Positions 1-64,000 of a DNA stretch of 64,000 nucleotides are shown piece by piece. Source of the DNA: a virus. The translations under genes were made by a program, and so were the position numbers. A model generated the notes under the pieces. That model had not been told where the DNA came from, did not search any database, and saw nothing but the letters and a program-made list of their open reading frames with translations. How positions within the stretch are numbered: the first letter of the stretch is position 1; the number at the start of each line of letters is the position of its first letter. The DNA is taken from positions 1 through 64,000 of the IMG/VR virus record IMGVR_UViG_3300048999_000166, one strand, 5' to 3'.

Positions 1-2
1 CC

Positions 3-143
3 GATGGCGACATCGAGCTGGCGGAACGCGCGCTGGCGAAGTTCGGCCGCAACGATGAAGGCGGCGCCGGCAAGACGAAGGCGAAGGTCACCACCAAGAA
101 GGCCGTGGCCGACGACGAGGACGAGGAAGAGCCCCCGTTCTGA
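3..143 (+). CDS. 3' end of probable ssDNA-binding protein (partial, cut by window start)
   Basis: Frame from nt 3 reads DGDIELAERALAKFG...DDEDEEEPPF*; an acidic tail ending in PPF is typical of phage SSBs. Confidence 0.55.
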   Translation, partial: DGDIELAERALAKFGRNDEGGAGKTKAKVTTKKAVADDEDEEEPPF

Positions 144-154
144 TCGTGAAATAA

Positions 155-203
155 CGAACGGCCAGCGCCTGGGTTGCTCGTCCCACTCGGCGCTGGCCGT
201 TCG
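155..203. terminator. 15-bp perfect inverted repeat (hairpin/terminator or operator)
   Basis: cgaacggccagcgcc (155-169) pairs with ggcgctggccgttcg (189-203); intergenic. Confidence 0.55.
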
Positions 204-266
204 AACCACTAGCTCTTCCCTACGCGCTGGAACGTGTAGGGCCACCTCACAGGAAGGAGAGGCCCT

Positions 267-662
267 ATGAGTATGCCACAGCTGTCTACGGGCATGCCGA
301 TGCTGCATCCACTCGTACCAGCCGGCGCGTTCGATCTCAAGGCGCTGCTGGAGCACGACCCTCCGACGCGCTGGCACCCCGAGGAGGGTGACCGCCTCTC
401 CGGTGAAGTAGTCAAGGTCGAGGACAAGCCCGCGTTCGGGACGACCGCTCCCGTGCTATTCGTGCTCGATGAGGGCCAGTACCGAACGCTGCGCTGCGGT
501 GGCGTCGTGCTGCGCGGCTGCTTGAAGACCCTCAACCCACAGCCCGGCGAGCGCGTGCTGGTCAAGTACGAGGGGAAGCGCAAGACCGTCGATGGGACGC
601 GCGAGTACGCGCTCTACCGCATGGCCGTGCAGCGCGACGGGAAATGGGTGGTCGGGCAGTGA
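267..662 (+). CDS. small OB-fold-like protein (SSB-like)
   Basis: 131 aa, RBS aggaagga; pattern GDRLSGEVVKV...GERVLVKYEGKRK...Y resembles phage OB-fold ssDNA-binding proteins. Confidence 0.5.
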   Translation: MSMPQLSTGMPMLHPLVPAGAFDLKALLEHDPPTRWHPEEGDRLSGEVVKVEDKPAFGTTAPVLFVLDEGQYRTLRCGGVVLRGCLKTLNPQPGERVLVKYEGKRKTVDGTREYALYRMAVQRDGKWVVGQ

Positions 663-2467
663 CCACCGAATCGCAGGTCAACTTCTACGCCCAGCACACC
701 GAGACCGACCCGACCCGGCGCAGCTACTCGATCGGGGATCAGGCCGCGGTCGAGGTGGTGCGGTTGGCCGCCAGCGCGGGCACGGTCGCGGTCGACATCG
801 AGACGGCTGGCCTCGGGGCGAAGGCCTTCCAGGTCAAGGTGGTCATCATCGCCACCCCGGCTCGGAGCTGTGTGCTGGATGCGAGCAATCCGGCCCACCG
901 AGCGGCGGCCTCCGACGCGCTCGCCGTAGCGAACACGCTGGTGTTTCACAACAGCGCCTTCGATGTACCGCCGCTGGTGACCGCCGGCATCATGGGGCTG
1001 GAGGACATCGAGAAGGTCGTCGACACGCTGGTGTACGCGCGAATGGCGCTGACCGGCGTACGCGATAGCCGCAAGCTCGGTGACCTGGAGAAGCGCTATC
1101 TCTCCGGTGCGCTGCGCACCCAGACCAAGGACAACCTCGCGGAGTGGGGCAAGGTCAACCGCCTTTCCAAGGCGAAGATCTTCGAGCAGGCCCAGTACAG
1201 CGACCCGATCTACGCCATGTACGCGGGCTGGGACGGGATCTTGACCTCGATGATCGTTCCGCACGTGAAGGACCACTGCCGGCGCCAGCTGACCGAGCAC
1301 CCCTTCGGGCGCTACGGCGCCGACGCCGTCGAGGCCGAATACCTGATGGAGCGCGAGCAGCGGGTCAACCGGGTGATGCTCAAGCGCTCCGCGCGCGGCC
1401 TGCGGATCGATGACGACGCGATCGCGGCCGAGGAGGAGCGCATCCGGGTTCGGATGGGCGAGCTAGCCGAGGAACTGACCACCTATGGCGTAGAGGACCC
1501 GAGCAACCGCAACCAGCTCGCGGCGTCCTTGGAGGCAGCGGAGGCTTTCCCGGAGGACTACCCGAGGACCGCGAAGACCAACAGGCCCTCCACCCAGGGC
1601 AAGCACCTGGAGGTGATCGACCATCCGATGGTGCGCGCCTTCACGGGCTACGACGATATCCGGCGGTTGTTCACCTACCTGGAGAACGCGCGCCTCGTCG
1701 CGGAGCGCACCGACGGCAAGATCCATCCGTCGGTCAACATCCTGCACGCCCGGACCGGCCGGATGAGCTACGGGAGCCCGGCGCTGCAGCAGTTCACCGG
1801 CGACGCCCGCCACGCGATCTTGGCTGATGAGGGCCGGGAGATGACGAGCCTCGACTGGAGCCAGATCGAGCCCGTGCTCGGCGCGAACCTGGCCGGCGAC
1901 GTCGATCCGATCAAGAAGTACGAAGCCGGCGGTGATCTCTACCAGGTGGCCGCGGACGCCGCGGGCGTCACCCGCAAGACCGCGAAGGTCGTGCTGTTGG
2001 CGATGCTCTACGGGCAAGGCATCAAGAGCCTCGCGGCCGGCGTCGGAGTCGAGGTCGCGGAGGCGAAGGTCATCCGCGCGAAGGTAGCCGCGGCCATGCC
2101 GCTCACCGACCGCTTCACCGGCTGGGCGGCGGAGTGGTCGGGGACGGTCGGGAAGACCTGGACACTGTCGGGACGGATCATCGACGTTGATCCGGAGTTT
2201 GGGTATAAGGGCACGAACTTCACCGTGCAGGGCTCCAGCTACGACGTGCTAGCGGAATCCGTCATCGGGTGCCAAGACGCTGGGCTGGAGGACGCGATTC
2301 TGATCGCGGTGCATGACGAGCTGGTGGTGGACACCGAGGCGGCGGCCGACATCGAGGCCATCATGCGGAAGCCACCACCGCGGCTGGTGGAGCTGGCGGG
2401 GCGCACCCCGATCTTCCGCTGCGATCGCGATGACCTCGGGCACGCGTGGCGGGGGGAGGAGAAGTGA
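659..2467 (+). CDS. polA: DNA polymerase family A with 3'-5' exonuclease
   Basis: ExoI VDIET; TGRMSYGSPALQ; motif A DWSQIE; motif B RKTAKVVLLAMLYG; motif C VHDELV. GTG start overlaps upstream stop. Confidence 0.95.
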   Translation: MTTESQVNFYAQHTETDPTRRSYSIGDQAAVEVVRLAASAGTVAVDIETAGLGAKAFQVKVVIIATPARSCVLDASNPAHRAAASDALAVANTLVFHNSAFDVPPLVTAGIMGLEDIEKVVDTLVYARMALTGVRDSRKLGDLEKRYLSGALRTQTKDNLAEWGKVNRLSKAKIFEQAQYSDPIYAMYAGWDGILTSMIVPHVKDHCRRQLTEHPFGRYGADAVEAEYLMEREQRVNRVMLKRSARGLRIDDDAIAAEEERIRVRMGELAEELTTYGVEDPSNRNQLAASLEAAEAFPEDYPRTAKTNRPSTQGKHLEVIDHPMVRAFTGYDDIRRLFTYLENARLVAERTDGKIHPSVNILHARTGRMSYGSPALQQFTGDARHAILADEGREMTSLDWSQIEPVLGANLAGDVDPIKKYEAGGDLYQVAADAAGVTRKTAKVVLLAMLYGQGIKSLAAGVGVEVAEAKVIRAKVAAAMPLTDRFTGWAAEWSGTVGKTWTLSGRIIDVDPEFGYKGTNFTVQGSSYDVLAESVIGCQDAGLEDAILIAVHDELVVDTEAAADIEAIMRKPPPRLVELAGRTPIFRCDRDDLGHAWRGEEK

Positions 2468-4752
2468 TGCCCGCCTCCGGTGGGGATCGCCGGTTCGTGC
2501 ACCTGTTCGGGGGTAGCCGCGAGAACAGCGACCTAGTCGGAATCGCTAAGGCGGCCTGCAAGGAGGGCTTCGCGGTACTGCCGGTCTACCCCGGCGAGAA
2601 GCGACCGCTGTGCACGCTCACCGACCGCGCTCGCAACGCCGCGGACCGGCTGGCGGCCAACACCGCCCGTGCGGAGGGTAAGCGCCGCTGGGAGCTGGCC
2701 AAGCACCCTTGCGGGCGGGTGCACGCGATCACCGACCCGATGGAGGCGGAGCGGGTATTCAAGCGGCTGCTGCTCAAGCACCCCGACCTCAACATCGGGC
2801 TGGAGGTCGGGGCGAGCCGGTTGCTGGTGGTCGATGCCGACACCGTCGCGGAGGTGGCGAGCTTCACCACCTACTGGGCGGAGCGCGAGGGTGTGCCGGA
2901 GCTGGTGAACGCGGCGCCCACCGTCCACTCGCCGGGCGTGCTCAAGGACAGCGCCAACCCCGAAGATGAAACTAGCTGGGCGCACAAGCACGGCGGACAC
3001 TTCTGGTTCCTGCTGCCGGAGGAGGTGAACTTCTCCGAGGTCGCGTATGCCACGGCGATGAAGATCGGCGCGCACGCCACGAAGGCGACGCTGATGTTCC
3101 ACGACCAGCTCGTGCTGGTGCCGCCCAGCGTGCGCCCGGAGGGCGCCTACACGATGGGCAGCGACATACAACCCGCCCCGGGTTGGATGATCGAGGAGTT
3201 GCTCGCGCACATCGCGGGCAACGCTCGGGTGACCGAGGAGCACCGCCGGACGGTGCTCGATGGCGACGACGACATCGAGGCGCACTTCGCTGACCGGGCG
3301 TGGGAGGAGATTCTCGCGCCCTACGGCTGGAACACCTCCGGGCGGCCCGATAGTTGCGGCTGCGAGATATGGACGCGCCCCGGGGACTGGAGCAGCCCAA
3401 AGTCGGCCACGGCTCACGACCTCGGGTGCCTCTCGTTCGAGGATCGCTGCTTCCTGCACCTGTGGACCGACAACCCGCCCGAGGAACTTGCGGGACGCAA
3501 AACATGGTCGAAGCTGCAGGTGATCGCGGCGTACGAGTACGGCGGGGATGCCGGCGCCGCCATGCGTGAGCTGGGCATTACCCGAGCGCACAGCGAACCG
3601 ACGGTGCTGGACAAGGACCGGCTGGCCGAGATTATGGGGAAGCCGGAGACCGCGCCCGAGCCGGCGCCCACGGTGGATGCGGCGGAGGACGAGGAAGACG
3701 ACGACGATCCGGCGCAAGACGATCAAGACCCGGTAGACGCCCTCCTCGCGGAGCTGATCCCAGCGTCGGAACTGGACTCGATCCCCGAACCCGTCCCGTT
3801 GGTGGAGGGGATCCTGGACTGCAATTCGCTTTCGCGTGTGATCGGTACGTCCGGGCACGGGAAGTCGTTCTTCATGATCGATGTGGCCGCGCATGTCGCG
3901 CTCGGGTTGCCCTGGCATGGCCGCGCGTGCACCCAGGGGAACGTGGTGTACATGGTGGCCGAGGGCGTGGGAGGTATCAAGGCCCGCGTCCGAGCGTGGG
4001 AATCGCATCACGACACAAAGCTCGATAAACAAGCCTTATTCTTGCCGCGTGCAGTGCAAGTAATGCACCAGACCGAGTGGTTGATCTGGGTGGCCGCCAT
4101 GGCAAAGCTCCGTCCTGCTCTCATCATCCTTGATACCCAAGCCAGGATTACGGTGGGAGCTAACGAGAACGAGGCCAAGGATATGGGCGTGATGGTCGAA
4201 CGAGCGGACCTATTGCGCACCCAGACCGGAGCGTGTGTGGTTCTTATTCACCACAAGGGGCGATCCGGTGACCACGGACGCGGTTCCACCGTGGTACCCG
4301 CGGCTCTGGACACCGAAATCAGCGTCACGAAGCAGGGCGTCAACCGGATCACCGTGCTGAGCGAGAAGCAGAAGGATCGGGAGGACTTCCGCCCGATCTC
4401 GCTGGATCTGATCACGGTCGGGAAGTCGGCTGTGTTGGTGGCGGCTGGCAGCGCTGAGACACCGTTTGAGCGCCCCAGGGTGGACGAGAACTCGCCGGCT
4501 CGGGACCGGATCGTCAAGTGGGTGCACGCGACCTTCGGACAGGGCCACGGAGCGACGAAGGCGGAGGCCTTCACGGCGGTCAAGGAGAACGACCGCGGCC
4601 CTAACGGGAAGCCGATGTCGAAGGGTCAGTTCTACAAGATGTGGGGCGCGCTGGAGGAGGACAACGTCCTGATCGTGACGGACACCGACGTCGGGAAGCG
4701 CTTCAGCGTTGACCTTGCGGAGGTAGTCCGACTGGGGCTGGCGGAGGGCTGA
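2467..4752 (+). CDS. bifunctional primase-polymerase fused to AAA (RepA/AAA_25-like) helicase
   Basis: N-term VLPVYPGEKRP, LLVVDAD, GGHFWF (Prim-Pol); Walker A GTSGHGKS; Walker B LIILDT; LIHHKG motif. Confidence 0.9.
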   Translation: MPASGGDRRFVHLFGGSRENSDLVGIAKAACKEGFAVLPVYPGEKRPLCTLTDRARNAADRLAANTARAEGKRRWELAKHPCGRVHAITDPMEAERVFKRLLLKHPDLNIGLEVGASRLLVVDADTVAEVASFTTYWAEREGVPELVNAAPTVHSPGVLKDSANPEDETSWAHKHGGHFWFLLPEEVNFSEVAYATAMKIGAHATKATLMFHDQLVLVPPSVRPEGAYTMGSDIQPAPGWMIEELLAHIAGNARVTEEHRRTVLDGDDDIEAHFADRAWEEILAPYGWNTSGRPDSCGCEIWTRPGDWSSPKSATAHDLGCLSFEDRCFLHLWTDNPPEELAGRKTWSKLQVIAAYEYGGDAGAAMRELGITRAHSEPTVLDKDRLAEIMGKPETAPEPAPTVDAAEDEEDDDDPAQDDQDPVDALLAELIPASELDSIPEPVPLVEGILDCNSLSRVIGTSGHGKSFFMIDVAAHVALGLPWHGRACTQGNVVYMVAEGVGGIKARVRAWESHHDTKLDKQALFLPRAVQVMHQTEWLIWVAAMAKLRPALIILDTQARITVGANENEAKDMGVMVERADLLRTQTGACVVLIHHKGRSGDHGRGSTVVPAALDTEISVTKQGVNRITVLSEKQKDREDFRPISLDLITVGKSAVLVAAGSAETPFERPRVDENSPARDRIVKWVHATFGQGHGATKAEAFTAVKENDRGPNGKPMSKGQFYKMWGALEEDNVLIVTDTDVGKRFSVDLAEVVRLGLAEG

Positions 4753-4760
4753 AAAGTGGA

Positions 4761-4973
4761 GTCTCATAACCCTCTTATGGAAGATCTTGAGCAGGGAGTC
4801 TCTTCATGGAGTCTCCTAGTCTCCTCGAAGAGATCGTCAGAGCATTTCAGCAGTTCACAGTATGTCTCGTCGGAGAGTCTCGTTGTCTCGTCTCGTCCGC
4901 GAGGCAATGGAAGTCTCGTGTCTCGTCTCCTCCTCCTCCCTTGGGAGGAGACGACGAGACTTTGCCTGGAGAC
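4761..4973. repeat. cluster of GTCTC/GAGAC pentamers, candidate replication origin
   Basis: 11 GTCTC plus 3 GAGAC in about 210 bp immediately after the primase-helicase stop. Confidence 0.6.
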
Positions 4974-4995
4974 TTGGATCTTGAAAGGAAGTCCG

Positions 4996-5148
4996 ATGAC
5001 CTGGATCCCGTCCGAGGGCATGAGTGGAGAACGCATCGAACGCGAGCTTGCTCGACGAGCGAGAGCTGTGGCCGATACCGACGACCCGTACTACTGCCCG
5101 CACTGCGGTGTGAGCCCGTGCGCGCACTTGACCGAGGACTGCGGCTGA
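4996..5148 (+). CDS. small Cys/His (zinc-binding) protein
   Basis: RBS gaaagga; MTWIPSEG...YCPHCGVSPCAH; stop overlaps next ATG. Confidence 0.55.
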   Translation: MTWIPSEGMSGERIERELARRARAVADTDDPYYCPHCGVSPCAHLTEDCG

Positions 5149-6221
5149 TGGCGCTCAAGGGGGTGCGGGAAGCCGCGGTGGTGGCGCCGGCTGACCCGGA
5201 GGCGCGGAGGCGGTGGGAGTTCGATCAGGCGATCGAGGGCAACCGCGATCAGTGGGGTCGACCGAAGATCATGCTTCCGGACAACTCGAAGGAGGTCGGC
5301 TACCGGAGGGCATCGAGCTACGGGGCTCCGCTGGAGGACGCCTCCGCGCTGGAGGCATGGAAGCTGCGGCAGGTGGCGCGCGGTGTTTCGCGTCGGAAAG
5401 ACCTGCAGATGGCGGTATCGCGCAGCGAAATGGGACTCGATTCTTCGGAATTCGATGAGCAGAAGGCGTCCAAGAAGGAATTGGATGCGCTGTGTAAGCA
5501 AGCGATGGATGCGGTCGGGTCCGGGGAAAAGGCGGTCATCGGTACCGGACTGCACCATGTATTCGAGCAGATCGATATGGGGAAGGATCCGGGGCACCTC
5601 GACGAGCAATGGCGTCCGGACCTTAAGGCCTACCAGGAATTGAGCCGGGGCTTCCGGTCGCTGTCGGTCGAGCTGTTCGTGGTGCAGGACGACCATGAGG
5701 TGGCGGGCACCCTCGATCGAGCGGTGGAGACGCTGCACGACATGGAGGCGCCCGACGGGTCGGTGCTGCCGGCGGGCACGGTGCTGATCGGGGACATCAA
5801 GACCGCCCAGCGGATGGAGTTCGCGGGGGCGAAGTTCTCCGTCCAGTGTTGGACGTATGCCACAGCGACTCCCTACGACCCGATCGAGAAGGTTCGGACT
5901 CCCTGGGCGCACACCCCACCGAATCAGGACTGGGCGGTGATCTTCCATGTGGCGAGCGGCAGCGGCCAGGCTCGCCTCTACTGGGTGGATCTTCAGGCTG
6001 CGGCAGCGGCCGCCGATCTCGTCCGGTCGGTCTACACCTGGCGCAATCGGCTCGGGAAGGCGATGGTGCGCCCCGCCGAGGAGAACTTCGTGGCGACCTG
6101 CGCGCTGGCGACGTCGGTGACCGACCTCGGGTTCGCCTACGAGCGAGCGAAGTCGGCGGGCGTCTGGTCGGACTCGCTGAAGGCGCTGTTCGGGGCGCGG
6201 AAGAAGGAGCTGGTCGGGTGA
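5148..6221 (+). CDS. PD-(D/E)XK exonuclease (Cas4/RecB-like phage nuclease)
   Basis: GTGLHHVFE, VAGTLDR, LIGDIKT motifs; TGATG coupled start. Confidence 0.8.
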   Translation: MALKGVREAAVVAPADPEARRRWEFDQAIEGNRDQWGRPKIMLPDNSKEVGYRRASSYGAPLEDASALEAWKLRQVARGVSRRKDLQMAVSRSEMGLDSSEFDEQKASKKELDALCKQAMDAVGSGEKAVIGTGLHHVFEQIDMGKDPGHLDEQWRPDLKAYQELSRGFRSLSVELFVVQDDHEVAGTLDRAVETLHDMEAPDGSVLPAGTVLIGDIKTAQRMEFAGAKFSVQCWTYATATPYDPIEKVRTPWAHTPPNQDWAVIFHVASGSGQARLYWVDLQAAAAAADLVRSVYTWRNRLGKAMVRPAEENFVATCALATSVTDLGFAYERAKSAGVWSDSLKALFGARKKELVG

Positions 6222-6499
6222 GCCGCGAGTGGAGCTACACCTCCGCCGGTACGGAGCTTCGGATCATGCGGCTCCCGGACCGCAACAATCTCTACCTGGT
6301 GCTGGTCGATGACGATGGGATGCACTGCGTGGCCCGGACGCTCGGTGACCGGGAGGCGGTCGCCCTGACGGGCTTCCTGGACTCGATTACGAGCCCTCAG
6401 AGCGAATTTGCGGTACGTCAGGACCCAGGGGGTGGGTCCGTCCACGTCGAGCGGGAGATGAAGCGTCGTCGAGGCGCTGAGGGCTCGGAATCGCCATGA
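6218..6499 (+). CDS. hypothetical protein
   Basis: GTGA-coupled ORF filling the gap between nuclease and resolvase. Confidence 0.55.
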   Translation: MSREWSYTSAGTELRIMRLPDRNNLYLVLVDDDGMHCVARTLGDREAVALTGFLDSITSPQSEFAVRQDPGGGSVHVEREMKRRRGAEGSESP

Positions 6500-7053
6500 A
6501 GCGAGTGGTGGGGCTCGACCTCTCACTGACGAAGACGGGTATCGCGGTGATCGTGGCGGCCAGCCGCGGAACCAAACTGGTGACCGACACGATCAGCTCG
6601 ACCGGCAAGCGCGGTGACTCGTTGGTCGAACGGCACGCGCGCATCACCACGCTCAGCAAAGCGATCATGCACCATGCGTCGGTGTCGGACCTGGTGGTCA
6701 TCGAGGGGTTGTTCGTCGGGCCGAACGCCGGAAGTTTGATCGATCGCGCTGCCCTATTCTGGCACGTGGCGGGCGGTCTGATCAGGCGAGAGGTGCCGGT
6801 GGCGATCATTGCGCCGCAGGCGATGAAGAAGGGGATCGTGGGTCGAGCGGGATCAGTCAAGGACAAGGTCGACAAGGTCCATGTGGCGCTGGCGGTAGCG
6901 AAGCTCTACCCGGACGCCGACCTCGGTGGCAACGACTCGGCGGACGCCGCGGCGCTCGCGCACCTCGGGGCGGTCTGGTTGGGGCTCGATGTGCCTACCC
7001 TTGCCTATCACCGTGCTGTGGTCGCGGAGTGGCCGGAGATGATTTCATCATGA
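6496..7053 (+). CDS. ruvC: RuvC-like Holliday junction resolvase
   Basis: VVGLDLSLTKTGIA, VVIEG, DSADAAALA catalytic pattern. Confidence 0.85.
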   Translation: MKRVVGLDLSLTKTGIAVIVAASRGTKLVTDTISSTGKRGDSLVERHARITTLSKAIMHHASVSDLVVIEGLFVGPNAGSLIDRAALFWHVAGGLIRREVPVAIIAPQAMKKGIVGRAGSVKDKVDKVHVALAVAKLYPDADLGGNDSADAAALAHLGAVWLGLDVPTLAYHRAVVAEWPEMISS

Positions 7054-7541
7054 GCGATCTGACCGAGACCGAGATCGCGCTGGGTCGCGGACCCGATGAG
7101 TGGGCGCTCGCCCGGGTCGCCAGGTCGGTCGCGGGTGTCTGCGAGCGCCGCGGCTGGAACACCGAGACCGCCAGCGAGTTGCTGGCGATGCTGGGCGTGA
7201 CCGACAAGGACTCGATCAAGCGCGCTCGCGCTGGCCTCGTGCACAGTCGCGAGGCCCGCAAGCGCGCCGGCTACGACCGGGGGCCACGCGCGAGCGCTGC
7301 GGTGCACCGGGCGTTTCATTTGCGCGAGCGACCGATGCCCTCGCTCGTGCCCGAACCTGTCGAGCCTGAACTCCCCGCCGAGCCCTCGTTCTGCCGGGCC
7401 GGGCATGAGCTGGTGGGCGCGAACGTGATCACCCGTCCCGATAAACCGAATCTCGAATGTCGTACCTGTCGTAATGCTCGTAAGCGGAAGTATTACCACC
7501 GTGACGCACGCTGGGAATTGGAGGGTCGGAATGAGTCTTGA
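7050..7541 (+). CDS. hypothetical protein with C-terminal CxxGH...CxxC zinc finger
   Basis: FCRAGHELVGANV...ECRTCRNARKR; ATGA-coupled. Confidence 0.65.
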   Translation: MSDLTETEIALGRGPDEWALARVARSVAGVCERRGWNTETASELLAMLGVTDKDSIKRARAGLVHSREARKRAGYDRGPRASAAVHRAFHLRERPMPSLVPEPVEPELPAEPSFCRAGHELVGANVITRPDKPNLECRTCRNARKRKYYHRDARWELEGRNES

Positions 7542-8256
7542 AGCGGTATGCGAACGACCGGAGGCCGCGTGCGTCACGTGCCGCCCACCGAAGAATCGAG
7601 CCTGGCACCTGGCAATGTCCGGGCATCGAACGTGTGAGCGTTGCGCGGACCGGTTGCACGCGCAGCTGATCGAGGTGGCGGACCGCTACGAGGCGCTCAC
7701 GTCGGTGCCAGCACCGGCGGGAAGCTTCAATGACTTCCGGTGCTCGCCGGGATTCGTATCGCGCAGTCCCGCGTCCGATCACGTCATCGTCATGCGCGAT
7801 CACCGGAGTTCACCCGAGGCTAAGGTGTGGGTGGGCTCCGACGGACGGATTCACCAAGAATCTATTCGACCACCGCTCTCGGTCTATTCGACGCTCGTGA
7901 TCGAGGTTTATGACGTCGTCGAGCTGCGGGAGGTGGCGATGCCGGATCCGCGCGAGAACGTCCGCGACCTGACTGAGTTTCTCGATCGCCATCTCGATTG
8001 GCTGACACGGCAAGAGTCGGTGATCGAGTTCGCGGCGACCTTGCGCCGGCTGCGCAGCCAGCTCATGCCGCTCACCGGTTCGCCACGGGTGTTCCTCGGG
8101 ACGTGCCCGAACGAGGTAGACGAGCAGGTGTGCGGGCGGTCGCTCTACATCCCGACCGGATTCACCTACCGGGACACCGTCTCCTGCGGGAGCTGCGGCT
8201 GGGAGTGGCCTCCAGTCGATTGGATCGCGCTCGGCGACGTACTGGCCGCTAGTTGA
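7531..8256 (+). CDS. conserved phage protein with several CxxC pairs
   Basis: CVTC, CERC, CGSCG; operon packing. Confidence 0.7.
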   Translation: MSLEAVCERPEAACVTCRPPKNRAWHLAMSGHRTCERCADRLHAQLIEVADRYEALTSVPAPAGSFNDFRCSPGFVSRSPASDHVIVMRDHRSSPEAKVWVGSDGRIHQESIRPPLSVYSTLVIEVYDVVELREVAMPDPRENVRDLTEFLDRHLDWLTRQESVIEFAATLRRLRSQLMPLTGSPRVFLGTCPNEVDEQVCGRSLYIPTGFTYRDTVSCGSCGWEWPPVDWIALGDVLAAS

Positions 8257-8261
8257 TCAAG

Positions 8262-8468
8262 ATGACTGACCCTCGGAAGGTGCTGGTGACCGCCGAGGAG
8301 GCCGCGCTCTATCTGCACCGGCTCGGAGTGAAGCGAATCAGTGCCGCGACGGTGCGCCAGTGGGCCCGTCGAGGGCACATCGCCACTCACCGCGAGGGAT
8401 GGCGACGCTACGACCTGCGAGAACTTCAGAATCACGCCCGTGAAAAAGGGCTACTTGACAGCGAGTAG
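8262..8468 (+). CDS. MerR-like helix-turn-helix DNA-binding protein
   Basis: VTAEEAALYL...SAATVRQWARRGHI...RRYDL. Confidence 0.75.
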   Translation: MTDPRKVLVTAEEAALYLHRLGVKRISAATVRQWARRGHIATHREGWRRYDLRELQNHAREKGLLDSE

Positions 8469-8557
8469 ATCGAACTGTCACGCTTTTCCACCAGCGGGTG
8501 AGTTGTCTCCGCTTGCTGGATCGGCCGCGTGAGCTTCGGGCTTGTAGCGGTCGCCCT

Positions 8558-8630
8558 GGGTTCGTAGCTCAACTGGATGAGCGTCGGCTTGTCGAGCCGA
8601 AGGATGCGGGTTCGAGTCCCGTCGTTCCCG
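8558..8630 (+). tRNA. trnD: tRNA-Asp(GUC), with two U-U mismatches in the acceptor stem
   Basis: D arm gctc/gagc, anticodon arm tcggc-ttGTCga-gccga, T arm gcggg-ttcgagt-cccgt, acceptor gggttcg/cgttccc, G discriminator; CCA not encoded. Confidence 0.8.
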
Positions 8631-8680
8631 CGCTGGAGCAGCTGCTCCAGTACCAACAGTTCCCCGCTGTTCCGTTGAAG

Positions 8681-8716
8681 AGCCCCGCTGGGCGAGCACC
8701 CCCAGCGGGGCTTTTT
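8681..8716 (+). terminator. intrinsic terminator
   Basis: 12-bp stem agccccgctggg/cccagcggggct followed by a T run. Confidence 0.8.
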
Positions 8717-8744
8717 CGTGTCCGCTTCAAGGGGGTGTGTGCCC

Positions 8745-9035
8745 GTGGCACGAGCACTGCGAGCGCAGTCGGAGCCACCTGACGTGGCGACCACCGTCCA
8801 GGGCCACATCAGGCTCTATGACTGCCCGGACATCACCTCGGTCGATAACTATCTGTGCGAGCTGAGGGTGCGTGTCGCGCGCTCGGAAAAGCTCCCCAAG
8901 CTACAGGCCCAATACCGGGCCGACCAAGACAGTCTTCTTGATCGTCGTCTCTGGCTAGAGATGATAGGAGAAAACGCGAATGGCACTGCTGACTCGAAAG
9001 TCTCCCTCGAACCTGAAGCTCGGCCGCCAGCCTGA
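8745..9035 (+). CDS. hypothetical protein
   Basis: ORF between terminator and peptidase; start uncertain; overlaps next gene by 56 nt. Confidence 0.4.
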   Translation: MARALRAQSEPPDVATTVQGHIRLYDCPDITSVDNYLCELRVRVARSEKLPKLQAQYRADQDSLLDRRLWLEMIGENANGTADSKVSLEPEARPPA

Positions 9036-9915
9036 CGATAAGCGCCAGGCGCGCGTCTCGCTGAGCCCGCTCCCGGGCGTGACTCTGACCCCGCCGGCTA
9101 GCGCCGATTGGTCGGTGGCCGTGCCCGCGAGCGCGCTCGGGATGCTCGGTAACGACTCCGTCGGGGATTGCGTTGCGGCCGGTGCTTTCCACGCGCAGCA
9201 GGTGTGGGAGGGTACCGCTCAGGGAGTGCAGACTTCCTTTACCACCAGCGACGCTCTTGCTATGTACACCGCGATCTCGGGCTATAACCCGCGCAACGCG
9301 AACTCCGATGTGGGCGCGACGCTGATCTCGGGGTTGCAGTACTGGCAGAAGACCGGGCTCGATGGTTATAAGTTGGCCGCCTACGCGCAGATCGATGGCA
9401 CCAATAAGGCGCTGTTGCAGAATTGCATCGCGCTGTTCGGGGTGGTGTATGCGGGACTCAACGTGCCATCCAGCGCCATGACGCAGTTCGATGCTGGACA
9501 GCCCTGGTCGACGGTCGCGCGGAGCCGTATCGAGGGCGGACACTGCGTGCCGCTGATCGGCTACGACGCTTCGAGCTTCACCTGCGTGACCTGGTCGGCG
9601 TATCAGAAGATGACCGCCGACTTCGAGGCCCGCTACTTCGATGAGTGGTGGGTGCCGGTCGATGAGGAGTGGATGTCGAAGACCGGACTCACTCCGTCGG
9701 GGCTCGATGGCGCGACCGCTAACGCCGACTTCCAGGCGCTCACCGGATCGAGCGCCGCTCCCTTCCCCACCACGACTCCCACACCGGTGCCGACACCCAC
9801 CCCCACACCGACGCCGTCGACTTCAGACGATGCAACCTTGTGGGCAGCGGCACAGGCGTGGGCCCAATCGAAGGGCTTCGCTACCGACGCTCCGCCCCAT
9901 GTGCATGGGCACTAA
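8980..9915 (+). CDS. papain-like (C1-type) cysteine peptidase, possible endolysin
   Basis: LGNDSVGDCV (catalytic Cys), GGHCVPLIGYD (His), CVTW; Pro/Thr linker and short C-terminal helix. Confidence 0.7.
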   Translation: MALLTRKSPSNLKLGRQPDDKRQARVSLSPLPGVTLTPPASADWSVAVPASALGMLGNDSVGDCVAAGAFHAQQVWEGTAQGVQTSFTTSDALAMYTAISGYNPRNANSDVGATLISGLQYWQKTGLDGYKLAAYAQIDGTNKALLQNCIALFGVVYAGLNVPSSAMTQFDAGQPWSTVARSRIEGGHCVPLIGYDASSFTCVTWSAYQKMTADFEARYFDEWWVPVDEEWMSKTGLTPSGLDGATANADFQALTGSSAAPFPTTTPTPVPTPTPTPTPSTSDDATLWAAAQAWAQSKGFATDAPPHVHGH

Positions 9916-10087
9916 GCCCGTGCTGGCCAAGGCTGAGCTATACGAGGTGCTCAACGCGATGACAGAGCGGCTGGAGACGATGGACGTCACTCACTACGAG
10001 GACATCGTCACGGAGCGCAGTTCATCGGACCTCGATGACGCGGAGCTGATCGAGACGCTCACGATTCGGTGGCGTCGTCTTCCGTAG
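9905..10087 (+). CDS. hypothetical protein
   Basis: 60 aa ORF coupled to the peptidase end. Confidence 0.45.
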   Translation: MGTKPVLAKAELYEVLNAMTERLETMDVTHYEDIVTERSSSDLDDAELIETLTIRWRRLP

Positions 10088-10373
10088 TGATGTTCGGGCG
10101 AGGGATCGCGGCCGTACCGTCTTCGCGATGCCGGACGAGCTGGAGTGATTTCTGGGATATCTCCAGCTCGTCCGCCATCTCCGCGACGGTGGGTGCTAGC
10201 TCCTTGCTGGTGACGCGCAGCGCGCGACGGTAGGCCCGTCGGACGGTGTCCTCCCACTCGACGCAGACCGCGAGGTAGGCCTCGGTGGCGTCGTTGCGCC
10301 GCCGGGTGACCTCCCGCAGCTCCGTCAAGATCGCGTCCACCTGGGCTTGGGTCGCTTCGTCGCGCTTGCGCAC
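10059..10373 (-). CDS. hypothetical protein with C-terminal HTH-like segment
   Basis: PTVAEMADELEISQKSLQL. Confidence 0.55.
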   Translation of the reverse strand: MRKRDEATQAQVDAILTELREVTRRRNDATEAYLAVCVEWEDTVRRAYRRALRVTSKELAPTVAEMADELEISQKSLQLVRHREDGTAAIPRPNITTEDDATES

Positions 10374-10374
10374 T

Positions 10375-10590
10375 TCAGTCCTTTTGCTTGGCTTCGATGT
10401 CGAACTCGATGTTGATCGATTCGTCGCTCGGGACGAAGCGTAGCGTCGTACCGCCCTTCTCTCTGGTCTCAGTAGCCGCGGCTGTCGCGGCCTTCGTGAT
10501 CTCGTCGGGGTGGGCGCCGTAGGGCCTCGTCGCTGGTACGACGTAGCGCACGGTGGTGATCGTTACTTCCTCGCGGGAGTAGGTGGCCAT
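10375..10590 (-). CDS. hypothetical protein
   Basis: MATYSREEV..., coupled operon. Confidence 0.55.
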   Translation of the reverse strand: MATYSREEVTITTVRYVVPATRPYGAHPDEITKAATAAATETREKGGTTLRFVPSDESINIEFDIEAKQKD

Positions 10591-10757
10591 CAACGTTCCT
10601 GTCCTGGAAATTTGCCGTCCCAGCCGCGGAGCTGCTGCTCCTGCGGGATCCCGAGGCGCTCGAAGAACGCCGCGTACGGGTCCTCCTTGCCTCGGGCCAC
10701 CCTGATCATCCAGGGGATGTCTTCGCACCACCCCTTGACCCAACGGAAGAACTTCAC
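10590..10757 (-). CDS. hypothetical protein
   Basis: GTG start overlapping upstream stop. Confidence 0.45.
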   Translation of the reverse strand: MKFFRWVKGWCEDIPWMIRVARGKEDPYAAFFERLGIPQEQQLRGWDGKFPGQER

Positions 10758-10993
10758 TGGTGGTCGCGGTCTTCGAGCAAGACCTTCACTGCTTGCCACG
10801 GGACGGGCAGCTCGTTGTCGACGTGGAACTGTGCGGTGGTGACCGCGGCGTCGTGGGTGCGCTGGTGCTGGCGCCGCTGCTCCTTCGCCCACTCGTGACG
10901 CTGGTGCTCTTCCAACGCCCGCGCCTCATCGATGGTCGACTGACTGACGATGGGGCCGGTCTTCTCGATGGCGCGTTCGATGCGTCCGGGCAT
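10754..10993 (-). CDS. hypothetical protein
   Basis: 79 aa, TGATG coupling. Confidence 0.55.
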   Translation of the reverse strand: MPGRIERAIEKTGPIVSQSTIDEARALEEHQRHEWAKEQRRQHQRTHDAAVTTAQFHVDNELPVPWQAVKVLLEDRDHQ

Positions 10994-11556
10994 CAGGCTT
11001 CCACTCCGAGTGCGGTCAGGGCGATGTCGAGGTCGAGTTCGGGTAGCTCATCGAAGCTGTAGCTGGCTACCAGCTGGATCGCGTGGTACTCGCGGTTGCC
11101 CGCCTCGCGCTGACCCTTCCAGCGACCGTCCGTGGTCGGCTCCGTGCGGAAGCCCTCGTAGACCTCGAACTGGCGCATATCGAGGTCGATGATGTAGGCC
11201 CACTCGCAGAACAGCGAGTCGAGCGGGAACTTCGAGCCATCCTCGAACAGTCCCGCTTCCAGCGTCGCGTCCATGTTGCCCTGCGTGTGGCGCAGCAGCG
11301 CATACCAGTCGCGTCCCGTACTGACCATCGAGTCCGAGTACTTGGCGAACCTGCGCTGCTCGGCGGGTGTTGGTTCGCGGTCCGGGACGACGGTCAGCTT
11401 CTCGACGCGCTCGCGCAGCGCGATCTCGTCGGTGATCTGCTCGCGCAGCCAGTCGAGCACGGTCTGCCCGAGCCCCCGAGGGTAGCTGTCGTAGTGGTTG
11501 TACATGATCTTTTCGCTCCCCGCGAGCACGAAGCCCCAGGCACCTCTGGTACCCAT
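10993..11556 (-). CDS. conserved phage hypothetical protein
   Basis: MGTRG...YNHYDSYPRGLG...EWAYIIDLD pattern common in phage early genes. Confidence 0.75.
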   Translation of the reverse strand: MGTRGAWGFVLAGSEKIMYNHYDSYPRGLGQTVLDWLREQITDEIALRERVEKLTVVPDREPTPAEQRRFAKYSDSMVSTGRDWYALLRHTQGNMDATLEAGLFEDGSKFPLDSLFCEWAYIIDLDMRQFEVYEGFRTEPTTDGRWKGQREAGNREYHAIQLVASYSFDELPELDLDIALTALGVEA

Positions 11557-11864
11557 CAGTTTTCCTCTTTCTCGATCTCTAGCAGGTTGGCGGTCGATAC
11601 CCAGATCGTTTGATCGGGCAGGTATCCGTCCCAGTGGATCGGAACCTGCTCGATGGCCAGCTCGCTGGTGACGGTGCCGGTTCGGTTGTCGTACTTGTGC
11701 TGCACGCGGACGCCGGGGGCGAACTGGTCGAGGGCGTCGAGCAGCTCGGTGACCTTGCTGGTGAGCGCGATGTAGCCCGCGCTCGTGGACGTGTAGCCGA
11801 GCCCGTCGGGGCTTTGCCCGGTCTCGATCATGCGCCGGAGATCAGCGCGTAGCTGGTCGAGCAT
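11556..11864 (-). CDS. hypothetical protein
   Basis: 102 aa, coupled. Confidence 0.6.
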   Translation of the reverse strand: MLDQLRADLRRMIETGQSPDGLGYTSTSAGYIALTSKVTELLDALDQFAPGVRVQHKYDNRTGTVTSELAIEQVPIHWDGYLPDQTIWVSTANLLEIEKEEN

Positions 11865-12251
11865 CTAGAAGACCTCCCTCTCGATAGCGATGTGGCCGGG
11901 CACGGTGTGCACGATGAGCTTCCCGCCGGGACAACCTGGTACCGGGCAGGCCGTGGCGGTGGTGCCATCGATGCGCAGGTCGGGCATGCGCACCCCGCAC
12001 CGACCGCAGTAGCAGACATAGAAGTTGGGGGTATGGCCGGCGGACAGCGCGAGCAGCGCCTCCACAGCTTCCACGGCCTCCTCCTTCGGCCACGCGAAGC
12101 TCTCGCACGGGCAGAACGTGGTGTCGCCGTCGGACTCGTACAGCGCGCGCCGGTAGGTGCCGCGCACCACCGCGACGTTGCACTCCTCTCCCTGTTCGTG
12201 GTGGTGGCGGGCGTGTCCGCAGGTCGCGCACTCGACCATGAGACTGGTCAA
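11865..12251 (-). CDS. Cys-rich hypothetical protein
   Basis: CATCGH, CPC, CYCGRCG, CPVPGC. Confidence 0.6.
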   Translation of the reverse strand: MTSLMVECATCGHARHHHEQGEECNVAVVRGTYRRALYESDGDTTFCPCESFAWPKEEAVEAVEALLALSAGHTPNFYVCYCGRCGVRMPDLRIDGTTATACPVPGCPGGKLIVHTVPGHIAIEREVF

Positions 12252-12661
12252 TGGATCTTCTCCAGGTTCTCGGGCGGGATCGAGGCGGTGTGGTTGGGCG
12301 GGTTACCGTCCCAGTGCACTGTCACGTAGCGCTCGGGCGCGGTGTCGCTCACCCAGGGCCGCGGCACGACCTCGCCCTCGCGCCCGACCGAGATCAGCCG
12401 AACGCGATCGCCCTCGGAGAAGATCATCTCCGAGTAGAGCACCTCGGCGATCTCGCGGCCGGTTGCGTCGGTCTTGATCACCTTGGCCGTGACGGTGTTG
12501 AGCTTGCTCGCCAGGTGGTGAGCGTCGAGACCCGAGAGGTTGTCGGCGACGCGCAGCCAGCCGAGCGTGTCGAAGTCGTCGGTGGTATCGACCCAGACCG
12601 ACCAGCCACCGGGGGTGGTCGCCTCGGCGGCCGCGATCTGTTCACGTTGGTCGTGGGTCAT
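12248..12661 (-). CDS. hypothetical protein with SH3-like C-terminus
   Basis: FSEGDRVRL...GEVV...YVTVHWDG; ATGA coupling. Confidence 0.6.
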   Translation of the reverse strand: MTHDQREQIAAAEATTPGGWSVWVDTTDDFDTLGWLRVADNLSGLDAHHLASKLNTVTAKVIKTDATGREIAEVLYSEMIFSEGDRVRLISVGREGEVVPRPWVSDTAPERYVTVHWDGNPPNHTASIPPENLEKIH

Positions 12662-13065
12662 TTCGACCCCGGTGCCGGTCGTTGGATGTCCGGGACCAGC
12701 ACCTCGGGCTTGAAGATGACCTGGTACTCCAGCGTGCTCACGTTGACCCCGGTCAGCTGCTGAGAGAACCAGGTCACGTTGTCGGACAGCCCCTCCGAGT
12801 GCCGGATGAAGGTGGCGTCGGGCAGCTTGCACGTGACGTCGACCTGACGCGGTGCGGGGGCGAGCGAGCAGTTGCCCTCGATCGACAAGATGTACTTGTC
12901 GGTGATGCCGTTGTAGAACACCACGCGTCGCGGTACCTGGAACTGATCGGCCGCGGTCGTGAGGTTCTGGTTGGCGACGTCGGCGTCGGACGAGCAGCCC
13001 GCGAACACCGGAACGGCGATCATCAACAACAGCAAGAAGATCACGGTCTTGCGGAATTCGGTCAC
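12658..13065 (-). CDS. phage lipoprotein
   Basis: Signal peptide plus lipobox VFAG-C; ADVANQNL...RRVVFYNGITDKYILSIEG pattern of a widespread phage lipoprotein family. Confidence 0.75.
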   Translation of the reverse strand: MTEFRKTVIFLLLLMIAVPVFAGCSSDADVANQNLTTAADQFQVPRRVVFYNGITDKYILSIEGNCSLAPAPRQVDVTCKLPDATFIRHSEGLSDNVTWFSQQLTGVNVSTLEYQVIFKPEVLVPDIQRPAPGSK

Positions 13066-13289
13066 GCGGTAGCTCCTTCGGCTGGGTGCTTCTTCATCAT
13101 CAACTTGCGGTTGCGGATGCGCTCGACCGCTTGGTCGAGCGTCGAGCTGGGTACGTCCTTGATGTGCTCCCTACACACCGTCATGCCGCTGATCATGGTG
13201 ACCGCGCGCTCCGGGAACTCGGGGCGAGAGCGACCGAGGCGAAGACAGACCGCGCAGAAGAACACGGTCGAGACGGGTACACCGGTCAC
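13062..13289 (-). CDS. small zinc-binding protein
   Basis: CAVC...VCREH. Confidence 0.55.
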   Translation of the reverse strand: MTGVPVSTVFFCAVCLRLGRSRPEFPERAVTMISGMTVCREHIKDVPSSTLDQAVERIRNRKLMMKKHPAEGATA

Positions 13290-13690
13290 TGCCCCTGCTC
13301 CTTCATCCGCTGGTACAGCTCGGACTGCAGCTCCTCGTACTTCTCGCGCCGCTCCGAACGGCGACGTTCAGCACCGTCCTGGGCGATCTTCTCGATCGCG
13401 TTGGGCAGTGTCATCACATCGGCCATCAGGTCGTAGTGCTCGTGACAGACCATCGATCCATAGACGATCGTCATAGCCTCGTGGATGTGGGTGGTCTCCG
13501 CTTGGCGGTTCGCCTCGATGCAGACCGCGCACAGCAGACGTCGCGGTGGTGGGGGTGGAGGGGGCGTTTCCGCCGCCGCGTGGTCGGCGAGGACGAGGGC
13601 TACCTCACGGAAGCCCGCGTCGTTGGGCCCAACCTGATCAGGTCGAAGCCGGTGAGCAGCCGCGTAGACGCGACGGGCGAGGCTGGTCAC
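13286..13690 (-). CDS. zinc-binding protein, paralogous in part to the downstream neighbour
   Basis: LCAVC...AMTIVYGSMVCHEH matches FCAVC...AVTMISGMTVCREH of 13062-13289. Confidence 0.55.
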   Translation of the reverse strand: MTSLARRVYAAAHRLRPDQVGPNDAGFREVALVLADHAAAETPPPPPPPRRLLCAVCIEANRQAETTHIHEAMTIVYGSMVCHEHYDLMADVMTLPNAIEKIAQDGAERRRSERREKYEELQSELYQRMKEQGQ

Positions 13691-13920
13691 TTCTCGATCA
13701 CCTCCGCGAACTCGTTCATGGCCTCGATCAGTGCATCGAGATCTTCCAGCCAGCCGAGGGCGGCGTTGCCCTCCTCGGACTCTCGCCATGCTCGCGGCTG
13801 TCGGTCGAGGCGCCGGGAGAGCAGCTCACCGTGGCCGTTGAGGTCGGCCGCGAGCGTGAGCAGCCGTTGGTTGAGCGGGCCCGGGAGCTTGAACTCGGGG
13901 ATGGGCTGGCGGCTAGTCAT
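13687..13920 (-). CDS. hypothetical protein
   Basis: 77 aa, coupled. Confidence 0.55.
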   Translation of the reverse strand: MTSRQPIPEFKLPGPLNQRLLTLAADLNGHGELLSRRLDRQPRAWRESEEGNAALGWLEDLDALIEAMNEFAEVIEK

Positions 13921-14162
13921 GGCTGGGTGATCTCCTTCTCCCGGAACGGGGTGTTCAGGTCGTCGCGCTTGACCTGCTCGATGAGCGCCTCCAGCTCCGG
14001 GATCCGCTCGCGCGGGATCATGATGGCGGCGGACTCGTGGCCGCGGCCGGTGATGATCAGCCCGATGCCCTCTTCGAGTTGCGAGGCCCAGGCTCCGATG
14101 TACTGCTGGCCGCGAGCGTTGGCGACCGTGAAGCCCGCGCTCGCGGGGGTGAAGCGGATCAT
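13917..14162 (-). CDS. hypothetical protein
   Basis: 81 aa, coupled. Confidence 0.55.
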   Translation of the reverse strand: MIRFTPASAGFTVANARGQQYIGAWASQLEEGIGLIITGRGHESAAIMIPRERIPELEALIEQVKRDDLNTPFREKEITQP

Positions 14163-14443
14163 CAGTTATTCCTTCGGGCGTAGACCTTGGCGGCGTGGCC
14201 GTCGGTGGTCAGGTGGTAGTGGCCGTGCAGCGAACGCGGGCAGGCATACGCACGCAGCCGTGGTGCACCGGGCAGCTTCTCTAACTCATCGCGGGCCGCG
14301 AGCGCCTTTTCCTGGTCGTCGTAGATGATCTTCCGCTGAGCGTCGGGGCGGTCCTCGATCAGCGCCGCCTGGCACTTCATCGGGAAGCCGTTCGGGAACA
14401 ACCGGGCGTGGCGCTGGACGATGGCGAGAACTTCGGATTGCAT
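14162..14443 (-). CDS. conserved phage protein with C-terminal YxC...H motif
   Basis: RBS ggaagga, GATCATG start; RAYACPRSLHGHYHLTT. Confidence 0.65.
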   Translation of the reverse strand: MQSEVLAIVQRHARLFPNGFPMKCQAALIEDRPDAQRKIIYDDQEKALAARDELEKLPGAPRLRAYACPRSLHGHYHLTTDGHAAKVYARRNN

Positions 14444-14466
14444 GATCGTTTCCTTCCGTGTCGATC

Positions 14467-14526
14467 GGGCTGAGTTGCCCGGGGCTGACCGAGTAGCGAG
14501 TACTCGGTCACCCCCTGGATACTCAG
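14467..14526 (-). repeat. structured intergenic element, copy 1 of 11
   Basis: Sense: CTGAGT-atccag-GGGGTGACCGAGTA/TACTCGGTCAgCCCC-GGGC AACTCA GCCC; TGA is the stop of 14523-14801. Confidence 0.85.
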
Positions 14527-14801
14527 GACTTGAGGATCTTGTAGGCCAACGCTGCGCTGAACGCGTACTGGAACACGCACGCGATGGCGAGCAGTGGCCA
14601 GTCAATCGGGGTGCCGTCGACTCGATAGACGATCAGTCCGAGCACGGCGAGCACGGCCACGAACGGGAGCGGGAGTAGCAGGATCTTGCGCCAGACGCTC
14701 CGCTCTTGTTCCTTCCTCATCAGGGCTTCTACCACCTCCTTCTCGTTGGCTACGTAGCCGTAGACAGGCTCTAGGGCGTTGAGGAGCTGGTTGCGACTCA
14801 T
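14523..14801 (-). CDS. membrane protein, two transmembrane helices
   Basis: ILLLPLPFVAVLAVLGLIVY and WPLLAIACVFQYAFSAALAY. Confidence 0.6.
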   Translation of the reverse strand: MSRNQLLNALEPVYGYVANEKEVVEALMRKEQERSVWRKILLLPLPFVAVLAVLGLIVYRVDGTPIDWPLLAIACVFQYAFSAALAYKILKS

Positions 14802-14815
14802 GCGGTCGTAGTCGT

Positions 14816-15010
14816 TCACCTCGCGTCCTTCGTCTGCCCGTACCACTCCGCGTGGCATAGGCGGCAGAAGAACTCCAGGCACTCCGGGCGCGATCGCCAG
14901 CGGCTCTCGGCCTTGAACCTGACCGAGATCGACATAGTGCCCGCTCCGCACTTGACGCACCGGTGGTCGACGGGTGCCCGGAACGGTTGTAGGGCGTACT
15001 TGGTACTCAA
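14816..15010 (-). CDS. zinc-ribbon protein
   Basis: RBS aaggagg plus TTG; CVKC and CRLC. Confidence 0.55.
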   Translation of the reverse strand: MSTKYALQPFRAPVDHRCVKCGAGTMSISVRFKAESRWRSRPECLEFFCRLCHAEWYGQTKDAR

Positions 15011-15028
15011 CTGCCCTCCTTGATCGTT

Positions 15029-15092
15029 GAGCTGAGTTGCTCACCCACGGGCCGGAGCTGTGGAAGCCTCCGACCCGTCGAGTACGACTCAG
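15029..15092 (-). repeat. structured intergenic element, copy 2
   Basis: CTGAGT...ACGGGTCGGAG/CTCCGGCCCGT...GAGC AACTCA GCTC (compensatory change from GGGC/GCCC); TGA is the DUF932 stop. Confidence 0.85.
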
Positions 15093-16138
15093 ATCAGCTG
15101 CAGCCCGTGCAGCGCTTCGAGCACTCCGGCGTCGGTCTTCTCGACCTTGCCCGACAGCGTGTCGAACATGTTCCGCTCGACCCGCTGCGTCTCACCGCGC
15201 ACCGGGCGCTCGTGCTGGTCCCAGGTGTTGAACAGCTGCAGCACCCCGAACGCGTTGTCCTTCCAGGGCGCGACGCGCGGGTCGGTGTGCAGCATCGAGG
15301 TGAGCGCGTTGCGCTTGTTGTGCGCGGCGTTCTGGGCCAGCGGCGAGGACTCCTCGTCGACCGGAACCAGTACGCTGAGCACCTCCTTGAACTGCAGGTT
15401 CCCGATCTTTGCGCTGGTCAGCTGCCGCACCGCCGCCTCGAAGTTCTTCGAGGTCGACTCGATGATCTTCAGCGCATCGCGGGTCTGAGCGACCTTGTAG
15501 CCGGAGTTCGCGGTGTGCTTGAACTTCAGCGTGGTGCCCTCCTCGGTCAGAGCTGCGGACAGCGTGTTGTCGCAGACCGTCGCACCGATCGTGCGCTTGT
15601 AGGTCGTGGCGAGCGTTCCGTCGAACGAGGTGGCCGAGAGCAGGTTGGGCCGGTAGAGCACATCGTTGATGCTCTTGGTCTCCGGAACGCTGACCTCGGT
15701 CCACATCACCGCGCGGTTGCGCAGCAGACCCGCCGAAGAGATGATCAGATCGTCTGACAGCAGGCCCTGGATGTTCTCCAGCAGCCACTCCTTGAACTGG
15801 TGGGGCTTGTACCCCGCCTTGAACAGCCCGAGGGTCTCGTGTGTGTCGGACGTATCGATCGCCTGACGATCACGCTGCACCGCCCAGCGCAGCGGCTCAC
15901 CGCTCTCACCGAGATGGGTCATGTTCTCGTACGTCGCGGGCTTCTCGACCGCGACGCGCCGGGAGACGGCCTCCCAGTCGATCAAGCGACGCTCGACGTC
16001 GGCGTAGGGGATCGGGCCCGTGTAGTGGTTGGGCTCCGCGCCCTGGCTCGACTTGCGGTAGTGCCAGGCGTTGCCGCGCTCGGCAGTCATGCCGACCAGC
16101 ACGTTCTGGTTCAGCCACTGAGAGGTTTCCTTCGACAT
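15089..16138 (-). CDS. DUF932-family (phage/plasmid-like) protein
   Basis: MSKET...GNAWHY, SAGLLRNRA, LLSATSFDGT, VCDNTL, FKHT motifs typical of actinophage DUF932. Confidence 0.85.
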   Translation of the reverse strand: MSKETSQWLNQNVLVGMTAERGNAWHYRKSSQGAEPNHYTGPIPYADVERRLIDWEAVSRRVAVEKPATYENMTHLGESGEPLRWAVQRDRQAIDTSDTHETLGLFKAGYKPHQFKEWLLENIQGLLSDDLIISSAGLLRNRAVMWTEVSVPETKSINDVLYRPNLLSATSFDGTLATTYKRTIGATVCDNTLSAALTEEGTTLKFKHTANSGYKVAQTRDALKIIESTSKNFEAAVRQLTSAKIGNLQFKEVLSVLVPVDEESSPLAQNAAHNKRNALTSMLHTDPRVAPWKDNAFGVLQLFNTWDQHERPVRGETQRVERNMFDTLSGKVEKTDAGVLEALHGLQLI

Positions 16139-16177
16139 GGTCTGTGTCCTTTTGATCTAGTGAGTGTGGGTGTTAGT

Positions 16178-16208
16178 GCTGGTCGGGCCTTATGGAACCT
16201 ATCTTACC
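16178..16208 (-). promoter_or_regulatory. promoter -10 (TAAGAT) plus conserved leader, repeated at 18495-18525
   Basis: Sense GGTAAGATAGGTTCCATAAGGCCCGACCAGC versus GGTATGATAGTTCCGATAGGGCCTGACCAGC. Confidence 0.6.
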
Positions 16209-16243
16209 GGACTACGGGCGACTTCGCCAACTTGGTTTGAACT

Positions 16244-16492
16244 TCAGTCGACGTGGTTGTCGCGGTAGTCGTCCGGGTCCTGGTAGTACTCCGGGTCGTT
16301 GCGGTCGAGCTGCGGCACGGACACTTCGCCGGCCTCGATCAGGTCGCGGGCGGTGCGCCCGTAACTTCCTTGTAGGGACCAGGCGAGGCCAGTATCGACC
16401 AGCTCCTGGAACAACTCGACGGTCTCCTCGTCGGTGAGCATCGCGTGCTCGTAGTCGAGCAACCGGTTGTTGACGTCAACCATGTTCGACAT
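16244..16492 (-). CDS. conserved actinophage small protein
   Basis: ELFQELVDTGLAWSLQGSYGRTARDLI pattern. Confidence 0.7.
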   Translation of the reverse strand: MSNMVDVNNRLLDYEHAMLTDEETVELFQELVDTGLAWSLQGSYGRTARDLIEAGEVSVPQLDRNDPEYYQDPDDYRDNHVD

Positions 16493-16625
16493 CTCGGTTC
16501 TTCCTCTCAAGTTCTTTGATCTTGGTTTGCTGGAGTCGGACCAGCATGGTCAGTGCGAAGACCCAGAAGGTCAGCAGGTAGTTGACTCCTACCTGCGACC
16601 ACTCGGCCAGCTCGTGCAGGGTCAT
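16476..16625 (-). CDS. small membrane protein (not in ORF track)
   Basis: MTLHELAEWSQVGVNYLLTFWVFALTMLVRLQQ..., 49 aa, ATGA coupled. Confidence 0.55.
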   Translation of the reverse strand: MTLHELAEWSQVGVNYLLTFWVFALTMLVRLQQTKIKELERKNRDVEHG

Positions 16626-16864
16626 GTCTTGTCTCCGTCCCGGTACCACTTCTCTCGCTCGTCCGCCCAGGCGATCAGCGATTCACCGAGCTGGCGAGCA
16701 GTCCGGGTGCCGTCGATGTTGATCTGGACGATGCGCCCGATGTGAACGTCGGGCCCATCGATGATGCGGGCTTGGAGGCTGAACGTGCGCGGTGACGGTC
16801 CGAGGGTGCGTAGCGCCATGTTGGTGAACGCACCCACTCGGGCGTAGAACGGCTTCTTGCTCAC
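16622..16864 (-). CDS. hypothetical protein
   Basis: GTGA-coupled ORF. Confidence 0.5.
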   Translation of the reverse strand: MSKKPFYARVGAFTNMALRTLGPSPRTFSLQARIIDGPDVHIGRIVQINIDGTRTARQLGESLIAWADEREKWYRDGDKT

Positions 16865-17076
16865 TTCCTGGTCAACTCCCTCAGTACTTGATCCTTCTTG
16901 CCGGTGCCGGTGAAGCGCCGGCTCTCGCTGTTGGCGTAGGTGACGCCGCCCCGTACTGAGAACTCGATGAACACCCACCGCTTACCCTTGCGGGCGTTGA
17001 TCGTTCCCATGCCGGTCGTCACCTCCCACCCGTGCAGCCGGGCGACACCGAGGATCTCATCAGCCGCGCGTGCCAT
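16861..17076 (-). CDS. hypothetical protein
   Basis: ATG directly after upstream stop. Confidence 0.55.
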   Translation of the reverse strand: MARAADEILGVARLHGWEVTTGMGTINARKGKRWVFIEFSVRGGVTYANSESRRFTGTGKKDQVLRELTRK

Positions 17077-17078
17077 GG

Positions 17079-17372
17079 TCAGCTCCATCGATGTAGTGGG
17101 GCCAGATCGGGCGGGTGTTCGGAGTATCCGTCGGGGTACATCACGCTCGGTCCCATTAGCCAGTTGTCGAGCGTCGGCGGGCCAGCGGGCACCGGGTAGT
17201 CGATCGTGCTGAAACCGTCGAGCCACTCGGAGTGCGACATGTCGCTGCCCCAGTCGTTGAGGCCAGGCAGCTCGAACACCTCGCGGTACTCAGCCGCGGC
17301 CACCGCGTTGAGCGCGACGGCGTAGCGGGCCTGGATGTCACGGACGCGTTCGCTGTTGAGGTAGTAAGCCAT
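17079..17372 (-). CDS. hypothetical protein
   Basis: RBS aaggag, AAGATCATG start. Confidence 0.6.
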   Translation of the reverse strand: MAYYLNSERVRDIQARYAVALNAVAAAEYREVFELPGLNDWGSDMSHSEWLDGFSTIDYPVPAGPPTLDNWLMGPSVMYPDGYSEHPPDLAPLHRWS

Positions 17373-17402
17373 GATCTTGTTCTCCTTGGCTGGGTTGCGA
17401 TC

Positions 17403-17460
17403 GGGCTGAACCGCCCGCGCCGCGCCCGGTCACACTCCGGGGGCGACGCTAGTGGTTCAC
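17403..17460 (-). repeat. structured intergenic element, copy 3
   Basis: GTGAACC...hairpin...GGGC GGTTCA GCCC; TGA kept although it is not the stop codon. Confidence 0.8.
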
Positions 17461-17464
17461 CTCC

Positions 17465-17707
17465 TTACTTGATCAGCTCCTTCAGCTCTTCCTTGACCCG
17501 CTTGGCGACCGGGCCGCGCCAGTTGCGGGCGTTCGACAGGAAGTAGATGACGATCTCCTTCGCGTCGTCCTCCCCGAACTTGTCGTCGATCGCGGTCAGG
17601 TACTGCATCGCGTCGAGGTAGGGCACCGCTCCGAAGTAGACGTTGAGCCACTCGCGGGCGATCTCGTCGGCGATCTCGTGGATCGGGCGGACGTCGACTG
17701 CACTCAT
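17465..17707 (-). CDS. conserved actinophage small protein
   Basis: RPIHEIADEI...YFGAVPYLDAM...YFLSNARNWRG pattern. Confidence 0.75.
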   Translation of the reverse strand: MSAVDVRPIHEIADEIAREWLNVYFGAVPYLDAMQYLTAIDDKFGEDDAKEIVIYFLSNARNWRGPVAKRVKEELKELIK

Positions 17708-17727
17708 GATCTTGCCTCTCTGTTCGG

Positions 17728-17787
17728 TAGTCCCTGAGTGGACTATCGGCCGGGCGTGTCACTCGCCCGACCTCCTAGATCACTCAG
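17728..17787 (-). repeat. structured intergenic element, copy 4
   Basis: CTGAGTG...GGTCGGGCG/CGCCCGGCC...TAGTCC ACTCAG GGACTA; different small-hairpin sequence, same topology. Confidence 0.85.
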
Positions 17788-18146
17788 GCCCACGGTCGCA
17801 GTTGCCTCGGTGCGAACGGGGTCATCACATCGTTCACGATCACTTCGTAGGTCACTCCCCGCTGCGGGTAGGCCGAGGCGATGTAGCGGGTCTCGGTGGC
17901 GATCTGCTCACGGTCGGTCGAGCTGACCGGGACCGCGCGGTAGAGGGTGCCCTTGTGACGGAGTCCGGTGGTGTAGTCGACAGTCAGTCGCCGCGTACGT
18001 TCGCGCTTGAGTCGCGTCACTCGACCGATCTGCGCGTTGATCGAGTCGTCGCTCAAGTAGCGGATCAGGTCCCCTTCGAGCGATCGCTCAGTGGTGCGGA
18101 TCGCCTCGTCAAGCTCGAAGTCGCTCCAGTCATCGAAAGCAGTCAT
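17784..18146 (-). CDS. hypothetical protein
   Basis: AAGATCATG start, stop inside element. Confidence 0.6.
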   Translation of the reverse strand: MTAFDDWSDFELDEAIRTTERSLEGDLIRYLSDDSINAQIGRVTRLKRERTRRLTVDYTTGLRHKGTLYRAVPVSSTDREQIATETRYIASAYPQRGVTYEVIVNDVMTPFAPRQLRPWA

Positions 18147-18166
18147 GATCTTTACCTCTCTTGATC

Positions 18167-18231
18167 CAGTCCTGAGTTGGACTACAGACCTACCGGGCTG
18201 GCAGTACCGGTAGGTCGACTAGCTCACTCAG
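18167..18231 (-). repeat. structured intergenic element, copy 5
   Basis: CTGAGT...GACCTACCGG/CCGGTAGGTC...TAGTCC AACTCA GGACTG. Confidence 0.85.
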
Positions 18232-18464
18232 AGCAGGCGGCTCAGCTCTCGCTCGCCGGGGTTGTCATCGCGCGGGGCGACAACGGTGGTGTCCTCGGGA
18301 TTGCGGAACACGAATTGTCCGCGACCATTGATCACTCCGTGGGCGGAAACGACGGGCTTTCGAGTCTCGGTGGTGAGGGTCAAACCACTCACTCGCCAGT
18401 ACCCGGGCAACTCGGTAAAGGTCACGAGATCGCCGGTGCGGGGAAGAGATTCGATCTTGCTCAT
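18228..18464 (-). CDS. hypothetical protein
   Basis: First gene after the 18.5 kb promoter. Confidence 0.6.
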   Translation of the reverse strand: MSKIESLPRTGDLVTFTELPGYWRVSGLTLTTETRKPVVSAHGVINGRGQFVFRNPEDTTVVAPRDDNPGERELSRLL

Positions 18465-18494
18465 CTTCTTGGTCCTTTTCGGCTGGGTGTTTGG

Positions 18495-18525
18495 GCTGGT
18501 CAGGCCCTATCGGAACTATCATACC
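18495..18525 (-). promoter_or_regulatory. promoter -10 (TATGAT) plus conserved leader
   Basis: Paralogous to 16178-16208; imperfect inverted repeat ccgac/gtcgg upstream. Confidence 0.6.
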
Positions 18526-18602
18526 GTACAACCGACAAGCACGTCGGATTGTTCCTGAAATGATCTAGCACTCAGTCAACTTGACGTAGGAGGTGTTGAC
18601 CT

Positions 18603-19058
18603 ATGGCGAAGACGCTCCCGATCGAGACCGCCGAGCGGGAAGATCTCATCATCGATCTTCACGGCCAACATCTCCCGTGGCGAGAGATCTCTCGGCGGGT
18701 GGGGCTGAGCCATGAGCGCTGCCGCCAGATCTTCCAAGCCGCTCGTGACCGCATTCCGGCCGAGCGGCTGAACGATCTGCGCGTCGATCACCATGAGCTG
18801 GCGTACCGCGCAATTCACGATCTGCTCCAGATGGCGGAGAACCCGCAGATCTCGCCGCGCACTCGGGCCGAGTGTTGGAACGCGATCCGCGGCTGGAGCG
18901 AGTCCGACCGCAAGCTCTACGGGGTAGACGCGCCGACGCGCCGCGAGATCACCGTGATCTCCGACGACGCGATCAGCAACGCCATCACCGAACTCAACCG
19001 CGAGATGTCCGCGCTCGACGCTCAGGCCCGCGAACTCGGCATCTCGGTCGACGCTTAG
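18603..19058 (+). CDS. terminase small subunit-like HTH protein
   Basis: N-term HTH (WREISRRVGLSHERCRQI) and C-term ...RKLYGVDAP pattern typical of actinophage TerS; RBS aggagg. Confidence 0.6.
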   Translation: MAKTLPIETAEREDLIIDLHGQHLPWREISRRVGLSHERCRQIFQAARDRIPAERLNDLRVDHHELAYRAIHDLLQMAENPQISPRTRAECWNAIRGWSESDRKLYGVDAPTRREITVISDDAISNAITELNREMSALDAQARELGISVDA

Positions 19059-19630
19059 ATCTCAGTCCGGCGGTTGCGGATCCGTTCGATCCGCGCCGTT
19101 GGGCTGACGTGGTTGAGGTAGGTCGCGGTCGTGTCCAGGTGGGTGTGCCCGAGCTGGTCTCGGATCTCCATCACCGGCACGCCCTCCTGTGCCCACTCGA
19201 CAGCCGCGGTGTGCCGCAGTCCGTGAGCGTGCACCCGCTTGTCCACGCCCGCCCGCGCCGCTACTCGTTTCATCATGGCGCGGACGTAGCTGGTCGAGAC
19301 GGGGCCGCCCTTGAGGGTGCAGAACAGGTGGCGACCGCGTAGCCCGTGGGCGCGCCGCACTTCGATCCAGCGCACGACGTGCACGAGTGCGCCGAGATCG
19401 ATGCCGACCGTCCGGGACTTGTCACCCTTACCGTGCAGCACCCGGACGCTGGCCGCGTCAGTGTCCACATCGGACACTTTCAGCGCCAGCGCCTCGGACA
19501 CCCGCAGCCCCGCTCCGTACATCACGGCGATCAGGGCTCGGTTGCGGACACCAGTCGGTGCTCGATCCGATGGAGCGAGCAGAATTGATCTTGCCTCTTC
19601 CCGGGTCAAGATCTCTACCGGGTACCTCAT
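19055..19630 (-). CDS. minimal tyrosine recombinase (catalytic domain only)
   Basis: GLRVSE (R), GKGDK (K), HGLRH (HxxR), LGH, TATY; 191 aa; RBS gaaggag. Confidence 0.92.
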   Translation of the reverse strand: MRYPVEILTREEARSILLAPSDRAPTGVRNRALIAVMYGAGLRVSEALALKVSDVDTDAASVRVLHGKGDKSRTVGIDLGALVHVVRWIEVRRAHGLRGRHLFCTLKGGPVSTSYVRAMMKRVAARAGVDKRVHAHGLRHTAAVEWAQEGVPVMEIRDQLGHTHLDTTATYLNHVSPTARIERIRNRRTEI

Positions 19631-19649
19631 GTTGATCTCCTTCGACGCC

Positions 19650-19683
19650 TAGAGTGTCGGATCCTCAGGGAACCGACACTCTA
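19650..19683. other. loxP-like 13+8+13 inverted-repeat site, candidate recombinase target
   Basis: tagagtgtcggat-cctcaggg-aaccgacactcta; arms 12/13 identical; further gacgcc/ggcgtc extension. Confidence 0.6.
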
Positions 19684-19741
19684 TTGGCGTCTTGGCTGGT
19701 CAGTGGCTGGGTGGATCTTAGAAACGATACTCTATCCGTGA

Positions 19742-20362
19742 TCAACTGTCCTCGGCGTAGCGCCGTGCGGACCGGTGCGGCAGCGAGTCGGTAAGATCAA
19801 CTTGCACCGTCCAGGTCACCGCTTGGACCACCTGAGGCAGCTCGTCCAGTCGACGAGCGGCCTCACGGTACGCGTGCGCCAGCGTCGCGTACCGACGCTT
19901 GGTGGACAGTCCCCGATCGCGGTTGCCGTAGATCTCCCCGACCGCGATGTCATGCGCGTGCCGGTCGATCACTACCGCCTCAGCGTCCGTCGGATCGATG
20001 ATCGCCCGGAAGAAATTCCAGGTCTTCGAGTCGTCCGGCAGCACATCGAGCGGGTCCGCTCCGAGCATGATCCGCTCGGCCTTCCCGACCGCGTCGCGCA
20101 CCTGGCCGCGAACCTCGCCGGTAGCGAATGCTTCCCGAGCTAGTTTCACGTTGAAGGCCCAAGCTTTCTGGGGCGACAGAGCCGCGATCACTCCGGCCGC
20201 CGCCCGCGTGTTGCCCTCAGACATGAGGGTCGCCAGCTCGTTAGCGTGCGGGTACCACTGCCGGCCGCGGTCGATCTGCTCCGGGGTGGCCAGGTTCCAC
20301 GTGCTGATGATGTTTCGGACGTAGGTCTCGTGCTGTTCGTCGGTGGCGGTCGTCGGGATCAT
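19742..20362 (-). CDS. conserved phage protein (DUF7178-like)
   Basis: GRQWY, AGVIAALSPQ, KTWNF, VVIDRHA, VQAVTW pattern. Confidence 0.7.
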   Translation of the reverse strand: MIPTTATDEQHETYVRNIISTWNLATPEQIDRGRQWYPHANELATLMSEGNTRAAAGVIAALSPQKAWAFNVKLAREAFATGEVRGQVRDAVGKAERIMLGADPLDVLPDDSKTWNFFRAIIDPTDAEAVVIDRHAHDIAVGEIYGNRDRGLSTKRRYATLAHAYREAARRLDELPQVVQAVTWTVQVDLTDSLPHRSARRYAEDS

Positions 20363-20384
20363 GGTCTGTCTCCTCTGTACTCAC

Positions 20385-20445
20385 GGGCTGAACCGCCCGA
20401 GCGGTGCACCGACCAGGGCCGGTGCACCACTCTCCGATGGTTCAG
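20385..20445 (-). repeat. structured intergenic element, copy 6
   Basis: CTGAACC/GGTTCAG 7 bp; 16-bp inner stem; GGGC GGTTCA GCCC. Confidence 0.9.
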
Positions 20446-20449
20446 ACAG

Positions 20450-20513
20450 CTTGCAAAGGTTGTCTTGTTGTGCAGAGGTTGTCTTGCTTGCAAAGGTTGT
20501 CTTGGTTGTCTTG
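20450..20513. repeat. iteron-like direct repeats GGTTGTCTTG x4
   Basis: 20458-67, 20477-86, 20495-504, 20504-13; cttgcaaaggttgtcttg occurs twice. Confidence 0.75.
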
Positions 20514-20526
20514 CTAGATCAACAAC

Positions 20527-21648
20527 CTAGGCGGCCAGCGGTGGCGGGTCCAAGCCCACCGCGTCGCGGGAGTAGCCGCGTACCTGAGTGCCCTTCCAGT
20601 ACTGCCGTTCGGCATGCGCCTCGAACACGGCCAGTCCGTTAGCGAGCCCCATATCAGCGGACCGATCCGACTGCCACTCATCCATGATCGACGTACGCTG
20701 AGGCAGCGCCTCCAGCCTGACCAGGATCTCGGCGGTCGGCAGGAAGTCATCACCGTCAGTGAACGTCGCCTGAACGTTGGCGAGCAACTCTTCGAACGGG
20801 TCCAAGATCGCCTCGTCCTCAGGCGCCCACTTGCCTAGCGCGAACGTGTTCGCGGCCTTCTCGACACGCTCCGGCCACGCGTCACCCAGGTATCGGGCGA
20901 TCCGGAATAGGACCGTCCAGATCTCCTCTGCTCGGTTGGCGATGTCCTCTGACATCAATCCTTCGATCGGAATCGAGAGGATCGAGCTAGCGGCATTGCC
21001 ACCCCAACGGGTGAGACGCTCCCGGAGTGCCATGACTCGATCGTCATGCAACTCCGGGTTATACCGGGCGAGCCGAACGTCACGCGGCTTAGGTTCGAGG
21101 ATGATCGAAATCGACCTCGAACGGAGCGTATCGAACGGACCGTCGGGCATAAACCAGACACTCGCGTTCTTGCCATTGAGCACCATCGGCCCGAACGGGT
21201 CGAGCCGCTCGGCGACGCCACCGCGTACCTGAGTTACCTTCGCTCCACCGCGCCGGTATCCCATATTCAGGATGCCCTTCATGCGCAGCTTAGAGTTCGC
21301 GCCGCGCCCGAAGTGGGTGTCGATTTCATCGAACCCGAGCGTTGCGTGATCTTCGTTCATCATCGCCACGATGGACGGCGGACTAGGATCGCCGATCATC
21401 TCGCCGTTGAAGCTCAGCGCGATGGTCAACTCGGTGGCCAGGGACTTACCGGCGCCCGGTTGCTTCGATCCGAAGTACAGCCGCGGCGTGACGCGGGGCA
21501 GCAATCGCCCATCGTTGTCGCGTAGGTGGGTGTGCATAGCCCACAGAGTCGACACCACATAGGCCGAATCATTCGGCATGTGCATAAACTCGCGGTACAC
21601 CCGCTCTACCTGATTGGCCAGGAGTTGATCCTGGGTGAACTTTCTCAT
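20527..21648 (-). CDS. DUF3631-like P-loop ATPase (putative replication helicase)
   Basis: GSKQPGAGKS, LGFDEID, TLRSRSISI, RAEEIWTVLFRIA...WPER; GATCATG start. Confidence 0.75.
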   Translation of the reverse strand: MRKFTQDQLLANQVERVYREFMHMPNDSAYVVSTLWAMHTHLRDNDGRLLPRVTPRLYFGSKQPGAGKSLATELTIALSFNGEMIGDPSPPSIVAMMNEDHATLGFDEIDTHFGRGANSKLRMKGILNMGYRRGGAKVTQVRGGVAERLDPFGPMVLNGKNASVWFMPDGPFDTLRSRSISIILEPKPRDVRLARYNPELHDDRVMALRERLTRWGGNAASSILSIPIEGLMSEDIANRAEEIWTVLFRIARYLGDAWPERVEKAANTFALGKWAPEDEAILDPFEELLANVQATFTDGDDFLPTAEILVRLEALPQRTSIMDEWQSDRSADMGLANGLAVFEAHAERQYWKGTQVRGYSRDAVGLDPPPLAA

Positions 21649-21675
21649 GATCGATTTCCTCTTGGCTGGAGCATT

Positions 21676-21738
21676 GGGCTGTACCGCCCGAGCACGGCAG
21701 GGTCGCATTCCCTGCCGCACTCCCTAGGCACAGTTCAA
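21676..21738 (-). repeat. structured intergenic element, copy 7
   Basis: TGAACT...13-bp inner stem...GGGC GGTACA GCCC. Confidence 0.75.
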
Positions 21739-21756
21739 TTGTAGCCTATTACTGAC

Positions 21757-21840
21757 TCACAGTCGACCGGTCGCTTGCAAGAAGCCACCGACCAGGCCGA
21801 CCATCCAGAATGACGCCACGTAAGCGATATCCCACCTCAT
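21757..21840 (-). CDS. 27-aa hydrophobic peptide (not in ORF track)
   Basis: MRWDIAYVASFWMVGLVGGFLQATGRL, GATCATG start. Confidence 0.4.
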   Translation of the reverse strand: MRWDIAYVASFWMVGLVGGFLQATGRL

Positions 21841-21842
21841 GA

Positions 21843-22127
21843 TCAAACCGCCGTTCCGGGGTACTGAACGGCGCTGGTCACGTAAGCGGGCGCGCTCTCC
21901 ATCACGAATTCCTTGCCAACGTCACCTACTGGGTGCAGCAGGCTGGACAACAGGTGGACTTTGAGCATTCCCATTCCGACGCTCACCTTGAGAAAGGTGC
22001 GGACGCCGTCGTGGTAGGTATCCACCCAGAACCGCTTCATATCGGTCTCAGCGTGGTGCAGCTTGCCGTGTGCGGGGTGCGCCGGGTGAAGATTGGCGCG
22101 CTGCATACGGGCAACGGTGCGGTTCAT
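21843..22127 (-). CDS. hypothetical protein
   Basis: RBS gaggag. Confidence 0.55.
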   Translation of the reverse strand: MNRTVARMQRANLHPAHPAHGKLHHAETDMKRFWVDTYHDGVRTFLKVSVGMGMLKVHLLSSLLHPVGDVGKEFVMESAPAYVTSAVQYPGTAV

Positions 22128-22149
22128 CTGGATCACTCCTCATCGGTAC

Positions 22150-22208
22150 GGGCTGAATCGCCCGGCAGACGCTCCGGAGCTAGCTCCGGAGCGACCCGCA
22201 CGGTTCAG
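22150..22208 (-). repeat. structured intergenic element, copy 8
   Basis: CTGAACC...CGCTCCGGAGC/GCTCCGGAGCG...GGGC GATTCA GCCC; TGA is the upstream stop. Confidence 0.85.
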
Positions 22209-22633
22209 TAACTAGCCACCGATTGCCCGGCCGCAAAGTCGAACACGGCCAACTGATCATGCTCACGCGCTAGGGCTAGTGCGCGGTCGCGGTCGGTGAC
22301 CAGCGTCGAGACGTCGAGGTAGATACGTCCGTCGGCAGGGTCGCGCCAACCACCAAACACGGCGCCGTCGCGCGCTAGCGCGTCCGCGTGCCGTACTACG
22401 TACTCGATCAAGTCACCAGGGGTGACCGAACCGAGCACCACACCCTCTCCGGGGTAGACGCTGACCGCATAACCTCCGGTCACGTCCGCGCCCGTGTGCG
22501 GGTCGATCGTGAAACCATCATCGGGGCGGGTGAGCCGCTCGGCCAGTTCGACCAGCCGCGGCTGTACCGCCGTGAGCGCGTCCCTATCCTCGCGTGCCCA
22601 CTCGGCCACGCGCGGATCGTAGGCAGCAGTCAT
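22205..22633 (-). CDS. conserved phage protein
   Basis: DGFTID...GYAVS...GGWRD...IYLDVS...QLAVFD pattern. Confidence 0.7.
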   Translation of the reverse strand: MTAAYDPRVAEWAREDRDALTAVQPRLVELAERLTRPDDGFTIDPHTGADVTGGYAVSVYPGEGVVLGSVTPGDLIEYVVRHADALARDGAVFGGWRDPADGRIYLDVSTLVTDRDRALALAREHDQLAVFDFAAGQSVASY

Positions 22634-22658
22634 GATCTTGTCCTTAGCTCGACGTGCC

Positions 22659-22720
22659 GGGCTGACTTGCCCGAGCGTCGGCACCGGAGCGAACTCCGGT
22701 GCCGCACTCTGTGCGGTCAG
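22659..22720 (-). repeat. structured intergenic element, copy 9
   Basis: CTGAC...GGCACCGGAG-TTCG-CTCCGGTGCC...GGGC AAGTCA GCCC. Confidence 0.9.
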
Positions 22721-22899
22721 GCCACCTGTTCGAACGTGACGTTCAGCGGGAATCCGAACGTGTCGTGCCAGCGCTTGTCCACCGCGGCTACGTGCTGCTT
22801 CAACTGCGGGAACGTCCCCGTGTAGGCGGTCCGCGAGTTCACCTGACCGTTGATCTTGGTGGTCACGGTGTACTTATGGATCTTCTCTGCGTAATTCAT
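22717..22899 (-). CDS. hypothetical protein
   Basis: Bounded by two elements; RBS gaggag, GATCATG. Confidence 0.6.
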   Translation of the reverse strand: MNYAEKIHKYTVTTKINGQVNSRTAYTGTFPQLKQHVAAVDKRWHDTFGFPLNVTFEQVA

Positions 22900-22916
22900 G
22901 ATCACTCCTCAGTGAA

Positions 22917-22977
22917 GGGCTGACTTGCCCGCGCAGGGCACCGGAGCCGAACTCCGATGCCCTCCGCATGCACTCAG
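22917..22977 (-). repeat. structured intergenic element, copy 10
   Basis: CTGAG...AGGGCATCGGAG/CTCCGGTGCCCT...GGGC AAGTCA GCCC. Confidence 0.9.
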
Positions 22978-23180
22978 GCCAGATGACGCCGCTTGGCTTC
23001 TCGCCTCACCGCGCGCCCACCTAGGATCGTGTGAATATCAGGCACTACAACATCATCGTGCATCTTGATCAAGTGCCGTAGCGCGCCGTCGGTCACAACG
23101 GCCCGGTTGGCTGTCAGATCCCGCAGCGCCCGAACACGGGCGCGGAGGTCGGCTGACGTCAGAATCTGTACGTCACTCAT
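22974..23180 (-). CDS. hypothetical protein
   Basis: Bounded by two elements. Confidence 0.6.
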   Translation of the reverse strand: MSDVQILTSADLRARVRALRDLTANRAVVTDGALRHLIKMHDDVVVPDIHTILGGRAVRREAKRRHLA

Positions 23181-23198
23181 GATCTTGTCCTCTCACTA

Positions 23199-23260
23199 GG
23201 GCTGACTTGCCCGCGCAGAGCACCGGCCCGTGTGGGCCGATGCTCTCCGCATGCGGTCAG
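23199..23260 (-). repeat. structured intergenic element, copy 11
   Basis: CTGAC...AGAGCATCGGCCC/GGGCCGGTGCTCT...GGGC AAGTCA GCCC. Confidence 0.9.
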
Positions 23261-23463
23261 AACTCCTCGTGATCCACTACGTCCCGGAACACCCGCCGTA
23301 CGCGGTCGGCCCGCTCGGTGAGCGGTCCGTACGCGGGCGGCCACTCCAGCTGCTCTAGCGTTGCCGCTACTTGCTGGACGATCACCTCTCGTCCACTGGT
23401 CATCCGCTCCGCCCGCAGGCGGTAGGTGGCGGACCGGCTGGACATGAGCGGTACTGCAGTCAT
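23257..23463 (-). CDS. hypothetical protein
   Basis: GATCATG start, stop in element. Confidence 0.6.
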   Translation of the reverse strand: MTAVPLMSSRSATYRLRAERMTSGREVIVQQVAATLEQLEWPPAYGPLTERADRVRRVFRDVVDHEEF

Positions 23464-23513
23464 GATCTACTCCGTGGCTGGGTGAGGCTGGATCAAGTGA
23501 TCCACACTGCGCA

Positions 23514-23529
23514 TGTTTCACGTGAAACA
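23514..23529. promoter_or_regulatory. parS: parS centromere site (host chromosomal consensus)
   Basis: Exact TGTTTCACGTGAAACA, intergenic. Confidence 0.8.
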
Positions 23530-23555
23530 TGCGTACGGCGCATCTCTTGATCAAC

Positions 23556-23777
23556 TCATTTTCCACCACCCTTCACAGGCGACCAGTGGGACGCAACTAG
23601 GCGGGTCGCTTCATAGGGCTTAGCTACCTGTTGACGCCACGGCTCCCAAGGTCTGCCGTCGACTATGACTACGCGCGTGAGCGCGGGTGATCTATCAAAG
23701 ATCAACTGCACCGGTGGCTCGCGCGCGATCCGCGCGCGATCCGGCCGGGCCCTTCCTTCCGCCCCCTTGCGGGGCAT
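23556..23777 (-). CDS. hypothetical protein
   Basis: Downstream of TGG-TATCGT extended -10 at about 23795; weak support. Confidence 0.35.
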   Translation of the reverse strand: MPRKGAEGRARPDRARIAREPPVQLIFDRSPALTRVVIVDGRPWEPWRQQVAKPYEATRLVASHWSPVKGGGK

Positions 23778-24017
23778 GCCCTAAGCCTACTCACGATACC
23801 ATGATCAAGATGTAGGCCATATGGGTGATGTTCTATACGTCCAATGATCTACACTGATCAACAATGTTGATCATCATTGTTGATGATGTCCACACATGGA
23901 CATGATCAACAAGACCCCCCTATACTGTATACACTAGTTGATCAAGGCAAGGGTTATTACAGCGTCGGTATTTTTTCTGGATTTTCGGAATGACAATTAC
24001 AAGATCCACTTAAGCAC

Positions 24018-24056
24018 AAAAAAGAACGCGCCCCCGCTCCAAGAGGGCGCGTTCTT
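24018..24056 (-). terminator. intrinsic terminator
   Basis: aagaacgcgccc/gggcgcgttctt stem with T6 on the minus strand. Confidence 0.8.
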
Positions 24057-24173
24057 CGTACTACCGTCAGCGCTGCTGACCCTACCATTGCCCGCGTCCG
24101 CGGGCGAGCTGCTAGTCTCGCCCGCGTAGTGCACTCCACAGGGTGAGAACGGCCCGCGTCTTGCCAGCCCTTC

Positions 24174-24503
24174 CTAGTCGAGGGGTAACGCGGGCCGTTC
24201 GCCGTTCCGGCGCCCGTCCCAGGACTTCACCCACCCCACCGGCTCGCTGTCCGGCGCACCATCCCACGCGTGCGCGGCCAGCATCGCGGCCACGAAGGTG
24301 AGACGGTTGCGTCCGGCGTAGCACCAGTAGCGCTCCGACCAGGCGTACTTGCCGCCATCGACGCGCACGGTGTGGATCCGGTAGTTCACGGCCATCGGCA
24401 CTACCTCGATGTGGTACTTGCCCACGGTCTTGACCCGGTAGCGCTCGATGATGACGTCGCCGTCGCGCTCGACGATCGCCTCGTAGTGCGGCAGCTCGCT
24501 CAA
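24174..24503 (-). CDS. hypothetical protein
   Basis: 109 aa; ...WCY...AMLAAHAWDG...EPVGWVKSWDGR. Confidence 0.65.
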   Translation of the reverse strand: MSELPHYEAIVERDGDVIIERYRVKTVGKYHIEVVPMAVNYRIHTVRVDGGKYAWSERYWCYAGRNRLTFVAAMLAAHAWDGAPDSEPVGWVKSWDGRRNGERPALPLD

Positions 24504-24805
24504 TCCAAGCTCCCGCCGTTACGCCGCACCTTCGACCCCGACCGGCGCACCGGCGGTCGGGGTAGCGGTGCGGGCCGCATCGCGGGCTCGATCGGCGGAG
24601 GCGGAAGCCCCGGCCGTGAACCTTTCGGTGGCGTGATCGCCCACGCCCACCCGCCCGCGATCGCCACCATCACGAACGGCACGAGCACGAAGAGCCCGAT
24701 TCGCCACAGCAACGCCATGATCAGAAACGCCCCGATGACGCACACGATCGCGCCCGTGAGTTCGCCCGGTGTCCAATAGGCACTGCGGCGCATGTACCGG
24801 CTCAT
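24500..24805 (-). CDS. membrane protein with Pro-rich tail
   Basis: Two hydrophobic helices. Confidence 0.6.
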   Translation of the reverse strand: MSRYMRRSAYWTPGELTGAIVCVIGAFLIMALLWRIGLFVLVPFVMVAIAGGWAWAITPPKGSRPGLPPPPIEPAMRPAPLPRPPVRRSGSKVRRNGGSLD

Positions 24806-24807
24806 AG

Positions 24808-25491
24808 CTACTTACCCTTCTTCGTGGACGAACTGGACGAGGACGAGAGCCCGCGCGACGAACCGAACGAACCGCCCGACGAGCGGGGCGCGTACTTAGG
24901 AGCAGCCGCGGGAGCCCGTGGCGTGGCAGCAGGAGCCGCGGAGGGAGCTACGCGCGGAGGCGCCGGAGGCAACGTCGCGGGAGCCGCGAAGGCGCGCCCG
25001 GCCGGGGTGGGCAGCGGAGTGCCGGTGGCCGGTATGCCGAACCCGCCCCGCGTCACGTTCGATGAACCGGTGCGCTGCACGGTAGGCAGCGACGACACCC
25101 GCACCGACGAAGAGCGAACACCGACGGGCGGCGAGGCAGGGAACCTGCCCCTATCGATGTGCAAGGTCGAGACCCGCGCCGGTCGGGTAGTGACGTAGCT
25201 GGTGCCGACCGGGTATCCGACGTACACGACGTCCTGGTACGGGTCGCTGGCCAGGTAGGAGTGGTAGCGCCACCCGTAGCCCCCCGACCCCATCACGCCA
25301 TCGTCGATCGGGCAGTAGTTGTCCGGCACGCGATCGCCCTGTTGATCAACGCACAGCGCGGAGGCGTAGGCGGCGTTGTCGTAGCTCACCGGCGCGGCCA
25401 CTCGGTGGTAGTCGCTGCCGCAGCCGGACAGCGTGAACGCGAGCAGAGCGAGTAGCGGTAGTAGGTAGCGAAATGGCTGGGACTTGGTCAT
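24808..25491 (-). CDS. lipoprotein with Cys pair and low-complexity tail (DUF1190-like)
   Basis: Lipobox LSG-C; CVDQQ...NYC; RGGFG; Ser-rich end. Confidence 0.65.
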   Translation of the reverse strand: MTKSQPFRYLLPLLALLAFTLSGCGSDYHRVAAPVSYDNAAYASALCVDQQGDRVPDNYCPIDDGVMGSGGYGWRYHSYLASDPYQDVVYVGYPVGTSYVTTRPARVSTLHIDRGRFPASPPVGVRSSSVRVSSLPTVQRTGSSNVTRGGFGIPATGTPLPTPAGRAFAAPATLPPAPPRVAPSAAPAATPRAPAAAPKYAPRSSGGSFGSSRGLSSSSSSSTKKGK

Positions 25492-25655
25492 CAGATCTCT
25501 TTCTGAGGTTGCGGAGGTCGCGCTCGCAGTATGTCGCGGACGCGGTAGTGCCGAACTGGTCTAATCCCGTGGCGGGTGCACCAGACCTCGGTTGAGCCGA
25601 CGTGGGTGTGGCCGAGGTAGTCCTTCAGCTCCTCGAACGTCCACCAGGTCTTCAC
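25491..25655 (-). CDS. small HTH-like protein
   Basis: WTFEELKDYLGH...STEVWCTRHGI. Confidence 0.5.
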   Translation of the reverse strand: MKTWWTFEELKDYLGHTHVGSTEVWCTRHGIRPVRHYRVRDILRARPPQPQKEI

Positions 25656-25768
25656 AACGTCACCACCCAGATCAAGGCCATGAAGGCCGCGAACACCAGG
25701 AAGAACAGCGCCCAGAACTTGACCATCCACCACACATTCGCCCAGAACGTGTGCTTGGTGTCAGTCAC
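25652..25768 (-). CDS. small membrane protein
   Basis: WWMVKFWALFFLVFAAFMALIWVV. Confidence 0.5.
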   Translation of the reverse strand: MTDTKHTFWANVWWMVKFWALFFLVFAAFMALIWVVTL

Positions 25769-26453
25769 CGGAGCGCGCTCCCTCGAACTGTGTCGGGGCG
25801 AAGGTGCCGGTGCGCCACTTGGCCGCGCACCCGCATGACTTCGTCTCACCCAGGCGGAGCCGGCGGGTATTTACCCGGCGCTGGCGACCGCAGCGGCACT
25901 GGCACAGCGTCGTCCCGTTCGCGTGCGGCGCGTCGATCACCTTCCACCACTCGAACAGATCGCCGACCTCCGGCTCGACCACTCTCGGGTGGCCGGAGTA
26001 CTCGCACTCACCACACGAGGTGGTGGTGCCGCGCCGCAGGTTCTGGGTCTTCACCCGGCGCTCGGTACCGCAGTCGCAGCGGCACAGCATCGTCGAGTAG
26101 TTGTCGGCGCGCTCGGTGACGGTCGACATCAGCGTCCAGTGCCCGTAGCGGTTCCCCTCCTTCATCTCGGTGCGCGGCGCGCGGGTACCCGAGCGCGTCT
26201 CGTTCAACGGCCCGAGTTCGTGTTCGACCTCGGACAGCGAGAGGCCTTCTCCGCGCGCGAACGCTGACACCGCGGCCTGCCCGCCGTAGCGGGAGGTGCG
26301 GTTGCCCGCCTTATCGGCGATCAGCAGGTAGAGCCCGTACCCGATCGCCTGCGGGTCGCGGCGCCGGCACTTGATCAGCAGGTAGCCCTGCCGCAGCGCG
26401 GCACGCCTCAGCAGGTTCTCGTAGGTCTTGTCCTTAGTACTAAGTGTTGCCAT
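25761..26453 (-). CDS. protein with two tandem CxCxCG...SCG DNA-binding modules (as found at the N-terminus of phage HNH/AP2 endonucleases)
   Basis: GNRYGHWT...CRCDCG...NLRRG...SCG and GDLFEWWKV...CQCRCG...LRLG...SCGC. Confidence 0.7.
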   Translation of the reverse strand: MATLSTKDKTYENLLRRAALRQGYLLIKCRRRDPQAIGYGLYLLIADKAGNRTSRYGGQAAVSAFARGEGLSLSEVEHELGPLNETRSGTRAPRTEMKEGNRYGHWTLMSTVTERADNYSTMLCRCDCGTERRVKTQNLRRGTTTSCGECEYSGHPRVVEPEVGDLFEWWKVIDAPHANGTTLCQCRCGRQRRVNTRRLRLGETKSCGCAAKWRTGTFAPTQFEGARSGD

Positions 26454-26498
26454 GCCCGTAACTATACCCGTACGTGAACTCAGACGCAAGGAGGGGCC

Positions 26499-27908
26499 GT
26501 GCCTGAGCCGCCCGTGATCGAAGCACCCCTGGACAAGCTCACCGAGTTGTCCGAGCTGCGGGAGAAGTACGCGAAGCTGCAGAAGCTGCTCGCGCGCCAC
26601 GCCGCCCCTCGTCCGCGTCCGTGGCACACCTCCGCTCGCGAAGACCAGAAGATCCCCACCGAAGGTGAAGCGAGCGTGCACCTCTACCTCGCCGGTCGTG
26701 GCTGGGGCAAGTCGGCGACCGGCAGTAACTGGTTGGCCGAGCAGGCCGCGACCAACCCCGACACGGAGTGGGCGGTGGTAGCTCCGACCTGGCGTGACTG
26801 TCGCAAGGTGTGTATCGAGGGTCAGTCGGGCATCTTGCGGGCGCTACTGCCCGGAGAACTCGATTCGTGCAACGCCTCCGACCTGACGGTGCGGCTCACC
26901 AACGGCAGCAAGATCTATGGCTACTCCGCCGACCGTCCCGACCGCCTGCGTGGCGCGAACCTGTCCGGGGCCTGGATCGACGAACTCGCCTCGATGGTGC
27001 ACGCCGACGACCTCTGGGGTGAGAGCCTCATGCCGGCGCTGCGGATCGGTAAGCGTCCGCAGGTGGTAGTCACCACCACCCCGCGTCCGGTGCCGCTGCT
27101 GCGCGAGCTGCTGGCCCGTACCGACGGTTCCGTGCGCGTCGTGCGAGGTAAGACTTGGGATAACGCCGAGAACCTCTCGAAGGTGGCCCTGGCGGAGCTG
27201 AAGGCGCGCTACGAGGGCACCCGGATGGGGCGTCAAGAGCTAGAGGGGGAGCTTCTCGATGACGTCGAGGGCGCTCTCTGGAATCGCGACCTGCTCGATG
27301 ACACGCGGGTGGATCAGGTTCCGCCGCTCGTTCGCATCGTGGTTGGCGTCGACCCCGCGACCACCTCAGGGGAGAAGAGCGACTTCACCGGCATCGTGGT
27401 TGCTGGGCGTAGCGCCGACGGCCATCTGTACGTGCTCCAGGACGCGACCATGAAGGGCTCTCCGCGCTCCTGCATGGCGAAGGCCGTATCTCTGTACAAC
27501 CAGTGGCATGCCGACCGCATTGTTGGGGAAACCAACAACGGTGGCGACTACATCGAGAACCTGCTGCGCACCGTCGACCCGAACGTGCCCTACCGCTCGG
27601 TGCGCGCGACGCGCGGCAAGATCGTGCGTGCGGAGCCGATCAGCTCGCTGTGGGAGCAGCACCGCGCCCACATCGTGGGGTGCCTGCCGCAGCTGGAAGA
27701 TCAGATGTGCGCGTTCACCCCCGACTCCACGGAGAGTCCGGACAACCTCGATGCGCTGGTGTGGGCGGCCACGGAGCTGACCGTCGGTACGTCGGCGTTG
27801 ATCTATCTGAACGCGATCTCGGTCGAGTGCCTCAAGTGCGAACACGTGAACCCGAAGAAGGCGACGCACTGCCGCAACTGCGGCGCTGTGCTGTCTGAAG
27901 TCGCATAG
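26499..27908 (+). CDS. terL: terminase large subunit
   Basis: AGRGWGKS, LRGANLSGAWIDE, VTTTP, VGVDPA, PDNLDALVWA. Confidence 0.95.
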   Translation: MPEPPVIEAPLDKLTELSELREKYAKLQKLLARHAAPRPRPWHTSAREDQKIPTEGEASVHLYLAGRGWGKSATGSNWLAEQAATNPDTEWAVVAPTWRDCRKVCIEGQSGILRALLPGELDSCNASDLTVRLTNGSKIYGYSADRPDRLRGANLSGAWIDELASMVHADDLWGESLMPALRIGKRPQVVVTTTPRPVPLLRELLARTDGSVRVVRGKTWDNAENLSKVALAELKARYEGTRMGRQELEGELLDDVEGALWNRDLLDDTRVDQVPPLVRIVVGVDPATTSGEKSDFTGIVVAGRSADGHLYVLQDATMKGSPRSCMAKAVSLYNQWHADRIVGETNNGGDYIENLLRTVDPNVPYRSVRATRGKIVRAEPISSLWEQHRAHIVGCLPQLEDQMCAFTPDSTESPDNLDALVWAATELTVGTSALIYLNAISVECLKCEHVNPKKATHCRNCGAVLSEVA

Positions 27909-27920
27909 GAAGGGAATCCT

Positions 27921-28073
27921 ATGATCGTTCTCGGCGTGATCCTGCTGTTGATCGGATGGCTGACCGGGATCTCGATCCTCTACACGATCGGCGTGATTCT
28001 GCTGGTCATCGGGCTGGTACTGCTGCTGCTCGGCGGTATTGGTCACCCAGTCGGTGGCCGGAGATGGTATTAA
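27921..28073 (+). CDS. small two-helix membrane protein (not in ORF track)
   Basis: MIVLGVILLLIGWLTGISILYTIGVILLVIGLVLLLLGGIGHPVGGRRWY; RBS ggaaggg. Confidence 0.75.
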   Translation: MIVLGVILLLIGWLTGISILYTIGVILLVIGLVLLLLGGIGHPVGGRRWY

Positions 28074-28085
28074 GTAACCCACGAC

Positions 28086-28168
28086 GCGCGTCGTGGGCGG
28101 AGCGGCCGCCCAGCGGCCTGTAAAGCCGCCGACCTTGGTCATGCCTGGTTCGAACCCAGGGACGCGCA
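28086..28168 (+). tRNA. trnY: tRNA-Tyr(GUA)
   Basis: Acceptor gcgcgtc/gacgcgc, anticodon arm gcggc-ctGTAaa-gccgc, long variable arm, T loop ttcgaac. Confidence 0.9.
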
Positions 28169-28169
28169 C

Positions 28170-28245
28170 CGACGTGTAGCTCAGACGGCAGAGCACCGGC
28201 CTGAAGTGCCGGGGGTCGCAGGTTCAACTCCTGCCGCGTCGGCCA
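28170..28245 (+). tRNA. trnF: tRNA-Phe(GAA)
   Basis: Acceptor cgacgtg/cgcgtcg, anticodon arm ccggc-ctGAAgt-gccgg, T loop ttcaact, encoded CCA. Confidence 0.85.
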
Positions 28246-28246
28246 T

Positions 28247-28290
28247 GTGCTTCAAGCTGTCCAGTCTGGACAGCTTGAAGCACTTTCTTG
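28247..28290 (+). terminator. 17-bp hairpin terminator
   Basis: gtgcttcaagctgtcca/tggacagcttgaagcac then tttctt. Confidence 0.75.
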
Positions 28291-28319
28291 TTCCCACACA
28301 ACTACAGAAGGGGTGACCC

Positions 28320-30344
28320 GTGGCCAAGCGACGTCGGCGCCCGATGCAGGCGCAGCCCCACCCGCTGCCTCCGGCTGGCGATGACATGCGTCGTGTGATC
28401 GCGGAAGAGCTGAAGAAGGCGCTCGCGTTGCCGGCGGGGGCGACCGCGACCAGTGTCACGCAGGGCTACCTGGCCGCGCTGCAGCAGCGCAACGGACTCG
28501 CCTACGGCCAACCCGAGGCTTCGCTGACCCGCGACCCCTACGAGGACGTGAACTTCGGTCCGGGCACTCCGCTCTACCCGTCGCCGCTCGATCCCTCACT
28601 GCAGTCTGGCCGCCCCGCACCCCGGCGCTGGGAATACCCGGTCACCTGGAACCTGCAGACCTCGACCACCCGCTCGACGCCGTGGTCGATTCTGCGCGAT
28701 GCCGCCGACAACGTCAGCATCATGCGGGCCTGCATCGAGGTCAACAAGGCCGCGATGACGGGGCTGGAGTGGTCCTTCGGCATCAACACCGCCCGCGCGC
28801 GCAACCTCGCGCAGCGCGAGGGCAGCTCCGACCGCGCGGTGACCGCCGATCTCACCGACAAGTACTCGGCCGACATCGAGCGGCTGCACAACTGGTGGAC
28901 GAAGCCCGACCGGATCAACAACTGGACCTTCTCTGAGTGGATGGGGGCGTTGCTAGAGGACCAGCTCGTCCTCGATGCGGTCGCCCTCTACCCGCACCTG
29001 CAGCTCAACGGAGACCTCCATTCGCTGGAACTACTGGATGCCACGACCATCAAGCCGCTACAGGACTACCGAGGCGCGACCCCACAGCCTCCGTACGCGG
29101 CTTTCCAGCAGATCCTCTGGGGCTTCCCCCGGGGCGAGTTCAACCAAAGCCCGCCTGACCAGGTCGATGCTGAATTCATCTCCGCCGTCTACGGGCGCAC
29201 CGAGGGCATCGAGGCACCGACCGACTCCCTGATCTACAAGGTGCGCAACCGCCGCACGCGCGGCCCCTACGGGTTCTCGAACGTCGAACAGGCACTGCTG
29301 GACATCGATCTCTGGAACCGACGCTTCGACTGGCTGCGCAGCGAGTACACAGCGGGAGTTACTCCCGAGATGCTGGTAATGGTCGATACGACCATGACTC
29401 CGGAGCAGCTGCGGCAATACGAGAGCGTGTTCAACGATGAGCTGAGCGGGCGCACCAACGAGCGCCACCGGGCGCGGTTCTTGCCGGCGGGGTTCAACGC
29501 GGAGTATCCGCATCAGCACGACTCGAAGTACACCTCCGACTTCGACCTGCACCTGGTCCGATTGATCTGCGCGGCCTTCGAGGTACTGCCTACCTCGATC
29601 GGCTTCACCCCAAACCACGGAATGGGCGGAATGGGCGGGCAGGGGCACCAGCAAGGCGAGCAGGACAGCCAGCTGCGCCGCGGCACGAAGCCCACCGCTC
29701 AGTGGATCATCGACCTAATCAACGAGGTCTCGTTGAACTACTTGGATATGCCGCCGGAGGTGACATTCCGGTTCCACGGCCTCGATGACGAGAACGAGGA
29801 GCGCGAGCAGACCCTGCTCACCGGCTACATCGGGAACGGCCTGCAGACCCTCAATGAGGGCCGCGACACGCTCAACCTGCCGCGTTACGACTTCCCGGAA
29901 GCGAACCAGCCCTTCCTTAACACCCCGACCGGACCCGCGTTCCTGAACGTGAAGGTGCAGCCTACGCAGCTGCCCGGCAATATGCCGGGCGCTCAGCCGC
30001 AGGGGCGTACCCAGGGTCAGGGTGCGCCCGCACCGGTGCCCTCGCCGGCCAAGCCCTCGCTGACCCAGCGGACAGATAGTTCGCCAGCATCTACCGACTC
30101 CGGCAAGCGGGCCATCGTTTCTGACGACGACCCCCAGGCTGCAGCCGGTGGCCGCGACCCCGCCCGTTCAGTCGAGCGCAAGAAGTTCCTCACCTTCGCC
30201 CGCAAGGCCGGCGATCGCTGGCGGGACTTCACGTTCGATTACTACCCGCCGGACATCGCCAAGGCCGCTAACCGGCTCGGGGCGGCGGGCGACATCGAGG
30301 CTTGCAAGGCGCTGTTCGCCATGCAAGACGATGACGACGAGTGA
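28320..30344 (+). CDS. portal protein
   Basis: After terL; LLEDQLVLDAVALY, ELLDATTIKP, GFSNVEQ, ICAAFEV, TLNEGRDTLNL; low-complexity C-terminal extension. Confidence 0.85.
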   Translation: MAKRRRRPMQAQPHPLPPAGDDMRRVIAEELKKALALPAGATATSVTQGYLAALQQRNGLAYGQPEASLTRDPYEDVNFGPGTPLYPSPLDPSLQSGRPAPRRWEYPVTWNLQTSTTRSTPWSILRDAADNVSIMRACIEVNKAAMTGLEWSFGINTARARNLAQREGSSDRAVTADLTDKYSADIERLHNWWTKPDRINNWTFSEWMGALLEDQLVLDAVALYPHLQLNGDLHSLELLDATTIKPLQDYRGATPQPPYAAFQQILWGFPRGEFNQSPPDQVDAEFISAVYGRTEGIEAPTDSLIYKVRNRRTRGPYGFSNVEQALLDIDLWNRRFDWLRSEYTAGVTPEMLVMVDTTMTPEQLRQYESVFNDELSGRTNERHRARFLPAGFNAEYPHQHDSKYTSDFDLHLVRLICAAFEVLPTSIGFTPNHGMGGMGGQGHQQGEQDSQLRRGTKPTAQWIIDLINEVSLNYLDMPPEVTFRFHGLDDENEEREQTLLTGYIGNGLQTLNEGRDTLNLPRYDFPEANQPFLNTPTGPAFLNVKVQPTQLPGNMPGAQPQGRTQGQGAPAPVPSPAKPSLTQRTDSSPASTDSGKRAIVSDDDPQAAAGGRDPARSVERKKFLTFARKAGDRWRDFTFDYYPPDIAKAANRLGAAGDIEACKALFAMQDDDDE

Positions 30345-31026
30345 GGCGCGCGTCCGGGCTCTGATGGCACTCGCACGCGCTCACGTATCGAGCGTGACGG
30401 CGGAGCTGGCGAAGTTCGATACCGCCTCTCCCCTGAACGACCAGTCGGTAGCGATGTACGTGCTCACCAGCTGGTTTGCCAGCAAGGACGCGATATCGGC
30501 TACGCAGCTGCCCGAGGACGTACTGGAGGTGCTCGTCTCGGTCGGGGTGGACCGACAGGCGGCTGCCGAGATCGGGAAACTGATCCTGGACAAGCCATTG
30601 TCCGGGCGCTCCCGCTACGGGACTCCTTCGGCCTTCACCGGCATGGGGGCGCTGCGGCGGGTGGCGACCGAGGAGCCCGAGTATCGGGCGGCCTACCTGT
30701 TGGCTGCCGCTCGCCGGCTGACCGAGGCCGTGGCCTCGGACGACTACGCGCACGCCCTGGACAAGGAGCGTCGCTATCTCGACATGCATGTGAGCGCCGG
30801 ACGCGGACGTCGTGCGGCGGCTCGCAAGGTCGATGACGTCTCAGAGTCCGACGGACCACTCCTGGTGTGGCAGACCCAGCAAGACAGCCGGGTCGATCCA
30901 CGCTGCTCGATGTTGGAGGGCCGGTTGTTCACCGCCGACAACCCGCCCGACGGCGTCTACCCGGGGGCGGTGCATCCGCGCTGTCGCTGCTACGCCATCG
31001 GCTGGGGCGGCCAGCTGTTCACCTAG
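30331..31026 (+). CDS. minor head morphogenesis protein (Mu gpF-like)
   Basis: WQTQQDSRVDPRCSMLEG...PGAVHPRCRC. Confidence 0.75.
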   Translation: MTTSEARVRALMALARAHVSSVTAELAKFDTASPLNDQSVAMYVLTSWFASKDAISATQLPEDVLEVLVSVGVDRQAAAEIGKLILDKPLSGRSRYGTPSAFTGMGALRRVATEEPEYRAAYLLAAARRLTEAVASDDYAHALDKERRYLDMHVSAGRGRRAAARKVDDVSESDGPLLVWQTQQDSRVDPRCSMLEGRLFTADNPPDGVYPGAVHPRCRCYAIGWGGQLFT

Positions 31027-31049
31027 AACTCACAAGGGGAGCCCCTTCG

Positions 31050-33047
31050 ATGGATCTCACTTCGACCTTTGCACCAATTACCAAGACAGTTGATCAAGAC
31101 GACGGAAGCCTGCTCGTCTACGGGAAGGCCACCGACGACTCGCTCGATCTCGACGACCAGCGCTGCGATGCCGCATGGCTGAAGACCGCGATGCCGGAGT
31201 GGTTTCAGTGGGGCAACATCCGCGAGCAACACCGCGCCGATAGCGCCATCGGGAAGGCGATCGAGCACGAGGCGATCGAGGGGGACGGCCACTACATCAC
31301 CGCCCGGATCGTGGATCCGCTGGCGGTAGCGAAGACCAAGGCCGGCATCTTCACCGGCTTCTCGATCGGCATCAATAAGCCGAAGATCGTGCGCAGCCCG
31401 CGGGCCCCGAAGGGGTTGATCAATGGCGGCATGATCACCGAGGTCAGCCTGGTCGATCGGCCCGCGAACTCGAACGCGATACTCACCCTCTGCAAGGCCG
31501 CCCAGAGCGGCTGGGAGGGCTCCGGCGCCGACCTCGATCTCGATCGCGGACTCGTCCGCTGCGAGGAGCTACTGGTCGACGAGGAGGCGATCGCCAAGGA
31601 GCTGCGGGTCACCGTCACGAAGGGCGTCGAGCCGGTCCTCGACGTCCACCTCGACGGTCGTCCGTTCAAGTCCATGGCCGTCATCGACGAAGACACCGTT
31701 GACGCCAAGATCAGCAAGGCGATCGCGGAGGCCAACGAGGCGCTCGCGGACGCGATCTCCCGGCAGCCGGGCGAGGCGCTCAAGAACGCGATCTCCCCGG
31801 AGCCCTTCGATCGCGATAAGGCGATCGCGCTGGTCAAGGCGCTGGGCGACAACGAGTCCCCGGACATCACCGGTGCTGAGTCCGCGATTTCCACGATCGC
31901 GCGGCTGATCATCTCCGAGGCGCAGGACATGGCCAAGATGCCCAGCCAGGACTGCGACATCCACCTGCTCATGGGCGCGGTCGATGCGCTGCGGTGCTTC
32001 GTGCGCCGCGAGCGGATGGAACAGTCCGACGTCGACCCGGACGGCCCCGTCCAGATGGCGATCGATCCAGACATCGCCAAGGGCAAGTACTCCGCCGAGC
32101 AGCTCCGTTCGATGCTCAGCGCCGGCAAGGCGATGAAGAACCCGCAGGGGGAGCCCAGCTACCCCATCGGGGACAAGGAAGACCTCTCCAACGCGATCCA
32201 TGCGGTTGGCCGCGGCAGCGGCAGCCACGACTCGATCCGTGCCTACATCAAGCGTCGAGCGAAGGCTCTCGGCGCGAGCGACATGATCCCGGACAGCTGG
32301 TCCGGGTCCAGCAAGGCTGCCGATACCGACGTGGCCAAGGAAGGAAATCAGACGATGACCGTTGACGCCGCCGAGGCCCCCGACGTGGAGAAGACCATCG
32401 ACACCGACGTGACCCCCGAGGCCCCGGAGGCTGACGCTCCCGAGAGCGATATCGCTCCGGAGACCGAGAACAAGACCGTCGAACCCGATGAGGCGCCGGC
32501 CGAGGACGCCCCCGAGGGTGACGCCGCGCCGGACGTCGATAAGTCGGCTGGCGCTGACGTGGAGTCGCCCGATGTGATCACCAAGGGCGCAGCCCAAGAC
32601 GTTCTCGTTCAGATGTTCAAGGCTCTGACCGAGGAGGGATCGGAGGTTCTCAAGGCGTTGAGCACCGCTCTTCGCCAGGAAGACTCTCCGCTCCGCAAGG
32701 TGTTCCATGACGATCTGCTTGTCAAGTCCATCAAGGACGATCTTGACAACAAGGAGTCTGATCTGCGTAATATGATCGTGGACATCACGGAGGCATCGAC
32801 GAAGTCCACCGCGAAGGCGCTTGGCGACGAACTGGGCGCGCGGTTGGAAAAGGTCGAGGCGATGGCCACTCCCGGCGGACCGTCCCTGCGGCGGACCGAG
32901 GTTGAGCGTGTCAATGCACGCAAGTCCGATCTGTCCCGCGAGGTCATGCGCTACAAGGCGCTGGCGAACGCGTCGGAGGACCCGGATCTGCGCAAGGGCT
33001 ACACGCAGAAGGCCCTGCAGGTTGACGCTGAGTTGAAGGCTCTGTAA
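31050..33047 (+). CDS. prohead protease/scaffold fusion
   Basis: VYGKATDDSLDLDDQ, NIREQH, FTGFSIG, EVSLVDRPAN; acidic linker; helical scaffold-like C-terminus. Confidence 0.8.
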   Translation: MDLTSTFAPITKTVDQDDGSLLVYGKATDDSLDLDDQRCDAAWLKTAMPEWFQWGNIREQHRADSAIGKAIEHEAIEGDGHYITARIVDPLAVAKTKAGIFTGFSIGINKPKIVRSPRAPKGLINGGMITEVSLVDRPANSNAILTLCKAAQSGWEGSGADLDLDRGLVRCEELLVDEEAIAKELRVTVTKGVEPVLDVHLDGRPFKSMAVIDEDTVDAKISKAIAEANEALADAISRQPGEALKNAISPEPFDRDKAIALVKALGDNESPDITGAESAISTIARLIISEAQDMAKMPSQDCDIHLLMGAVDALRCFVRRERMEQSDVDPDGPVQMAIDPDIAKGKYSAEQLRSMLSAGKAMKNPQGEPSYPIGDKEDLSNAIHAVGRGSGSHDSIRAYIKRRAKALGASDMIPDSWSGSSKAADTDVAKEGNQTMTVDAAEAPDVEKTIDTDVTPEAPEADAPESDIAPETENKTVEPDEAPAEDAPEGDAAPDVDKSAGADVESPDVITKGAAQDVLVQMFKALTEEGSEVLKALSTALRQEDSPLRKVFHDDLLVKSIKDDLDNKESDLRNMIVDITEASTKSTAKALGDELGARLEKVEAMATPGGPSLRRTEVERVNARKSDLSREVMRYKALANASEDPDLRKGYTQKALQVDAELKAL

Positions 33048-33083
33048 CTCCTCCATTGATGTTCAATTAAGCAAAGGACAGAC

Positions 33084-34793
33084 ATGATTCCCAAGACTGG
33101 GGATATGTTCGGCGATGCGGATAACCCGCTTGAGATCGCCGAGCGTTTTGAAGGCTATAAGGCCGCGCTGACTAAGTCCGCGCATAACCCGCTCCCGACT
33201 CCGGGTGTTCCGACCCTTGAGGGTCAGGCATCCAACCCGATGCTGGAGCTGCAGAAGTCTCTGGGCTCTGACATCGTCCAGAAGGCGCTCTCGGCTGAGC
33301 TGCTGGAGTCGGTGCGCAATTCGCTGGCTAGCGCTGACATCCAGAAGGACCTGCTGGTCGGTACCGGTGGCGCGCTGGGTGGTACTGGTGGTCTGAACGC
33401 TTACGACCTCGAAGCTCCCGCGAAGCTTCTGGCCCCTCGTCCGACGCCGCTGCGTAACCGCATCGCGCGCCGTAAGGGCGTCGGTACGGCTCACCAGTAC
33501 AAGCGGATCACCGGCTTTACTGGTACCGGTACCGGCGGTCTTTCTCTGTTGCGGCCCGGCATTACTGAGTCCACGCAAACCGCGTTCGGTGGAGTCAGTT
33601 ACCTGCGCGGTCCGAAGATCTCGTACGCTGGCGACCAGGCGTCCGTTCCTTACATGCAGTTCGGCGTGTCGGACCAGGTCTCCTGGGCCGCGCAGTTCTC
33701 CGGCCAGGGTTACCAGGACATTCGTCAGCTCTCGCAGACGTCCGTCCTGTACTCCTCGATGCTGCTCGAAGAGCGCATGCTGCTCGGTGGTCGTGGTACT
33801 GGCTCCGGCTTCGCTGGTGCGCTCGCCGCCCCGACTCCGGTCGCATTCGGTACGCCCGCTTCGGCGGCCGCCGGCCAGACCGGTATCACCGGCCTGACCA
33901 CCAACCTCTACGCGCTGGTGACCGCTGAGTCGGTCTGGGGCGAGTCGGTGCTGTCGAGCGTGGCGAACGTGGCCATCACCAACGGCCAGGTCGTCACGTT
34001 GTCCGCGACGTTGCCCGCTGGTGCGACCGGCATGAAGGTTTATCTTGCCACTGCCGCATCTTTGCCCGGCGCCAATACCGCGTATCACTTCTACGGTCGC
34101 TTCAGCGGCGGCAGTACGGTGATCCAGGGCGCGGTACCGACCACTACCGCCACTGCCGCCGTGGTGTCCACCAACGGCGACACCTCGGGCTCAGCGCTGG
34201 ACTACGACGGCATCTTGACGTACTGCACCGGGCCGAACTCCGGCTACGTGCAGAACATCAGTGCCATCTCCAACGGCGCCTCCTCGGGCGCGGTCAATGG
34301 TGGCCTGAACGTCAACAACCCGGGTGCTGAGTTCTTCTCGGCCTTCGCGGCGCTGTACGACAGCGTGAAGGCGGACCCGGACGAGGTGCTGGCGAATGGT
34401 AACGACCGCAAGCAGCTGTCGGACCTGCTGAAGACGTCGTCCAGCTCGAACTACCAGATCAGCCTGATTAACGCGCCTGGTACTGAAGGCGTGCACGATG
34501 CTCACCTGGGCTCGTTGGTGACCGGCCTTCAGAACGAGGTCACCGGCAAGATGGTGAATGTCACCGTGCACCCCTGGCTGCCTCAGGGCAATATGCCGAT
34601 CATTTCCTGGACGCTTCCTCTGCCGGACTCGAACATTTCCGATGTGTTCGCGGTCTACAATGTTCAGGATTACATGGCCATCGAATGGCCGGTCACGCAG
34701 TTCGCCTATGAGACCAGCTCGTACTGGTACGGAACAATGGTTTGTTACGCTCCGGCGTGGCAGGGTGCAATCACAGGAATCACCAAGATCTAA
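33084..34793 (+). CDS. major capsid protein
   Basis: Position after protease; YDLEAPAKLLAPRPTPLRNRIAR; strong codon bias; followed by terminator. Confidence 0.85.
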   Translation: MIPKTGDMFGDADNPLEIAERFEGYKAALTKSAHNPLPTPGVPTLEGQASNPMLELQKSLGSDIVQKALSAELLESVRNSLASADIQKDLLVGTGGALGGTGGLNAYDLEAPAKLLAPRPTPLRNRIARRKGVGTAHQYKRITGFTGTGTGGLSLLRPGITESTQTAFGGVSYLRGPKISYAGDQASVPYMQFGVSDQVSWAAQFSGQGYQDIRQLSQTSVLYSSMLLEERMLLGGRGTGSGFAGALAAPTPVAFGTPASAAAGQTGITGLTTNLYALVTAESVWGESVLSSVANVAITNGQVVTLSATLPAGATGMKVYLATAASLPGANTAYHFYGRFSGGSTVIQGAVPTTTATAAVVSTNGDTSGSALDYDGILTYCTGPNSGYVQNISAISNGASSGAVNGGLNVNNPGAEFFSAFAALYDSVKADPDEVLANGNDRKQLSDLLKTSSSSNYQISLINAPGTEGVHDAHLGSLVTGLQNEVTGKMVNVTVHPWLPQGNMPIISWTLPLPDSNISDVFAVYNVQDYMAIEWPVTQFAYETSSYWYGTMVCYAPAWQGAITGITKI

Positions 34794-34802
34794 GTATTAC
34801 CC

Positions 34803-34837
34803 AGAAAGGGCGTCTCTCACGTAGAGGCGCCCTTTCT
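34803..34837 (+). terminator. hairpin terminator after capsid
   Basis: agaaagggcgtctct/agaggcgccctttct. Confidence 0.7.
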
Positions 34838-34868
34838 GCTGTTCATCCACAATTTGAAAGGCTTCTTC

Positions 34869-35132
34869 ATGCCCGAGGACGACAAGAGCACACCAGTAAG
34901 ACGTGGGCCTGGTCGGCCCCGGAAAGTGCAGGAGCCACCGAAGCCTGAGGTCAAGGTGGAGGTCCCGGAGAATACAGAGGTGGCGGTCGAGGTCAGGTCG
35001 GAGCCGACGCACGATCCGGAAGACCCCCGCATCGGTCAGTCGTGTGATCCGGACTGGTCCGTAGTCGCGTTCAGCGACACCGACCGCATGTACCGCTGTG
35101 AGAACGGTGTGATTGTCGAAAGGGTTCGATAA
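34869..35132 (+). CDS. small virion-associated protein
   Basis: RRGPGRPRK motif common in small head-region proteins. Confidence 0.55.
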   Translation: MPEDDKSTPVRRGPGRPRKVQEPPKPEVKVEVPENTEVAVEVRSEPTHDPEDPRIGQSCDPDWSVVAFSDTDRMYRCENGVIVERVR

Positions 35133-35507
35133 ATGGCTAAGTATATATGTGAGAGTTCATCTGGTCAGCTAACTGTTGTTCCTTCGTCGACTCTGCAACT
35201 GCTCCGAGTTGAGCCATTTATCGCTACTGTTGGCGCTCGTCTGACACTGGCGCGGGTGACCAGCCCCACCTTTTCAGGAGGTAGCGCAGGGCAGGACGCG
35301 CCGCTTCTCGATGGAGGTCGCGCTTCCGGGTGTGCACTGACTACCTCCGTTCAGCCCAGTGGCACGTTTGAGTGGCTCCAGAGTTGGGATGCAAGCAGGG
35401 GACCAATCAATTTTTCTGACTTGACGATAACCGTCGGAGCTGGTGTTGGGCTTTACTTTCAGTCCCTATTCCCCAGCTTCGATTTTGGTGTTATTTACTC
35501 GGTTTAG
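35133..35507 (+). CDS. hypothetical beta-rich protein
   Basis: 124 aa, lower GC than neighbours. Confidence 0.55.
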   Translation: MAKYICESSSGQLTVVPSSTLQLLRVEPFIATVGARLTLARVTSPTFSGGSAGQDAPLLDGGRASGCALTTSVQPSGTFEWLQSWDASRGPINFSDLTITVGAGVGLYFQSLFPSFDFGVIYSV

Positions 35508-35516
35508 GAGTTCCTG

Positions 35517-35771
35517 ATGCCCCGTCTACTCTCCCCTGATGACGCCTGCATCTCCGTCAAGGTGCCGACCGCTCGCGGTGAACGCCAATACGACGGCCGG
35601 ACCATTAACGTCACGGATCCGACGCACATTCGAATGCTCAAGAGCCAGGGCTACGTTCTGGCCGATGCCTCTGGCGGTCCGTCGCGCGTGCGTGGGTTCG
35701 ACTGCGAGTGCGGATTTAGTTCGTTTTTCCGTAAGTGCGGCCGATGCGGTCGCACGAATGATAAGGAGTGA
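35517..35771 (+). CDS. zinc-ribbon protein
   Basis: CECGFSSFFRKCGRCG. Confidence 0.65.
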   Translation: MPRLLSPDDACISVKVPTARGERQYDGRTINVTDPTHIRMLKSQGYVLADASGGPSRVRGFDCECGFSSFFRKCGRCGRTNDKE

Positions 35772-35776
35772 CTGTC

Positions 35777-36001
35777 ATGGCTGACACCGAGAAGCAGGAC
35801 GCCGCGAAGGAAGAGACCACTCGCAAGGAGGCCGCCAAGGCAGCCGAGGAGCAGGCCAAGCAGAACGAGGCCGACCTCGACACCTTCGCGTCCTTCCACC
35901 GCGGTGAGGCGCTCGCGCGTGGCGAGGGCGGGTCCCTCGACCTCCCGGCTTTCCTGGCGGCTCGCGAGGCCGAGAAGGACGCAGCCAAGGACAAGGACTA
36001 G
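35777..36001 (+). CDS. small charged protein
   Basis: RBS aaggag. Confidence 0.6.
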   Translation: MADTEKQDAAKEETTRKEAAKAAEEQAKQNEADLDTFASFHRGEALARGEGGSLDLPAFLAAREAEKDAAKDKD

Positions 36002-36027
36002 CTCCCCGTCGGCCGAAGGAGTAATCC

Positions 36028-36324
36028 GTGGCGACCTATCTACCGACCGTCAACTTGGCCCCGCTGTTCAACTTCGTCCAGTTCACGACCGGTGGTGGGG
36101 CCTCGGCCCTGCAGACCGCGCTGAACGCGATGTCGGGCGTGACCAACGTGCAGTGTTTCGCCGACGCTCAGACCTCGGGGAACGCGCTCGTGGTGCACAA
36201 CGAGACCACCGTGTTCTCGGTGCCCCCGAACAACTACGTCGGATTCAACCAAGGGCAGTGGACGCAGTACCCAGCCGCGAAGCTGGCCGGCGGCGCGAAC
36301 AGCACCTTCACCGCATACCCCTAA
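36028..36324 (+). CDS. hypothetical protein
   Basis: RBS gaaggag. Confidence 0.65.
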   Translation: MATYLPTVNLAPLFNFVQFTTGGGASALQTALNAMSGVTNVQCFADAQTSGNALVVHNETTVFSVPPNNYVGFNQGQWTQYPAAKLAGGANSTFTAYP

Positions 36325-36342
36325 CTGAACAGGAGGCACGCC

Positions 36343-37194
36343 ATGACCGCGCCCACCATCGCCTCCGTCTCCACCATGGGGCAGACCGTCCCGTACATCA
36401 CGGTGGCGGAGCTGAAGCGCTCCCCGATCTCCACCCAGCTGCGCAAGCTGGTGCCCGGCTCCTCGGACGCCGATCGGGACGCTGAGCTAGCTCGGATCAT
36501 CATGCGTGTCTCCGCGATGATGAATTCGGAGGTCACCCAGAACCTGGCCGCCACGGTGGATACCGAGGTCGGCCGGGTTCGGGTGTCCGACGACGGGGAT
36601 CTGCGCATCCATTGCCGCAGCAACCCGATCATCGAGGTGCGCTCGATCTCGATCGGCACCGAGGTGCGGTCGCTGACCGAGTTCTCTGACCCCGCCAACC
36701 AGGTCGTGCTCGATCCGTGGCGCATCACCATCCCGCGCTGTGTGGGCGGGAACTGGCGCGCGGGCACCCGGCTCTGGGCCAAGTGGACCTACGTCAACGG
36801 TTACCCGGTCACCACGCTGGCGCAGCCCGTGGCCGCCGGTGACACCCAGATCGTTGTCAGCAATCCACTCGGCATCGAGCCGGGCATCACCGACCTCACC
36901 ATCGAGGACGGGAAGTGGATCGAGGAACACATCGTCCCGACGGCGGTAACCGGCAACGTCCTCACCGTCGAGCCCCTGATGTTCCCGCACGAGGTAGGGG
37001 TGGGGTGCACCGCGCTCCCGAACGACCTCAAGGAAGCGACGCTGCTGCTCATCTCGCGGCTGCACGACACCTGGAGCTTGTCGATGGGCGCGATCACCCA
37101 TGACGGGACGGGCGCCAGCGTTCCGGGCGCGCGGGTGAAGCGCGCGATGTGCGACGCGGCGGTCATGTTGTCTCCGTATCGGCGGATGTGGTGA
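36343..37194 (+). CDS. head-to-tail adaptor
   Basis: Position; PYITVAELK N-terminus and LPNDLKEATLLLI C-terminus typical of connectors. Confidence 0.65.
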   Translation: MTAPTIASVSTMGQTVPYITVAELKRSPISTQLRKLVPGSSDADRDAELARIIMRVSAMMNSEVTQNLAATVDTEVGRVRVSDDGDLRIHCRSNPIIEVRSISIGTEVRSLTEFSDPANQVVLDPWRITIPRCVGGNWRAGTRLWAKWTYVNGYPVTTLAQPVAAGDTQIVVSNPLGIEPGITDLTIEDGKWIEEHIVPTAVTGNVLTVEPLMFPHEVGVGCTALPNDLKEATLLLISRLHDTWSLSMGAITHDGTGASVPGARVKRAMCDAAVMLSPYRRMW

Positions 37195-37604
37195 GCCGGT
37201 ACAACGACGTCCGCAAGAGCCTCGGTGGGGCCGCGCAACAATGGCTCGGCTCCATCGGGGTGGAGCAGCCGGCCATGAACGTATACAACTACGTTCCGCG
37301 CACCCTGATCCCGCCCTCGGTGATTATCCAGCCGGTCGCGCAGCGGACGCTCAGCTATCTGGATGTGCTGGGCCAGGGCAACCTGGCCGACTGGTACTTC
37401 CATGTACTGATCGTCGTGGGGCTCGTCGATGAAGAAGCCGCCCAGGAACTGATGGGCGACATCATCTCCCCCGGGTCATCGCTGATATACGCCTTGCAGG
37501 AATGTATGCGATTCGTGCAGGTAGTCGATGGATCCGTCGCCGAGATGATGTTCGATGGCGCGCTCCACGCTTACGCGAGAATTAACGTCAAGATTAAGGC
37601 GTAG
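37191..37604 (+). CDS. tail terminator/neck protein
   Basis: Position; VYNYVP...PPSVIIQP; GTGA coupling. Confidence 0.55.
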   Translation: MSRYNDVRKSLGGAAQQWLGSIGVEQPAMNVYNYVPRTLIPPSVIIQPVAQRTLSYLDVLGQGNLADWYFHVLIVVGLVDEEAAQELMGDIISPGSSLIYALQECMRFVQVVDGSVAEMMFDGALHAYARINVKIKA

Positions 37605-37617
37605 TTCTCTTTACGCT

Positions 37618-37642
37618 CGGCCCCCTTCTGGGGGCTTTTTTA
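37618..37642 (+). terminator. intrinsic terminator
   Basis: gccccc/gggggc stem plus tttttt. Confidence 0.7.
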
Positions 37643-37667
37643 TTGCCCTCACACAGGAAGGTGGCTC

Positions 37668-37898
37668 GTGGCAGGAAAGAGTTACCCCGTGCTTCGACCG
37701 TTCCGGTGGGCAGATCCGAAGTCGGGAACTGACACCCATTACGACCCTGAAGGGGATAACAGCACCTTCTCTGGACCGGTCACGGACGACATGACCAGCC
37801 CGGAGGGTCCCGATGGTCGGGGCCCCCTGCTCGGGGATGAGACATCCGATAAGGCGAGTACTTCTACCGCCGCGGCCAGCACCTCCAAGGAGAAGTAA
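37668..37898 (+). CDS. small virion-region protein
   Basis: RBS ggaagg. Confidence 0.6.
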   Translation: MAGKSYPVLRPFRWADPKSGTDTHYDPEGDNSTFSGPVTDDMTSPEGPDGRGPLLGDETSDKASTSTAAASTSKEK

Positions 37899-37900
37899 CA

Positions 37901-38680
37901 ATGGCCATCGACCTTAACCAGGTGACCGATGTCTACCCCGCGTACAAGACGCAGTGGGGCATCGAGCAGTACCTGTTCGGCGCACAGGGTAACGATCTGG
38001 AGCACAGCCGCAAGGCGGACAAGATTGACGGCTCCGGTTTCGGTACGCGGGTGCGCAACTCGCTGCCCGGTCTTCAGGATGGCTCTCTGAAGATCAAGGG
38101 CCTGGCCGCCATGGAAAAGGGCGCGCTGAACTGGCAAGTCAACCAGTGGTTCGGGCGCAAGTCCCCGATCAATGCTTGGTACGCCACTCAGGGGCTGACC
38201 GCGCTTTCCCCGATCACCATGCAGCCCAGCTCGATCATCGATGCCTCCATCAGCGCAAAGCTGAAGGACGCTGTTGATTTTAGCTTGGAGTTGGACGCGC
38301 GCGGCGCCTACAACGACGGTGTCATCCTGCTGTCGCCGAGTACCCCGCTCACCACCGCTTCGGGCACCGGCTCGCTGGATGACAACACCCTCTTCGGTGG
38401 CGCCACCCAGACCGGAGCCGCGGCTCAGCTGCACGTGTGGGCGATCGATGGCGGCACCAGCCCCGCGTCCGCGATCAAGATCCAGCACTCCACCGACGGC
38501 ACCACCTGGGTTGACCTGATCACCTTCAGCTCGGTGACCGCGATCGGGAGCCAGCGGGTCACGCTGCCCTCGACCACGGTGGTCAACGCGAAGGTGCAGG
38601 CGATCTGGACGAACACCGGCAGCCCGACCGGCGTGCAGGTGCTGCTCGGGTTCGCTCGCGGCGTCAACCTCGACGTCTAA
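37901..38680 (+). CDS. major tail (tube) protein
   Basis: Position before chaperone; SGFGTRVRNSLPGLQDGSLKIKG. Confidence 0.75.
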   Translation: MAIDLNQVTDVYPAYKTQWGIEQYLFGAQGNDLEHSRKADKIDGSGFGTRVRNSLPGLQDGSLKIKGLAAMEKGALNWQVNQWFGRKSPINAWYATQGLTALSPITMQPSSIIDASISAKLKDAVDFSLELDARGAYNDGVILLSPSTPLTTASGTGSLDDNTLFGGATQTGAAAQLHVWAIDGGTSPASAIKIQHSTDGTTWVDLITFSSVTAIGSQRVTLPSTTVVNAKVQAIWTNTGSPTGVQVLLGFARGVNLDV

Positions 38681-38684
38681 ACCC

Positions 38685-38942
38685 GTGCCGGAGTTCAACT
38701 CCGAGGCGGAATGGCGCGACTGGGTAAAGGCGGTCTGTACCAGCACTACACAGTTCGCCAGCGACGGGATCGCGGCAGTCAAGAGAATGCTCGATCCGCA
38801 CAATGCCATGGAAATGGATTGTCGGGTCAAGAAACACCCTGACTGCTGCGTTCTCTGCCGCCTCAACGATGACTGCGACAAAATCCCCCTGCATGTGCGG
38901 TGCCGTTGCACCCCAGAAATGTATTTCAAATTTGAAGACTAA
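38685..38942 (+). CDS. small Cys-rich protein
   Basis: CCVLC...PLHVRCRC. Confidence 0.5.
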   Translation: MPEFNSEAEWRDWVKAVCTSTTQFASDGIAAVKRMLDPHNAMEMDCRVKKHPDCCVLCRLNDDCDKIPLHVRCRCTPEMYFKFED

Positions 38943-38973
38943 CCGTAGATCGAGGAGGGGGAGGATACCCCGA

Positions 38974-39438
38974 ATGCCTGACACTGATGTCGCTGATGTC
39001 CCGGAGCTAGAAGTGGTCGACGCGGAAGTACCAGAGGAGGACGAGGAGGAGTTTGAACTCGTCACCAGCGCTCGTCAGCTCGCTCCCCCTCCGAAGCTGC
39101 GGACCGAAAAGGTCACCCTCAAGGACTGGCCGACCGTCTCCGGGAAGCCCGCTCGGTTCATCCTGTGGGAGATGACCGCGTCCGACTACGAGGACTTCTT
39201 CGACGCGGGCCGCATCTACAAGGATGGCGCCTTCGTCCGTTACAGCTCCAAGTTCGAGGATCTCCGCTTCCTGGCGTGGACCGTGCGCGACCAGTACGGG
39301 AACCGCCTGTGGTCGACCGTTGACATCGCCAAGGCCCAGCTCGGAGGGGTGGGTCGGGCCACCCTGAACCAGCTGCTGAACGCGGCCAACCGGGTCAACA
39401 GCGCGAAGGTGGCTAGCTCCTCGGGAAACTCCGACTAA
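38974..39438 (+). CDS. tail assembly chaperone (gpG)
   Basis: Upstream of tape measure; ends at slippery GGGAAAC. Confidence 0.8.
   Translation: MPDTDVADVPELEVVDAEVPEEDEEEFELVTSARQLAPPPKLRTEKVTLKDWPTVSGKPARFILWEMTASDYEDFFDAGRIYKDGAFVRYSSKFEDLRFLAWTVRDQYGNRLWSTVDIAKAQLGGVGRATLNQLLNAANRVNSAKVASSSGNSD
39423..39429 (+). other. programmed -1 frameshift site
   Basis: G GGA AAC; the -1 frame is open as GKLRLNPDELVAYDLAWALG... to 39701. Confidence 0.85.
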
Positions 39439-39701
39439 ACCCAGACGAGTTGGTTGCCTACGACCTAGCGTGGGCACTGGGTTTTGCACACCCCGACATT
39501 CTGCGTGAACAATTGTCTAGGTCGCAGTGGTTGGGGTGGCTGCAATGGATGGTCGTCAGAGGTCCTATCGGCCCACAGCGTATCGATTACTACACCTCCT
39601 TCTTGGCGCGGTATTCCGGCGGTACTTACCCGGCGGAGATCACCGTTGAAGAATTCGCTATGCCGTGGGACGAGTCCAATCCGGACAAATACAGGAAGTA
39701 G
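39423..39701 (+). CDS. frameshift extension of tail chaperone (gpGT)
   Basis: LAWALG...LREQLSRSQWLGW gpT-like pattern. Confidence 0.8.
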   Translation, partial: GKLRLNPDELVAYDLAWALGFAHPDILREQLSRSQWLGWLQWMVVRGPIGPQRIDYYTSFLARYSGGTYPAEITVEEFAMPWDESNPDKYRK

Positions 39702-39716
39702 CGGGGGGAGTGCATC

Positions 39717-42700
39717 GTGGCCGTCATTCATCTTGACGTGACCGGTGACTGTACTGGCGCGGTCGATGCACTCAACAACACCTCGGCGGCGGTCGATGGC
39801 CTGCACGGCAAGACCGCCACCGTCGGGGTGATGGTCACGGGCGGCTCGGAGGCGGAGTCTGGCCTTCGGGGGGTCACCGCCGCCGGTCGCGAACTGAGCG
39901 GCACCACCATCTCGGTCGTCCTGGACTCCAGCGCGATCGCTATGGCCAGCAGCGATCTGGGCGGTCTGCGAGGCCAGGTTCGGGGCGCCGCCAGTGACCT
40001 CGACGCGATGGCCGGCAGCCGCGCGTTCAGCATCACCGACGGTGGCTCGATCAGCGGGATGTCGCGCGAGCTGGTGTCCGCGAACGCCGCGGCGAGCGGC
40101 CTGGCCCAGACGATGGGCCAGGCCGGCCACGCCGCGGGAGCCGCGGCGTCCGGCATCGACACCACCACCGCCTCGCTCGGCGGACTCTCCGCCACCGGCG
40201 CCGACGCGAGCGCCGGCCTCGACTCGATGACCAACTCCGCTCAGGAGCTGGAGAAGCGTCTCGGGTCGACCTCGCAGGTGGCCAAGGACGCTCGAACGGA
40301 GCTGAACGCGCTCGCGGGCGCGGGCGGTGGAGGCGGTGGTGGGGGAGCGCTGTCCGGCGGATTCGGGAGTTCATCTCCCGCGGTTCGAGCGGCCGCCGCC
40401 AACTACGCGCACTCCGGTTACGTCGCCCAGTACGGTCAGCCGACGCCTCCGGGCGGCGGTGGAGGCGGGGGCGGCGGTGGAGGCGGGGGCGGAGGAGGCG
40501 GAAGCGCGGGCGCTGGAGGGGCCCGCGACGATGAGGGCGGTGGCATGCGTGGCATGCACGGCCTGCTCCAAGGCGCCCAGATGGTTGGCCTCGTCGCTCT
40601 CGGTTCGGAGGCGGTTGCCGCCGCGGCCGGCGTCATGTCGGTCAACGCGGTCGTCAAGGACACTCCCGCGTTGGCACGCGCCGCCAACCAGTCGATGCTG
40701 GAGTTCGCCAAGGGGGTGCGCTCCGGTTCCGCTGGTGCCGCCGCCGAAGGGGTGCCCGCGATCCATGCGCTGGGTGCTGAGCTAGGCGCGCTCGGCAACG
40801 AGGTCGGGAAGATCGGTGGTGCGCAACTCGGCAATGTGTTGTCGAGCGTGGGCCAGCTGGCCGGCGGCGCCACGAGCGCACTGCAGGCTCTAGAGCCCGC
40901 GATCGGTCCGGCCATCTCTGGTCTGACCAACGTCGGGATGGGGCTGCTGGACGGTATCGCCAACCCGCAGGTTGCAGCAGCGGTGGGCGGGCTGGGCGAT
41001 GCGCTCTCCCAGCCCGGCATTCGCGCCGCGACCGCGGACATCGCTGCCGGCGTCGTGACTGACAGCGCGATCATCACCAGCGCCGCTGGCGACATCCTCA
41101 ACACGGTCGGGAACGTGTTGGAGGGAGTCACCGGCAGTCCCGAGGGCGCTCAGGACGTCAGTGGCGCCCTCATGGGCGGTGGTGGAGCCGCGTGGGCGGC
41201 CAGCAAGTTCGGTGTCAAGGGAGCCGGGCTGGGCATTGCTGGCGCGCTGGGTACCGCCGCCTTCGCTCAGGCTCAGATGGAGCAGTCGGCGGGCCGCGAA
41301 GACATGGTCGCGCCCGGAATGATCGGCGGCGGACTGGGCGCCATGATCGGCGGCATGGTCGGTGGTCCCGGCGGAGCTGTCGCCGGCTACATGGCTGGCG
41401 ACGCCCTCATGGAGGGCGCGCAGAACCTGCCCACCGCCGCTACGGATCCCTTCGATTCGAGCAAGACCGATAACTGGCAGAGCGCGGCCCTGGGCGTGGG
41501 CGGTGGCGCCCTAGCCGGTGGCGCCATCGGTGGCCTGATCGGTGGTGTGCTCCTGCCAGGCATCGGGGCGATCCCGGGTGCCATGATCGGAGCCACCCTC
41601 GGTGGTGGTGGCGGAGCCGCCTACGCGGCCTACGGCCCAGGCTCGGGCGGTGGAGGTGGTTGGGAGCAACATCTGGCCAGTGGCCAGAGCGTCCAGCCCA
41701 GTACCGCCGCTGGCAAGTACGGCTGGAGCGAGGACGCTCAGGGCAATCTGACGCCCAACAATGTCGCTCCTACCGCGGCTCAGCAGGCTGCCGCTACCGC
41801 GCAAGGCGGTACCGACCAGTCCATCATCCAGGCGGGCGGAAAGCTTACTTCCCCGGATGACATCCCGGACTCGATGAAGCCCGACCAGCCGAAAATCCCA
41901 GTGGGCGGGGGTTCTGGCTCGAAGGGGCTACAGGGCGACTCGGGGGCGCAGGTCTCCCAGCGCCAGCTCCAAGAGCTGGGAGTGACAAGCTCGTCCACTG
42001 CCGGTGGTCTTAACCAGACCGCTGCGAGCGCCCAGAACACCACAGCTGCGATGAATCGGCTGAGCAGCAGCGGGAGCAGTGTCAGCGCTCCGATGGAGCA
42101 GGTTTCGTCGGCCAGTACCCGGATGAATTCCGCGCTTAGCTTGACGGGCCAAAGTGCTGGTCAGACCACCCAGTCGCTCAACCGGACCGCTCAGGCTACG
42201 ACCTCGGTGGCGCAGGCGGTCACGCAGACCGCCTCCGCCGCACAGCCCGCGATGCAGTCCATCGCCAAACTGCCGGAACAGGCGTCGACCGCGATGTCCT
42301 CGGCCAGCTCGTCGGTGTCGTCCGGTGGTTCGAAGATGGGCGGGGAGATCCCAACCTCGATGGCCTCGGGAGTCAGGCAGCAGACCAGCCAGGTCTGTGA
42401 CGCGACAGCTGAAATGGCGGCGGCTGCCGCAAACTGCGGTAAGGCAGGCCTGAACGCGCACTCTCCGTCGCAGATCTTCGTCGACCTCGGTGTCGGTATC
42501 GGCGATGGTTTGGCGATCGGTGTTCGTGACAGCACTCCTACCGCAACCGCCGCAGTAGGCAGTGCGATGAAGCAGGTGGTGGCCGCGGGGCAAGCGGGCC
42601 TCGCGGCGGCGTCCCCCTCCGGGGAGTTCCGCGCGATGGGCCAGCAGGCTGTGGCCAACATGGCCAGCGGTACGCAAGGTTCCGGTCAGGCCGCCGCTGC

Positions 42701-43964
42701 TCGGGCGCAGCAGCCCAGCGTGTCGAACACGGCTCAGCTTCAGGCTCAATCGCAGATGCGGGACGCCTCCGACGTCAAGGCGCGCGAGGAGGCGAACAAG
42801 GCCGAGAAGGACAAGCGCGAACAGGACAAGAAGGATCAGGAAGCGATCCGGACGGGACAGCTCGACAAGCACGACATCGAGCGCCGCGACGAGGAGCAGC
42901 GGATCCTCAAGAAGGACCCGAAAGACCGCACGCCTGCGGAGCAGGAGAGGCTTAAGCGCGACAATGCCTTCGACGCGAACAAGCAGGGGCTGCTCGATCG
43001 CGGCATGACGCGAGACTCGGCCGAGCGCAAGGCGGGCTTGGAGGACATTCACAACAAGCACGCCGACGACCTACGACAAGGACGCAGCGATGCCGCGGAC
43101 GATGCGCGTGCACGTTCCTTGTTCGGACAAGGGTCGACGGGCGACCAGTTCCGCAACTCACCGTTCGCCACATCACAGTGGAACAAGCACATGGACGCCC
43201 AGCACAAGGCCCAGTTCGGTGCTCAGCACGGGATCACCCCCGGGCAGGCAGCTGGTGTTATGGGCGGCAACCAGTCGTTGTTCGACGCCCAGCACGATGC
43301 TCGAAGTAAGGGCGAGGGCGACGGCAAGGACTATGGCGGAGGGCTTTCCTCCGGTCTTGACAAGACCGGTGGCGATGTCGGTGATTCGGCCGGAAAGATC
43401 GGTCAGGCCGCTATCGATGCCGCCAAGCACAAGACCAAGACACACTCCCCGTCGATGGAGTTCTACGACATCGGAACCGGACTGGGCCAGGGCATGTACC
43501 TGGGCATGTCCGAGTCCACCACGGCCGCGTTCTCCGGCTACGACCCAGCGCCCGCCATCACGGGGTCGTTGAGCGGAGGACTCGGAGCCGCGGTTCAGAA
43601 CGCCTCCTCGGGCATTACGGGGATCGCCTCCAACGCTGGGCTCGCCGTGGGGTACGTGTGGTCGAGCAGCATGATGTCCGGGGTCAACTCCGTGCTGAAG
43701 TCGGCCGACTACCAGTCGATCTCGCTTCCGCAGATCGGTAGCGCTCTGGCGAAGACCGCACTCGGCACCGATGGCCTGCTAGGCCCAGCCGGTACGGGCG
43801 GTTCTATCCCGATTAACCAGGCGGTCTCGGTTCCGGCCGCACCAGCGGCTCCGATCGTCCTGAATGTGATGCTCGACGGCACGCCGTTCAAGCAGCTGAC
43901 CGTGCAAACGGTGTCGGATGCCCTTAACGCGCTGGCTGACTCTATTCCGCAGCAGGTCGGATGA
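39717..43964 (+). CDS. tape measure protein
   Basis: 1415 aa, Ala/Gly-rich; AHSPS and THSPS motifs; position after chaperone. Confidence 0.9.
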   Translation: MAVIHLDVTGDCTGAVDALNNTSAAVDGLHGKTATVGVMVTGGSEAESGLRGVTAAGRELSGTTISVVLDSSAIAMASSDLGGLRGQVRGAASDLDAMAGSRAFSITDGGSISGMSRELVSANAAASGLAQTMGQAGHAAGAAASGIDTTTASLGGLSATGADASAGLDSMTNSAQELEKRLGSTSQVAKDARTELNALAGAGGGGGGGGALSGGFGSSSPAVRAAAANYAHSGYVAQYGQPTPPGGGGGGGGGGGGGGGGGSAGAGGARDDEGGGMRGMHGLLQGAQMVGLVALGSEAVAAAAGVMSVNAVVKDTPALARAANQSMLEFAKGVRSGSAGAAAEGVPAIHALGAELGALGNEVGKIGGAQLGNVLSSVGQLAGGATSALQALEPAIGPAISGLTNVGMGLLDGIANPQVAAAVGGLGDALSQPGIRAATADIAAGVVTDSAIITSAAGDILNTVGNVLEGVTGSPEGAQDVSGALMGGGGAAWAASKFGVKGAGLGIAGALGTAAFAQAQMEQSAGREDMVAPGMIGGGLGAMIGGMVGGPGGAVAGYMAGDALMEGAQNLPTAATDPFDSSKTDNWQSAALGVGGGALAGGAIGGLIGGVLLPGIGAIPGAMIGATLGGGGGAAYAAYGPGSGGGGGWEQHLASGQSVQPSTAAGKYGWSEDAQGNLTPNNVAPTAAQQAAATAQGGTDQSIIQAGGKLTSPDDIPDSMKPDQPKIPVGGGSGSKGLQGDSGAQVSQRQLQELGVTSSSTAGGLNQTAASAQNTTAAMNRLSSSGSSVSAPMEQVSSASTRMNSALSLTGQSAGQTTQSLNRTAQATTSVAQAVTQTASAAQPAMQSIAKLPEQASTAMSSASSSVSSGGSKMGGEIPTSMASGVRQQTSQVCDATAEMAAAAANCGKAGLNAHSPSQIFVDLGVGIGDGLAIGVRDSTPTATAAVGSAMKQVVAAGQAGLAAASPSGEFRAMGQQAVANMASGTQGSGQAAAARAQQPSVSNTAQLQAQSQMRDASDVKAREEANKAEKDKREQDKKDQEAIRTGQLDKHDIERRDEEQRILKKDPKDRTPAEQERLKRDNAFDANKQGLLDRGMTRDSAERKAGLEDIHNKHADDLRQGRSDAADDARARSLFGQGSTGDQFRNSPFATSQWNKHMDAQHKAQFGAQHGITPGQAAGVMGGNQSLFDAQHDARSKGEGDGKDYGGGLSSGLDKTGGDVGDSAGKIGQAAIDAAKHKTKTHSPSMEFYDIGTGLGQGMYLGMSESTTAAFSGYDPAPAITGSLSGGLGAAVQNASSGITGIASNAGLAVGYVWSSSMMSGVNSVLKSADYQSISLPQIGSALAKTALGTDGLLGPAGTGGSIPINQAVSVPAAPAAPIVLNVMLDGTPFKQLTVQTVSDALNALADSIPQQVG

Positions 43965-44022
43965 TAGGTGCGGCACCCCGTTAGAGCCGGGTGCCGCACC
44001 GCTCTATTAGCGTAAAGGGGGC

Positions 44023-45696
44023 TTGATGGCTAGCTTGACGACCCAGGTTATCCGGCCGAATAGCACGCCTCAAGCGGGCACGGGTATTACCATCACCGGG
44101 ACCGGGCCGGCCAGTACTGTGTTGGCGGACAACCTGGATACCACTTTTATCTCCATTAATGGACTCTGCCGGCTGGATAACCAGGTTCTGCGGGTCGGGT
44201 TCCCCACCCCCACTATTCCAACGGGGGCGAAGGTTTATTCAGTAGGTCTTCGCCGCCGCACCTTTACTCAGATCGCCTCCACTCCAGCTCCCACTATTCC
44301 GGTGTGCAACCACTGGCTCCGGTCAGTGACCGGTTCGATCTCTATCGCCGGCCAGATTCAAGCTATTCAGAAGTACTTCTTCAACAGCAACTGCCCGACC
44401 TCTCCCCCGACCGCCCCGACCGTTCCGGTGTGGATCGAGGAGAACCTTGGGACGTTCCTCACCGGCCCTGGTGGGCAGCCGTGGGACCCCACCACCAACC
44501 TGGTCGGGTTGACCTACGACATCGGTCGCGACGATGCGAGCACCACCACCACGTTGAGCGTGAGCGCGGTCTACCTGGACGTCACCTACCAGCAGGCCAG
44601 CTCGATCACCGTCACCGGTCCGACTGGCACCGTCAGCTCGACGCGCCCGACGGTCACCTGGACCTACGCGAGCCCGGACTCGCAGCCGCAGGCCGCCTAC
44701 AACATCGCCATCTATACGGCGGCTCAGGTGGCCAGCCTCGGCTTCTCCCCGTTCGTCACGGTGCCGGTGCAGACCTCCGGGGTGACCCTGGGCGAAGATC
44801 TGTCCTGGACGCTCACCAGCGACGTCACGGACGGCACCTACTCCGCCTACGTCCAGGCGTTCTCGCAGTGGTCGGGACCGGGCACTTTCCCGACGGCGGT
44901 CGCTTCGACGACCTGGACGCGCGTCGCTACGCCGGCTAGCCCCCCGCCAGCGGCAGTGCTGAACACCGCGGTCTTCGACGTCACCAACAACCGTGTGCAG
45001 CTCGCGTTCCAACCGGGCGGCACCACTCCCGCGACGACCGCCTTCTTGGTGCAGGCCTCGCGCGACAACGGGACGAGTTGGACCGCCATCCCGAGCTTGT
45101 CCTACCTGCCCGCGAACGGGATGACCCCGCTCTCGGTCTACGAGTACACCGCTCCTCTGAATGTGCTCAGCCAGTACCGGGTGATCGCCTACAGCGGCTC
45201 GGTGTTGGTGGCGGCCCAGTCTCCCTCGAACGTCTTGTCGGTGACCCCGTTCGGGGACAAGCACTGGTTGAAGAATCCGAACAATCCGCTGCTCAACACG
45301 GTGCTGCCGGTCGCGGTCTCGAAGAGCGACACCGGCATCAAGGTGACCAAGCGCCGCACGATGGGCACCTTCTTCCCGCTCAGCGCCGATGGCTCGGAGG
45401 CGCTGCCGTTCATCGTCGGTGGTCCGACGCACGGCGACGAATACGAGATCGAGCTGTTCTTCGAACTCGATGACCTGCTCAACGTCTGGCCCGTCGTCGA
45501 TGAGCTGGACCGTACCGGCGGGACGCTGCTGCTGCAGAAGCCCGACGGCTCGCAGGTCTGGGTCGCGCTCGGCCCCGGAGCGAGTGGCCAGGACACCACG
45601 GAGAACTACAACGCGCTGCCCGGCGTCCCCACCCGAGTTCAGTGGCGGCGGCGGAAATTGGTCATGACCCAGACGCGCGTACCGGACTACTACTGA
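44023..45696 (+). CDS. minor tail protein (distal tail-like)
   Basis: Directly after TMP; beta-rich; C-terminal HWLKNPNNP...LLLQKPDG. Confidence 0.7.
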   Translation: MMASLTTQVIRPNSTPQAGTGITITGTGPASTVLADNLDTTFISINGLCRLDNQVLRVGFPTPTIPTGAKVYSVGLRRRTFTQIASTPAPTIPVCNHWLRSVTGSISIAGQIQAIQKYFFNSNCPTSPPTAPTVPVWIEENLGTFLTGPGGQPWDPTTNLVGLTYDIGRDDASTTTTLSVSAVYLDVTYQQASSITVTGPTGTVSSTRPTVTWTYASPDSQPQAAYNIAIYTAAQVASLGFSPFVTVPVQTSGVTLGEDLSWTLTSDVTDGTYSAYVQAFSQWSGPGTFPTAVASTTWTRVATPASPPPAAVLNTAVFDVTNNRVQLAFQPGGTTPATTAFLVQASRDNGTSWTAIPSLSYLPANGMTPLSVYEYTAPLNVLSQYRVIAYSGSVLVAAQSPSNVLSVTPFGDKHWLKNPNNPLLNTVLPVAVSKSDTGIKVTKRRTMGTFFPLSADGSEALPFIVGGPTHGDEYEIELFFELDDLLNVWPVVDELDRTGGTLLLQKPDGSQVWVALGPGASGQDTTENYNALPGVPTRVQWRRRKLVMTQTRVPDYY

Positions 45697-45709
45697 GGAG
45701 GAGCTGTCG

Positions 45710-46096
45710 ATGCAAGGTCGTACTCCTGATTTTGACGCCACCGCGCGGAAACCGCACACCGCTGTTTCTCGCGTTGATGTCATCCAGAAGGACGCCGTAG
45801 TCAACTACCTCCAGGTGCACGCGGGCGTGGTGACAGCGGATCGAGCAGCCGCTCTGATGCGGACTATCCAGGTGGAGGTGAGCGACCCAAATGGGGTGCT
45901 CACCCCGTTGGGAATGACGTCGCAGCTTGCTCCGTTCGGTACTCGAATGCAGGTATGGCGAGGAGTGCGCATCAAGAGTACCGAGGTTGTGACCGCGTTC
46001 TATAATGCGGCCAATCCTTGGACGCCGCTCACCCCGACCGGGGTGATGAATGGTGTCAAGATGGACACTGATGGCGGACTCGTCCTGGGACCGTGA
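45710..46096 (+). CDS. N-terminal part of DUF5047-like minor tail protein
   Basis: VTADRAAALMRT...LAPFGTRMQVWRGV. Confidence 0.6.
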   Translation: MQGRTPDFDATARKPHTAVSRVDVIQKDAVVNYLQVHAGVVTADRAAALMRTIQVEVSDPNGVLTPLGMTSQLAPFGTRMQVWRGVRIKSTEVVTAFYNAANPWTPLTPTGVMNGVKMDTDGGLVLGP

Positions 46097-46614
46097 CGAT
46101 GTTTGAAGCGTTGGCGGAGCATCCTAAGATTCTGGTGACCGGGCCAGGTCGTTCCGGAACGACTATCGCGGGGAAAATGATCGCGCAAGACACCGGCCAT
46201 CGATACGAAGATGAAGGAGGATTCAGAGGTAATCGCATAGACTTGTTTCGTGACCTGGTCGCCCGTGAGAGCGACGTAGTCGTACAGTGCCCGCTCATGT
46301 TTCGAGTTATTATCGACAACCCTCCGCCTGATGTGTTCGTCGTTGTTATGCGGAGGAACGTGGACGATATTAGAAATAGCTTCAACCAAGTATTGCGGTT
46401 GATGAACACCGCTAGCAACGTTGATGCTGGTGTGGTTGCCCAGGAGTATTACGATTACTGGGATGGACATGCTAAGCCATTTCCATTCCTTGAACTTAAC
46501 TACGACGCAATAACGGATCATTCGTTGTATGTGCCGCCGGAGCGCCGCGTCAACTTCGGGATTAAGCAGACCGAGGAAGGGGGTGCGGAATGGCCCAACA
46601 GCTACAATTCCTAG
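46093..46614 (+). CDS. P-loop sulfotransferase/kinase-like protein
   Basis: ILVTGPGRSGTT, VVVMRRN, ELNYD; lower GC. Confidence 0.6.
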   Translation: MTMFEALAEHPKILVTGPGRSGTTIAGKMIAQDTGHRYEDEGGFRGNRIDLFRDLVARESDVVVQCPLMFRVIIDNPPPDVFVVVMRRNVDDIRNSFNQVLRLMNTASNVDAGVVAQEYYDYWDGHAKPFPFLELNYDAITDHSLYVPPERRVNFGIKQTEEGGAEWPNSYNS

Positions 46615-47342
46615 ATATGAGCGTTTCGCTCACTCCTCCCGCTGGGTATTTGCAACCGCAGCCGATCCCATTGGGGCCGAACAGATTGCCCAATGATATC
46701 AGGCTAGCGTTTATTACCGCATCAGGCGTCACCGGCGGTTCGATGCTAGAGATGCAATTGCAGCCTGATCCCCCAACTGGGTTTACCGCCGCATACTCGA
46801 TCAATCCTGGACTTGAGACTCACGGGGTCTACTACCGCCGGATTACAGCCACTGACACCGACAACGTAAACGTAACCTGGGCCAAACCCACAAACTGGCA
46901 GCATTTCATGTTCGCCACCATGACCGTGCGTGGCGTGAGCCCCACCTCCACTCCTACGGGGGGCTGGTTGAGGCTCAGCCAGACCAGCGGTGACACAGCT
47001 GCGGTAGCGGCATCAGTGACCGTCCCCGGTCCCGGCGTCATGGTCTTCATGGCGGGCACTGTTCCTGACCCGTGGGCCAGCAGCGGTGTCGCGCCGTCCT
47101 GGGCGGTGGCCTTGGGAGCCCCCACTGGGTGGACGAACCTGGTGGCTACCGATAAATCCGGAGCGACCTTCTTTCAGTACGGTACGGATCCTAGTTTGAT
47201 CCTAGTGGCAAAGACATTCTCCGCTTCCGGAACAACGGGCGCTGTCTCATTCCCCAGTGCGCGAGGCGCTCCCGCTATGACGGGTCTGTACGTGTTCTTG
47301 ACGGCATCGTCGGATGTTTCAGTCGGCATAGGTGCGGCTTGA
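46590..47342 (+). CDS. beta-rich virion protein
   Basis: Tail-region, Thr/Gly-rich. Confidence 0.6.
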   Translation: MAQQLQFLDMSVSLTPPAGYLQPQPIPLGPNRLPNDIRLAFITASGVTGGSMLEMQLQPDPPTGFTAAYSINPGLETHGVYYRRITATDTDNVNVTWAKPTNWQHFMFATMTVRGVSPTSTPTGGWLRLSQTSGDTAAVAASVTVPGPGVMVFMAGTVPDPWASSGVAPSWAVALGAPTGWTNLVATDKSGATFFQYGTDPSLILVAKTFSASGTTGAVSFPSARGAPAMTGLYVFLTASSDVSVGIGAA

Positions 47343-47363
47343 TCATTCCAGGAAGGGCGCTCC

Positions 47364-47864
47364 ATGACTGCTTACTTGTGTAGAAATGATCAGAGCAACA
47401 TAGTGGGTGGCAGTATCGCCATTCGTGCGGTTAACTACGAAATTCGTCTTAATATCGTTAATATTTGGACGTGGACCGGTGCCGGAGTGTGTAAAATTTA
47501 CCGGCACGAGAATTCCACCATAACTGGTGGGACCACGATACCAATTGCGGCTCTTCGTCACGGGGCCCCGGCTGCGTCAGCCACCGCAAAACTCGGCGTT
47601 GTCGGGTCGGGCCTGACGCTGACGGGCACCCAGAGGGTGCTTGGTTCTACATATGTGGCGACTGGTGAGACGTCGAGCATTGTGGGCACCTCGGTGATCA
47701 ATACCTACCCGGGACAGACCGGGCAGCTTCAGTCTCCGTTGACGCTTACGATAACCCCCGGAAGTGTCCTTCGCATTGGTCCGCCTGCCGGTGGACCGAT
47801 CATCGACTACGCCAATGGCGTCGAGATTTACTTCGAGGAGCTGCGGCTCACGGGCAGTTCTTGA
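47364..47864 (+). CDS. virion protein, paralogue A
   Basis: Aligns by eye with the next gene. Confidence 0.6.
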   Translation: MTAYLCRNDQSNIVGGSIAIRAVNYEIRLNIVNIWTWTGAGVCKIYRHENSTITGGTTIPIAALRHGAPAASATAKLGVVGSGLTLTGTQRVLGSTYVATGETSSIVGTSVINTYPGQTGQLQSPLTLTITPGSVLRIGPPAGGPIIDYANGVEIYFEELRLTGSS

Positions 47865-47879
47865 GGCGGCAATGTCAAT

Positions 47880-48395
47880 ATGACTGGATATTACGTAGGA
47901 TTTGACCAATCGGTAGACGGCGCTTCCATGGCTATCAGAGCGGTTACCTATGAATTACGCATCGCTCAAATCACTTTCTGGAACGTTAGCTCAGGCGGCT
48001 TCGTACTAAACATAAATAGACGCACCGGCTCGTCATTAAGCGGCGGTAGTGCTCTCGACGTTGTTCCTCTTAGACAGGGCGCGCCAGCCGCGACGTGTAC
48101 GGCTCGGGTTGGTACTTCCTTGACCGTATCCGGCACCAATACCGTAGTTGGTAGCACATACGTACCTCCCGGAGAGACGTCATCTTTGTACGTATCAGGG
48201 CCGGTTGTTTCCGTTCTCCACACCTATCCTGGGTCGACCGCAAACGCCAATTCTCCGCTGCCACTGACGATCTCTCCCGGCAGCGTCCTGCAGATCGCTG
48301 GTGGATTCTCACAAACAACCCAGTACGGGGGTCTGTATACCGCCATGGGTTGCAACATCTACTTCGACGAGCTGCGCCTACCGGGAAGTTACTAA
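47880..48395 (+). CDS. virion protein, paralogue B
   Basis: AIRAVTYELR, PLRQGAPAA, FDELRL shared with 47364-47864. Confidence 0.6.
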   Translation: MTGYYVGFDQSVDGASMAIRAVTYELRIAQITFWNVSSGGFVLNINRRTGSSLSGGSALDVVPLRQGAPAATCTARVGTSLTVSGTNTVVGSTYVPPGETSSLYVSGPVVSVLHTYPGSTANANSPLPLTISPGSVLQIAGGFSQTTQYGGLYTAMGCNIYFDELRLPGSY

Positions 48396-48412
48396 ATGTC
48401 CATTAGCGAAGA

Positions 48413-48877
48413 TTGGGGGCAAATGCTTTGGCTAACTTTGTATTCCCATGCGCGAAGGGCCGCTTTGTAGAGAAGTACTCTTTATTGACCGGTAGCGACA
48501 ACATCGTCGTGGTGCTTCTCCAGTCCACCGGCCTCCAGGCGGACGCCACGCTCGCCGGCTACACGAACCTCGGGGCTCTCCTGGCGGCCACATCGGACGA
48601 GGCGACGTTCACGAACTACGCACGCATCATCCTGGCCAGCGGCAACATCACTATCACGACCACGACCACCGTCACAGTTTCTCTGACCGGCAACCTGGTG
48701 TGGAACTCCGCCGGTGGGGCGCTGAACAACGTCCTCGGGGCAGCTTTGACCTGCTATCGCCCGACGTCGGGCTCGGCGGACTCCGCGATCATCCCGCTGA
48801 CCAAGCACGACTTCAGCACCACGACGGCGGGCGGCAACCTGACGGGCACGGTCACCACGATCGCTACGGCGGTGTGA
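48413..48877 (+). CDS. minor tail protein
   Basis: DEATFTNYARIIL pattern. Confidence 0.6.
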   Translation: MGANALANFVFPCAKGRFVEKYSLLTGSDNIVVVLLQSTGLQADATLAGYTNLGALLAATSDEATFTNYARIILASGNITITTTTTVTVSLTGNLVWNSAGGALNNVLGAALTCYRPTSGSADSAIIPLTKHDFSTTTAGGNLTGTVTTIATAV

Positions 48878-48880
48878 ACC

Positions 48881-50209
48881 ATGGCCGAGACCGATACCGC
48901 CTCGACGATCACCCCGAGTCTCTCGACGGCCAGCACCTTCGCCATCGGTGCCGCCCGCGAGACCGACACCGCCGGCCCGGCCTACAACACGCTGTTCGGG
49001 TTCTGGGTCAGCGACCCGCTGCTGCTGCCCGGCACCCCGGTCACCGCGTCGGTGGTCCGCTGGAGCGCGACCGTACCCGCCGGCACCACGCTCACGGTCG
49101 AGACCAGTATCAACAACGGGGCGAGCTGGGACCTCGCGGCCAACAACGCTCCCATCCCGCGGCTGCACGAGGGTGATACTACGACCCGGTTCGTGCTGGC
49201 ACGGGTCACCTTGACCCGTGCGACCGCAGGGACTACCTCCCCGAAGGTCACTTCCTTCGAAATGGACGTCTCGCTGGACGCGAGCACGGACGAGATTGTC
49301 CCGTTGGGACACGGAATGATCGACAAAGTTACGGTCAGATCCGTCGCTGGGTCGACCGGAGCCGGTAGCTCGACGAGCGCTCCTTCATCTAGTGCGGTCA
49401 CCGCCAAAGGCGGCGGTCAGATGGGGGCGAGCACCTCTCTACTGGTGCATGTCACTGATCTAGGCCGGGCCATTAAGCGAAACGTGTGGCAAGAGCCCTA
49501 CACCGTGGCGGCCGGAATTAATTACGCCGACGCCGCGAAAGCGATGGTGCTGGACAGGCTCCCTTCTCAGAAAGACTTCTCCCTTTCGTCGACCACTCGT
49601 GTGTTGCCGGATGTCGTTGTCTATGGCATGAACCAGGGCGGCGACCCCTGGCAGGACATCATGGAGCTGGCGACCGCGATCGGGTTCGAAGCTTATTTCG
49701 ACCCATCGGGAGTCTTCGTGTTCCGTCCAGTTCCTGACCCCTCTACCGGCGATCCGGTATGGGTGTTCGATGAGGACTCGAACCCGCTGGTGTCGGAGTC
49801 TTCCCGGGAACTGAGCGACGATCAGACGTTCAATCATATCGTCGTCATCGGTCAATCAACGTCCTCGCAGAATGCGGTTAACGCGGAAGCGTTCGACAAC
49901 AACCCGAACTCACCGACATATATTCTCGGACCGTACGGATCGGTATCGGAGCGATTGACATTCTCGCTCATCACTACCGCCGATCAAGCACAGGCCGCCG
50001 CCAACGCCATTCTCAGCAACTCGATTGGCGCTTCTGACCAGGTCACGATCACCTGCGTGCCTCACCCGGCGTTGGAGCCGGGAGACATCGTCAAGATCAA
50101 AATTGGTGACGCCAACGTCGATGGTAACTACATGATCAATTCCATGACGACGTCGTTGTCCTCCGCTGACCCACAGCAGCTCGTGTGCTTCCGCCAGTCC
50201 ACCAAGTGA
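48881..50209 (+). CDS. C-terminal part of DUF5047-like minor tail (hub) protein
   Basis: DEIVPLG, DPWQDIMELATAIGFEAYFDPSG, FNHIVVIG, PHPALEPGDIV. Confidence 0.7.
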   Translation: MAETDTASTITPSLSTASTFAIGAARETDTAGPAYNTLFGFWVSDPLLLPGTPVTASVVRWSATVPAGTTLTVETSINNGASWDLAANNAPIPRLHEGDTTTRFVLARVTLTRATAGTTSPKVTSFEMDVSLDASTDEIVPLGHGMIDKVTVRSVAGSTGAGSSTSAPSSSAVTAKGGGQMGASTSLLVHVTDLGRAIKRNVWQEPYTVAAGINYADAAKAMVLDRLPSQKDFSLSSTTRVLPDVVVYGMNQGGDPWQDIMELATAIGFEAYFDPSGVFVFRPVPDPSTGDPVWVFDEDSNPLVSESSRELSDDQTFNHIVVIGQSTSSQNAVNAEAFDNNPNSPTYILGPYGSVSERLTFSLITTADQAQAAANAILSNSIGASDQVTITCVPHPALEPGDIVKIKIGDANVDGNYMINSMTTSLSSADPQQLVCFRQSTK

Positions 50210-50212
50210 GGA

Positions 50213-50530
50213 GTGACCATGGACGCTGCTATCGCCCGGCTGGCTCGCAACATCAAGCGCGGCGGGAACTCTACGGCGTGGGTGCCGCGCGATCAGCGCG
50301 TCTCGATGCATCTCGGGTCGATCGGGAACGTCGATCTGTTCAACGGGATCGTCGACTTCGAGTACAACGACCCGAGCGGGCTGGTAATCCCCGGGGTGAC
50401 CTTCCTGCAGACCTACTCGGCCTCGAACCCCCCAGCCCAGGGGCACACCGTCTGGCTGCAGCACTTCGGTACTGACGTCATGGTGATGGGCCAGCAGGTG
50501 AACCCGACGAACATCGTTATTCCATCATGA
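50213..50530 (+). CDS. small tail-tip protein
   Basis: YSASNPPAQGHTVWL OB-like spike pattern. Confidence 0.55.
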   Translation: MTMDAAIARLARNIKRGGNSTAWVPRDQRVSMHLGSIGNVDLFNGIVDFEYNDPSGLVIPGVTFLQTYSASNPPAQGHTVWLQHFGTDVMVMGQQVNPTNIVIPS

Positions 50531-50925
50531 TGACGGAGTGTTCCGATTCCAAGCTCGCCGTCCTGGTCTTCAATCTGTTCATCCCGCAGGGCGCCGACTG
50601 GCCGGGCATCAACTACCCGATCATCGGGCCCGACGGTGAGCCCTACGACCTGACCGGGTGCACCGCCAAGGCACAGATCCGGGCGCACCCAACGTCGGAT
50701 GAAATCTTCTTCACCTGGTCGACCAGTCCTACCACTGGCCAGGGGCTGATCACGCTCACCGGCACCACCTTGAATATCCGCCTGCTGGCCACGGAATCAG
50801 CTCCGTGGTTCTTTACTCAAGGCGCCTACGACATATTGCTCACCAATCCGGCTGCGCCGGTGGGGTTGCGCGTGTCGCGGGTGGCCATGGGTTCCGTCAC
50901 CGTCTCCCCCGAGGTTACTCAATGA
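50527..50925 (+). CDS. baseplate/tail accessory protein
   Basis: IPQGADW, DLTGCTAKAQIR, GAYDILL, GSVTVSPEVT. Confidence 0.65.
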   Translation: MMTECSDSKLAVLVFNLFIPQGADWPGINYPIIGPDGEPYDLTGCTAKAQIRAHPTSDEIFFTWSTSPTTGQGLITLTGTTLNIRLLATESAPWFFTQGAYDILLTNPAAPVGLRVSRVAMGSVTVSPEVTQ

Positions 50926-51131
50926 GTGTTAAGCGTACGTGCATTTACTGCAACCAGGAAGATGACCACCCCAAGCACGAACGAATTCTTCCTGGGTTCG
51001 TTTCGGTGTACGGGCACATGGATTGCTGCGCGACGGCCACTGATTGTGAGTTGTGCGGTCCCGTAGTGAAGTCCGCTAACGGAAAGCGCGGAGAAGACCT
51101 TCGCGCGCACATCATGAATGGGGAGGGCTAA
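50922..51131 (+). CDS. small Cys/His protein
   Basis: CIYCNQEDDHPKH...HMDCC...CELC. Confidence 0.6.
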   Translation: MSVKRTCIYCNQEDDHPKHERILPGFVSVYGHMDCCATATDCELCGPVVKSANGKRGEDLRAHIMNGEG

Positions 51132-51134
51132 CTC

Positions 51135-51449
51135 GTGCCCCGTGACGTGAACACGTTTACCATCGGTCCCGCCGGAGCCGTACTGGAACTAGGGTCACAG
51201 ATCCCGCAAGACGGTCTAGTGCATCTAAAAAACCTTGGACCGAATGTGGTGTGGCTGCACGATACCTTTGCGGGATCCGGCGTCACGGTTTCCGATGGTC
51301 ATGAGGGGGACAATTCTTATCCAATGTGCCCTGGGGATTCGGTAAAGGTTCGTGTCCCGGAATACCCAGTTCCGGCTGAGACCCTAGTCCCAGCAGTGAC
51401 GTCTATTACCACTGGATCAACTGTCGTATTTATCGTGGAAGGTAGCTAA
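51135..51449 (+). CDS. hypothetical beta-rich protein
   Basis: Tail operon. Confidence 0.55.
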   Translation: MPRDVNTFTIGPAGAVLELGSQIPQDGLVHLKNLGPNVVWLHDTFAGSGVTVSDGHEGDNSYPMCPGDSVKVRVPEYPVPAETLVPAVTSITTGSTVVFIVEGS

Positions 51450-51453
51450 CCTC

Positions 51454-51849
51454 ATGGGAAACGTTGTCATTGTCGAGGCGAACAAGCTCCTGACCTCTAG
51501 CGTGACGGGGGCGGCGTACACCGCCGCGACCACCCCGGTCAATCTGGCGCTAACGACCGGCACCGTGGGTGACGGCACCACGGCTGGCACAGAGGTGACC
51601 GGCGGCTCCTACGCGCGCGTGACCACGGCTAGCGGCTGGGGGACCGCATCCGCCGGATCTATCACCAACACCGGAACATTCAGCTTCACCAACATGCCTG
51701 GGCCTATCACTATCACGGGAATCGAGCTGTGGGACTCGGCCGGCACTCCGATTCGGAGGTGGTTCGGGGCGTTGACCGCCAGCAAGACCGTGAACTCGGG
51801 CGATACGGTGACCTTCGCCGCGTCCAGCATCGTGATCTCGCTGACGTAG
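51454..51849 (+). CDS. tail fibre-associated structural protein
   Basis: EVTGGSYAR, FTNMP, GIELWD, KTVNSGDT pattern. Confidence 0.7.
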   Translation: MGNVVIVEANKLLTSSVTGAAYTAATTPVNLALTTGTVGDGTTAGTEVTGGSYARVTTASGWGTASAGSITNTGTFSFTNMPGPITITGIELWDSAGTPIRRWFGALTASKTVNSGDTVTFAASSIVISLT

Positions 51850-51853
51850 GTCA

Positions 51854-52687
51854 GTGGCTATTTCGAACATCAGGTGGGGCGCCGCCGCGATAGGGGCCAA
51901 CACGGGCGCGGACGGCGTCACCCCGCAAACGCGTACGGCGGCGTTTCCTACGGCCGGAAACGCCCCAGTTCAGGGGGACCTGCTGGTCGTGGTGGCCAGG
52001 TCTTGGCGCATTGGCGCTAACCCGACCACTTCGTATCCGTCCACAGTGCTAGCCGACACGGCCACCAACTCGGCGGGTTGGCAAAACACAACTACTGATG
52101 GTGTCGGCAATCCCAGCACTACCCCCACTGGAACATTGGTGACGCACGCCATTCGTCACCGCCTCTACTACAACTGGTATACGGCGGATATGGCCGAGCC
52201 GGTATTTACCTACCTGGCCGGTACGGCCACTGACTATTGGACAGTTCAACTGGTGGCCATGAGCGGGGCATTCATTGGGGGCAGCCCGTTTGATCAGTAC
52301 GGCGTCTTAACGGCAGCAGCGGCGAACAATACGACCACGATCGGTCCGGCTCCCGCGCTGCCCAACCCAGTGCCGGCCGGCGGGGTTGTCGTTGTGCTGA
52401 TGGACAAGGAGTTTCCACTCTCAACCGGATCAGTGCCCACCGTGACCGGTGATGGTCTGACCTGGAACGAGGGGTCCGAGAGCGGCGTGGTGGCGGCAGG
52501 TTTCGGGTGGGCAAATGACTGGGCGCTAGTGCCGGCCGCGACCACCGTGACCGCGAAGCAGGCCACCATCACTACCGCCACGACCGGCAAGGGTCTGGGA
52601 CACATGTTTTCGATTCTCCCGGCCAGCCCGCTCCGCTCATCCTCCACCAACCTCAATGTGCCCGTCCGCCGCGCTAGCGTCATCTGA
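51854..52687 (+). CDS. beta-rich virion appendage protein
   Basis: GDLLVVV motif, Thr/Ala-rich. Confidence 0.6.
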   Translation: MAISNIRWGAAAIGANTGADGVTPQTRTAAFPTAGNAPVQGDLLVVVARSWRIGANPTTSYPSTVLADTATNSAGWQNTTTDGVGNPSTTPTGTLVTHAIRHRLYYNWYTADMAEPVFTYLAGTATDYWTVQLVAMSGAFIGGSPFDQYGVLTAAAANNTTTIGPAPALPNPVPAGGVVVVLMDKEFPLSTGSVPTVTGDGLTWNEGSESGVVAAGFGWANDWALVPAATTVTAKQATITTATTGKGLGHMFSILPASPLRSSSTNLNVPVRRASVI

Positions 52688-52699
52688 GAGGCGGGGCCG

Positions 52700-53398
52700 G
52701 TGGCTAACGACCTGATCACCGTCAACGCAACGGCGCTATGGAATGCCGGTGGGACCGGTCTCAAGACACTGTCGGTGACGCCCAGTGCGGTCGGTGCCCT
52801 GATGATCCTGGCGACATCCGCGGGCAGCAATACCGCCAACAGTGCGGTGTCGGGCGGCGGCTGCCCGGCCAGCGGGTCCGGGACGGCCGGTGCGTGGCAT
52901 CTCATCGCGGGTCCGGTCAGCAGCACCACTCCGTGGCTGACCGAACTATGGATGGGTGTCGTCACCACGGCGGGAGCGGCGACCATCACCATCACCAACA
53001 CCTCGTCCGGCACAAACCGGCTCAACTGCAAGGAGTTCACCGCGGGGGGCGGGGCTGGCACTCGCTGGACCCAGGACGGCGCGGGCGGCACCAAGACGAA
53101 CACCACCGCGACCGTGGTCACGTTCCCGACGCTGACTCCGTCCGGGCCGAACCGGCTCTACGTCGGGTTCGGCCTCAACGGCACCGGCCAGACCACCGGT
53201 GCGACCGCGGGATATACGGTCGAGCTGGACCCCGGCACGAACCCGTACATCCGTAACCCGAGCGTGGCGTCGGCGCAGACCCCGACCACGGTCACCTCGT
53301 CGAGCCCGTCTGTCGCGGTGGCGGCTCTGATCAAGGCGGATAACCCGTTCACGCCGCAATACAGCAACGTCGGCATTCGACGTTCGAGCCTTTACTGA
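52700..53398 (+). CDS. beta-rich virion appendage protein
   Basis: Thr/Gly-rich; C-terminus resembles the previous gene (VPVRRASVI versus VGIRRSSLY). Confidence 0.6.
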   Translation: MANDLITVNATALWNAGGTGLKTLSVTPSAVGALMILATSAGSNTANSAVSGGGCPASGSGTAGAWHLIAGPVSSTTPWLTELWMGVVTTAGAATITITNTSSGTNRLNCKEFTAGGGAGTRWTQDGAGGTKTNTTATVVTFPTLTPSGPNRLYVGFGLNGTGQTTGATAGYTVELDPGTNPYIRNPSVASAQTPTTVTSSSPSVAVAALIKADNPFTPQYSNVGIRRSSLY

Positions 53399-53415
53399 AC
53401 TGTGAGGTCGACATA

Positions 53416-53763
53416 GTGTTTGACGTGGAACGAATTTTGACTGCGACGTTGTCTTTCGCGCCAGCAGCTCCTGGCGGATCTGATGCTTATGTGGTAATTA
53501 ACTTACCTGCGGGAGAAACCAGAGATCCAGATCCTATCTTCTCAACGGTAGTCCCCGTCGATCCAGCCGACATTCACTTCTTTACCTTTCGATTCGTAGG
53601 TGGCGTCCCTGGCGTCGACGTGCCGCCATGGGCAGCGTATACCAACACGCGGTCGGTGGCTCTGCAGTATTACTCTACCGCGCCAGGGCCGATCGACTGC
53701 AACGTTCGTCTGTTCTTTGGGGATAGCGACTACATTGTCACTACCTACTGGGAGACCTCCTAA
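53416..53763 (+). CDS. hypothetical protein
   Basis: Tail operon, lower GC. Confidence 0.5.
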   Translation: MFDVERILTATLSFAPAAPGGSDAYVVINLPAGETRDPDPIFSTVVPVDPADIHFFTFRFVGGVPGVDVPPWAAYTNTRSVALQYYSTAPGPIDCNVRLFFGDSDYIVTTYWETS

Positions 53764-54278
53764 TGGCCGCTCCTTGTTACATCATGTGGAATGGGACTAC
53801 CACTGCCCTAACCGCAGCCATTTCCGGACAAACCACCGGTACTGCATTTAAGACCATGATGCAGCTAAAGCCTGGCACCCCCAAGGTGCGCATTGTCGAG
53901 TGGGGGTATTCCTTCGAGACCGTACCTACCGCGATGGTCCGCGTGGAGCTGGTTGAGACCGGCACGGTCGGGGCCACCCTTACGGGAACCGGTGGAGCTG
54001 CGGGAACTCCACAGAATTACAACGACGTGACGGGGCCCGCATCTCAAGCCGCTACGGGGACGTCCGCCTCGGGCTTCTCGGGTTCCGCAATAAATACCTC
54101 TGAGGGTACCGTTGCTGCATCTCGCTTGCTAGCGTATCAAGAGGAGTGGGGTTCTCAATTTAAGCAACAGTTTCCGCTGGGTCGGGAACCGGAGGTTAAC
54201 GGCGCCAACTTCCTGCGCATTAGGGCGACCACTACAGCTGCGGTGAATATGACGTGCTACATCATCTGGGAAGAGTGA
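53763..54278 (+). CDS. virion structural protein
   Basis: KTMMQL, RIVEWGYSF, FLRIRAT, CYIIWEE. Confidence 0.6.
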   Translation: MAAPCYIMWNGTTTALTAAISGQTTGTAFKTMMQLKPGTPKVRIVEWGYSFETVPTAMVRVELVETGTVGATLTGTGGAAGTPQNYNDVTGPASQAATGTSASGFSGSAINTSEGTVAASRLLAYQEEWGSQFKQQFPLGREPEVNGANFLRIRATTTAAVNMTCYIIWEE

Positions 54279-54307
54279 GCCCAACCGTCGTAAGGGGGTA
54301 ATGGTCG

Positions 54308-57232
54308 ATGGCAAGGCTCGGTCGCGGTTACCCCATTACCCGGTGGATCCACTACAAGGGCATCGCCATCTACAACGCGGCGACGACCCTATCGGCGACC
54401 GCTGGCCTGACCAGCGCCACCTCGGTCACAGAACGTTCGGCGGCGGCGCTCAGCGCTACCGCCGGGCTGACCGCCGCCGCGAAGCTGACGAAGCTCCCGG
54501 CGGCGACCCTGTCGGCGACCACTGGACTCACCAGCGCGACTTCGATCACCGAACGCCCAGCGGCGACGCTGGCGGCGGTCACCTCCCTGACCGCCGCCAC
54601 GAAGCTGACAAAGCTCCCGGGCGCCACCCTGGCGGCGACCGCTGGTCTGACGTCGGTCGCGCACGACACTCAGCGCCCGGTCGCCGCTCTGAGCGCCTCC
54701 ATGGGGCTCACCGCAGCTGCGGTGGTTGGCGTCCCCGCCTTCGCCACCCTATCGGCGCACGGTGGACTGACCAGCGCGGCAGCAATCACCGAACGTCCGG
54801 CGACGGCACTGTCGGGTGCCACCGGTCTGACCGCTGCCGCGAAGCTGACAAAGCTCCCGGCGGCAACGTTGCCGGGCATCACCAGCCTATCCGCGACCGC
54901 GCACGACCTCATCGGAGCTGCCACCAGTCTGTCCGCGTCCGCCGGGCTTACCGCCGGTGCCACGATCATCGTTCGGCCTTCGGTCGTTCCGCTAGCCGCA
55001 ATCACACAGCTGTTCGTGTCGCTGGTGCCGACGCGGCTCGCCGCCGCGGTGCTGTCGGCGAGCACAAGTCTGACCGCTGCCGCGAAGCTGACGGAGTTCC
55101 CGTCGGCCGCATTGCCCGCGGTCACCGCCATGTCGCTGGTGCCGACGGACTTCGGAGCCGCGGCACTGTCGGGTGCCACCGGTCTGACCGCTGCCGCGAA
55201 GCTGACGAAGCTTCCGGCCGCAACGCTCAGCGCTGCTGGAGGACTGTCTTCCGGTGCTCTAGTCGTCGAGCGGTCCGACGGCACGTTGTCGGCCACCACC
55301 GCCCTGTCCGCCGCCGCGGTCACCGCCCGTAACGCCGGTACCGCCACGTTGTCGGCCACTGCAGGGCTGACCTCAGCGGCCCTCTCGGGGCCGAAGGGTA
55401 GCGCGACCCTCACCGCACAGTCGCAAATCAACGTTGGCCCTTACCCGCTGTTCCCGTCCACGTTCCTCTTCCCGAGTGCTTCGCGCTACCCGTCCACTGG
55501 ACCTTGGGACCATGTCTTCCCGACGGCGGCCCTCTCTGCTACCGCGGGATTGACCGCGGCGGCGGCCGGCGGCCATATCAACCTCTCCGCCACCCTGAGC
55601 GCCTCCACGACGCTCACAGCGACCGCGACCCGCGCTCGCCCGGCGAACGCGGTGCTGACCGCTTCCTCGGGGCTGACCTCCACCGCGACAATCAGCTACC
55701 TGCCGAGTGCGACGCTGCACGCGACGGCCGGGCTGACCGTCGCTGCTCGGGACACAACCTTCCCGAGCGCGACCCTGGCCGCCGCTACCACTACCTTGAC
55801 GGCGGCAGCAAAGGTCAACCACTTGCCGGTGACGGCCTTGTCGGCGACGACAGGCTTGACCGCTAGTGCGGCGCGCACCGCGTTGCCCACCGCGATCCTT
55901 GCTGCCCATGGCGGGTTGACTTCGAACGCCTTTGACGTTGTCGAGGCGGCCGCACCGCTGGCCGCGGCCACGCATCTGACCGCACAGGCGCGCGGCACTA
56001 TTCCGGCAGCAGCGGCAGCGATGTCGGCTACCTCGGCGCTCACGGTCTCCGTTCTGGTTGTTCACCGGCCAGCCGCGACCCTGTCCGCCACCGCCGGACT
56101 CGTCTCGGCCGCGCTGGTTGTTGAGCGGCCGTCGGCCACTCTGGCGGCCAGCACGGGGCTCACGTCACAGGTCCACGACACGGAGCTGCCGGCGGCGGCG
56201 CTGCACGCGGTCGGTGGACTGACCGCAGCTGCACGCGACACTCAGCGTCCGTCCGCCACCCTGGCGGCCAACGCTGGGCTGACAGCTCAACGTCCGCGGG
56301 GCACCCTGTTCGTCGCGTCCACGATGACGGCGCACGGCGGCCTCACAGCGGCGGCATTCCTCACTCAGCATCCGTCCGCCGCCTTGACGGTCACCGCCGG
56401 ACTCACCTCGGCGGCGAAGGTTACCCAACGTCCGTCCGCCACCCTGGCGGCGGCCACCGGGCTGACTTCCGCTGCTCACGTCGATGTGCGTCCGATAGCG
56501 ACCCTGGCGGCGAGCACAGCCATCTCGGCCGTTCCTCCCGTTCTCTCTCGGCCGGGAGCCGCGGCGCTGGCGGTGACCGGTGGACTGACGGCGACTCCGG
56601 TGCTTACTAAGCGCCCCTCGGCGGTGCTGTCCGCTACGGCGGGGATGACCTCGGCGGCGCGTGTCACCGAGCTTCCGTCGGCGGTGTTGTCCGCTACCAC
56701 CGGTATGACCTCGGCGGCGTTCGTCACTCAGCGACCCAACGCCACCTTCGCCGCACACACCACGATGGCGACGTCGGCGCGCAACACAGTGCTGCCCTCC
56801 GCTCACTTGGCGGAGAACACCACCTTGACGGCGAGCTGCACGCTCGGCTACCACGTCACGGCCGCCCTCGCGGCCCTCGCGGCGCTACACGCGCAGGCCA
56901 CTCCGGAAACGTTCGTTCGCGCGACGTTCTCGGCTAGCACGAGCCTGAGTGCCACCGAGCACATCACGGTGGTCGTCAGGGCGACCCTGTCCGCGCATAC
57001 GGCCCTATCGGCCGCCGGCAAAGACACCGTCTACTCAGCAGCGGTGCTGCACGCACTCACGGTGCTCGTGGCCACCGCGAGACTGCGTCCCTGGGAGGCC
57101 TTCTCCGGTAGGCCCACTCTCGAAGCGGGAGTGCGGGCCGCACAGGCGATCGCGCTTGGTGCGACTACGGCCGCGCGAGCGGCACCGGTGGCAGGCGTCC
57201 ATTCCGCCGTTCCCACTCCCGTCAGGCGTTAA
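54308..57232 (+). CDS. Ala/Thr-rich repeat protein (long fibre/whisker)
   Basis: Dozens of approximately 15-aa repeats such as AATLSATAGLTAAAK. Confidence 0.75.
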   Translation: MARLGRGYPITRWIHYKGIAIYNAATTLSATAGLTSATSVTERSAAALSATAGLTAAAKLTKLPAATLSATTGLTSATSITERPAATLAAVTSLTAATKLTKLPGATLAATAGLTSVAHDTQRPVAALSASMGLTAAAVVGVPAFATLSAHGGLTSAAAITERPATALSGATGLTAAAKLTKLPAATLPGITSLSATAHDLIGAATSLSASAGLTAGATIIVRPSVVPLAAITQLFVSLVPTRLAAAVLSASTSLTAAAKLTEFPSAALPAVTAMSLVPTDFGAAALSGATGLTAAAKLTKLPAATLSAAGGLSSGALVVERSDGTLSATTALSAAAVTARNAGTATLSATAGLTSAALSGPKGSATLTAQSQINVGPYPLFPSTFLFPSASRYPSTGPWDHVFPTAALSATAGLTAAAAGGHINLSATLSASTTLTATATRARPANAVLTASSGLTSTATISYLPSATLHATAGLTVAARDTTFPSATLAAATTTLTAAAKVNHLPVTALSATTGLTASAARTALPTAILAAHGGLTSNAFDVVEAAAPLAAATHLTAQARGTIPAAAAAMSATSALTVSVLVVHRPAATLSATAGLVSAALVVERPSATLAASTGLTSQVHDTELPAAALHAVGGLTAAARDTQRPSATLAANAGLTAQRPRGTLFVASTMTAHGGLTAAAFLTQHPSAALTVTAGLTSAAKVTQRPSATLAAATGLTSAAHVDVRPIATLAASTAISAVPPVLSRPGAAALAVTGGLTATPVLTKRPSAVLSATAGMTSAARVTELPSAVLSATTGMTSAAFVTQRPNATFAAHTTMATSARNTVLPSAHLAENTTLTASCTLGYHVTAALAALAALHAQATPETFVRATFSASTSLSATEHITVVVRATLSAHTALSAAGKDTVYSAAVLHALTVLVATARLRPWEAFSGRPTLEAGVRAAQAIALGATTAARAAPVAGVHSAVPTPVRR

Positions 57233-57244
57233 GGAGAGCCCCGA

Positions 57245-59041
57245 ATGACCTACCCGTTGCCCTCCTGGACGGACGACCCGACGACCTCCGACCCGATCGA
57301 CGCGGAGAATCTCGATCTCTACAACACCGCGATCGATGACCTCGATAGCCGAACGTCGACCATCGAGGCGTCCGGTGCCGTCAACGCGCTGGCCACCGCC
57401 AAGGGCGACATGATCGCGGCGCACGGTGTCAACGACATGGAAACGCTGGCCGTGGGCACCAATGGACAGGTGCTCACCGCCGCGTCGTCCGCGACGCTGG
57501 GCGTGCACTGGGCGGACCCCGCGCCCGGCGGAGTGTCGTCGGTAACCGCCGCTGACACCACGATCCACGTCGACAACACCGACCCGATCAATCCGACGGT
57601 AAAGGTCAATCCGGGGAACCTGACCATCGCGGAGTCGCAGGTCACCAGCCTGACGACCGACCTGGCCGGCAAGCAGGGGCTGAACTCGAACCTCACGACC
57701 ATCGGTGGCCTGACGCCGGGCGCCGGCAACGTGATGGCGGCCGACGGCAGTGGTTGGATTTCGAAGACCTACGCCGCTCTTAAAACAGCGTTGGGGCTGG
57801 TCAAGGCCGACGTTGGACTATCCAACGTCGATAACACCTCCGACGCCACCAAGAACTCGGCCGTCGCCACCCTCACCAACAAAACGCTCACCAGCCCAGT
57901 GATCAACACCCCGACCGGCATCGTCGCCAGCGACGTCGGTGCGCAGCCGGTGGATTCCGACCTCACCGCGATCGCGGCGCTGACTCCCAGCAACGACGAC
58001 ATCGTCCAGCGCAAGGCCGGTGCTTGGACCAACCGCACGATGGCGCAGCTGTCTTCGGATCTGGGCCTAGCGGCGAACTACCAGCCGCTCGACAGCGACC
58101 TGACCGCCCTCGCGGCACTCACTCCCACGAACGATGACATTGTTCAACGTAAGGCGGGAGCGTGGGTCAACCGGAGCATCGCACAGCTGTCCACTGACCT
58201 GGCGTTGTCCACCACCTACCAACCGCTGGACTCCGACCTCACCACCATTGCGGCGCTGACGCCGGGCTCCGGTAACGTGCTGGCGGCGGACGGCGGCGGC
58301 TGGATCAGCAAAACCTATGCTTCACTCAAGACGGCGTTGGTGTTGGTCAAGGCGGACGTCGGGTTGTCCAACGTCGATAACACTTCTGACGCCACGAAGA
58401 ATTCCGCAACCGCCACACTTACCGGCAAGACCCTCACCAGTCCGGTAATCAATAGTCCAACCGGAATAGTGAAGGGCGACGTTGGTCTCGGGAATGTTGA
58501 TAACACTTCTGACGCCACCAAGAATTCCGCAACCGCCACACTCACTAACAAGACCCTCACCAGTCCGGTAATCAATAGTCCAACCGGAATCGTGGCGAGT
58601 GACGTCGGAGCGCAACCGCTCGATGGCGATCTCACCGCGATCGCGGCATTAACTCAGACTTCCGGGTATGTTATCACCAGTAATGGCACGACGTGGACGG
58701 CGGCTGCGCCCACCGCATCGTGGTCCACTTTCGTTGAGACGCTAGCGGACGGTTCCACCCTCTCTCCCGACTGCCAGAATGGCTTGATTAGGGTGGGTTC
58801 ATGCTCTTCATTGAGCCAGAACACTACGCTGAACGCCCCCGCGAACGGATCGGTAGGAGCGACCTATCGGGCGCAAATCACTGCATTCAGCGGTAACTGG
58901 GTCGTTACGTTTTCGGGTTGGTTGGGCACCACGGATAACGCAACATCCTCCATCACCGTCCCGACGGGGAAGACGGCCAGCATCCTCGGGGAGTACTGCG
59001 CGGCCGGGTGGATGTATGGCGGCTATACCTTGCAAGCCTAG
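57245..59041 (+). CDS. tail fibre protein with modular repeats
   Basis: Repeated QPLDSDLTAIAALTP and DVGLSNVDNTSDATKNSA units. Confidence 0.8.
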   Translation: MTYPLPSWTDDPTTSDPIDAENLDLYNTAIDDLDSRTSTIEASGAVNALATAKGDMIAAHGVNDMETLAVGTNGQVLTAASSATLGVHWADPAPGGVSSVTAADTTIHVDNTDPINPTVKVNPGNLTIAESQVTSLTTDLAGKQGLNSNLTTIGGLTPGAGNVMAADGSGWISKTYAALKTALGLVKADVGLSNVDNTSDATKNSAVATLTNKTLTSPVINTPTGIVASDVGAQPVDSDLTAIAALTPSNDDIVQRKAGAWTNRTMAQLSSDLGLAANYQPLDSDLTALAALTPTNDDIVQRKAGAWVNRSIAQLSTDLALSTTYQPLDSDLTTIAALTPGSGNVLAADGGGWISKTYASLKTALVLVKADVGLSNVDNTSDATKNSATATLTGKTLTSPVINSPTGIVKGDVGLGNVDNTSDATKNSATATLTNKTLTSPVINSPTGIVASDVGAQPLDGDLTAIAALTQTSGYVITSNGTTWTAAAPTASWSTFVETLADGSTLSPDCQNGLIRVGSCSSLSQNTTLNAPANGSVGATYRAQITAFSGNWVVTFSGWLGTTDNATSSITVPTGKTASILGEYCAAGWMYGGYTLQA

Positions 59042-59052
59042 GGGGATCAGTT

Positions 59053-60888
59053 ATGGCAACTCCAGCCGCGACCTTCTGCAATATTGGAGTCGGAGCCGGG
59101 AAGTCTAACTATCAGCTGGACTACAGCACGGCCACTGGCGCTGGGATTACCACCGCGACTCCCTCCACGCTGGCCAGCTCCACCGGTATCAGTAGCATTA
59201 TGTATTCCTCTACTGACGGCAGCGCGATGATGCTGCGCTCGGACGTGGACGTCGATGTGATCGCCACCAACGGCTACCCGCGTTCGGAGTTCCGGGAGCG
59301 TCAGCAGGATGGTTCAACGCTGCGCGCGTTCACCCCGACCAGCGGAGATCACTGGGCCGAGGTGTGGGAGTGTCCCACGCACCTGCCTCCGATCAAGCCC
59401 TCCTACGTCATGCTGCAGATGCACGACAACAACGACGACATCATCGAGATCGCGTTGCAGCGGCGGACGGACTTCGCCACCACCGGCCTGTTGGAAATCG
59501 TCGCTCGGGTTAATGGCTCCAGTCAGGTCCAGATCGGCGTGGATGGCGGCGGTAACCCGGTCTACTACACCTGGCCGAAGCTGGTGACCACACACGTGTG
59601 GGGCACCTGGTACCGACTCAAGATCTACGTGGGAGCCATCCACTCGGGATCCACGGGATATGAGATCAGCTGTAATTCAGTGACCGTCAAGAATACTGAC
59701 AACGTGAACATGCCAGCTATGAACACTTCGGGGGCGAACAGTTACTTCAAATGTGGTATGTATTTGCAAACGAAGTGGACTGGGAGTGGTACCCTAGGTC
59801 TAGAGACAGATCGAAATGAATACGGAGAGGCCGCGTTCCGCGATTTCCGTACTCATCACAATGGAGAAACCGACACTTCGATACAGACACGCGGAACAGA
59901 TACGCCCGATACGGTCTCTAGCGTGGTGTGGGGAGCTAAGGCATCTGGTCACCAGACTACCCCACTGTCGTCGGGAGGTACCGGAATTACGCTTACTCCC
60001 GCGCTCCCCACTGGACTTGTCCTCGGAGATATGGTGTTCTGCATTACTAGGACTAGTCGAGGTATCAATACCACTAGCGCTACGGCTGCCACCTCGGAAG
60101 CTCCCGGGCCACCTACCGCTCCATCGACGCCGAGCATCACCACTGGGTGGACAAAGCTGATCAGCACTCATATGCCTTTTGCGGCGGGGGACACCAATAG
60201 TGCGTATCCTGGTAGCCCCAATCTCCAAGCTCATACGATTCGGTGGCTACTGTTCGGTAAGCCCTGGGTATCGGGGGATACCGCTCCCACTGTGACATAC
60301 GCGGCTGGTAATACTCTTACGGACACCATGACCGCGCACGTGTTTAAGTGTTCCGGGTCTAAATACTCTACAGTGTTCGCGGAGGTAATTGATCAACCAC
60401 CCAATGGCCTCGATCTGTCCAATCCGGCGGACAACAACAACACGATCACCGGCATCAACTATGCAGCCGCGACTAGCACGACCGTGCTCGGCCCCACTGC
60501 TGCCCTGGCCAGTAACGCCGAGGCAGGCTCGCTGGCCATCGCATGTGTCTACCACGAGACCAACACGACCAACACGACTATTGGCGTGGTGACCGGTGGA
60601 TCGGATGGCCTAACGTGGGCCGCGGGGGGCGTCTCGAACACTACTACGGTGACACCGGCTAGCGGGTCCGGGGCGGAGTGCGATGAACCGGCCTTCGCGC
60701 ACGACTGGGCTATCGTCCCCTCCAACGCTGGACAGGCCATCCCGGCCAAGCAGGCCGCAGCGACGATCAGTGGTGACGCGAACAAGCCCTCTACATCGCT
60801 CACCACCCCAGGCAGTGGGTGGGGCGTCCTGTTCACGATCGCGGCAGCTAGGAACCGCCGTAAGTGGATGCGGGCGGCGAGTTACTAG
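59053..60888 (+). CDS. polysaccharide lyase family 7-like depolymerase fused to a virion-attachment domain
   Basis: PRSEFRE, LQMHD, YFKCGMYLQ match PL7 motifs R(S/T)ELRE, QIH, YFKAGxYxQ. Confidence 0.75.
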   Translation: MATPAATFCNIGVGAGKSNYQLDYSTATGAGITTATPSTLASSTGISSIMYSSTDGSAMMLRSDVDVDVIATNGYPRSEFRERQQDGSTLRAFTPTSGDHWAEVWECPTHLPPIKPSYVMLQMHDNNDDIIEIALQRRTDFATTGLLEIVARVNGSSQVQIGVDGGGNPVYYTWPKLVTTHVWGTWYRLKIYVGAIHSGSTGYEISCNSVTVKNTDNVNMPAMNTSGANSYFKCGMYLQTKWTGSGTLGLETDRNEYGEAAFRDFRTHHNGETDTSIQTRGTDTPDTVSSVVWGAKASGHQTTPLSSGGTGITLTPALPTGLVLGDMVFCITRTSRGINTTSATAATSEAPGPPTAPSTPSITTGWTKLISTHMPFAAGDTNSAYPGSPNLQAHTIRWLLFGKPWVSGDTAPTVTYAAGNTLTDTMTAHVFKCSGSKYSTVFAEVIDQPPNGLDLSNPADNNNTITGINYAAATSTTVLGPTAALASNAEAGSLAIACVYHETNTTNTTIGVVTGGSDGLTWAAGGVSNTTTVTPASGSGAECDEPAFAHDWAIVPSNAGQAIPAKQAAATISGDANKPSTSLTTPGSGWGVLFTIAAARNRRKWMRAASY

Positions 60889-61571
60889 TCCGACTCTATC
60901 CACGTGGCCTGTCGTGCGTTCGGGAACATCGATTCGCTCAAGGGTTCCGTCACGAAGAACCCCGCGATAGAGATCCGGTTGGCCCCCTCTACCTTCGTCA
61001 CGAAGTGCAACGCGTCCGCCGCCATGAACACCAGCCGATTGGGCTTGGGGAAGATGAACAACCCATGCCCCGGTGACAACGCGCGCCGCGCCTCCTCTCG
61101 ATCGTCGAGCCACGGAAGGATGTCTCCGCAGGACGGGGTATCGCGATCGAGGACGCAGAGGATGCCTCCCCAGTGCGGGCGCCACTCCGGGTGCGCGAAG
61201 TAGATGTACGACCCGGCCCCGCCTGGCTCGTCCGCGTGCAGGGAGAGACCGCTACCTGGCGGGTACACCCACGGAGCGAAGTTGACGAACTCATGATCGT
61301 CCACCACCGTCTTGAGTAGCTCGTGTTCGTGGGCGGACCCGACAAGCGTGCAGAACCGATCGAGCACGCGCGGTCCGGGCATCGGAGCGCGTTGTCCCGT
61401 CAAGGGGAAGCCATCGTGCGGACGCCACACCTTCGACACGGTCGTCACATGGACATTCTGGAAGGTGCTGGAGCTGATCCAGTTGAACAGCTGGGAAGCG
61501 TAGTCGGCGTCGAACACGTCGTCGAAGACCGCGACCTTGTCGGTGAGCAGCGCGGGCTTATCGAAGTCCAT
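60885..61571 (-). CDS. 2OG-Fe(II) oxygenase (prolyl-hydroxylase-like)
   Basis: LHAD (HxD), WGGIL, PKPNRLVF, HFV, RISIAGFF. Confidence 0.85.
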   Translation of the reverse strand: MDFDKPALLTDKVAVFDDVFDADYASQLFNWISSSTFQNVHVTTVSKVWRPHDGFPLTGQRAPMPGPRVLDRFCTLVGSAHEHELLKTVVDDHEFVNFAPWVYPPGSGLSLHADEPGGAGSYIYFAHPEWRPHWGGILCVLDRDTPSCGDILPWLDDREEARRALSPGHGLFIFPKPNRLVFMAADALHFVTKVEGANRISIAGFFVTEPLSESMFPNARQATWIESD

Positions 61572-61580
61572 GTGCTCACT

Positions 61581-61844
61581 CTATCGGCGCTGACCGCAGC
61601 TGCGGCAGCCCTCGAAGTCAGCGGGCCGATGCTTCCACGGCCGGCGCTCCTCGGGGCGCCCCTCCCACACTTCGGCCCAGCGGTGGCGACCGACTCTGCA
61701 CAGGGTCGCGGCCAGGAGCTGATCCTTGCGCCGGTAGGACCACGTCATCTGCAGGTGGTTGCGCGTCCCGCCGTAGAGGCCGCGGCAGTACGCGGACCCG
61801 GGCCAGTGATCGAGCGGGTGGAACTGGGAGAAGTCGAGCTTCAT
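61581..61844 (-). CDS. small Cys/His protein
   Basis: LCRVGRHRW...GCRSCG. Confidence 0.5.
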   Translation of the reverse strand: MKLDFSQFHPLDHWPGSAYCRGLYGGTRNHLQMTWSYRRKDQLLAATLCRVGRHRWAEVWEGRPEERRPWKHRPADFEGCRSCGQRR

Positions 61845-61965
61845 GTGGTTACCCCGTGACGTGGGTCAGCCGGTGAGGTAGTAGTCCAGCCGGGTCCGGA
61901 GATCAGCCCTTCGCCATCGTGGGTGCACCCAGAGAATGACCGCGCAGAGGCGCGCCCGGCTAGCG

Positions 61966-62033
61966 CACGGGCGGAAGGAATCGAACCCTCGCCTGGCGGT
62001 TTTGGAGACCGCCGGCTCGCCATGAGCGCCCAT
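61966..62033 (-). tRNA. trnW: tRNA-Trp(CCA) with shortened D arm
   Basis: Acceptor atgggcg/cgcccgt, anticodon arm gcggt-ctCCAaa-accgc, T arm gaggg-ttcgatt-ccttc; only 14 nt between acceptor and anticodon stems. Confidence 0.75.
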
Positions 62034-62034
62034 C

Positions 62035-62096
62035 TGGTGACGACAGGGCCCCGACCAGAAGGAGTTTGGGACGCCCCGGTTCGAGGCCCTGTCATC
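62035..62096 (-). ncRNA. 62-nt long hairpin ending in ACCA, between two tRNAs
   Basis: gatgacagggcc/ggccctgtcgtc 12-bp terminal stem plus acca; fills the whole tRNA spacer. Confidence 0.55.
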
Positions 62097-62097
62097 G

Positions 62098-62173
62098 TAG
62101 CGGTTCCGAGATTCGAACTCGGGATCTCAAGGTTATGAGCCTTGCGGGGACGGCCGAACTCCCCTAAACCGCT
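62098..62173 (-). tRNA. trnM: tRNA-Met(CAU), elongator type (or Ile2)
   Basis: Acceptor agcggtt/aaccgct, anticodon arm caagg-ctCATaa-ccttg, T arm ccgag-ttcgaat-ctcgg. Confidence 0.9.
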
Positions 62174-62177
62174 CTGT

Positions 62178-62240
62178 GCGACACCCCCGCCAGCTAGCTG
62201 TTCAGCAGGGCCCAGGGGCCCTTTCGCCAGCGGGGGTCGC
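62178..62240 (-). ncRNA. candidate Y RNA (YrlB/Yrn-like)
   Basis: 5'/3' ends pair; GGCGAAAG matches the GNCGAAN(0-1)G Ro-binding motif; about 300 nt from the Ro60 gene. Confidence 0.55.
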
Positions 62241-62255
62241 GTCGGTGAGCTTAGC

Positions 62256-62531
62256 TCAAAAGCCGCGCTCGCGCTTCATATCAGCGGTGAGATCGTCGAG
62301 CTTCCGGATGAACTCACCGAGGTCGATGTTGTGCAGGATGTGCGTGGTCCGGGCGGTGGTCTCGTCCTCGTAGACGATGTGCACCTCGATGTCGGAGTAG
62401 GAGCACGTCTCGCAGTAGCCGCCCCAGGTGGTCTCCTGGTCGACGGACAGGACGCGGTCGATGCGCGTGACACCCTGGCGCTCCAGGTAGCGCTTGACTA
62501 CCTCGTAGAACCCCAGGGTGCCCTCGCTCAT
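62256..62531 (-). CDS. small CxxC protein
   Basis: GGYCETCSY; adjacent to TROVE gene. Confidence 0.6.
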   Translation of the reverse strand: MSEGTLGFYEVVKRYLERQGVTRIDRVLSVDQETTWGGYCETCSYSDIEVHIVYEDETTARTTHILHNIDLGEFIRKLDDLTADMKRERGF

Positions 62532-64000
62532 CTAGATCGCTCCTCGTGCGAAGTCGGCCAGCAGGTTCGGGACGTTCGAGTCGAAGCCCGAGACATCCAG
62601 CGTTCCCTCGTCGGCCGGGTCCGCGATCGTGAACTCAGTCGGCGTCAGCGCGACCACCGCCAGCCGGGTGTTGATGCCGGAGGTCTCGCGGTAGCGCTTC
62701 AGAGCCTGCTGCGGGTGGATCGCCCCCGCCCACGTCTCGTTGTCGGTCAGCACCTCGATGACGTCGTACTCCTTCTTCAGCGCGCCCGCCCACAGCATGG
62801 GCAGCGCACAATCAGTGGAGCCGAACGGGAGCCGCTCGATGGTGCGTACCGCATCGTCGAGCCGCTGACGCGGGCTGAGCGCCAGCTCGCTCACGTCGGT
62901 GAACTGCTGGCTCCGACCCCAACCGCCACCGGTGAAGCCGATGACGTCGCACGCGGGCTCCGTCGCCATCGTGAACAGCGCCAGCGCCGCCGTGACCTCC
63001 CGGCAGGTGATCGCCGAGTAGTTCGGCTGGCGGTAGCCGCCGCGACCCTTGCGGGGCGCGCCCTGAGCCGGGCTACCCATCGAGCCGGACACGTCCAGCG
63101 CGAGCAGGTGCCGCTTGTTCGAGGGCTCGAAGGTCCCGAAGGTCCGGTAGAACGCGGAGTCGAGCGCGTCCACGATCTGACGCTTCGGGCTCCAGGTGTT
63201 CTCCCCCATCATCGACTGGCCGCGGCTGTAGGTACGCAGCGCGACCAGCGCGTTGATCGGGTGGATCCGGGCCTTGCGCAGCTTGTCGGTGTCCTGCAGC
63301 TGCGCGGTCACCGTCGCCAGCGACTGCGCCGAGTTGAACACCCCCAGGTTCGTCAGCCGCGGCAGCTGCCGGATCAGCGCGGTCATCGGGACACCAGCGG
63401 CGATCAGGGCGTGCCACACCTCCGCCTGAGTCACCGCGGCGTCGGGCAGCGCCTCCCAGGGCAGCCGGAAATTAGTGACCAGCTCGACCCACTGCGCGAC
63501 GGTGGTCGCCTCCTGCGCCTTCTCGAACGCATCCACCAGCGCGGGCTTGACCTTCGGGTCGCTGTCCTTGCCCTCGTGCTTGACCATCCAGTCGAACAGC
63601 GCCTTGCGCTCCGGCTCGTCGGTCTGCGGGTGGGACAGGCGCAGCAGATCGCGGTGGCTCCAGCCCTCGCGCTGCCGGTACTTGATCGCCTGGTAGGCCA
63701 CGGACTCGACCGGCTTATCGAGGTACCAGTTGCGCACCGCCCGACGCAGCCCACCGCCCCAGCCGCGGAACTGCTCCGCGTAGCGGGTGAACAGGTAGAG
63801 GTGCGTGCCGGTGCGGCACACCTTCGAGACCGCATCGTTGGCCGCCCGCCGGGCCGCCTCTGTGCCGCCCAGCGCCGACACAGCGGCGAGCGCGAAGATG
63901 GCCGGGTTCTGTCGCGGCGCTCGACCCGCGACCGAGATCTCGACGATGCGCTCGACCAGCCACTCACCTCGGTCACGCGCGGCGGCCAGGATGACCTGCG
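62532..64000 (-). CDS. rsr: Ro60/Rsr TROVE-domain RNA-binding protein (5' end outside window)
   Basis: KYRQREGWSHRDLLRLSHP, MTALIRQL, ARIHP, vWA MIDAS DVSGSM, GSTDCALPM, TDNETW; frame stays open upstream of the ORF-track start (VEISVAGRAPRQNPAIFALA). Confidence 0.93.
   Translation of the reverse strand, partial: QVILAAARDRGEWLVERIVEISVAGRAPRQNPAIFALAAVSALGGTEAARRAANDAVSKVCRTGTHLYLFTRYAEQFRGWGGGLRRAVRNWYLDKPVESVAYQAIKYRQREGWSHRDLLRLSHPQTDEPERKALFDWMVKHEGKDSDPKVKPALVDAFEKAQEATTVAQWVELVTNFRLPWEALPDAAVTQAEVWHALIAAGVPMTALIRQLPRLTNLGVFNSAQSLATVTAQLQDTDKLRKARIHPINALVALRTYSRGQSMMGENTWSPKRQIVDALDSAFYRTFGTFEPSNKRHLLALDVSGSMGSPAQGAPRKGRGGYRQPNYSAITCREVTAALALFTMATEPACDVIGFTGGGWGRSQQFTDVSELALSPRQRLDDAVRTIERLPFGSTDCALPMLWAGALKKEYDVIEVLTDNETWAGAIHPQQALKRYRETSGINTRLAVVALTPTEFTIADPADEGTLDVSGFDSNVPNLLADFARGAI

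Follow-up and report, generated by a model that had tools for sequence, protein, structure and literature searches.

A repeated, covarying element at gene junctions of an uncultured soil phage: a candidate modular mRNA leader structure

The accessory gene region of an uncultured soil phage with a complete genome of 122,429 bp (IMGVR_UViG_3300048999_000166), of which positions 1 to 64,000 form the window analysed here, harbours eleven intergenic elements of about 60 bases, each preceding an accessory gene. Their sense strand is the minus strand, on which every copy proposed by a first-pass annotation (e1 to e11) is present and displays the order described there: a 5′ arm (B), a linker, a GC-rich hairpin of variable sequence (H) and a mini-hairpin formed by a 4-bp stem (A/A′) and a 6-nt loop, the latter containing the partner of B (B′). 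In all eleven copies A′ is followed by 17-30 nt containing the ribosome-binding site (RBS) and the start codon, a spacing that is fixed throughout the set. The elements are located exactly at non-overlapping gene junctions, genes that overlap their upstream neighbour being devoid of them, and no further copies were found outside positions 14467-23260 in the 122-kb genome by either a regular-expression scan or a covariance model (R2). Genes at 16138, 18464 and 19630, within the same block, possess promoters and leaders without an element, which is thus dispensable for expression in general.

Three classes of B/B′ pairing had been listed in the first-pass annotation, and these hold for most of the copies. 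The pair TGAC/GTCA occurs in e1 (23199-23259), in which B TGAC(CG) and H are followed by GGGC-AAGTCA-GCCC and, 18 nt further, by an ATG, and whose orthologue in the relative L005 is identical; it also occurs in e3 (22659-22719), the orthologue of which, L051:7359, carries TGAAC/GTTCA, arm and loop having been altered together in a compensatory manner. The 6-bp pair TGAACC/GGTTCA is found in e6 (20385-20444), located 3′ of a noncoding repeat region and rebuilt in H through compensatory changes in its orthologue L051:9920, and in e9 (17403-17459; orthologue L051:12867). TGAGT/ACTCA is displayed by e7 (18169-18230), with a mini-stem (A)GTCC/GGAC(T); by e8 (17730-17786), as TGAGTG/CACTCA with the loop offset by one base and a mini-stem TAGTCC/GGACTA; by e10 (15029-15091), with a compensatory GAGC/GCTC mini-stem and a TTG start at 18 nt; and by e11 (14467-14525), with GGGC/GCCC. 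The classes do not extend to the remaining copies. In e2 (22917-22976), with B TGAGTG and loop AAGTCA, the pairing is limited to the 3 bp of TGA/TCA, 4 bp being regained in the L005 orthologue through a TGACC arm, and e4 (22150-22207) pairs TGAA(CC) with the loop GATTCA over 4 bp. The functional arm of e5 (21676-21737) is TGTGCC (21732-21727), which pairs with the loop GGTACA through one G-U, and not the TGAAC 5 nt upstream. The A/A′ classes of the same annotation, GGGC/GCCC, GAGC/GCTC and (TA)GTCC/GGAC(TA), were all recovered.

Each copy is far more stable than its shuffles (fold z-scores of -2.8 for e7 to -5.8 for e1 and -6.0 for e11). A generic descriptor of arm, hairpin and mini-hairpin returned 16-20 chance matches per strand in this GC-rich genome, and the case draws on shared motif, position and covariation rather than on foldability alone. 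The 14-nt core GRGCNNNWCAGCYC has 11 matches in the window, against 0.54 ± 0.72 expected from shuffles; nine of the 11 are elements, e7 and e8 carrying GTCC/GGAC instead. The motif was also found on about ten more viral contigs with a GC content of 0.49-0.71, comprising 14 arm/loop combinations and about eight types of mini-stem. No Rfam model matches the elements, even at E values up to 5 across the region, and an element that corresponds to no catalogued RNA family recurs in other uncultured phages.

The covariation claimed for both pairings is borne out in an alignment of 22 copies from the phage and its relatives fitted to the model (A8), and is seen in all three helices. In A8, 93.4% of the cells are paired, in comparison with 27-44% with slid partners, and both sides have changed in 15 of 22 pairs, no shuffle in 500 matching any of these measures; since copies within a genome are paralogues, some of whose similarity is due to recent duplication or to gene conversion, the cell counts here and below exceed the true number of independent events. 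A MAFFT alignment fitted to no structure gave 92.4% paired cells for B/B′ and A/A′ together (16-50% for the controls), and at positions 4-5, among combinations retrieved with no constraint placed on B, 30 of 34 cells are paired, a value reached in 0 of 20000 shuffles. The copies L052:9706 and L052:10624 differ solely by a compensatory pair in H, from G-C to A-U. Conservation is far higher for UGA/UCA than for positions 4-6, and even the near-invariant bases covary, as TAAG/CTTA in L052:8807 and TGTGCC/GGTACA in e5. It is very likely that the element is a real folded single strand. When pseudoknots are disregarded, most copies have as their minimum-energy fold one long hairpin (B/B′ and H), which is nearly isoenergetic with the alternative of H plus the A/A′ hairpin; modelling is compatible with either a compact pseudoknot between loop and 5′ arm or two alternative folds, which computation does not separate.

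The first-pass annotation had assigned the G-U pairs and UUCG loops to the minus strand. Indeed, the H stems contain 16 embedded G-T pairs on the sense strand against one A-C, and G-U pairs are also found in B/B′ (e5, L051:6590) and in A/A′ (L052:8240), and UUCG caps the H of e3. Of 20 copies, 16 are more stable on the sense than on the antisense strand. The wobble pairs on this strand make the mRNA the most likely folded molecule; G-T wobbles form in single-stranded DNA too, so the asymmetry is no strict proof, and RNA is considered likely rather than certain.

As previously noted, the TGA of B is the in-frame stop codon of the upstream ORF in eight of the eleven copies (e1-e4, e7, e8, e10, e11), in e10 that of a DUF932 gene. 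Including the relatives, the 5′ edge coincides with the upstream stop in about 17 of 28 copies and, in the remainder, lies either 4-12 nt 3′ of the stop (in e9, a TAA 8 nt 5′ of B) or 5-7 nt 3′ of a -10 box (TACAAT, TATACT), in which case the transcript would begin with B itself. The element e5 is immediately 3′ of a sigma-70-like promoter on the minus strand (21738-21766; TCGACT, 17 nt, TACAAT), which ends 1 base before it, so that the transcript is predicted to start at or adjacent to the B arm; TGCTATACT or GGTATACT is located 5-6 nt 5′ of B in orthologous or related copies.

Among the options previously raised, a cis-acting mRNA structure fits best with the covariation, the strand bias, the fixed position and the lack of an Rfam match. 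The explanation that we favour, with about even confidence, is a modular 5′-leader or intercistronic structure acting as cap and insulator for each translation unit; taken by itself, a stabilizing, insulating or processing role, as opposed to another role at the RNA level, is put at slightly below an even chance. Each element would act on the sense-strand mRNA as the portable leader of one translation unit of the accessory/early region, either a single gene or several overlapping genes in a block. At the foot of the stable H, which it would close, B (UGAnnn) would form 4-6 bp with the loop of the mini-hairpin GGGC-nnnUCA-GCCC, positioned 17-30 nt 5′ of the following start codon. Such a fold would engage the 5′ end of a transcript, whether primary or processed, the upstream cistron would retain a hairpin at its 3′ end, and each cistron would be protected against both 5′- and 3′-end-dependent decay, with its RBS kept clear of any upstream sequence. 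The element may be cleaved by a host endonuclease.

The host RNases are assumed to be actinobacterial, judging from protein relatives only. In mycobacteria, structured GC-rich 5′ regions withstand bulk decay and require RNase J (PMC9312406). RNase E cleaves single-stranded RNA on the 5′ side of C, frequently within 5′ UTRs or between genes (PMC10641625). RNase III substrates with internal loops undergo single cuts that yield protective 3′ hairpins (PMC1540722). As a by-product, the repeats may serve as seams for the gain, loss and duplication of gene modules in related phages. Gene-plus-element units are replaced or missing in soil variants, such as e4 and its gene (joint 21754-22227) or e7, e8 and their two genes (joint 17714-18485), and in L051 one gene is flanked by identical copies (7840 and 8200). 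A pure stabilizer does not explain the near-invariance of UGA/UCA and GGGC/GCCC across distant phages, since pairing alone would let them vary more, and this hints at a sequence-specific partner or at a role for the stop codon.

The strongest rival, though unlikely, is a termination-linked translation device in which the stop codon itself serves as 5′ arm. On terminating there, a ribosome would open B/B′ but leave H folded, so that the stop came to lie, in space, only a few nucleotides from the next RBS. The ribosome could then re-initiate on the next gene, or the opening of B/B′ could switch the mini-hairpin between folds, amounting to structure-assisted translational coupling over a gap of about 90 nt. 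The coincidence of UGA with in-frame stops, or the proximity of the true stop where B is not one, would be accounted for, as would the conservation of UGA/UCA far above positions 4-6 and the L052:8807 copy, whose changed triplet is again a stop (UAA, in frame after UAG) with the loop changed to match. Near-isoenergetic folds with and without B/B′ are expected of a switch, and elements are confined to non-overlapping genes, the overlapping, already coupled ones lacking them. However, e5, e6, L051:8630 and L052:9706 directly follow promoters or long noncoding stretches, where no ribosome arrives, and there is no stop triplet in e5 (UGU) or in L051:12318 and L051:12867 (CGA). The RBS, 5-18 nt past A′, is neither occluded nor freed by either fold, and in genomes of 65% GC, TGA is the most frequent stop anyway.

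Another rival is a binding site for a sequence-specific RNA-binding protein of phage or host, by analogy with boxB/N, put-type antitermination RNA or a translational operator, in which the conserved mini-hairpin is recognized and B/B′ modulates access to it. The mini-hairpin is boxB-like in size, lies at a fixed distance 5′ of start codons and is much more conserved in sequence than H in phages with GC contents of 0.49-0.71. On the other hand, the mini-stem covaries (GAGC/GCTC, GGAC/GTCC, GTCC/GGAC, AGGC/GCCT, GGTC/GACC) and loop positions 1-3 change freely together with B, leaving little sequence beyond UCA to be read by a protein. No candidate RNA-binding protein was found in the phage genome, which was also searched without success for RNase III, RNase E/G and S1 domains, and eleven antitermination sites within 9 kb would be unprecedented; this explanation is regarded as improbable.

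Equally doubtful is a function at the DNA level, as an attC-like or other single-strand site for the embedded tyrosine recombinase or as a dispersed repeat spread by recombination and marking cassette borders. Like integron attC sites, the elements are imperfect palindromes of about 60 bp with conserved ends, variable centres and strand-specific folding, present once per promoterless gene cassette or module in a single orientation, with a tyrosine recombinase within the array; the modules of relatives differ with breakpoints near elements, single genes are flanked by identical copies, and strand-specific G-T pairs fit a folded DNA strand as well. The attC-like option is nevertheless poorly supported. 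The sole tyrosine recombinase is a Xer-like protein of 191 amino acids, consisting of the catalytic domain only, which scores 80.5 bits against the integron-integrase model, far below the cut-off of 265, and it is absent where elements persist: from the syntenic slot of the relative L052, from a soil variant joining 19058 directly to 19739 and from the fragments G002-G004. Neither GTTRRRY/RYYYAAC cores nor a Y1 (HUH) transposase were found in the phage sequence, and the conserved ends TGA and TCAGCCC differ from the attC R″/R′ cores. Some variant breakpoints fall at RBS-level sequence or element-free genes (17714-18485, 16858-17087), which is compatible with ordinary homologous or illegitimate recombination. 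In contrast to attC, the strand that folds is the coding strand and the spacing is linked to the RBS; such tight spacing, like the location immediately 3′ of -10 boxes, would be anticipated for an RNA leader but not for a recombination site.

A new class of small self-cleaving ribozyme, cutting the polycistronic mRNA between genes, is highly improbable. The pseudoknotted topology of the element, of about 60 nt, and the lack of an Rfam match would suit such a class, and RAGATH motifs and hammerhead, twister, pistol and HDV-like ribozymes are likewise small structured RNAs repeated between the genes of one phage operon. However, nearly all conserved positions are helical, with no conserved unpaired block; neither the length nor the sequence of the linker and the H-to-A spacer is constant, leaving no conserved catalytic core, and the strand order (arm, long hairpin, back-pairing mini-hairpin) is unlike that of HDV-like, pistol, twister or hatchet ribozymes. 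Factor-independent terminators or attenuators without U-tracts are just as implausible, for although GC-rich H hairpins (-20 to -30 kcal/mol) lie directly 3′ of stop codons, no copy is followed by a U-tract, unlike the canonical U-run terminator at 24021-24057, promoter-adjacent copies would abort their own transcripts, and termination would require neither of the covarying pairings, B/B′ or A/A′.

The favoured mRNA leader can be compared with several known systems. In coliphage T7 (R0.3-R1.3) and the Bacillus phages SP82 and SPO1, RNase III processing signals separate the early genes. These are also repeated hairpins of about 60 nt between successive early genes, just 5′ of the next RBS, in which the flanks form a lower stem, separated by an internal loop from an upper stem, and the product expected here would similarly be an upstream mRNA with a protective 3′ hairpin. 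In contrast, the lower stem is only 4-6 bp in the present element, the 3′ strand of its internal loop can instead form a separate covarying hairpin (A/A′), and the phage encodes no RNase III. Bacterial mRNAs are stabilized by 5′-terminal stem-loops, as in the ompA leader. There, as in the exonuclease-resistant pseudoknots (xrRNAs) of RNA viruses, a stable structure holds the very 5′ nucleotides of the transcript, in xrRNAs through a pseudoknot that closes a ring at the 5′ side, features that the element is proposed to share, with protection from 5′-end-dependent decay as the predicted effect; there is no homology in sequence or fold, and the present element is repeated within polycistronic units and overlaps stop codons.

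The first-pass annotation recognized no known family in the element, correctly with respect to Rfam; a close conceptual precedent is provided by the SAS/ESAS repeats of Cluster K mycobacteriophages, its nearest known relatives. The SAS consensus GGGATAGGAGCCC has 0 matches here at up to 2 mismatches; SAS includes the Shine-Dalgarno sequence a few bases from the start, whereas the mini-hairpin lies 17-30 nt upstream with a separate RBS; the ESAS arms have a 17-bp consensus per subcluster, whereas H is free in sequence and maintained by covariation alone; and neither arm-to-loop pairing nor stop-codon overlap has been described for SAS/ESAS. Both systems nevertheless share 11-19 repeats per genome, restricted to the nonstructural gene region in one orientation, directly 5′ of the start codons of some genes, with a short motif flanked by GGG...CCC and with orthologous genes that keep their repeat, and upstream of about half of the SAS lies an imperfect inverted repeat whose spacer varies, a hairpin like that of the elements described here.

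The accessory block at 14467-23260 carries an intergenic element that is real, structurally well supported and moderately widespread in phages. The virus genome itself is a single contig of 122,429 bp with direct terminal repeats (rated complete; GC 0.65), assembled from a soil metagenome, and the stretch was matched only by soil-metagenome DNA contigs. In the GenBank phage collection, neither nucleotide nor protein comparison found a close relative. The best protein relatives, distant at no more than 46% identity, belong mostly to phages of Rhodococcus, Gordonia, Mycobacterium and Microbacterium, and because these are mostly actinobacterial phages we infer an actinobacterial host. Small minus-strand genes, the majority without known function, follow one another from 14.4 to 23.3 kb, a block which includes DUF3631, DUF7178 and DUF932 genes, a 191-aa tyrosine recombinase comprising the catalytic domain only, and one HTH gene (18603-19058, 151 aa), the sole plus-strand gene inside the array, which displays a weak N-terminal HTH or sigma region-4-like signal and is conserved in the related contigs L051 (85%) and L052 (53%). 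The PHROG label 'Rnase E' for this gene was rejected, as Pfam RNase_E_G has no match genome-wide and the label looks unreliable. Just upstream of the block, a canonical intrinsic terminator on the minus strand (24021-24057; 15-bp stem and U-run) probably ends the preceding minus-strand unit. The window also contains five tRNA genes (Asp, Tyr, Phe, Trp and Met; 8558-8631, 28086-28245 and 61967-62173).

Minus-strand reading recovered all eleven elements at the places where the first-pass annotation had put them, each 57-63 nt long (e1-e11, numbered from 23199 down to 14467). The order of parts is the same in every element: a 5' arm (B, TGAnnn), a linker of a few bases, a long hairpin (H), a short spacer and a mini-hairpin whose stem (A/A') encloses the loop that pairs with B (B/B'), followed by a ribosome-binding site (RBS) and a start codon. 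H is a GC-rich hairpin of 8-13 Watson-Crick pairs, unrelated in sequence between copies, and A/A' is a 4-bp stem with a 6-nt loop ending 3' in TCA (ACA in e5); the 17-30 nt beyond A' contain the Shine-Dalgarno sequence and the start codon. The degenerate core GRGCNNNWCAGCYC has 11 matches in the window against 0.54 expected, nine of which are elements; e7 and e8, with the mini-stem GTCC/GGAC, lie outside this pattern. All copies are on the minus strand and confined to 14467-23260, and neither a regular expression nor a covariance model found an additional copy in the remaining 113 kb of the genome. Each folds better than its own dinucleotide shuffles (z from -2.8 to -6.0, with at most one of 200 shuffles equal), and in eight of the eleven the TGA is indeed the in-frame stop codon of the upstream ORF, as annotated. 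The arms proposed for individual copies stood in part: in e2 only the UGA/UCA pairs form, and e4 has 4 bp; in e5 the arm named, TGAAC, fails, and UGUGCC, five bases further on, fits the loop GGUACA; the e8 loop is shifted by one base.

Covariation of both B/B' and A/A', also proposed at first pass, was found on two alignments and in individual compensatory events. In a MAFFT alignment of 20 copies, which is not fitted to structure, 92.4% of the cells of B/B' and A/A' are paired, compared with 16-50% when the partner is slid, and six of the ten pairs show two-sided change (0 of 500 shuffles as good). The corresponding values for a model-fitted alignment of 22 copies, in which A/A' lies outside the model and was added as a pseudoknot for the pairing count, are 93.4% and 27-44%; two-sided change affects 15 of 22 pairs in 75 cells, which are not independent events, since copies within one genome are paralogues and some are recent duplicates (0 of 500 shuffles as good). 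MAFFT fails to register the H stems or e7 and e8, and H was therefore judged on the model-fitted alignment, which leans to the model's structure; there, nine of 12 H pairs have changed on both sides, the arms having no common consensus.

Among the individual events, the elements starting at L052:9706 and L052:10624 differ solely in one G-C to A-U exchange in H, and the orthologues e3 and L051:7359 pair TGAC/GTCA and TGAAC/GTTCA, respectively. The near-invariant triplet co-varies too, as TAAG/CTTA (L052:8807) and TGTGCC/GGTACA (e5). Other phages provide the further arm/loop types TGAAT/ATTCA, TGAGCC/GGCTCA, TGAGCA/TGCTCA, TGAGCG/(C)GCTCA, TGAGG/CCTCA and TGACG/CGTCA, and the mini-stem occurs as GAGC/GCTC, GGAC/GTCC, GTCC/GGAC, GGTC/GACC, AGGC/GCCT and GGGU/GCCC. 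Because some copies came from patterns forcing four arm/loop pairs, positions 4-5 were tested only in 17 distinct combinations not conditioned on B, in which 30 of 34 cells pair and none of 20000 shuffles is as good. A loose structural descriptor was dropped as evidence, being unspecific in GC-rich DNA.

The preference of G-U pairs for the minus (sense) strand was likewise confirmed, the transition mismatches embedded in H stems amounting to 16 G-T and one A-C. This excess, the greater stability of the sense RNA in 16 of 20 copies and the G-U pairs present in B/B' (e5 and L051:6590) and A/A' (L052:8240) identify the folded strand as the coding strand, and the simplest reading is that the folded molecule is mRNA. 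When pseudoknots are disallowed, most copies reach minimum energy as a single long hairpin with B/B' as the lower stem, an internal loop and H as the upper stem; this fold uses bases of A, and the alternative, H together with the A/A' hairpin, differs from it by no more than a few kcal/mol. As B/B' and A/A' both covary, the RNA either forms both together or switches between two folds. Simultaneous formation would mean that the six-base loop is entirely paired to the 5' arm; six-base loops paired throughout are known from kissing-loop complexes. At L051:6590 a GCGC/GCGC mini-hairpin has the B arm itself in its loop, and the arrangement there is truly loop-loop.

The 3' edge of the element is always followed by the RBS and start. 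Its 5' edge is the upstream stop codon itself in about 17 of 28 copies, and otherwise lies 4-12 nt past the upstream stop or 5-7 nt past a -10-like hexamer. A promoter scan found TCGACT-17-TACAAT ending at 21738, one base ahead of e5, and in related copies TGCTATACT or GGTATACT stands equally far from B; in such promoter-adjacent copies B would constitute the first bases of the primary transcript, with the 5' end buried in a helix. Genes overlapping the one upstream of them (16244-17372 and 14523-15010) lack an element, which indicates that the element heads a translation unit and not every gene. Element-free promoter-like -10 boxes occur on the minus strand at 16150-16215, 18470-18535 and 19690-19740 (TAAGAT, TATGAT and TAGAGT), with leaders rich in CCAGCC or ACCCA, so that the block contains two kinds of gene leader. 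Between the TAGAGT box and the recombinase start is a near-perfect inverted repeat (19644-19691; 13 bp, 8-nt spacer), the orthologue of which at L051:10680-10720 is kept by compensatory changes (GTCGG/CCGAC versus GTCGAATC/GATTCGAC); a leader hairpin in the RNA is as plausible a reading as a site for the recombinase. A non-coding, iteron-like minus-strand array of four to five tandem CAAGACAACC-type repeats (20455-20530), located upstream of e6 after the DUF3631 gene, could be a protein-binding or origin-like array.

The IMG/VR contigs L051 and L052 were found by a protein scan with the DUF7178 gene, and a core-motif scan matched the same two; L051 shares synteny with the window over 25.5-17.1 kb, its proteins being 55-93% identical. 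A covariance model built from six relative copies and its rebuild from 17 matches together recover eight of the eleven window copies, eight copies in L051, four in L052 and two each in the contigs L016 and L005, and orthologous element positions are retained in L051 and L005. More distant contigs of other base composition are among the matches listed by the pattern scans, model and scripts, namely L116 (two copies), L182 (GC 0.58; three good copies), L212 (GC 0.49; three), L129 (GC 0.71; two), L206, L333 and L214, the last of which is identical to L199. The matches listed for wide-gap pattern scans were mostly chance, and a locus was retained only where it had extra copies or scored well with the model; an RBS and start follow within ~15-40 nt in all of the distant-contig copies. 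A pattern scan of 185,579 prokaryote genomes yielded 44 single matches in unrelated bacteria, taken as chance given their weak model scores and the lack of a second copy, and produced no link to a bacterial chromosome or prophage; a protein scan of metagenome contigs yielded four short contigs, none with elements. Homologues of genes from the element-bearing block are carried by the Rhodococcus phage Trogglehumper (OQ709222) and by the contig L053. Trogglehumper has its own repeat, CACTCACCGAATCAAGGGAGACA, right before many starts (1075-7585), and L053 has an ACCGCTTCGGCGGT hairpin followed by GATCACAACTGGAGG (7500-9600), a different start-associated repeat; neither is the window element. Among these phages, start-associated repeats seem to occur commonly and to differ from lineage to lineage.

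Within a single soil population, the accessory block shows strong mosaicism. In soil-metagenome contigs from four runs of three studies, gene-plus-element units are replaced or missing: those at 21754-22227 and 22723-23073 are replaced by 125 other nucleotides, that at 17714-18485 is missing or replaced, and that at 22679-22913 is duplicated in one soil variant. Relatives' contigs also lack, or have replaced, 16858-17087 and 19058-19739, the latter including the recombinase gene. In L051, 100% identical elements flank a single gene (7840-7896 and 8200-8256), and a second pair, identical or nearly so, surrounds another (12318-12374 and 12867-12922), which suggests that gene-plus-element modules were recently inserted or duplicated, or that gene conversion has acted among the copies. 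Some breakpoints fall in RBS-proximal sequence or at element-free genes (16858-17087), and the repeats seem to offer ordinary recombination convenient places to act rather than to serve a dedicated recombinase.

Our preferred reading, which accounts for both the promoter-proximal and the intercistronic copies, is a portable structured leader. It would tie up the 5' end of the primary or processed mRNA, leave the upstream cistron with H as its 3' hairpin and keep the following RBS free of upstream context. Such a leader agrees with known actinobacterial RNA decay, in which GC-rich structured 5' regions withstand bulk decay and require RNase J (PMC9312406), and the cuts that RNase E makes in single-stranded RNA, 5' of C, are often intergenic (PMC10641625); hairpins with an internal loop are the classic signals at which RNase III makes one cut and leaves a protective 3' hairpin (PMC1540722). 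It does not explain why UGA/UCA and GGGC/GCCC are near-invariant across distant phages, and two rivals therefore stay in play: a coupling device that is linked to termination and employs the stop codon itself, and a sequence-specific binding partner. A fuller proposal, which we consider rather unlikely, is an uncatalogued, fairly widespread phage RNA motif, portable with each accessory gene, in which the upstream stop codon is pseudoknotted to the mini-hairpin beside the next RBS and termination remodels the next leader, serving as a termination-sensing coupling or hand-over device or as an exonuclease-resistant knot that defines cistron boundaries.

The T7/SPO1-type signal for RNase III is about two helical turns of dsRNA broken by an internal loop between cistrons; the long-hairpin conformer here has, in most copies, 18-24 pairs with an internal loop, and a lower stem of just 4-6 bp for which A/A' is a competitor. 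The genome encodes no RNase III, RNase E/G or S1-domain protein, so that any processing would fall to host enzymes or an unrecognised phage protein. Action of the folded coding strand as DNA, and not as mRNA, is less likely. As to the attC-like recombination site suggested at first pass, both the core motifs and the integrase speak against it: the attC R'' (RYYYAAC) and R' (GTTRRRY) cores are not at the element ends, GTTRRRY being at the 3' end of no copy, and the conserved ends here are TGAnnn and nnnTCAGCCC. Whereas IntI has ~320 aa with an integron-specific insertion, the sole tyrosine recombinase here has 191 aa with a Xer-like catalytic domain and scores 80.5 bits on the integron integrase model TIGR02249 (cut-off 265). 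Its gene is missing from the syntenic slot of L052 and from a soil variant contig that joins 19058 directly to 19739, and was also not found in the available parts of three element-bearing relatives. Regarding IS200/IS605 or REP/RAYT systems, the Y1 (HUH) transposase family PF01797 has no match in the 122-kb genome. The Rfam comparison called for at first pass returned no family, the Rfam 15 gathering score being reached only by tRNAs in the window, and at E values up to 5 nothing relevant appeared in 14300-23400, hammerhead, twister, pistol, hatchet, HDV-like and RAGATH motifs included; a ribozyme core is made unlikely by conserved positions that are nearly all helical and by a linker and spacer of variable length and sequence. 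An intrinsic terminator was rejected, as no copy has a U-tract or was listed by the terminator scan that finds 24021-24057. SECIS, read-through and frameshift functions were dropped, since the frame after UGA closes within ~20 codons, unjoined to the next gene, and B is often out of frame in relatives.

The element occurs in phages that differ considerably in base composition (GC 0.49-0.71) and is therefore probably a general device organising polycistronic accessory-gene mRNAs. It marks seams where related soil phages swap accessory genes and thus bears on the origin of phage mosaicism. Were it a stabiliser or insulator, it would be nature's equivalent of the insulators of synthetic biology and a part usable as it stands in high-GC hosts; were it to couple termination to re-initiation, it would represent a new mode of translational coupling.

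The nearest described system is that of the start-associated repeats (SAS) of Cluster K mycobacteriophages and their extended, inverted-repeat form (ESAS). SAS are 13-bp GGG...CCC-flanked repeats at the starts of non-structural genes, half of which have an imperfect inverted repeat ahead (PMC3203893, PMC12699233), and their function has been unknown since 2011. Both systems are confined to non-structural genes, in one orientation, upstream of a subset of starts, and are kept at orthologous genes. The asymmetric SAS consensus GGGATAGGAGCCC, allowing up to two mismatches, has no match in the window against 2.1 expected by chance; SAS lie next to start codons, whereas 17-30 nt separate the start from the core found here, GGGC-nnnTCA-GCCC. 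In ESAS, two imperfect inverted repeats of 17 bp follow a consensus particular to the subcluster, whereas the H arms have none. The logic of SAS is therefore shared, but the consensus, the spacing and the conserved arms are not. The element gives repeats of this kind a defined covarying RNA fold and offers a testable pairing, that of the stop-codon arm with the loop near the following RBS; to a SAS-like logic it adds a covarying arm-to-loop pairing in which the stop codon is usually included.
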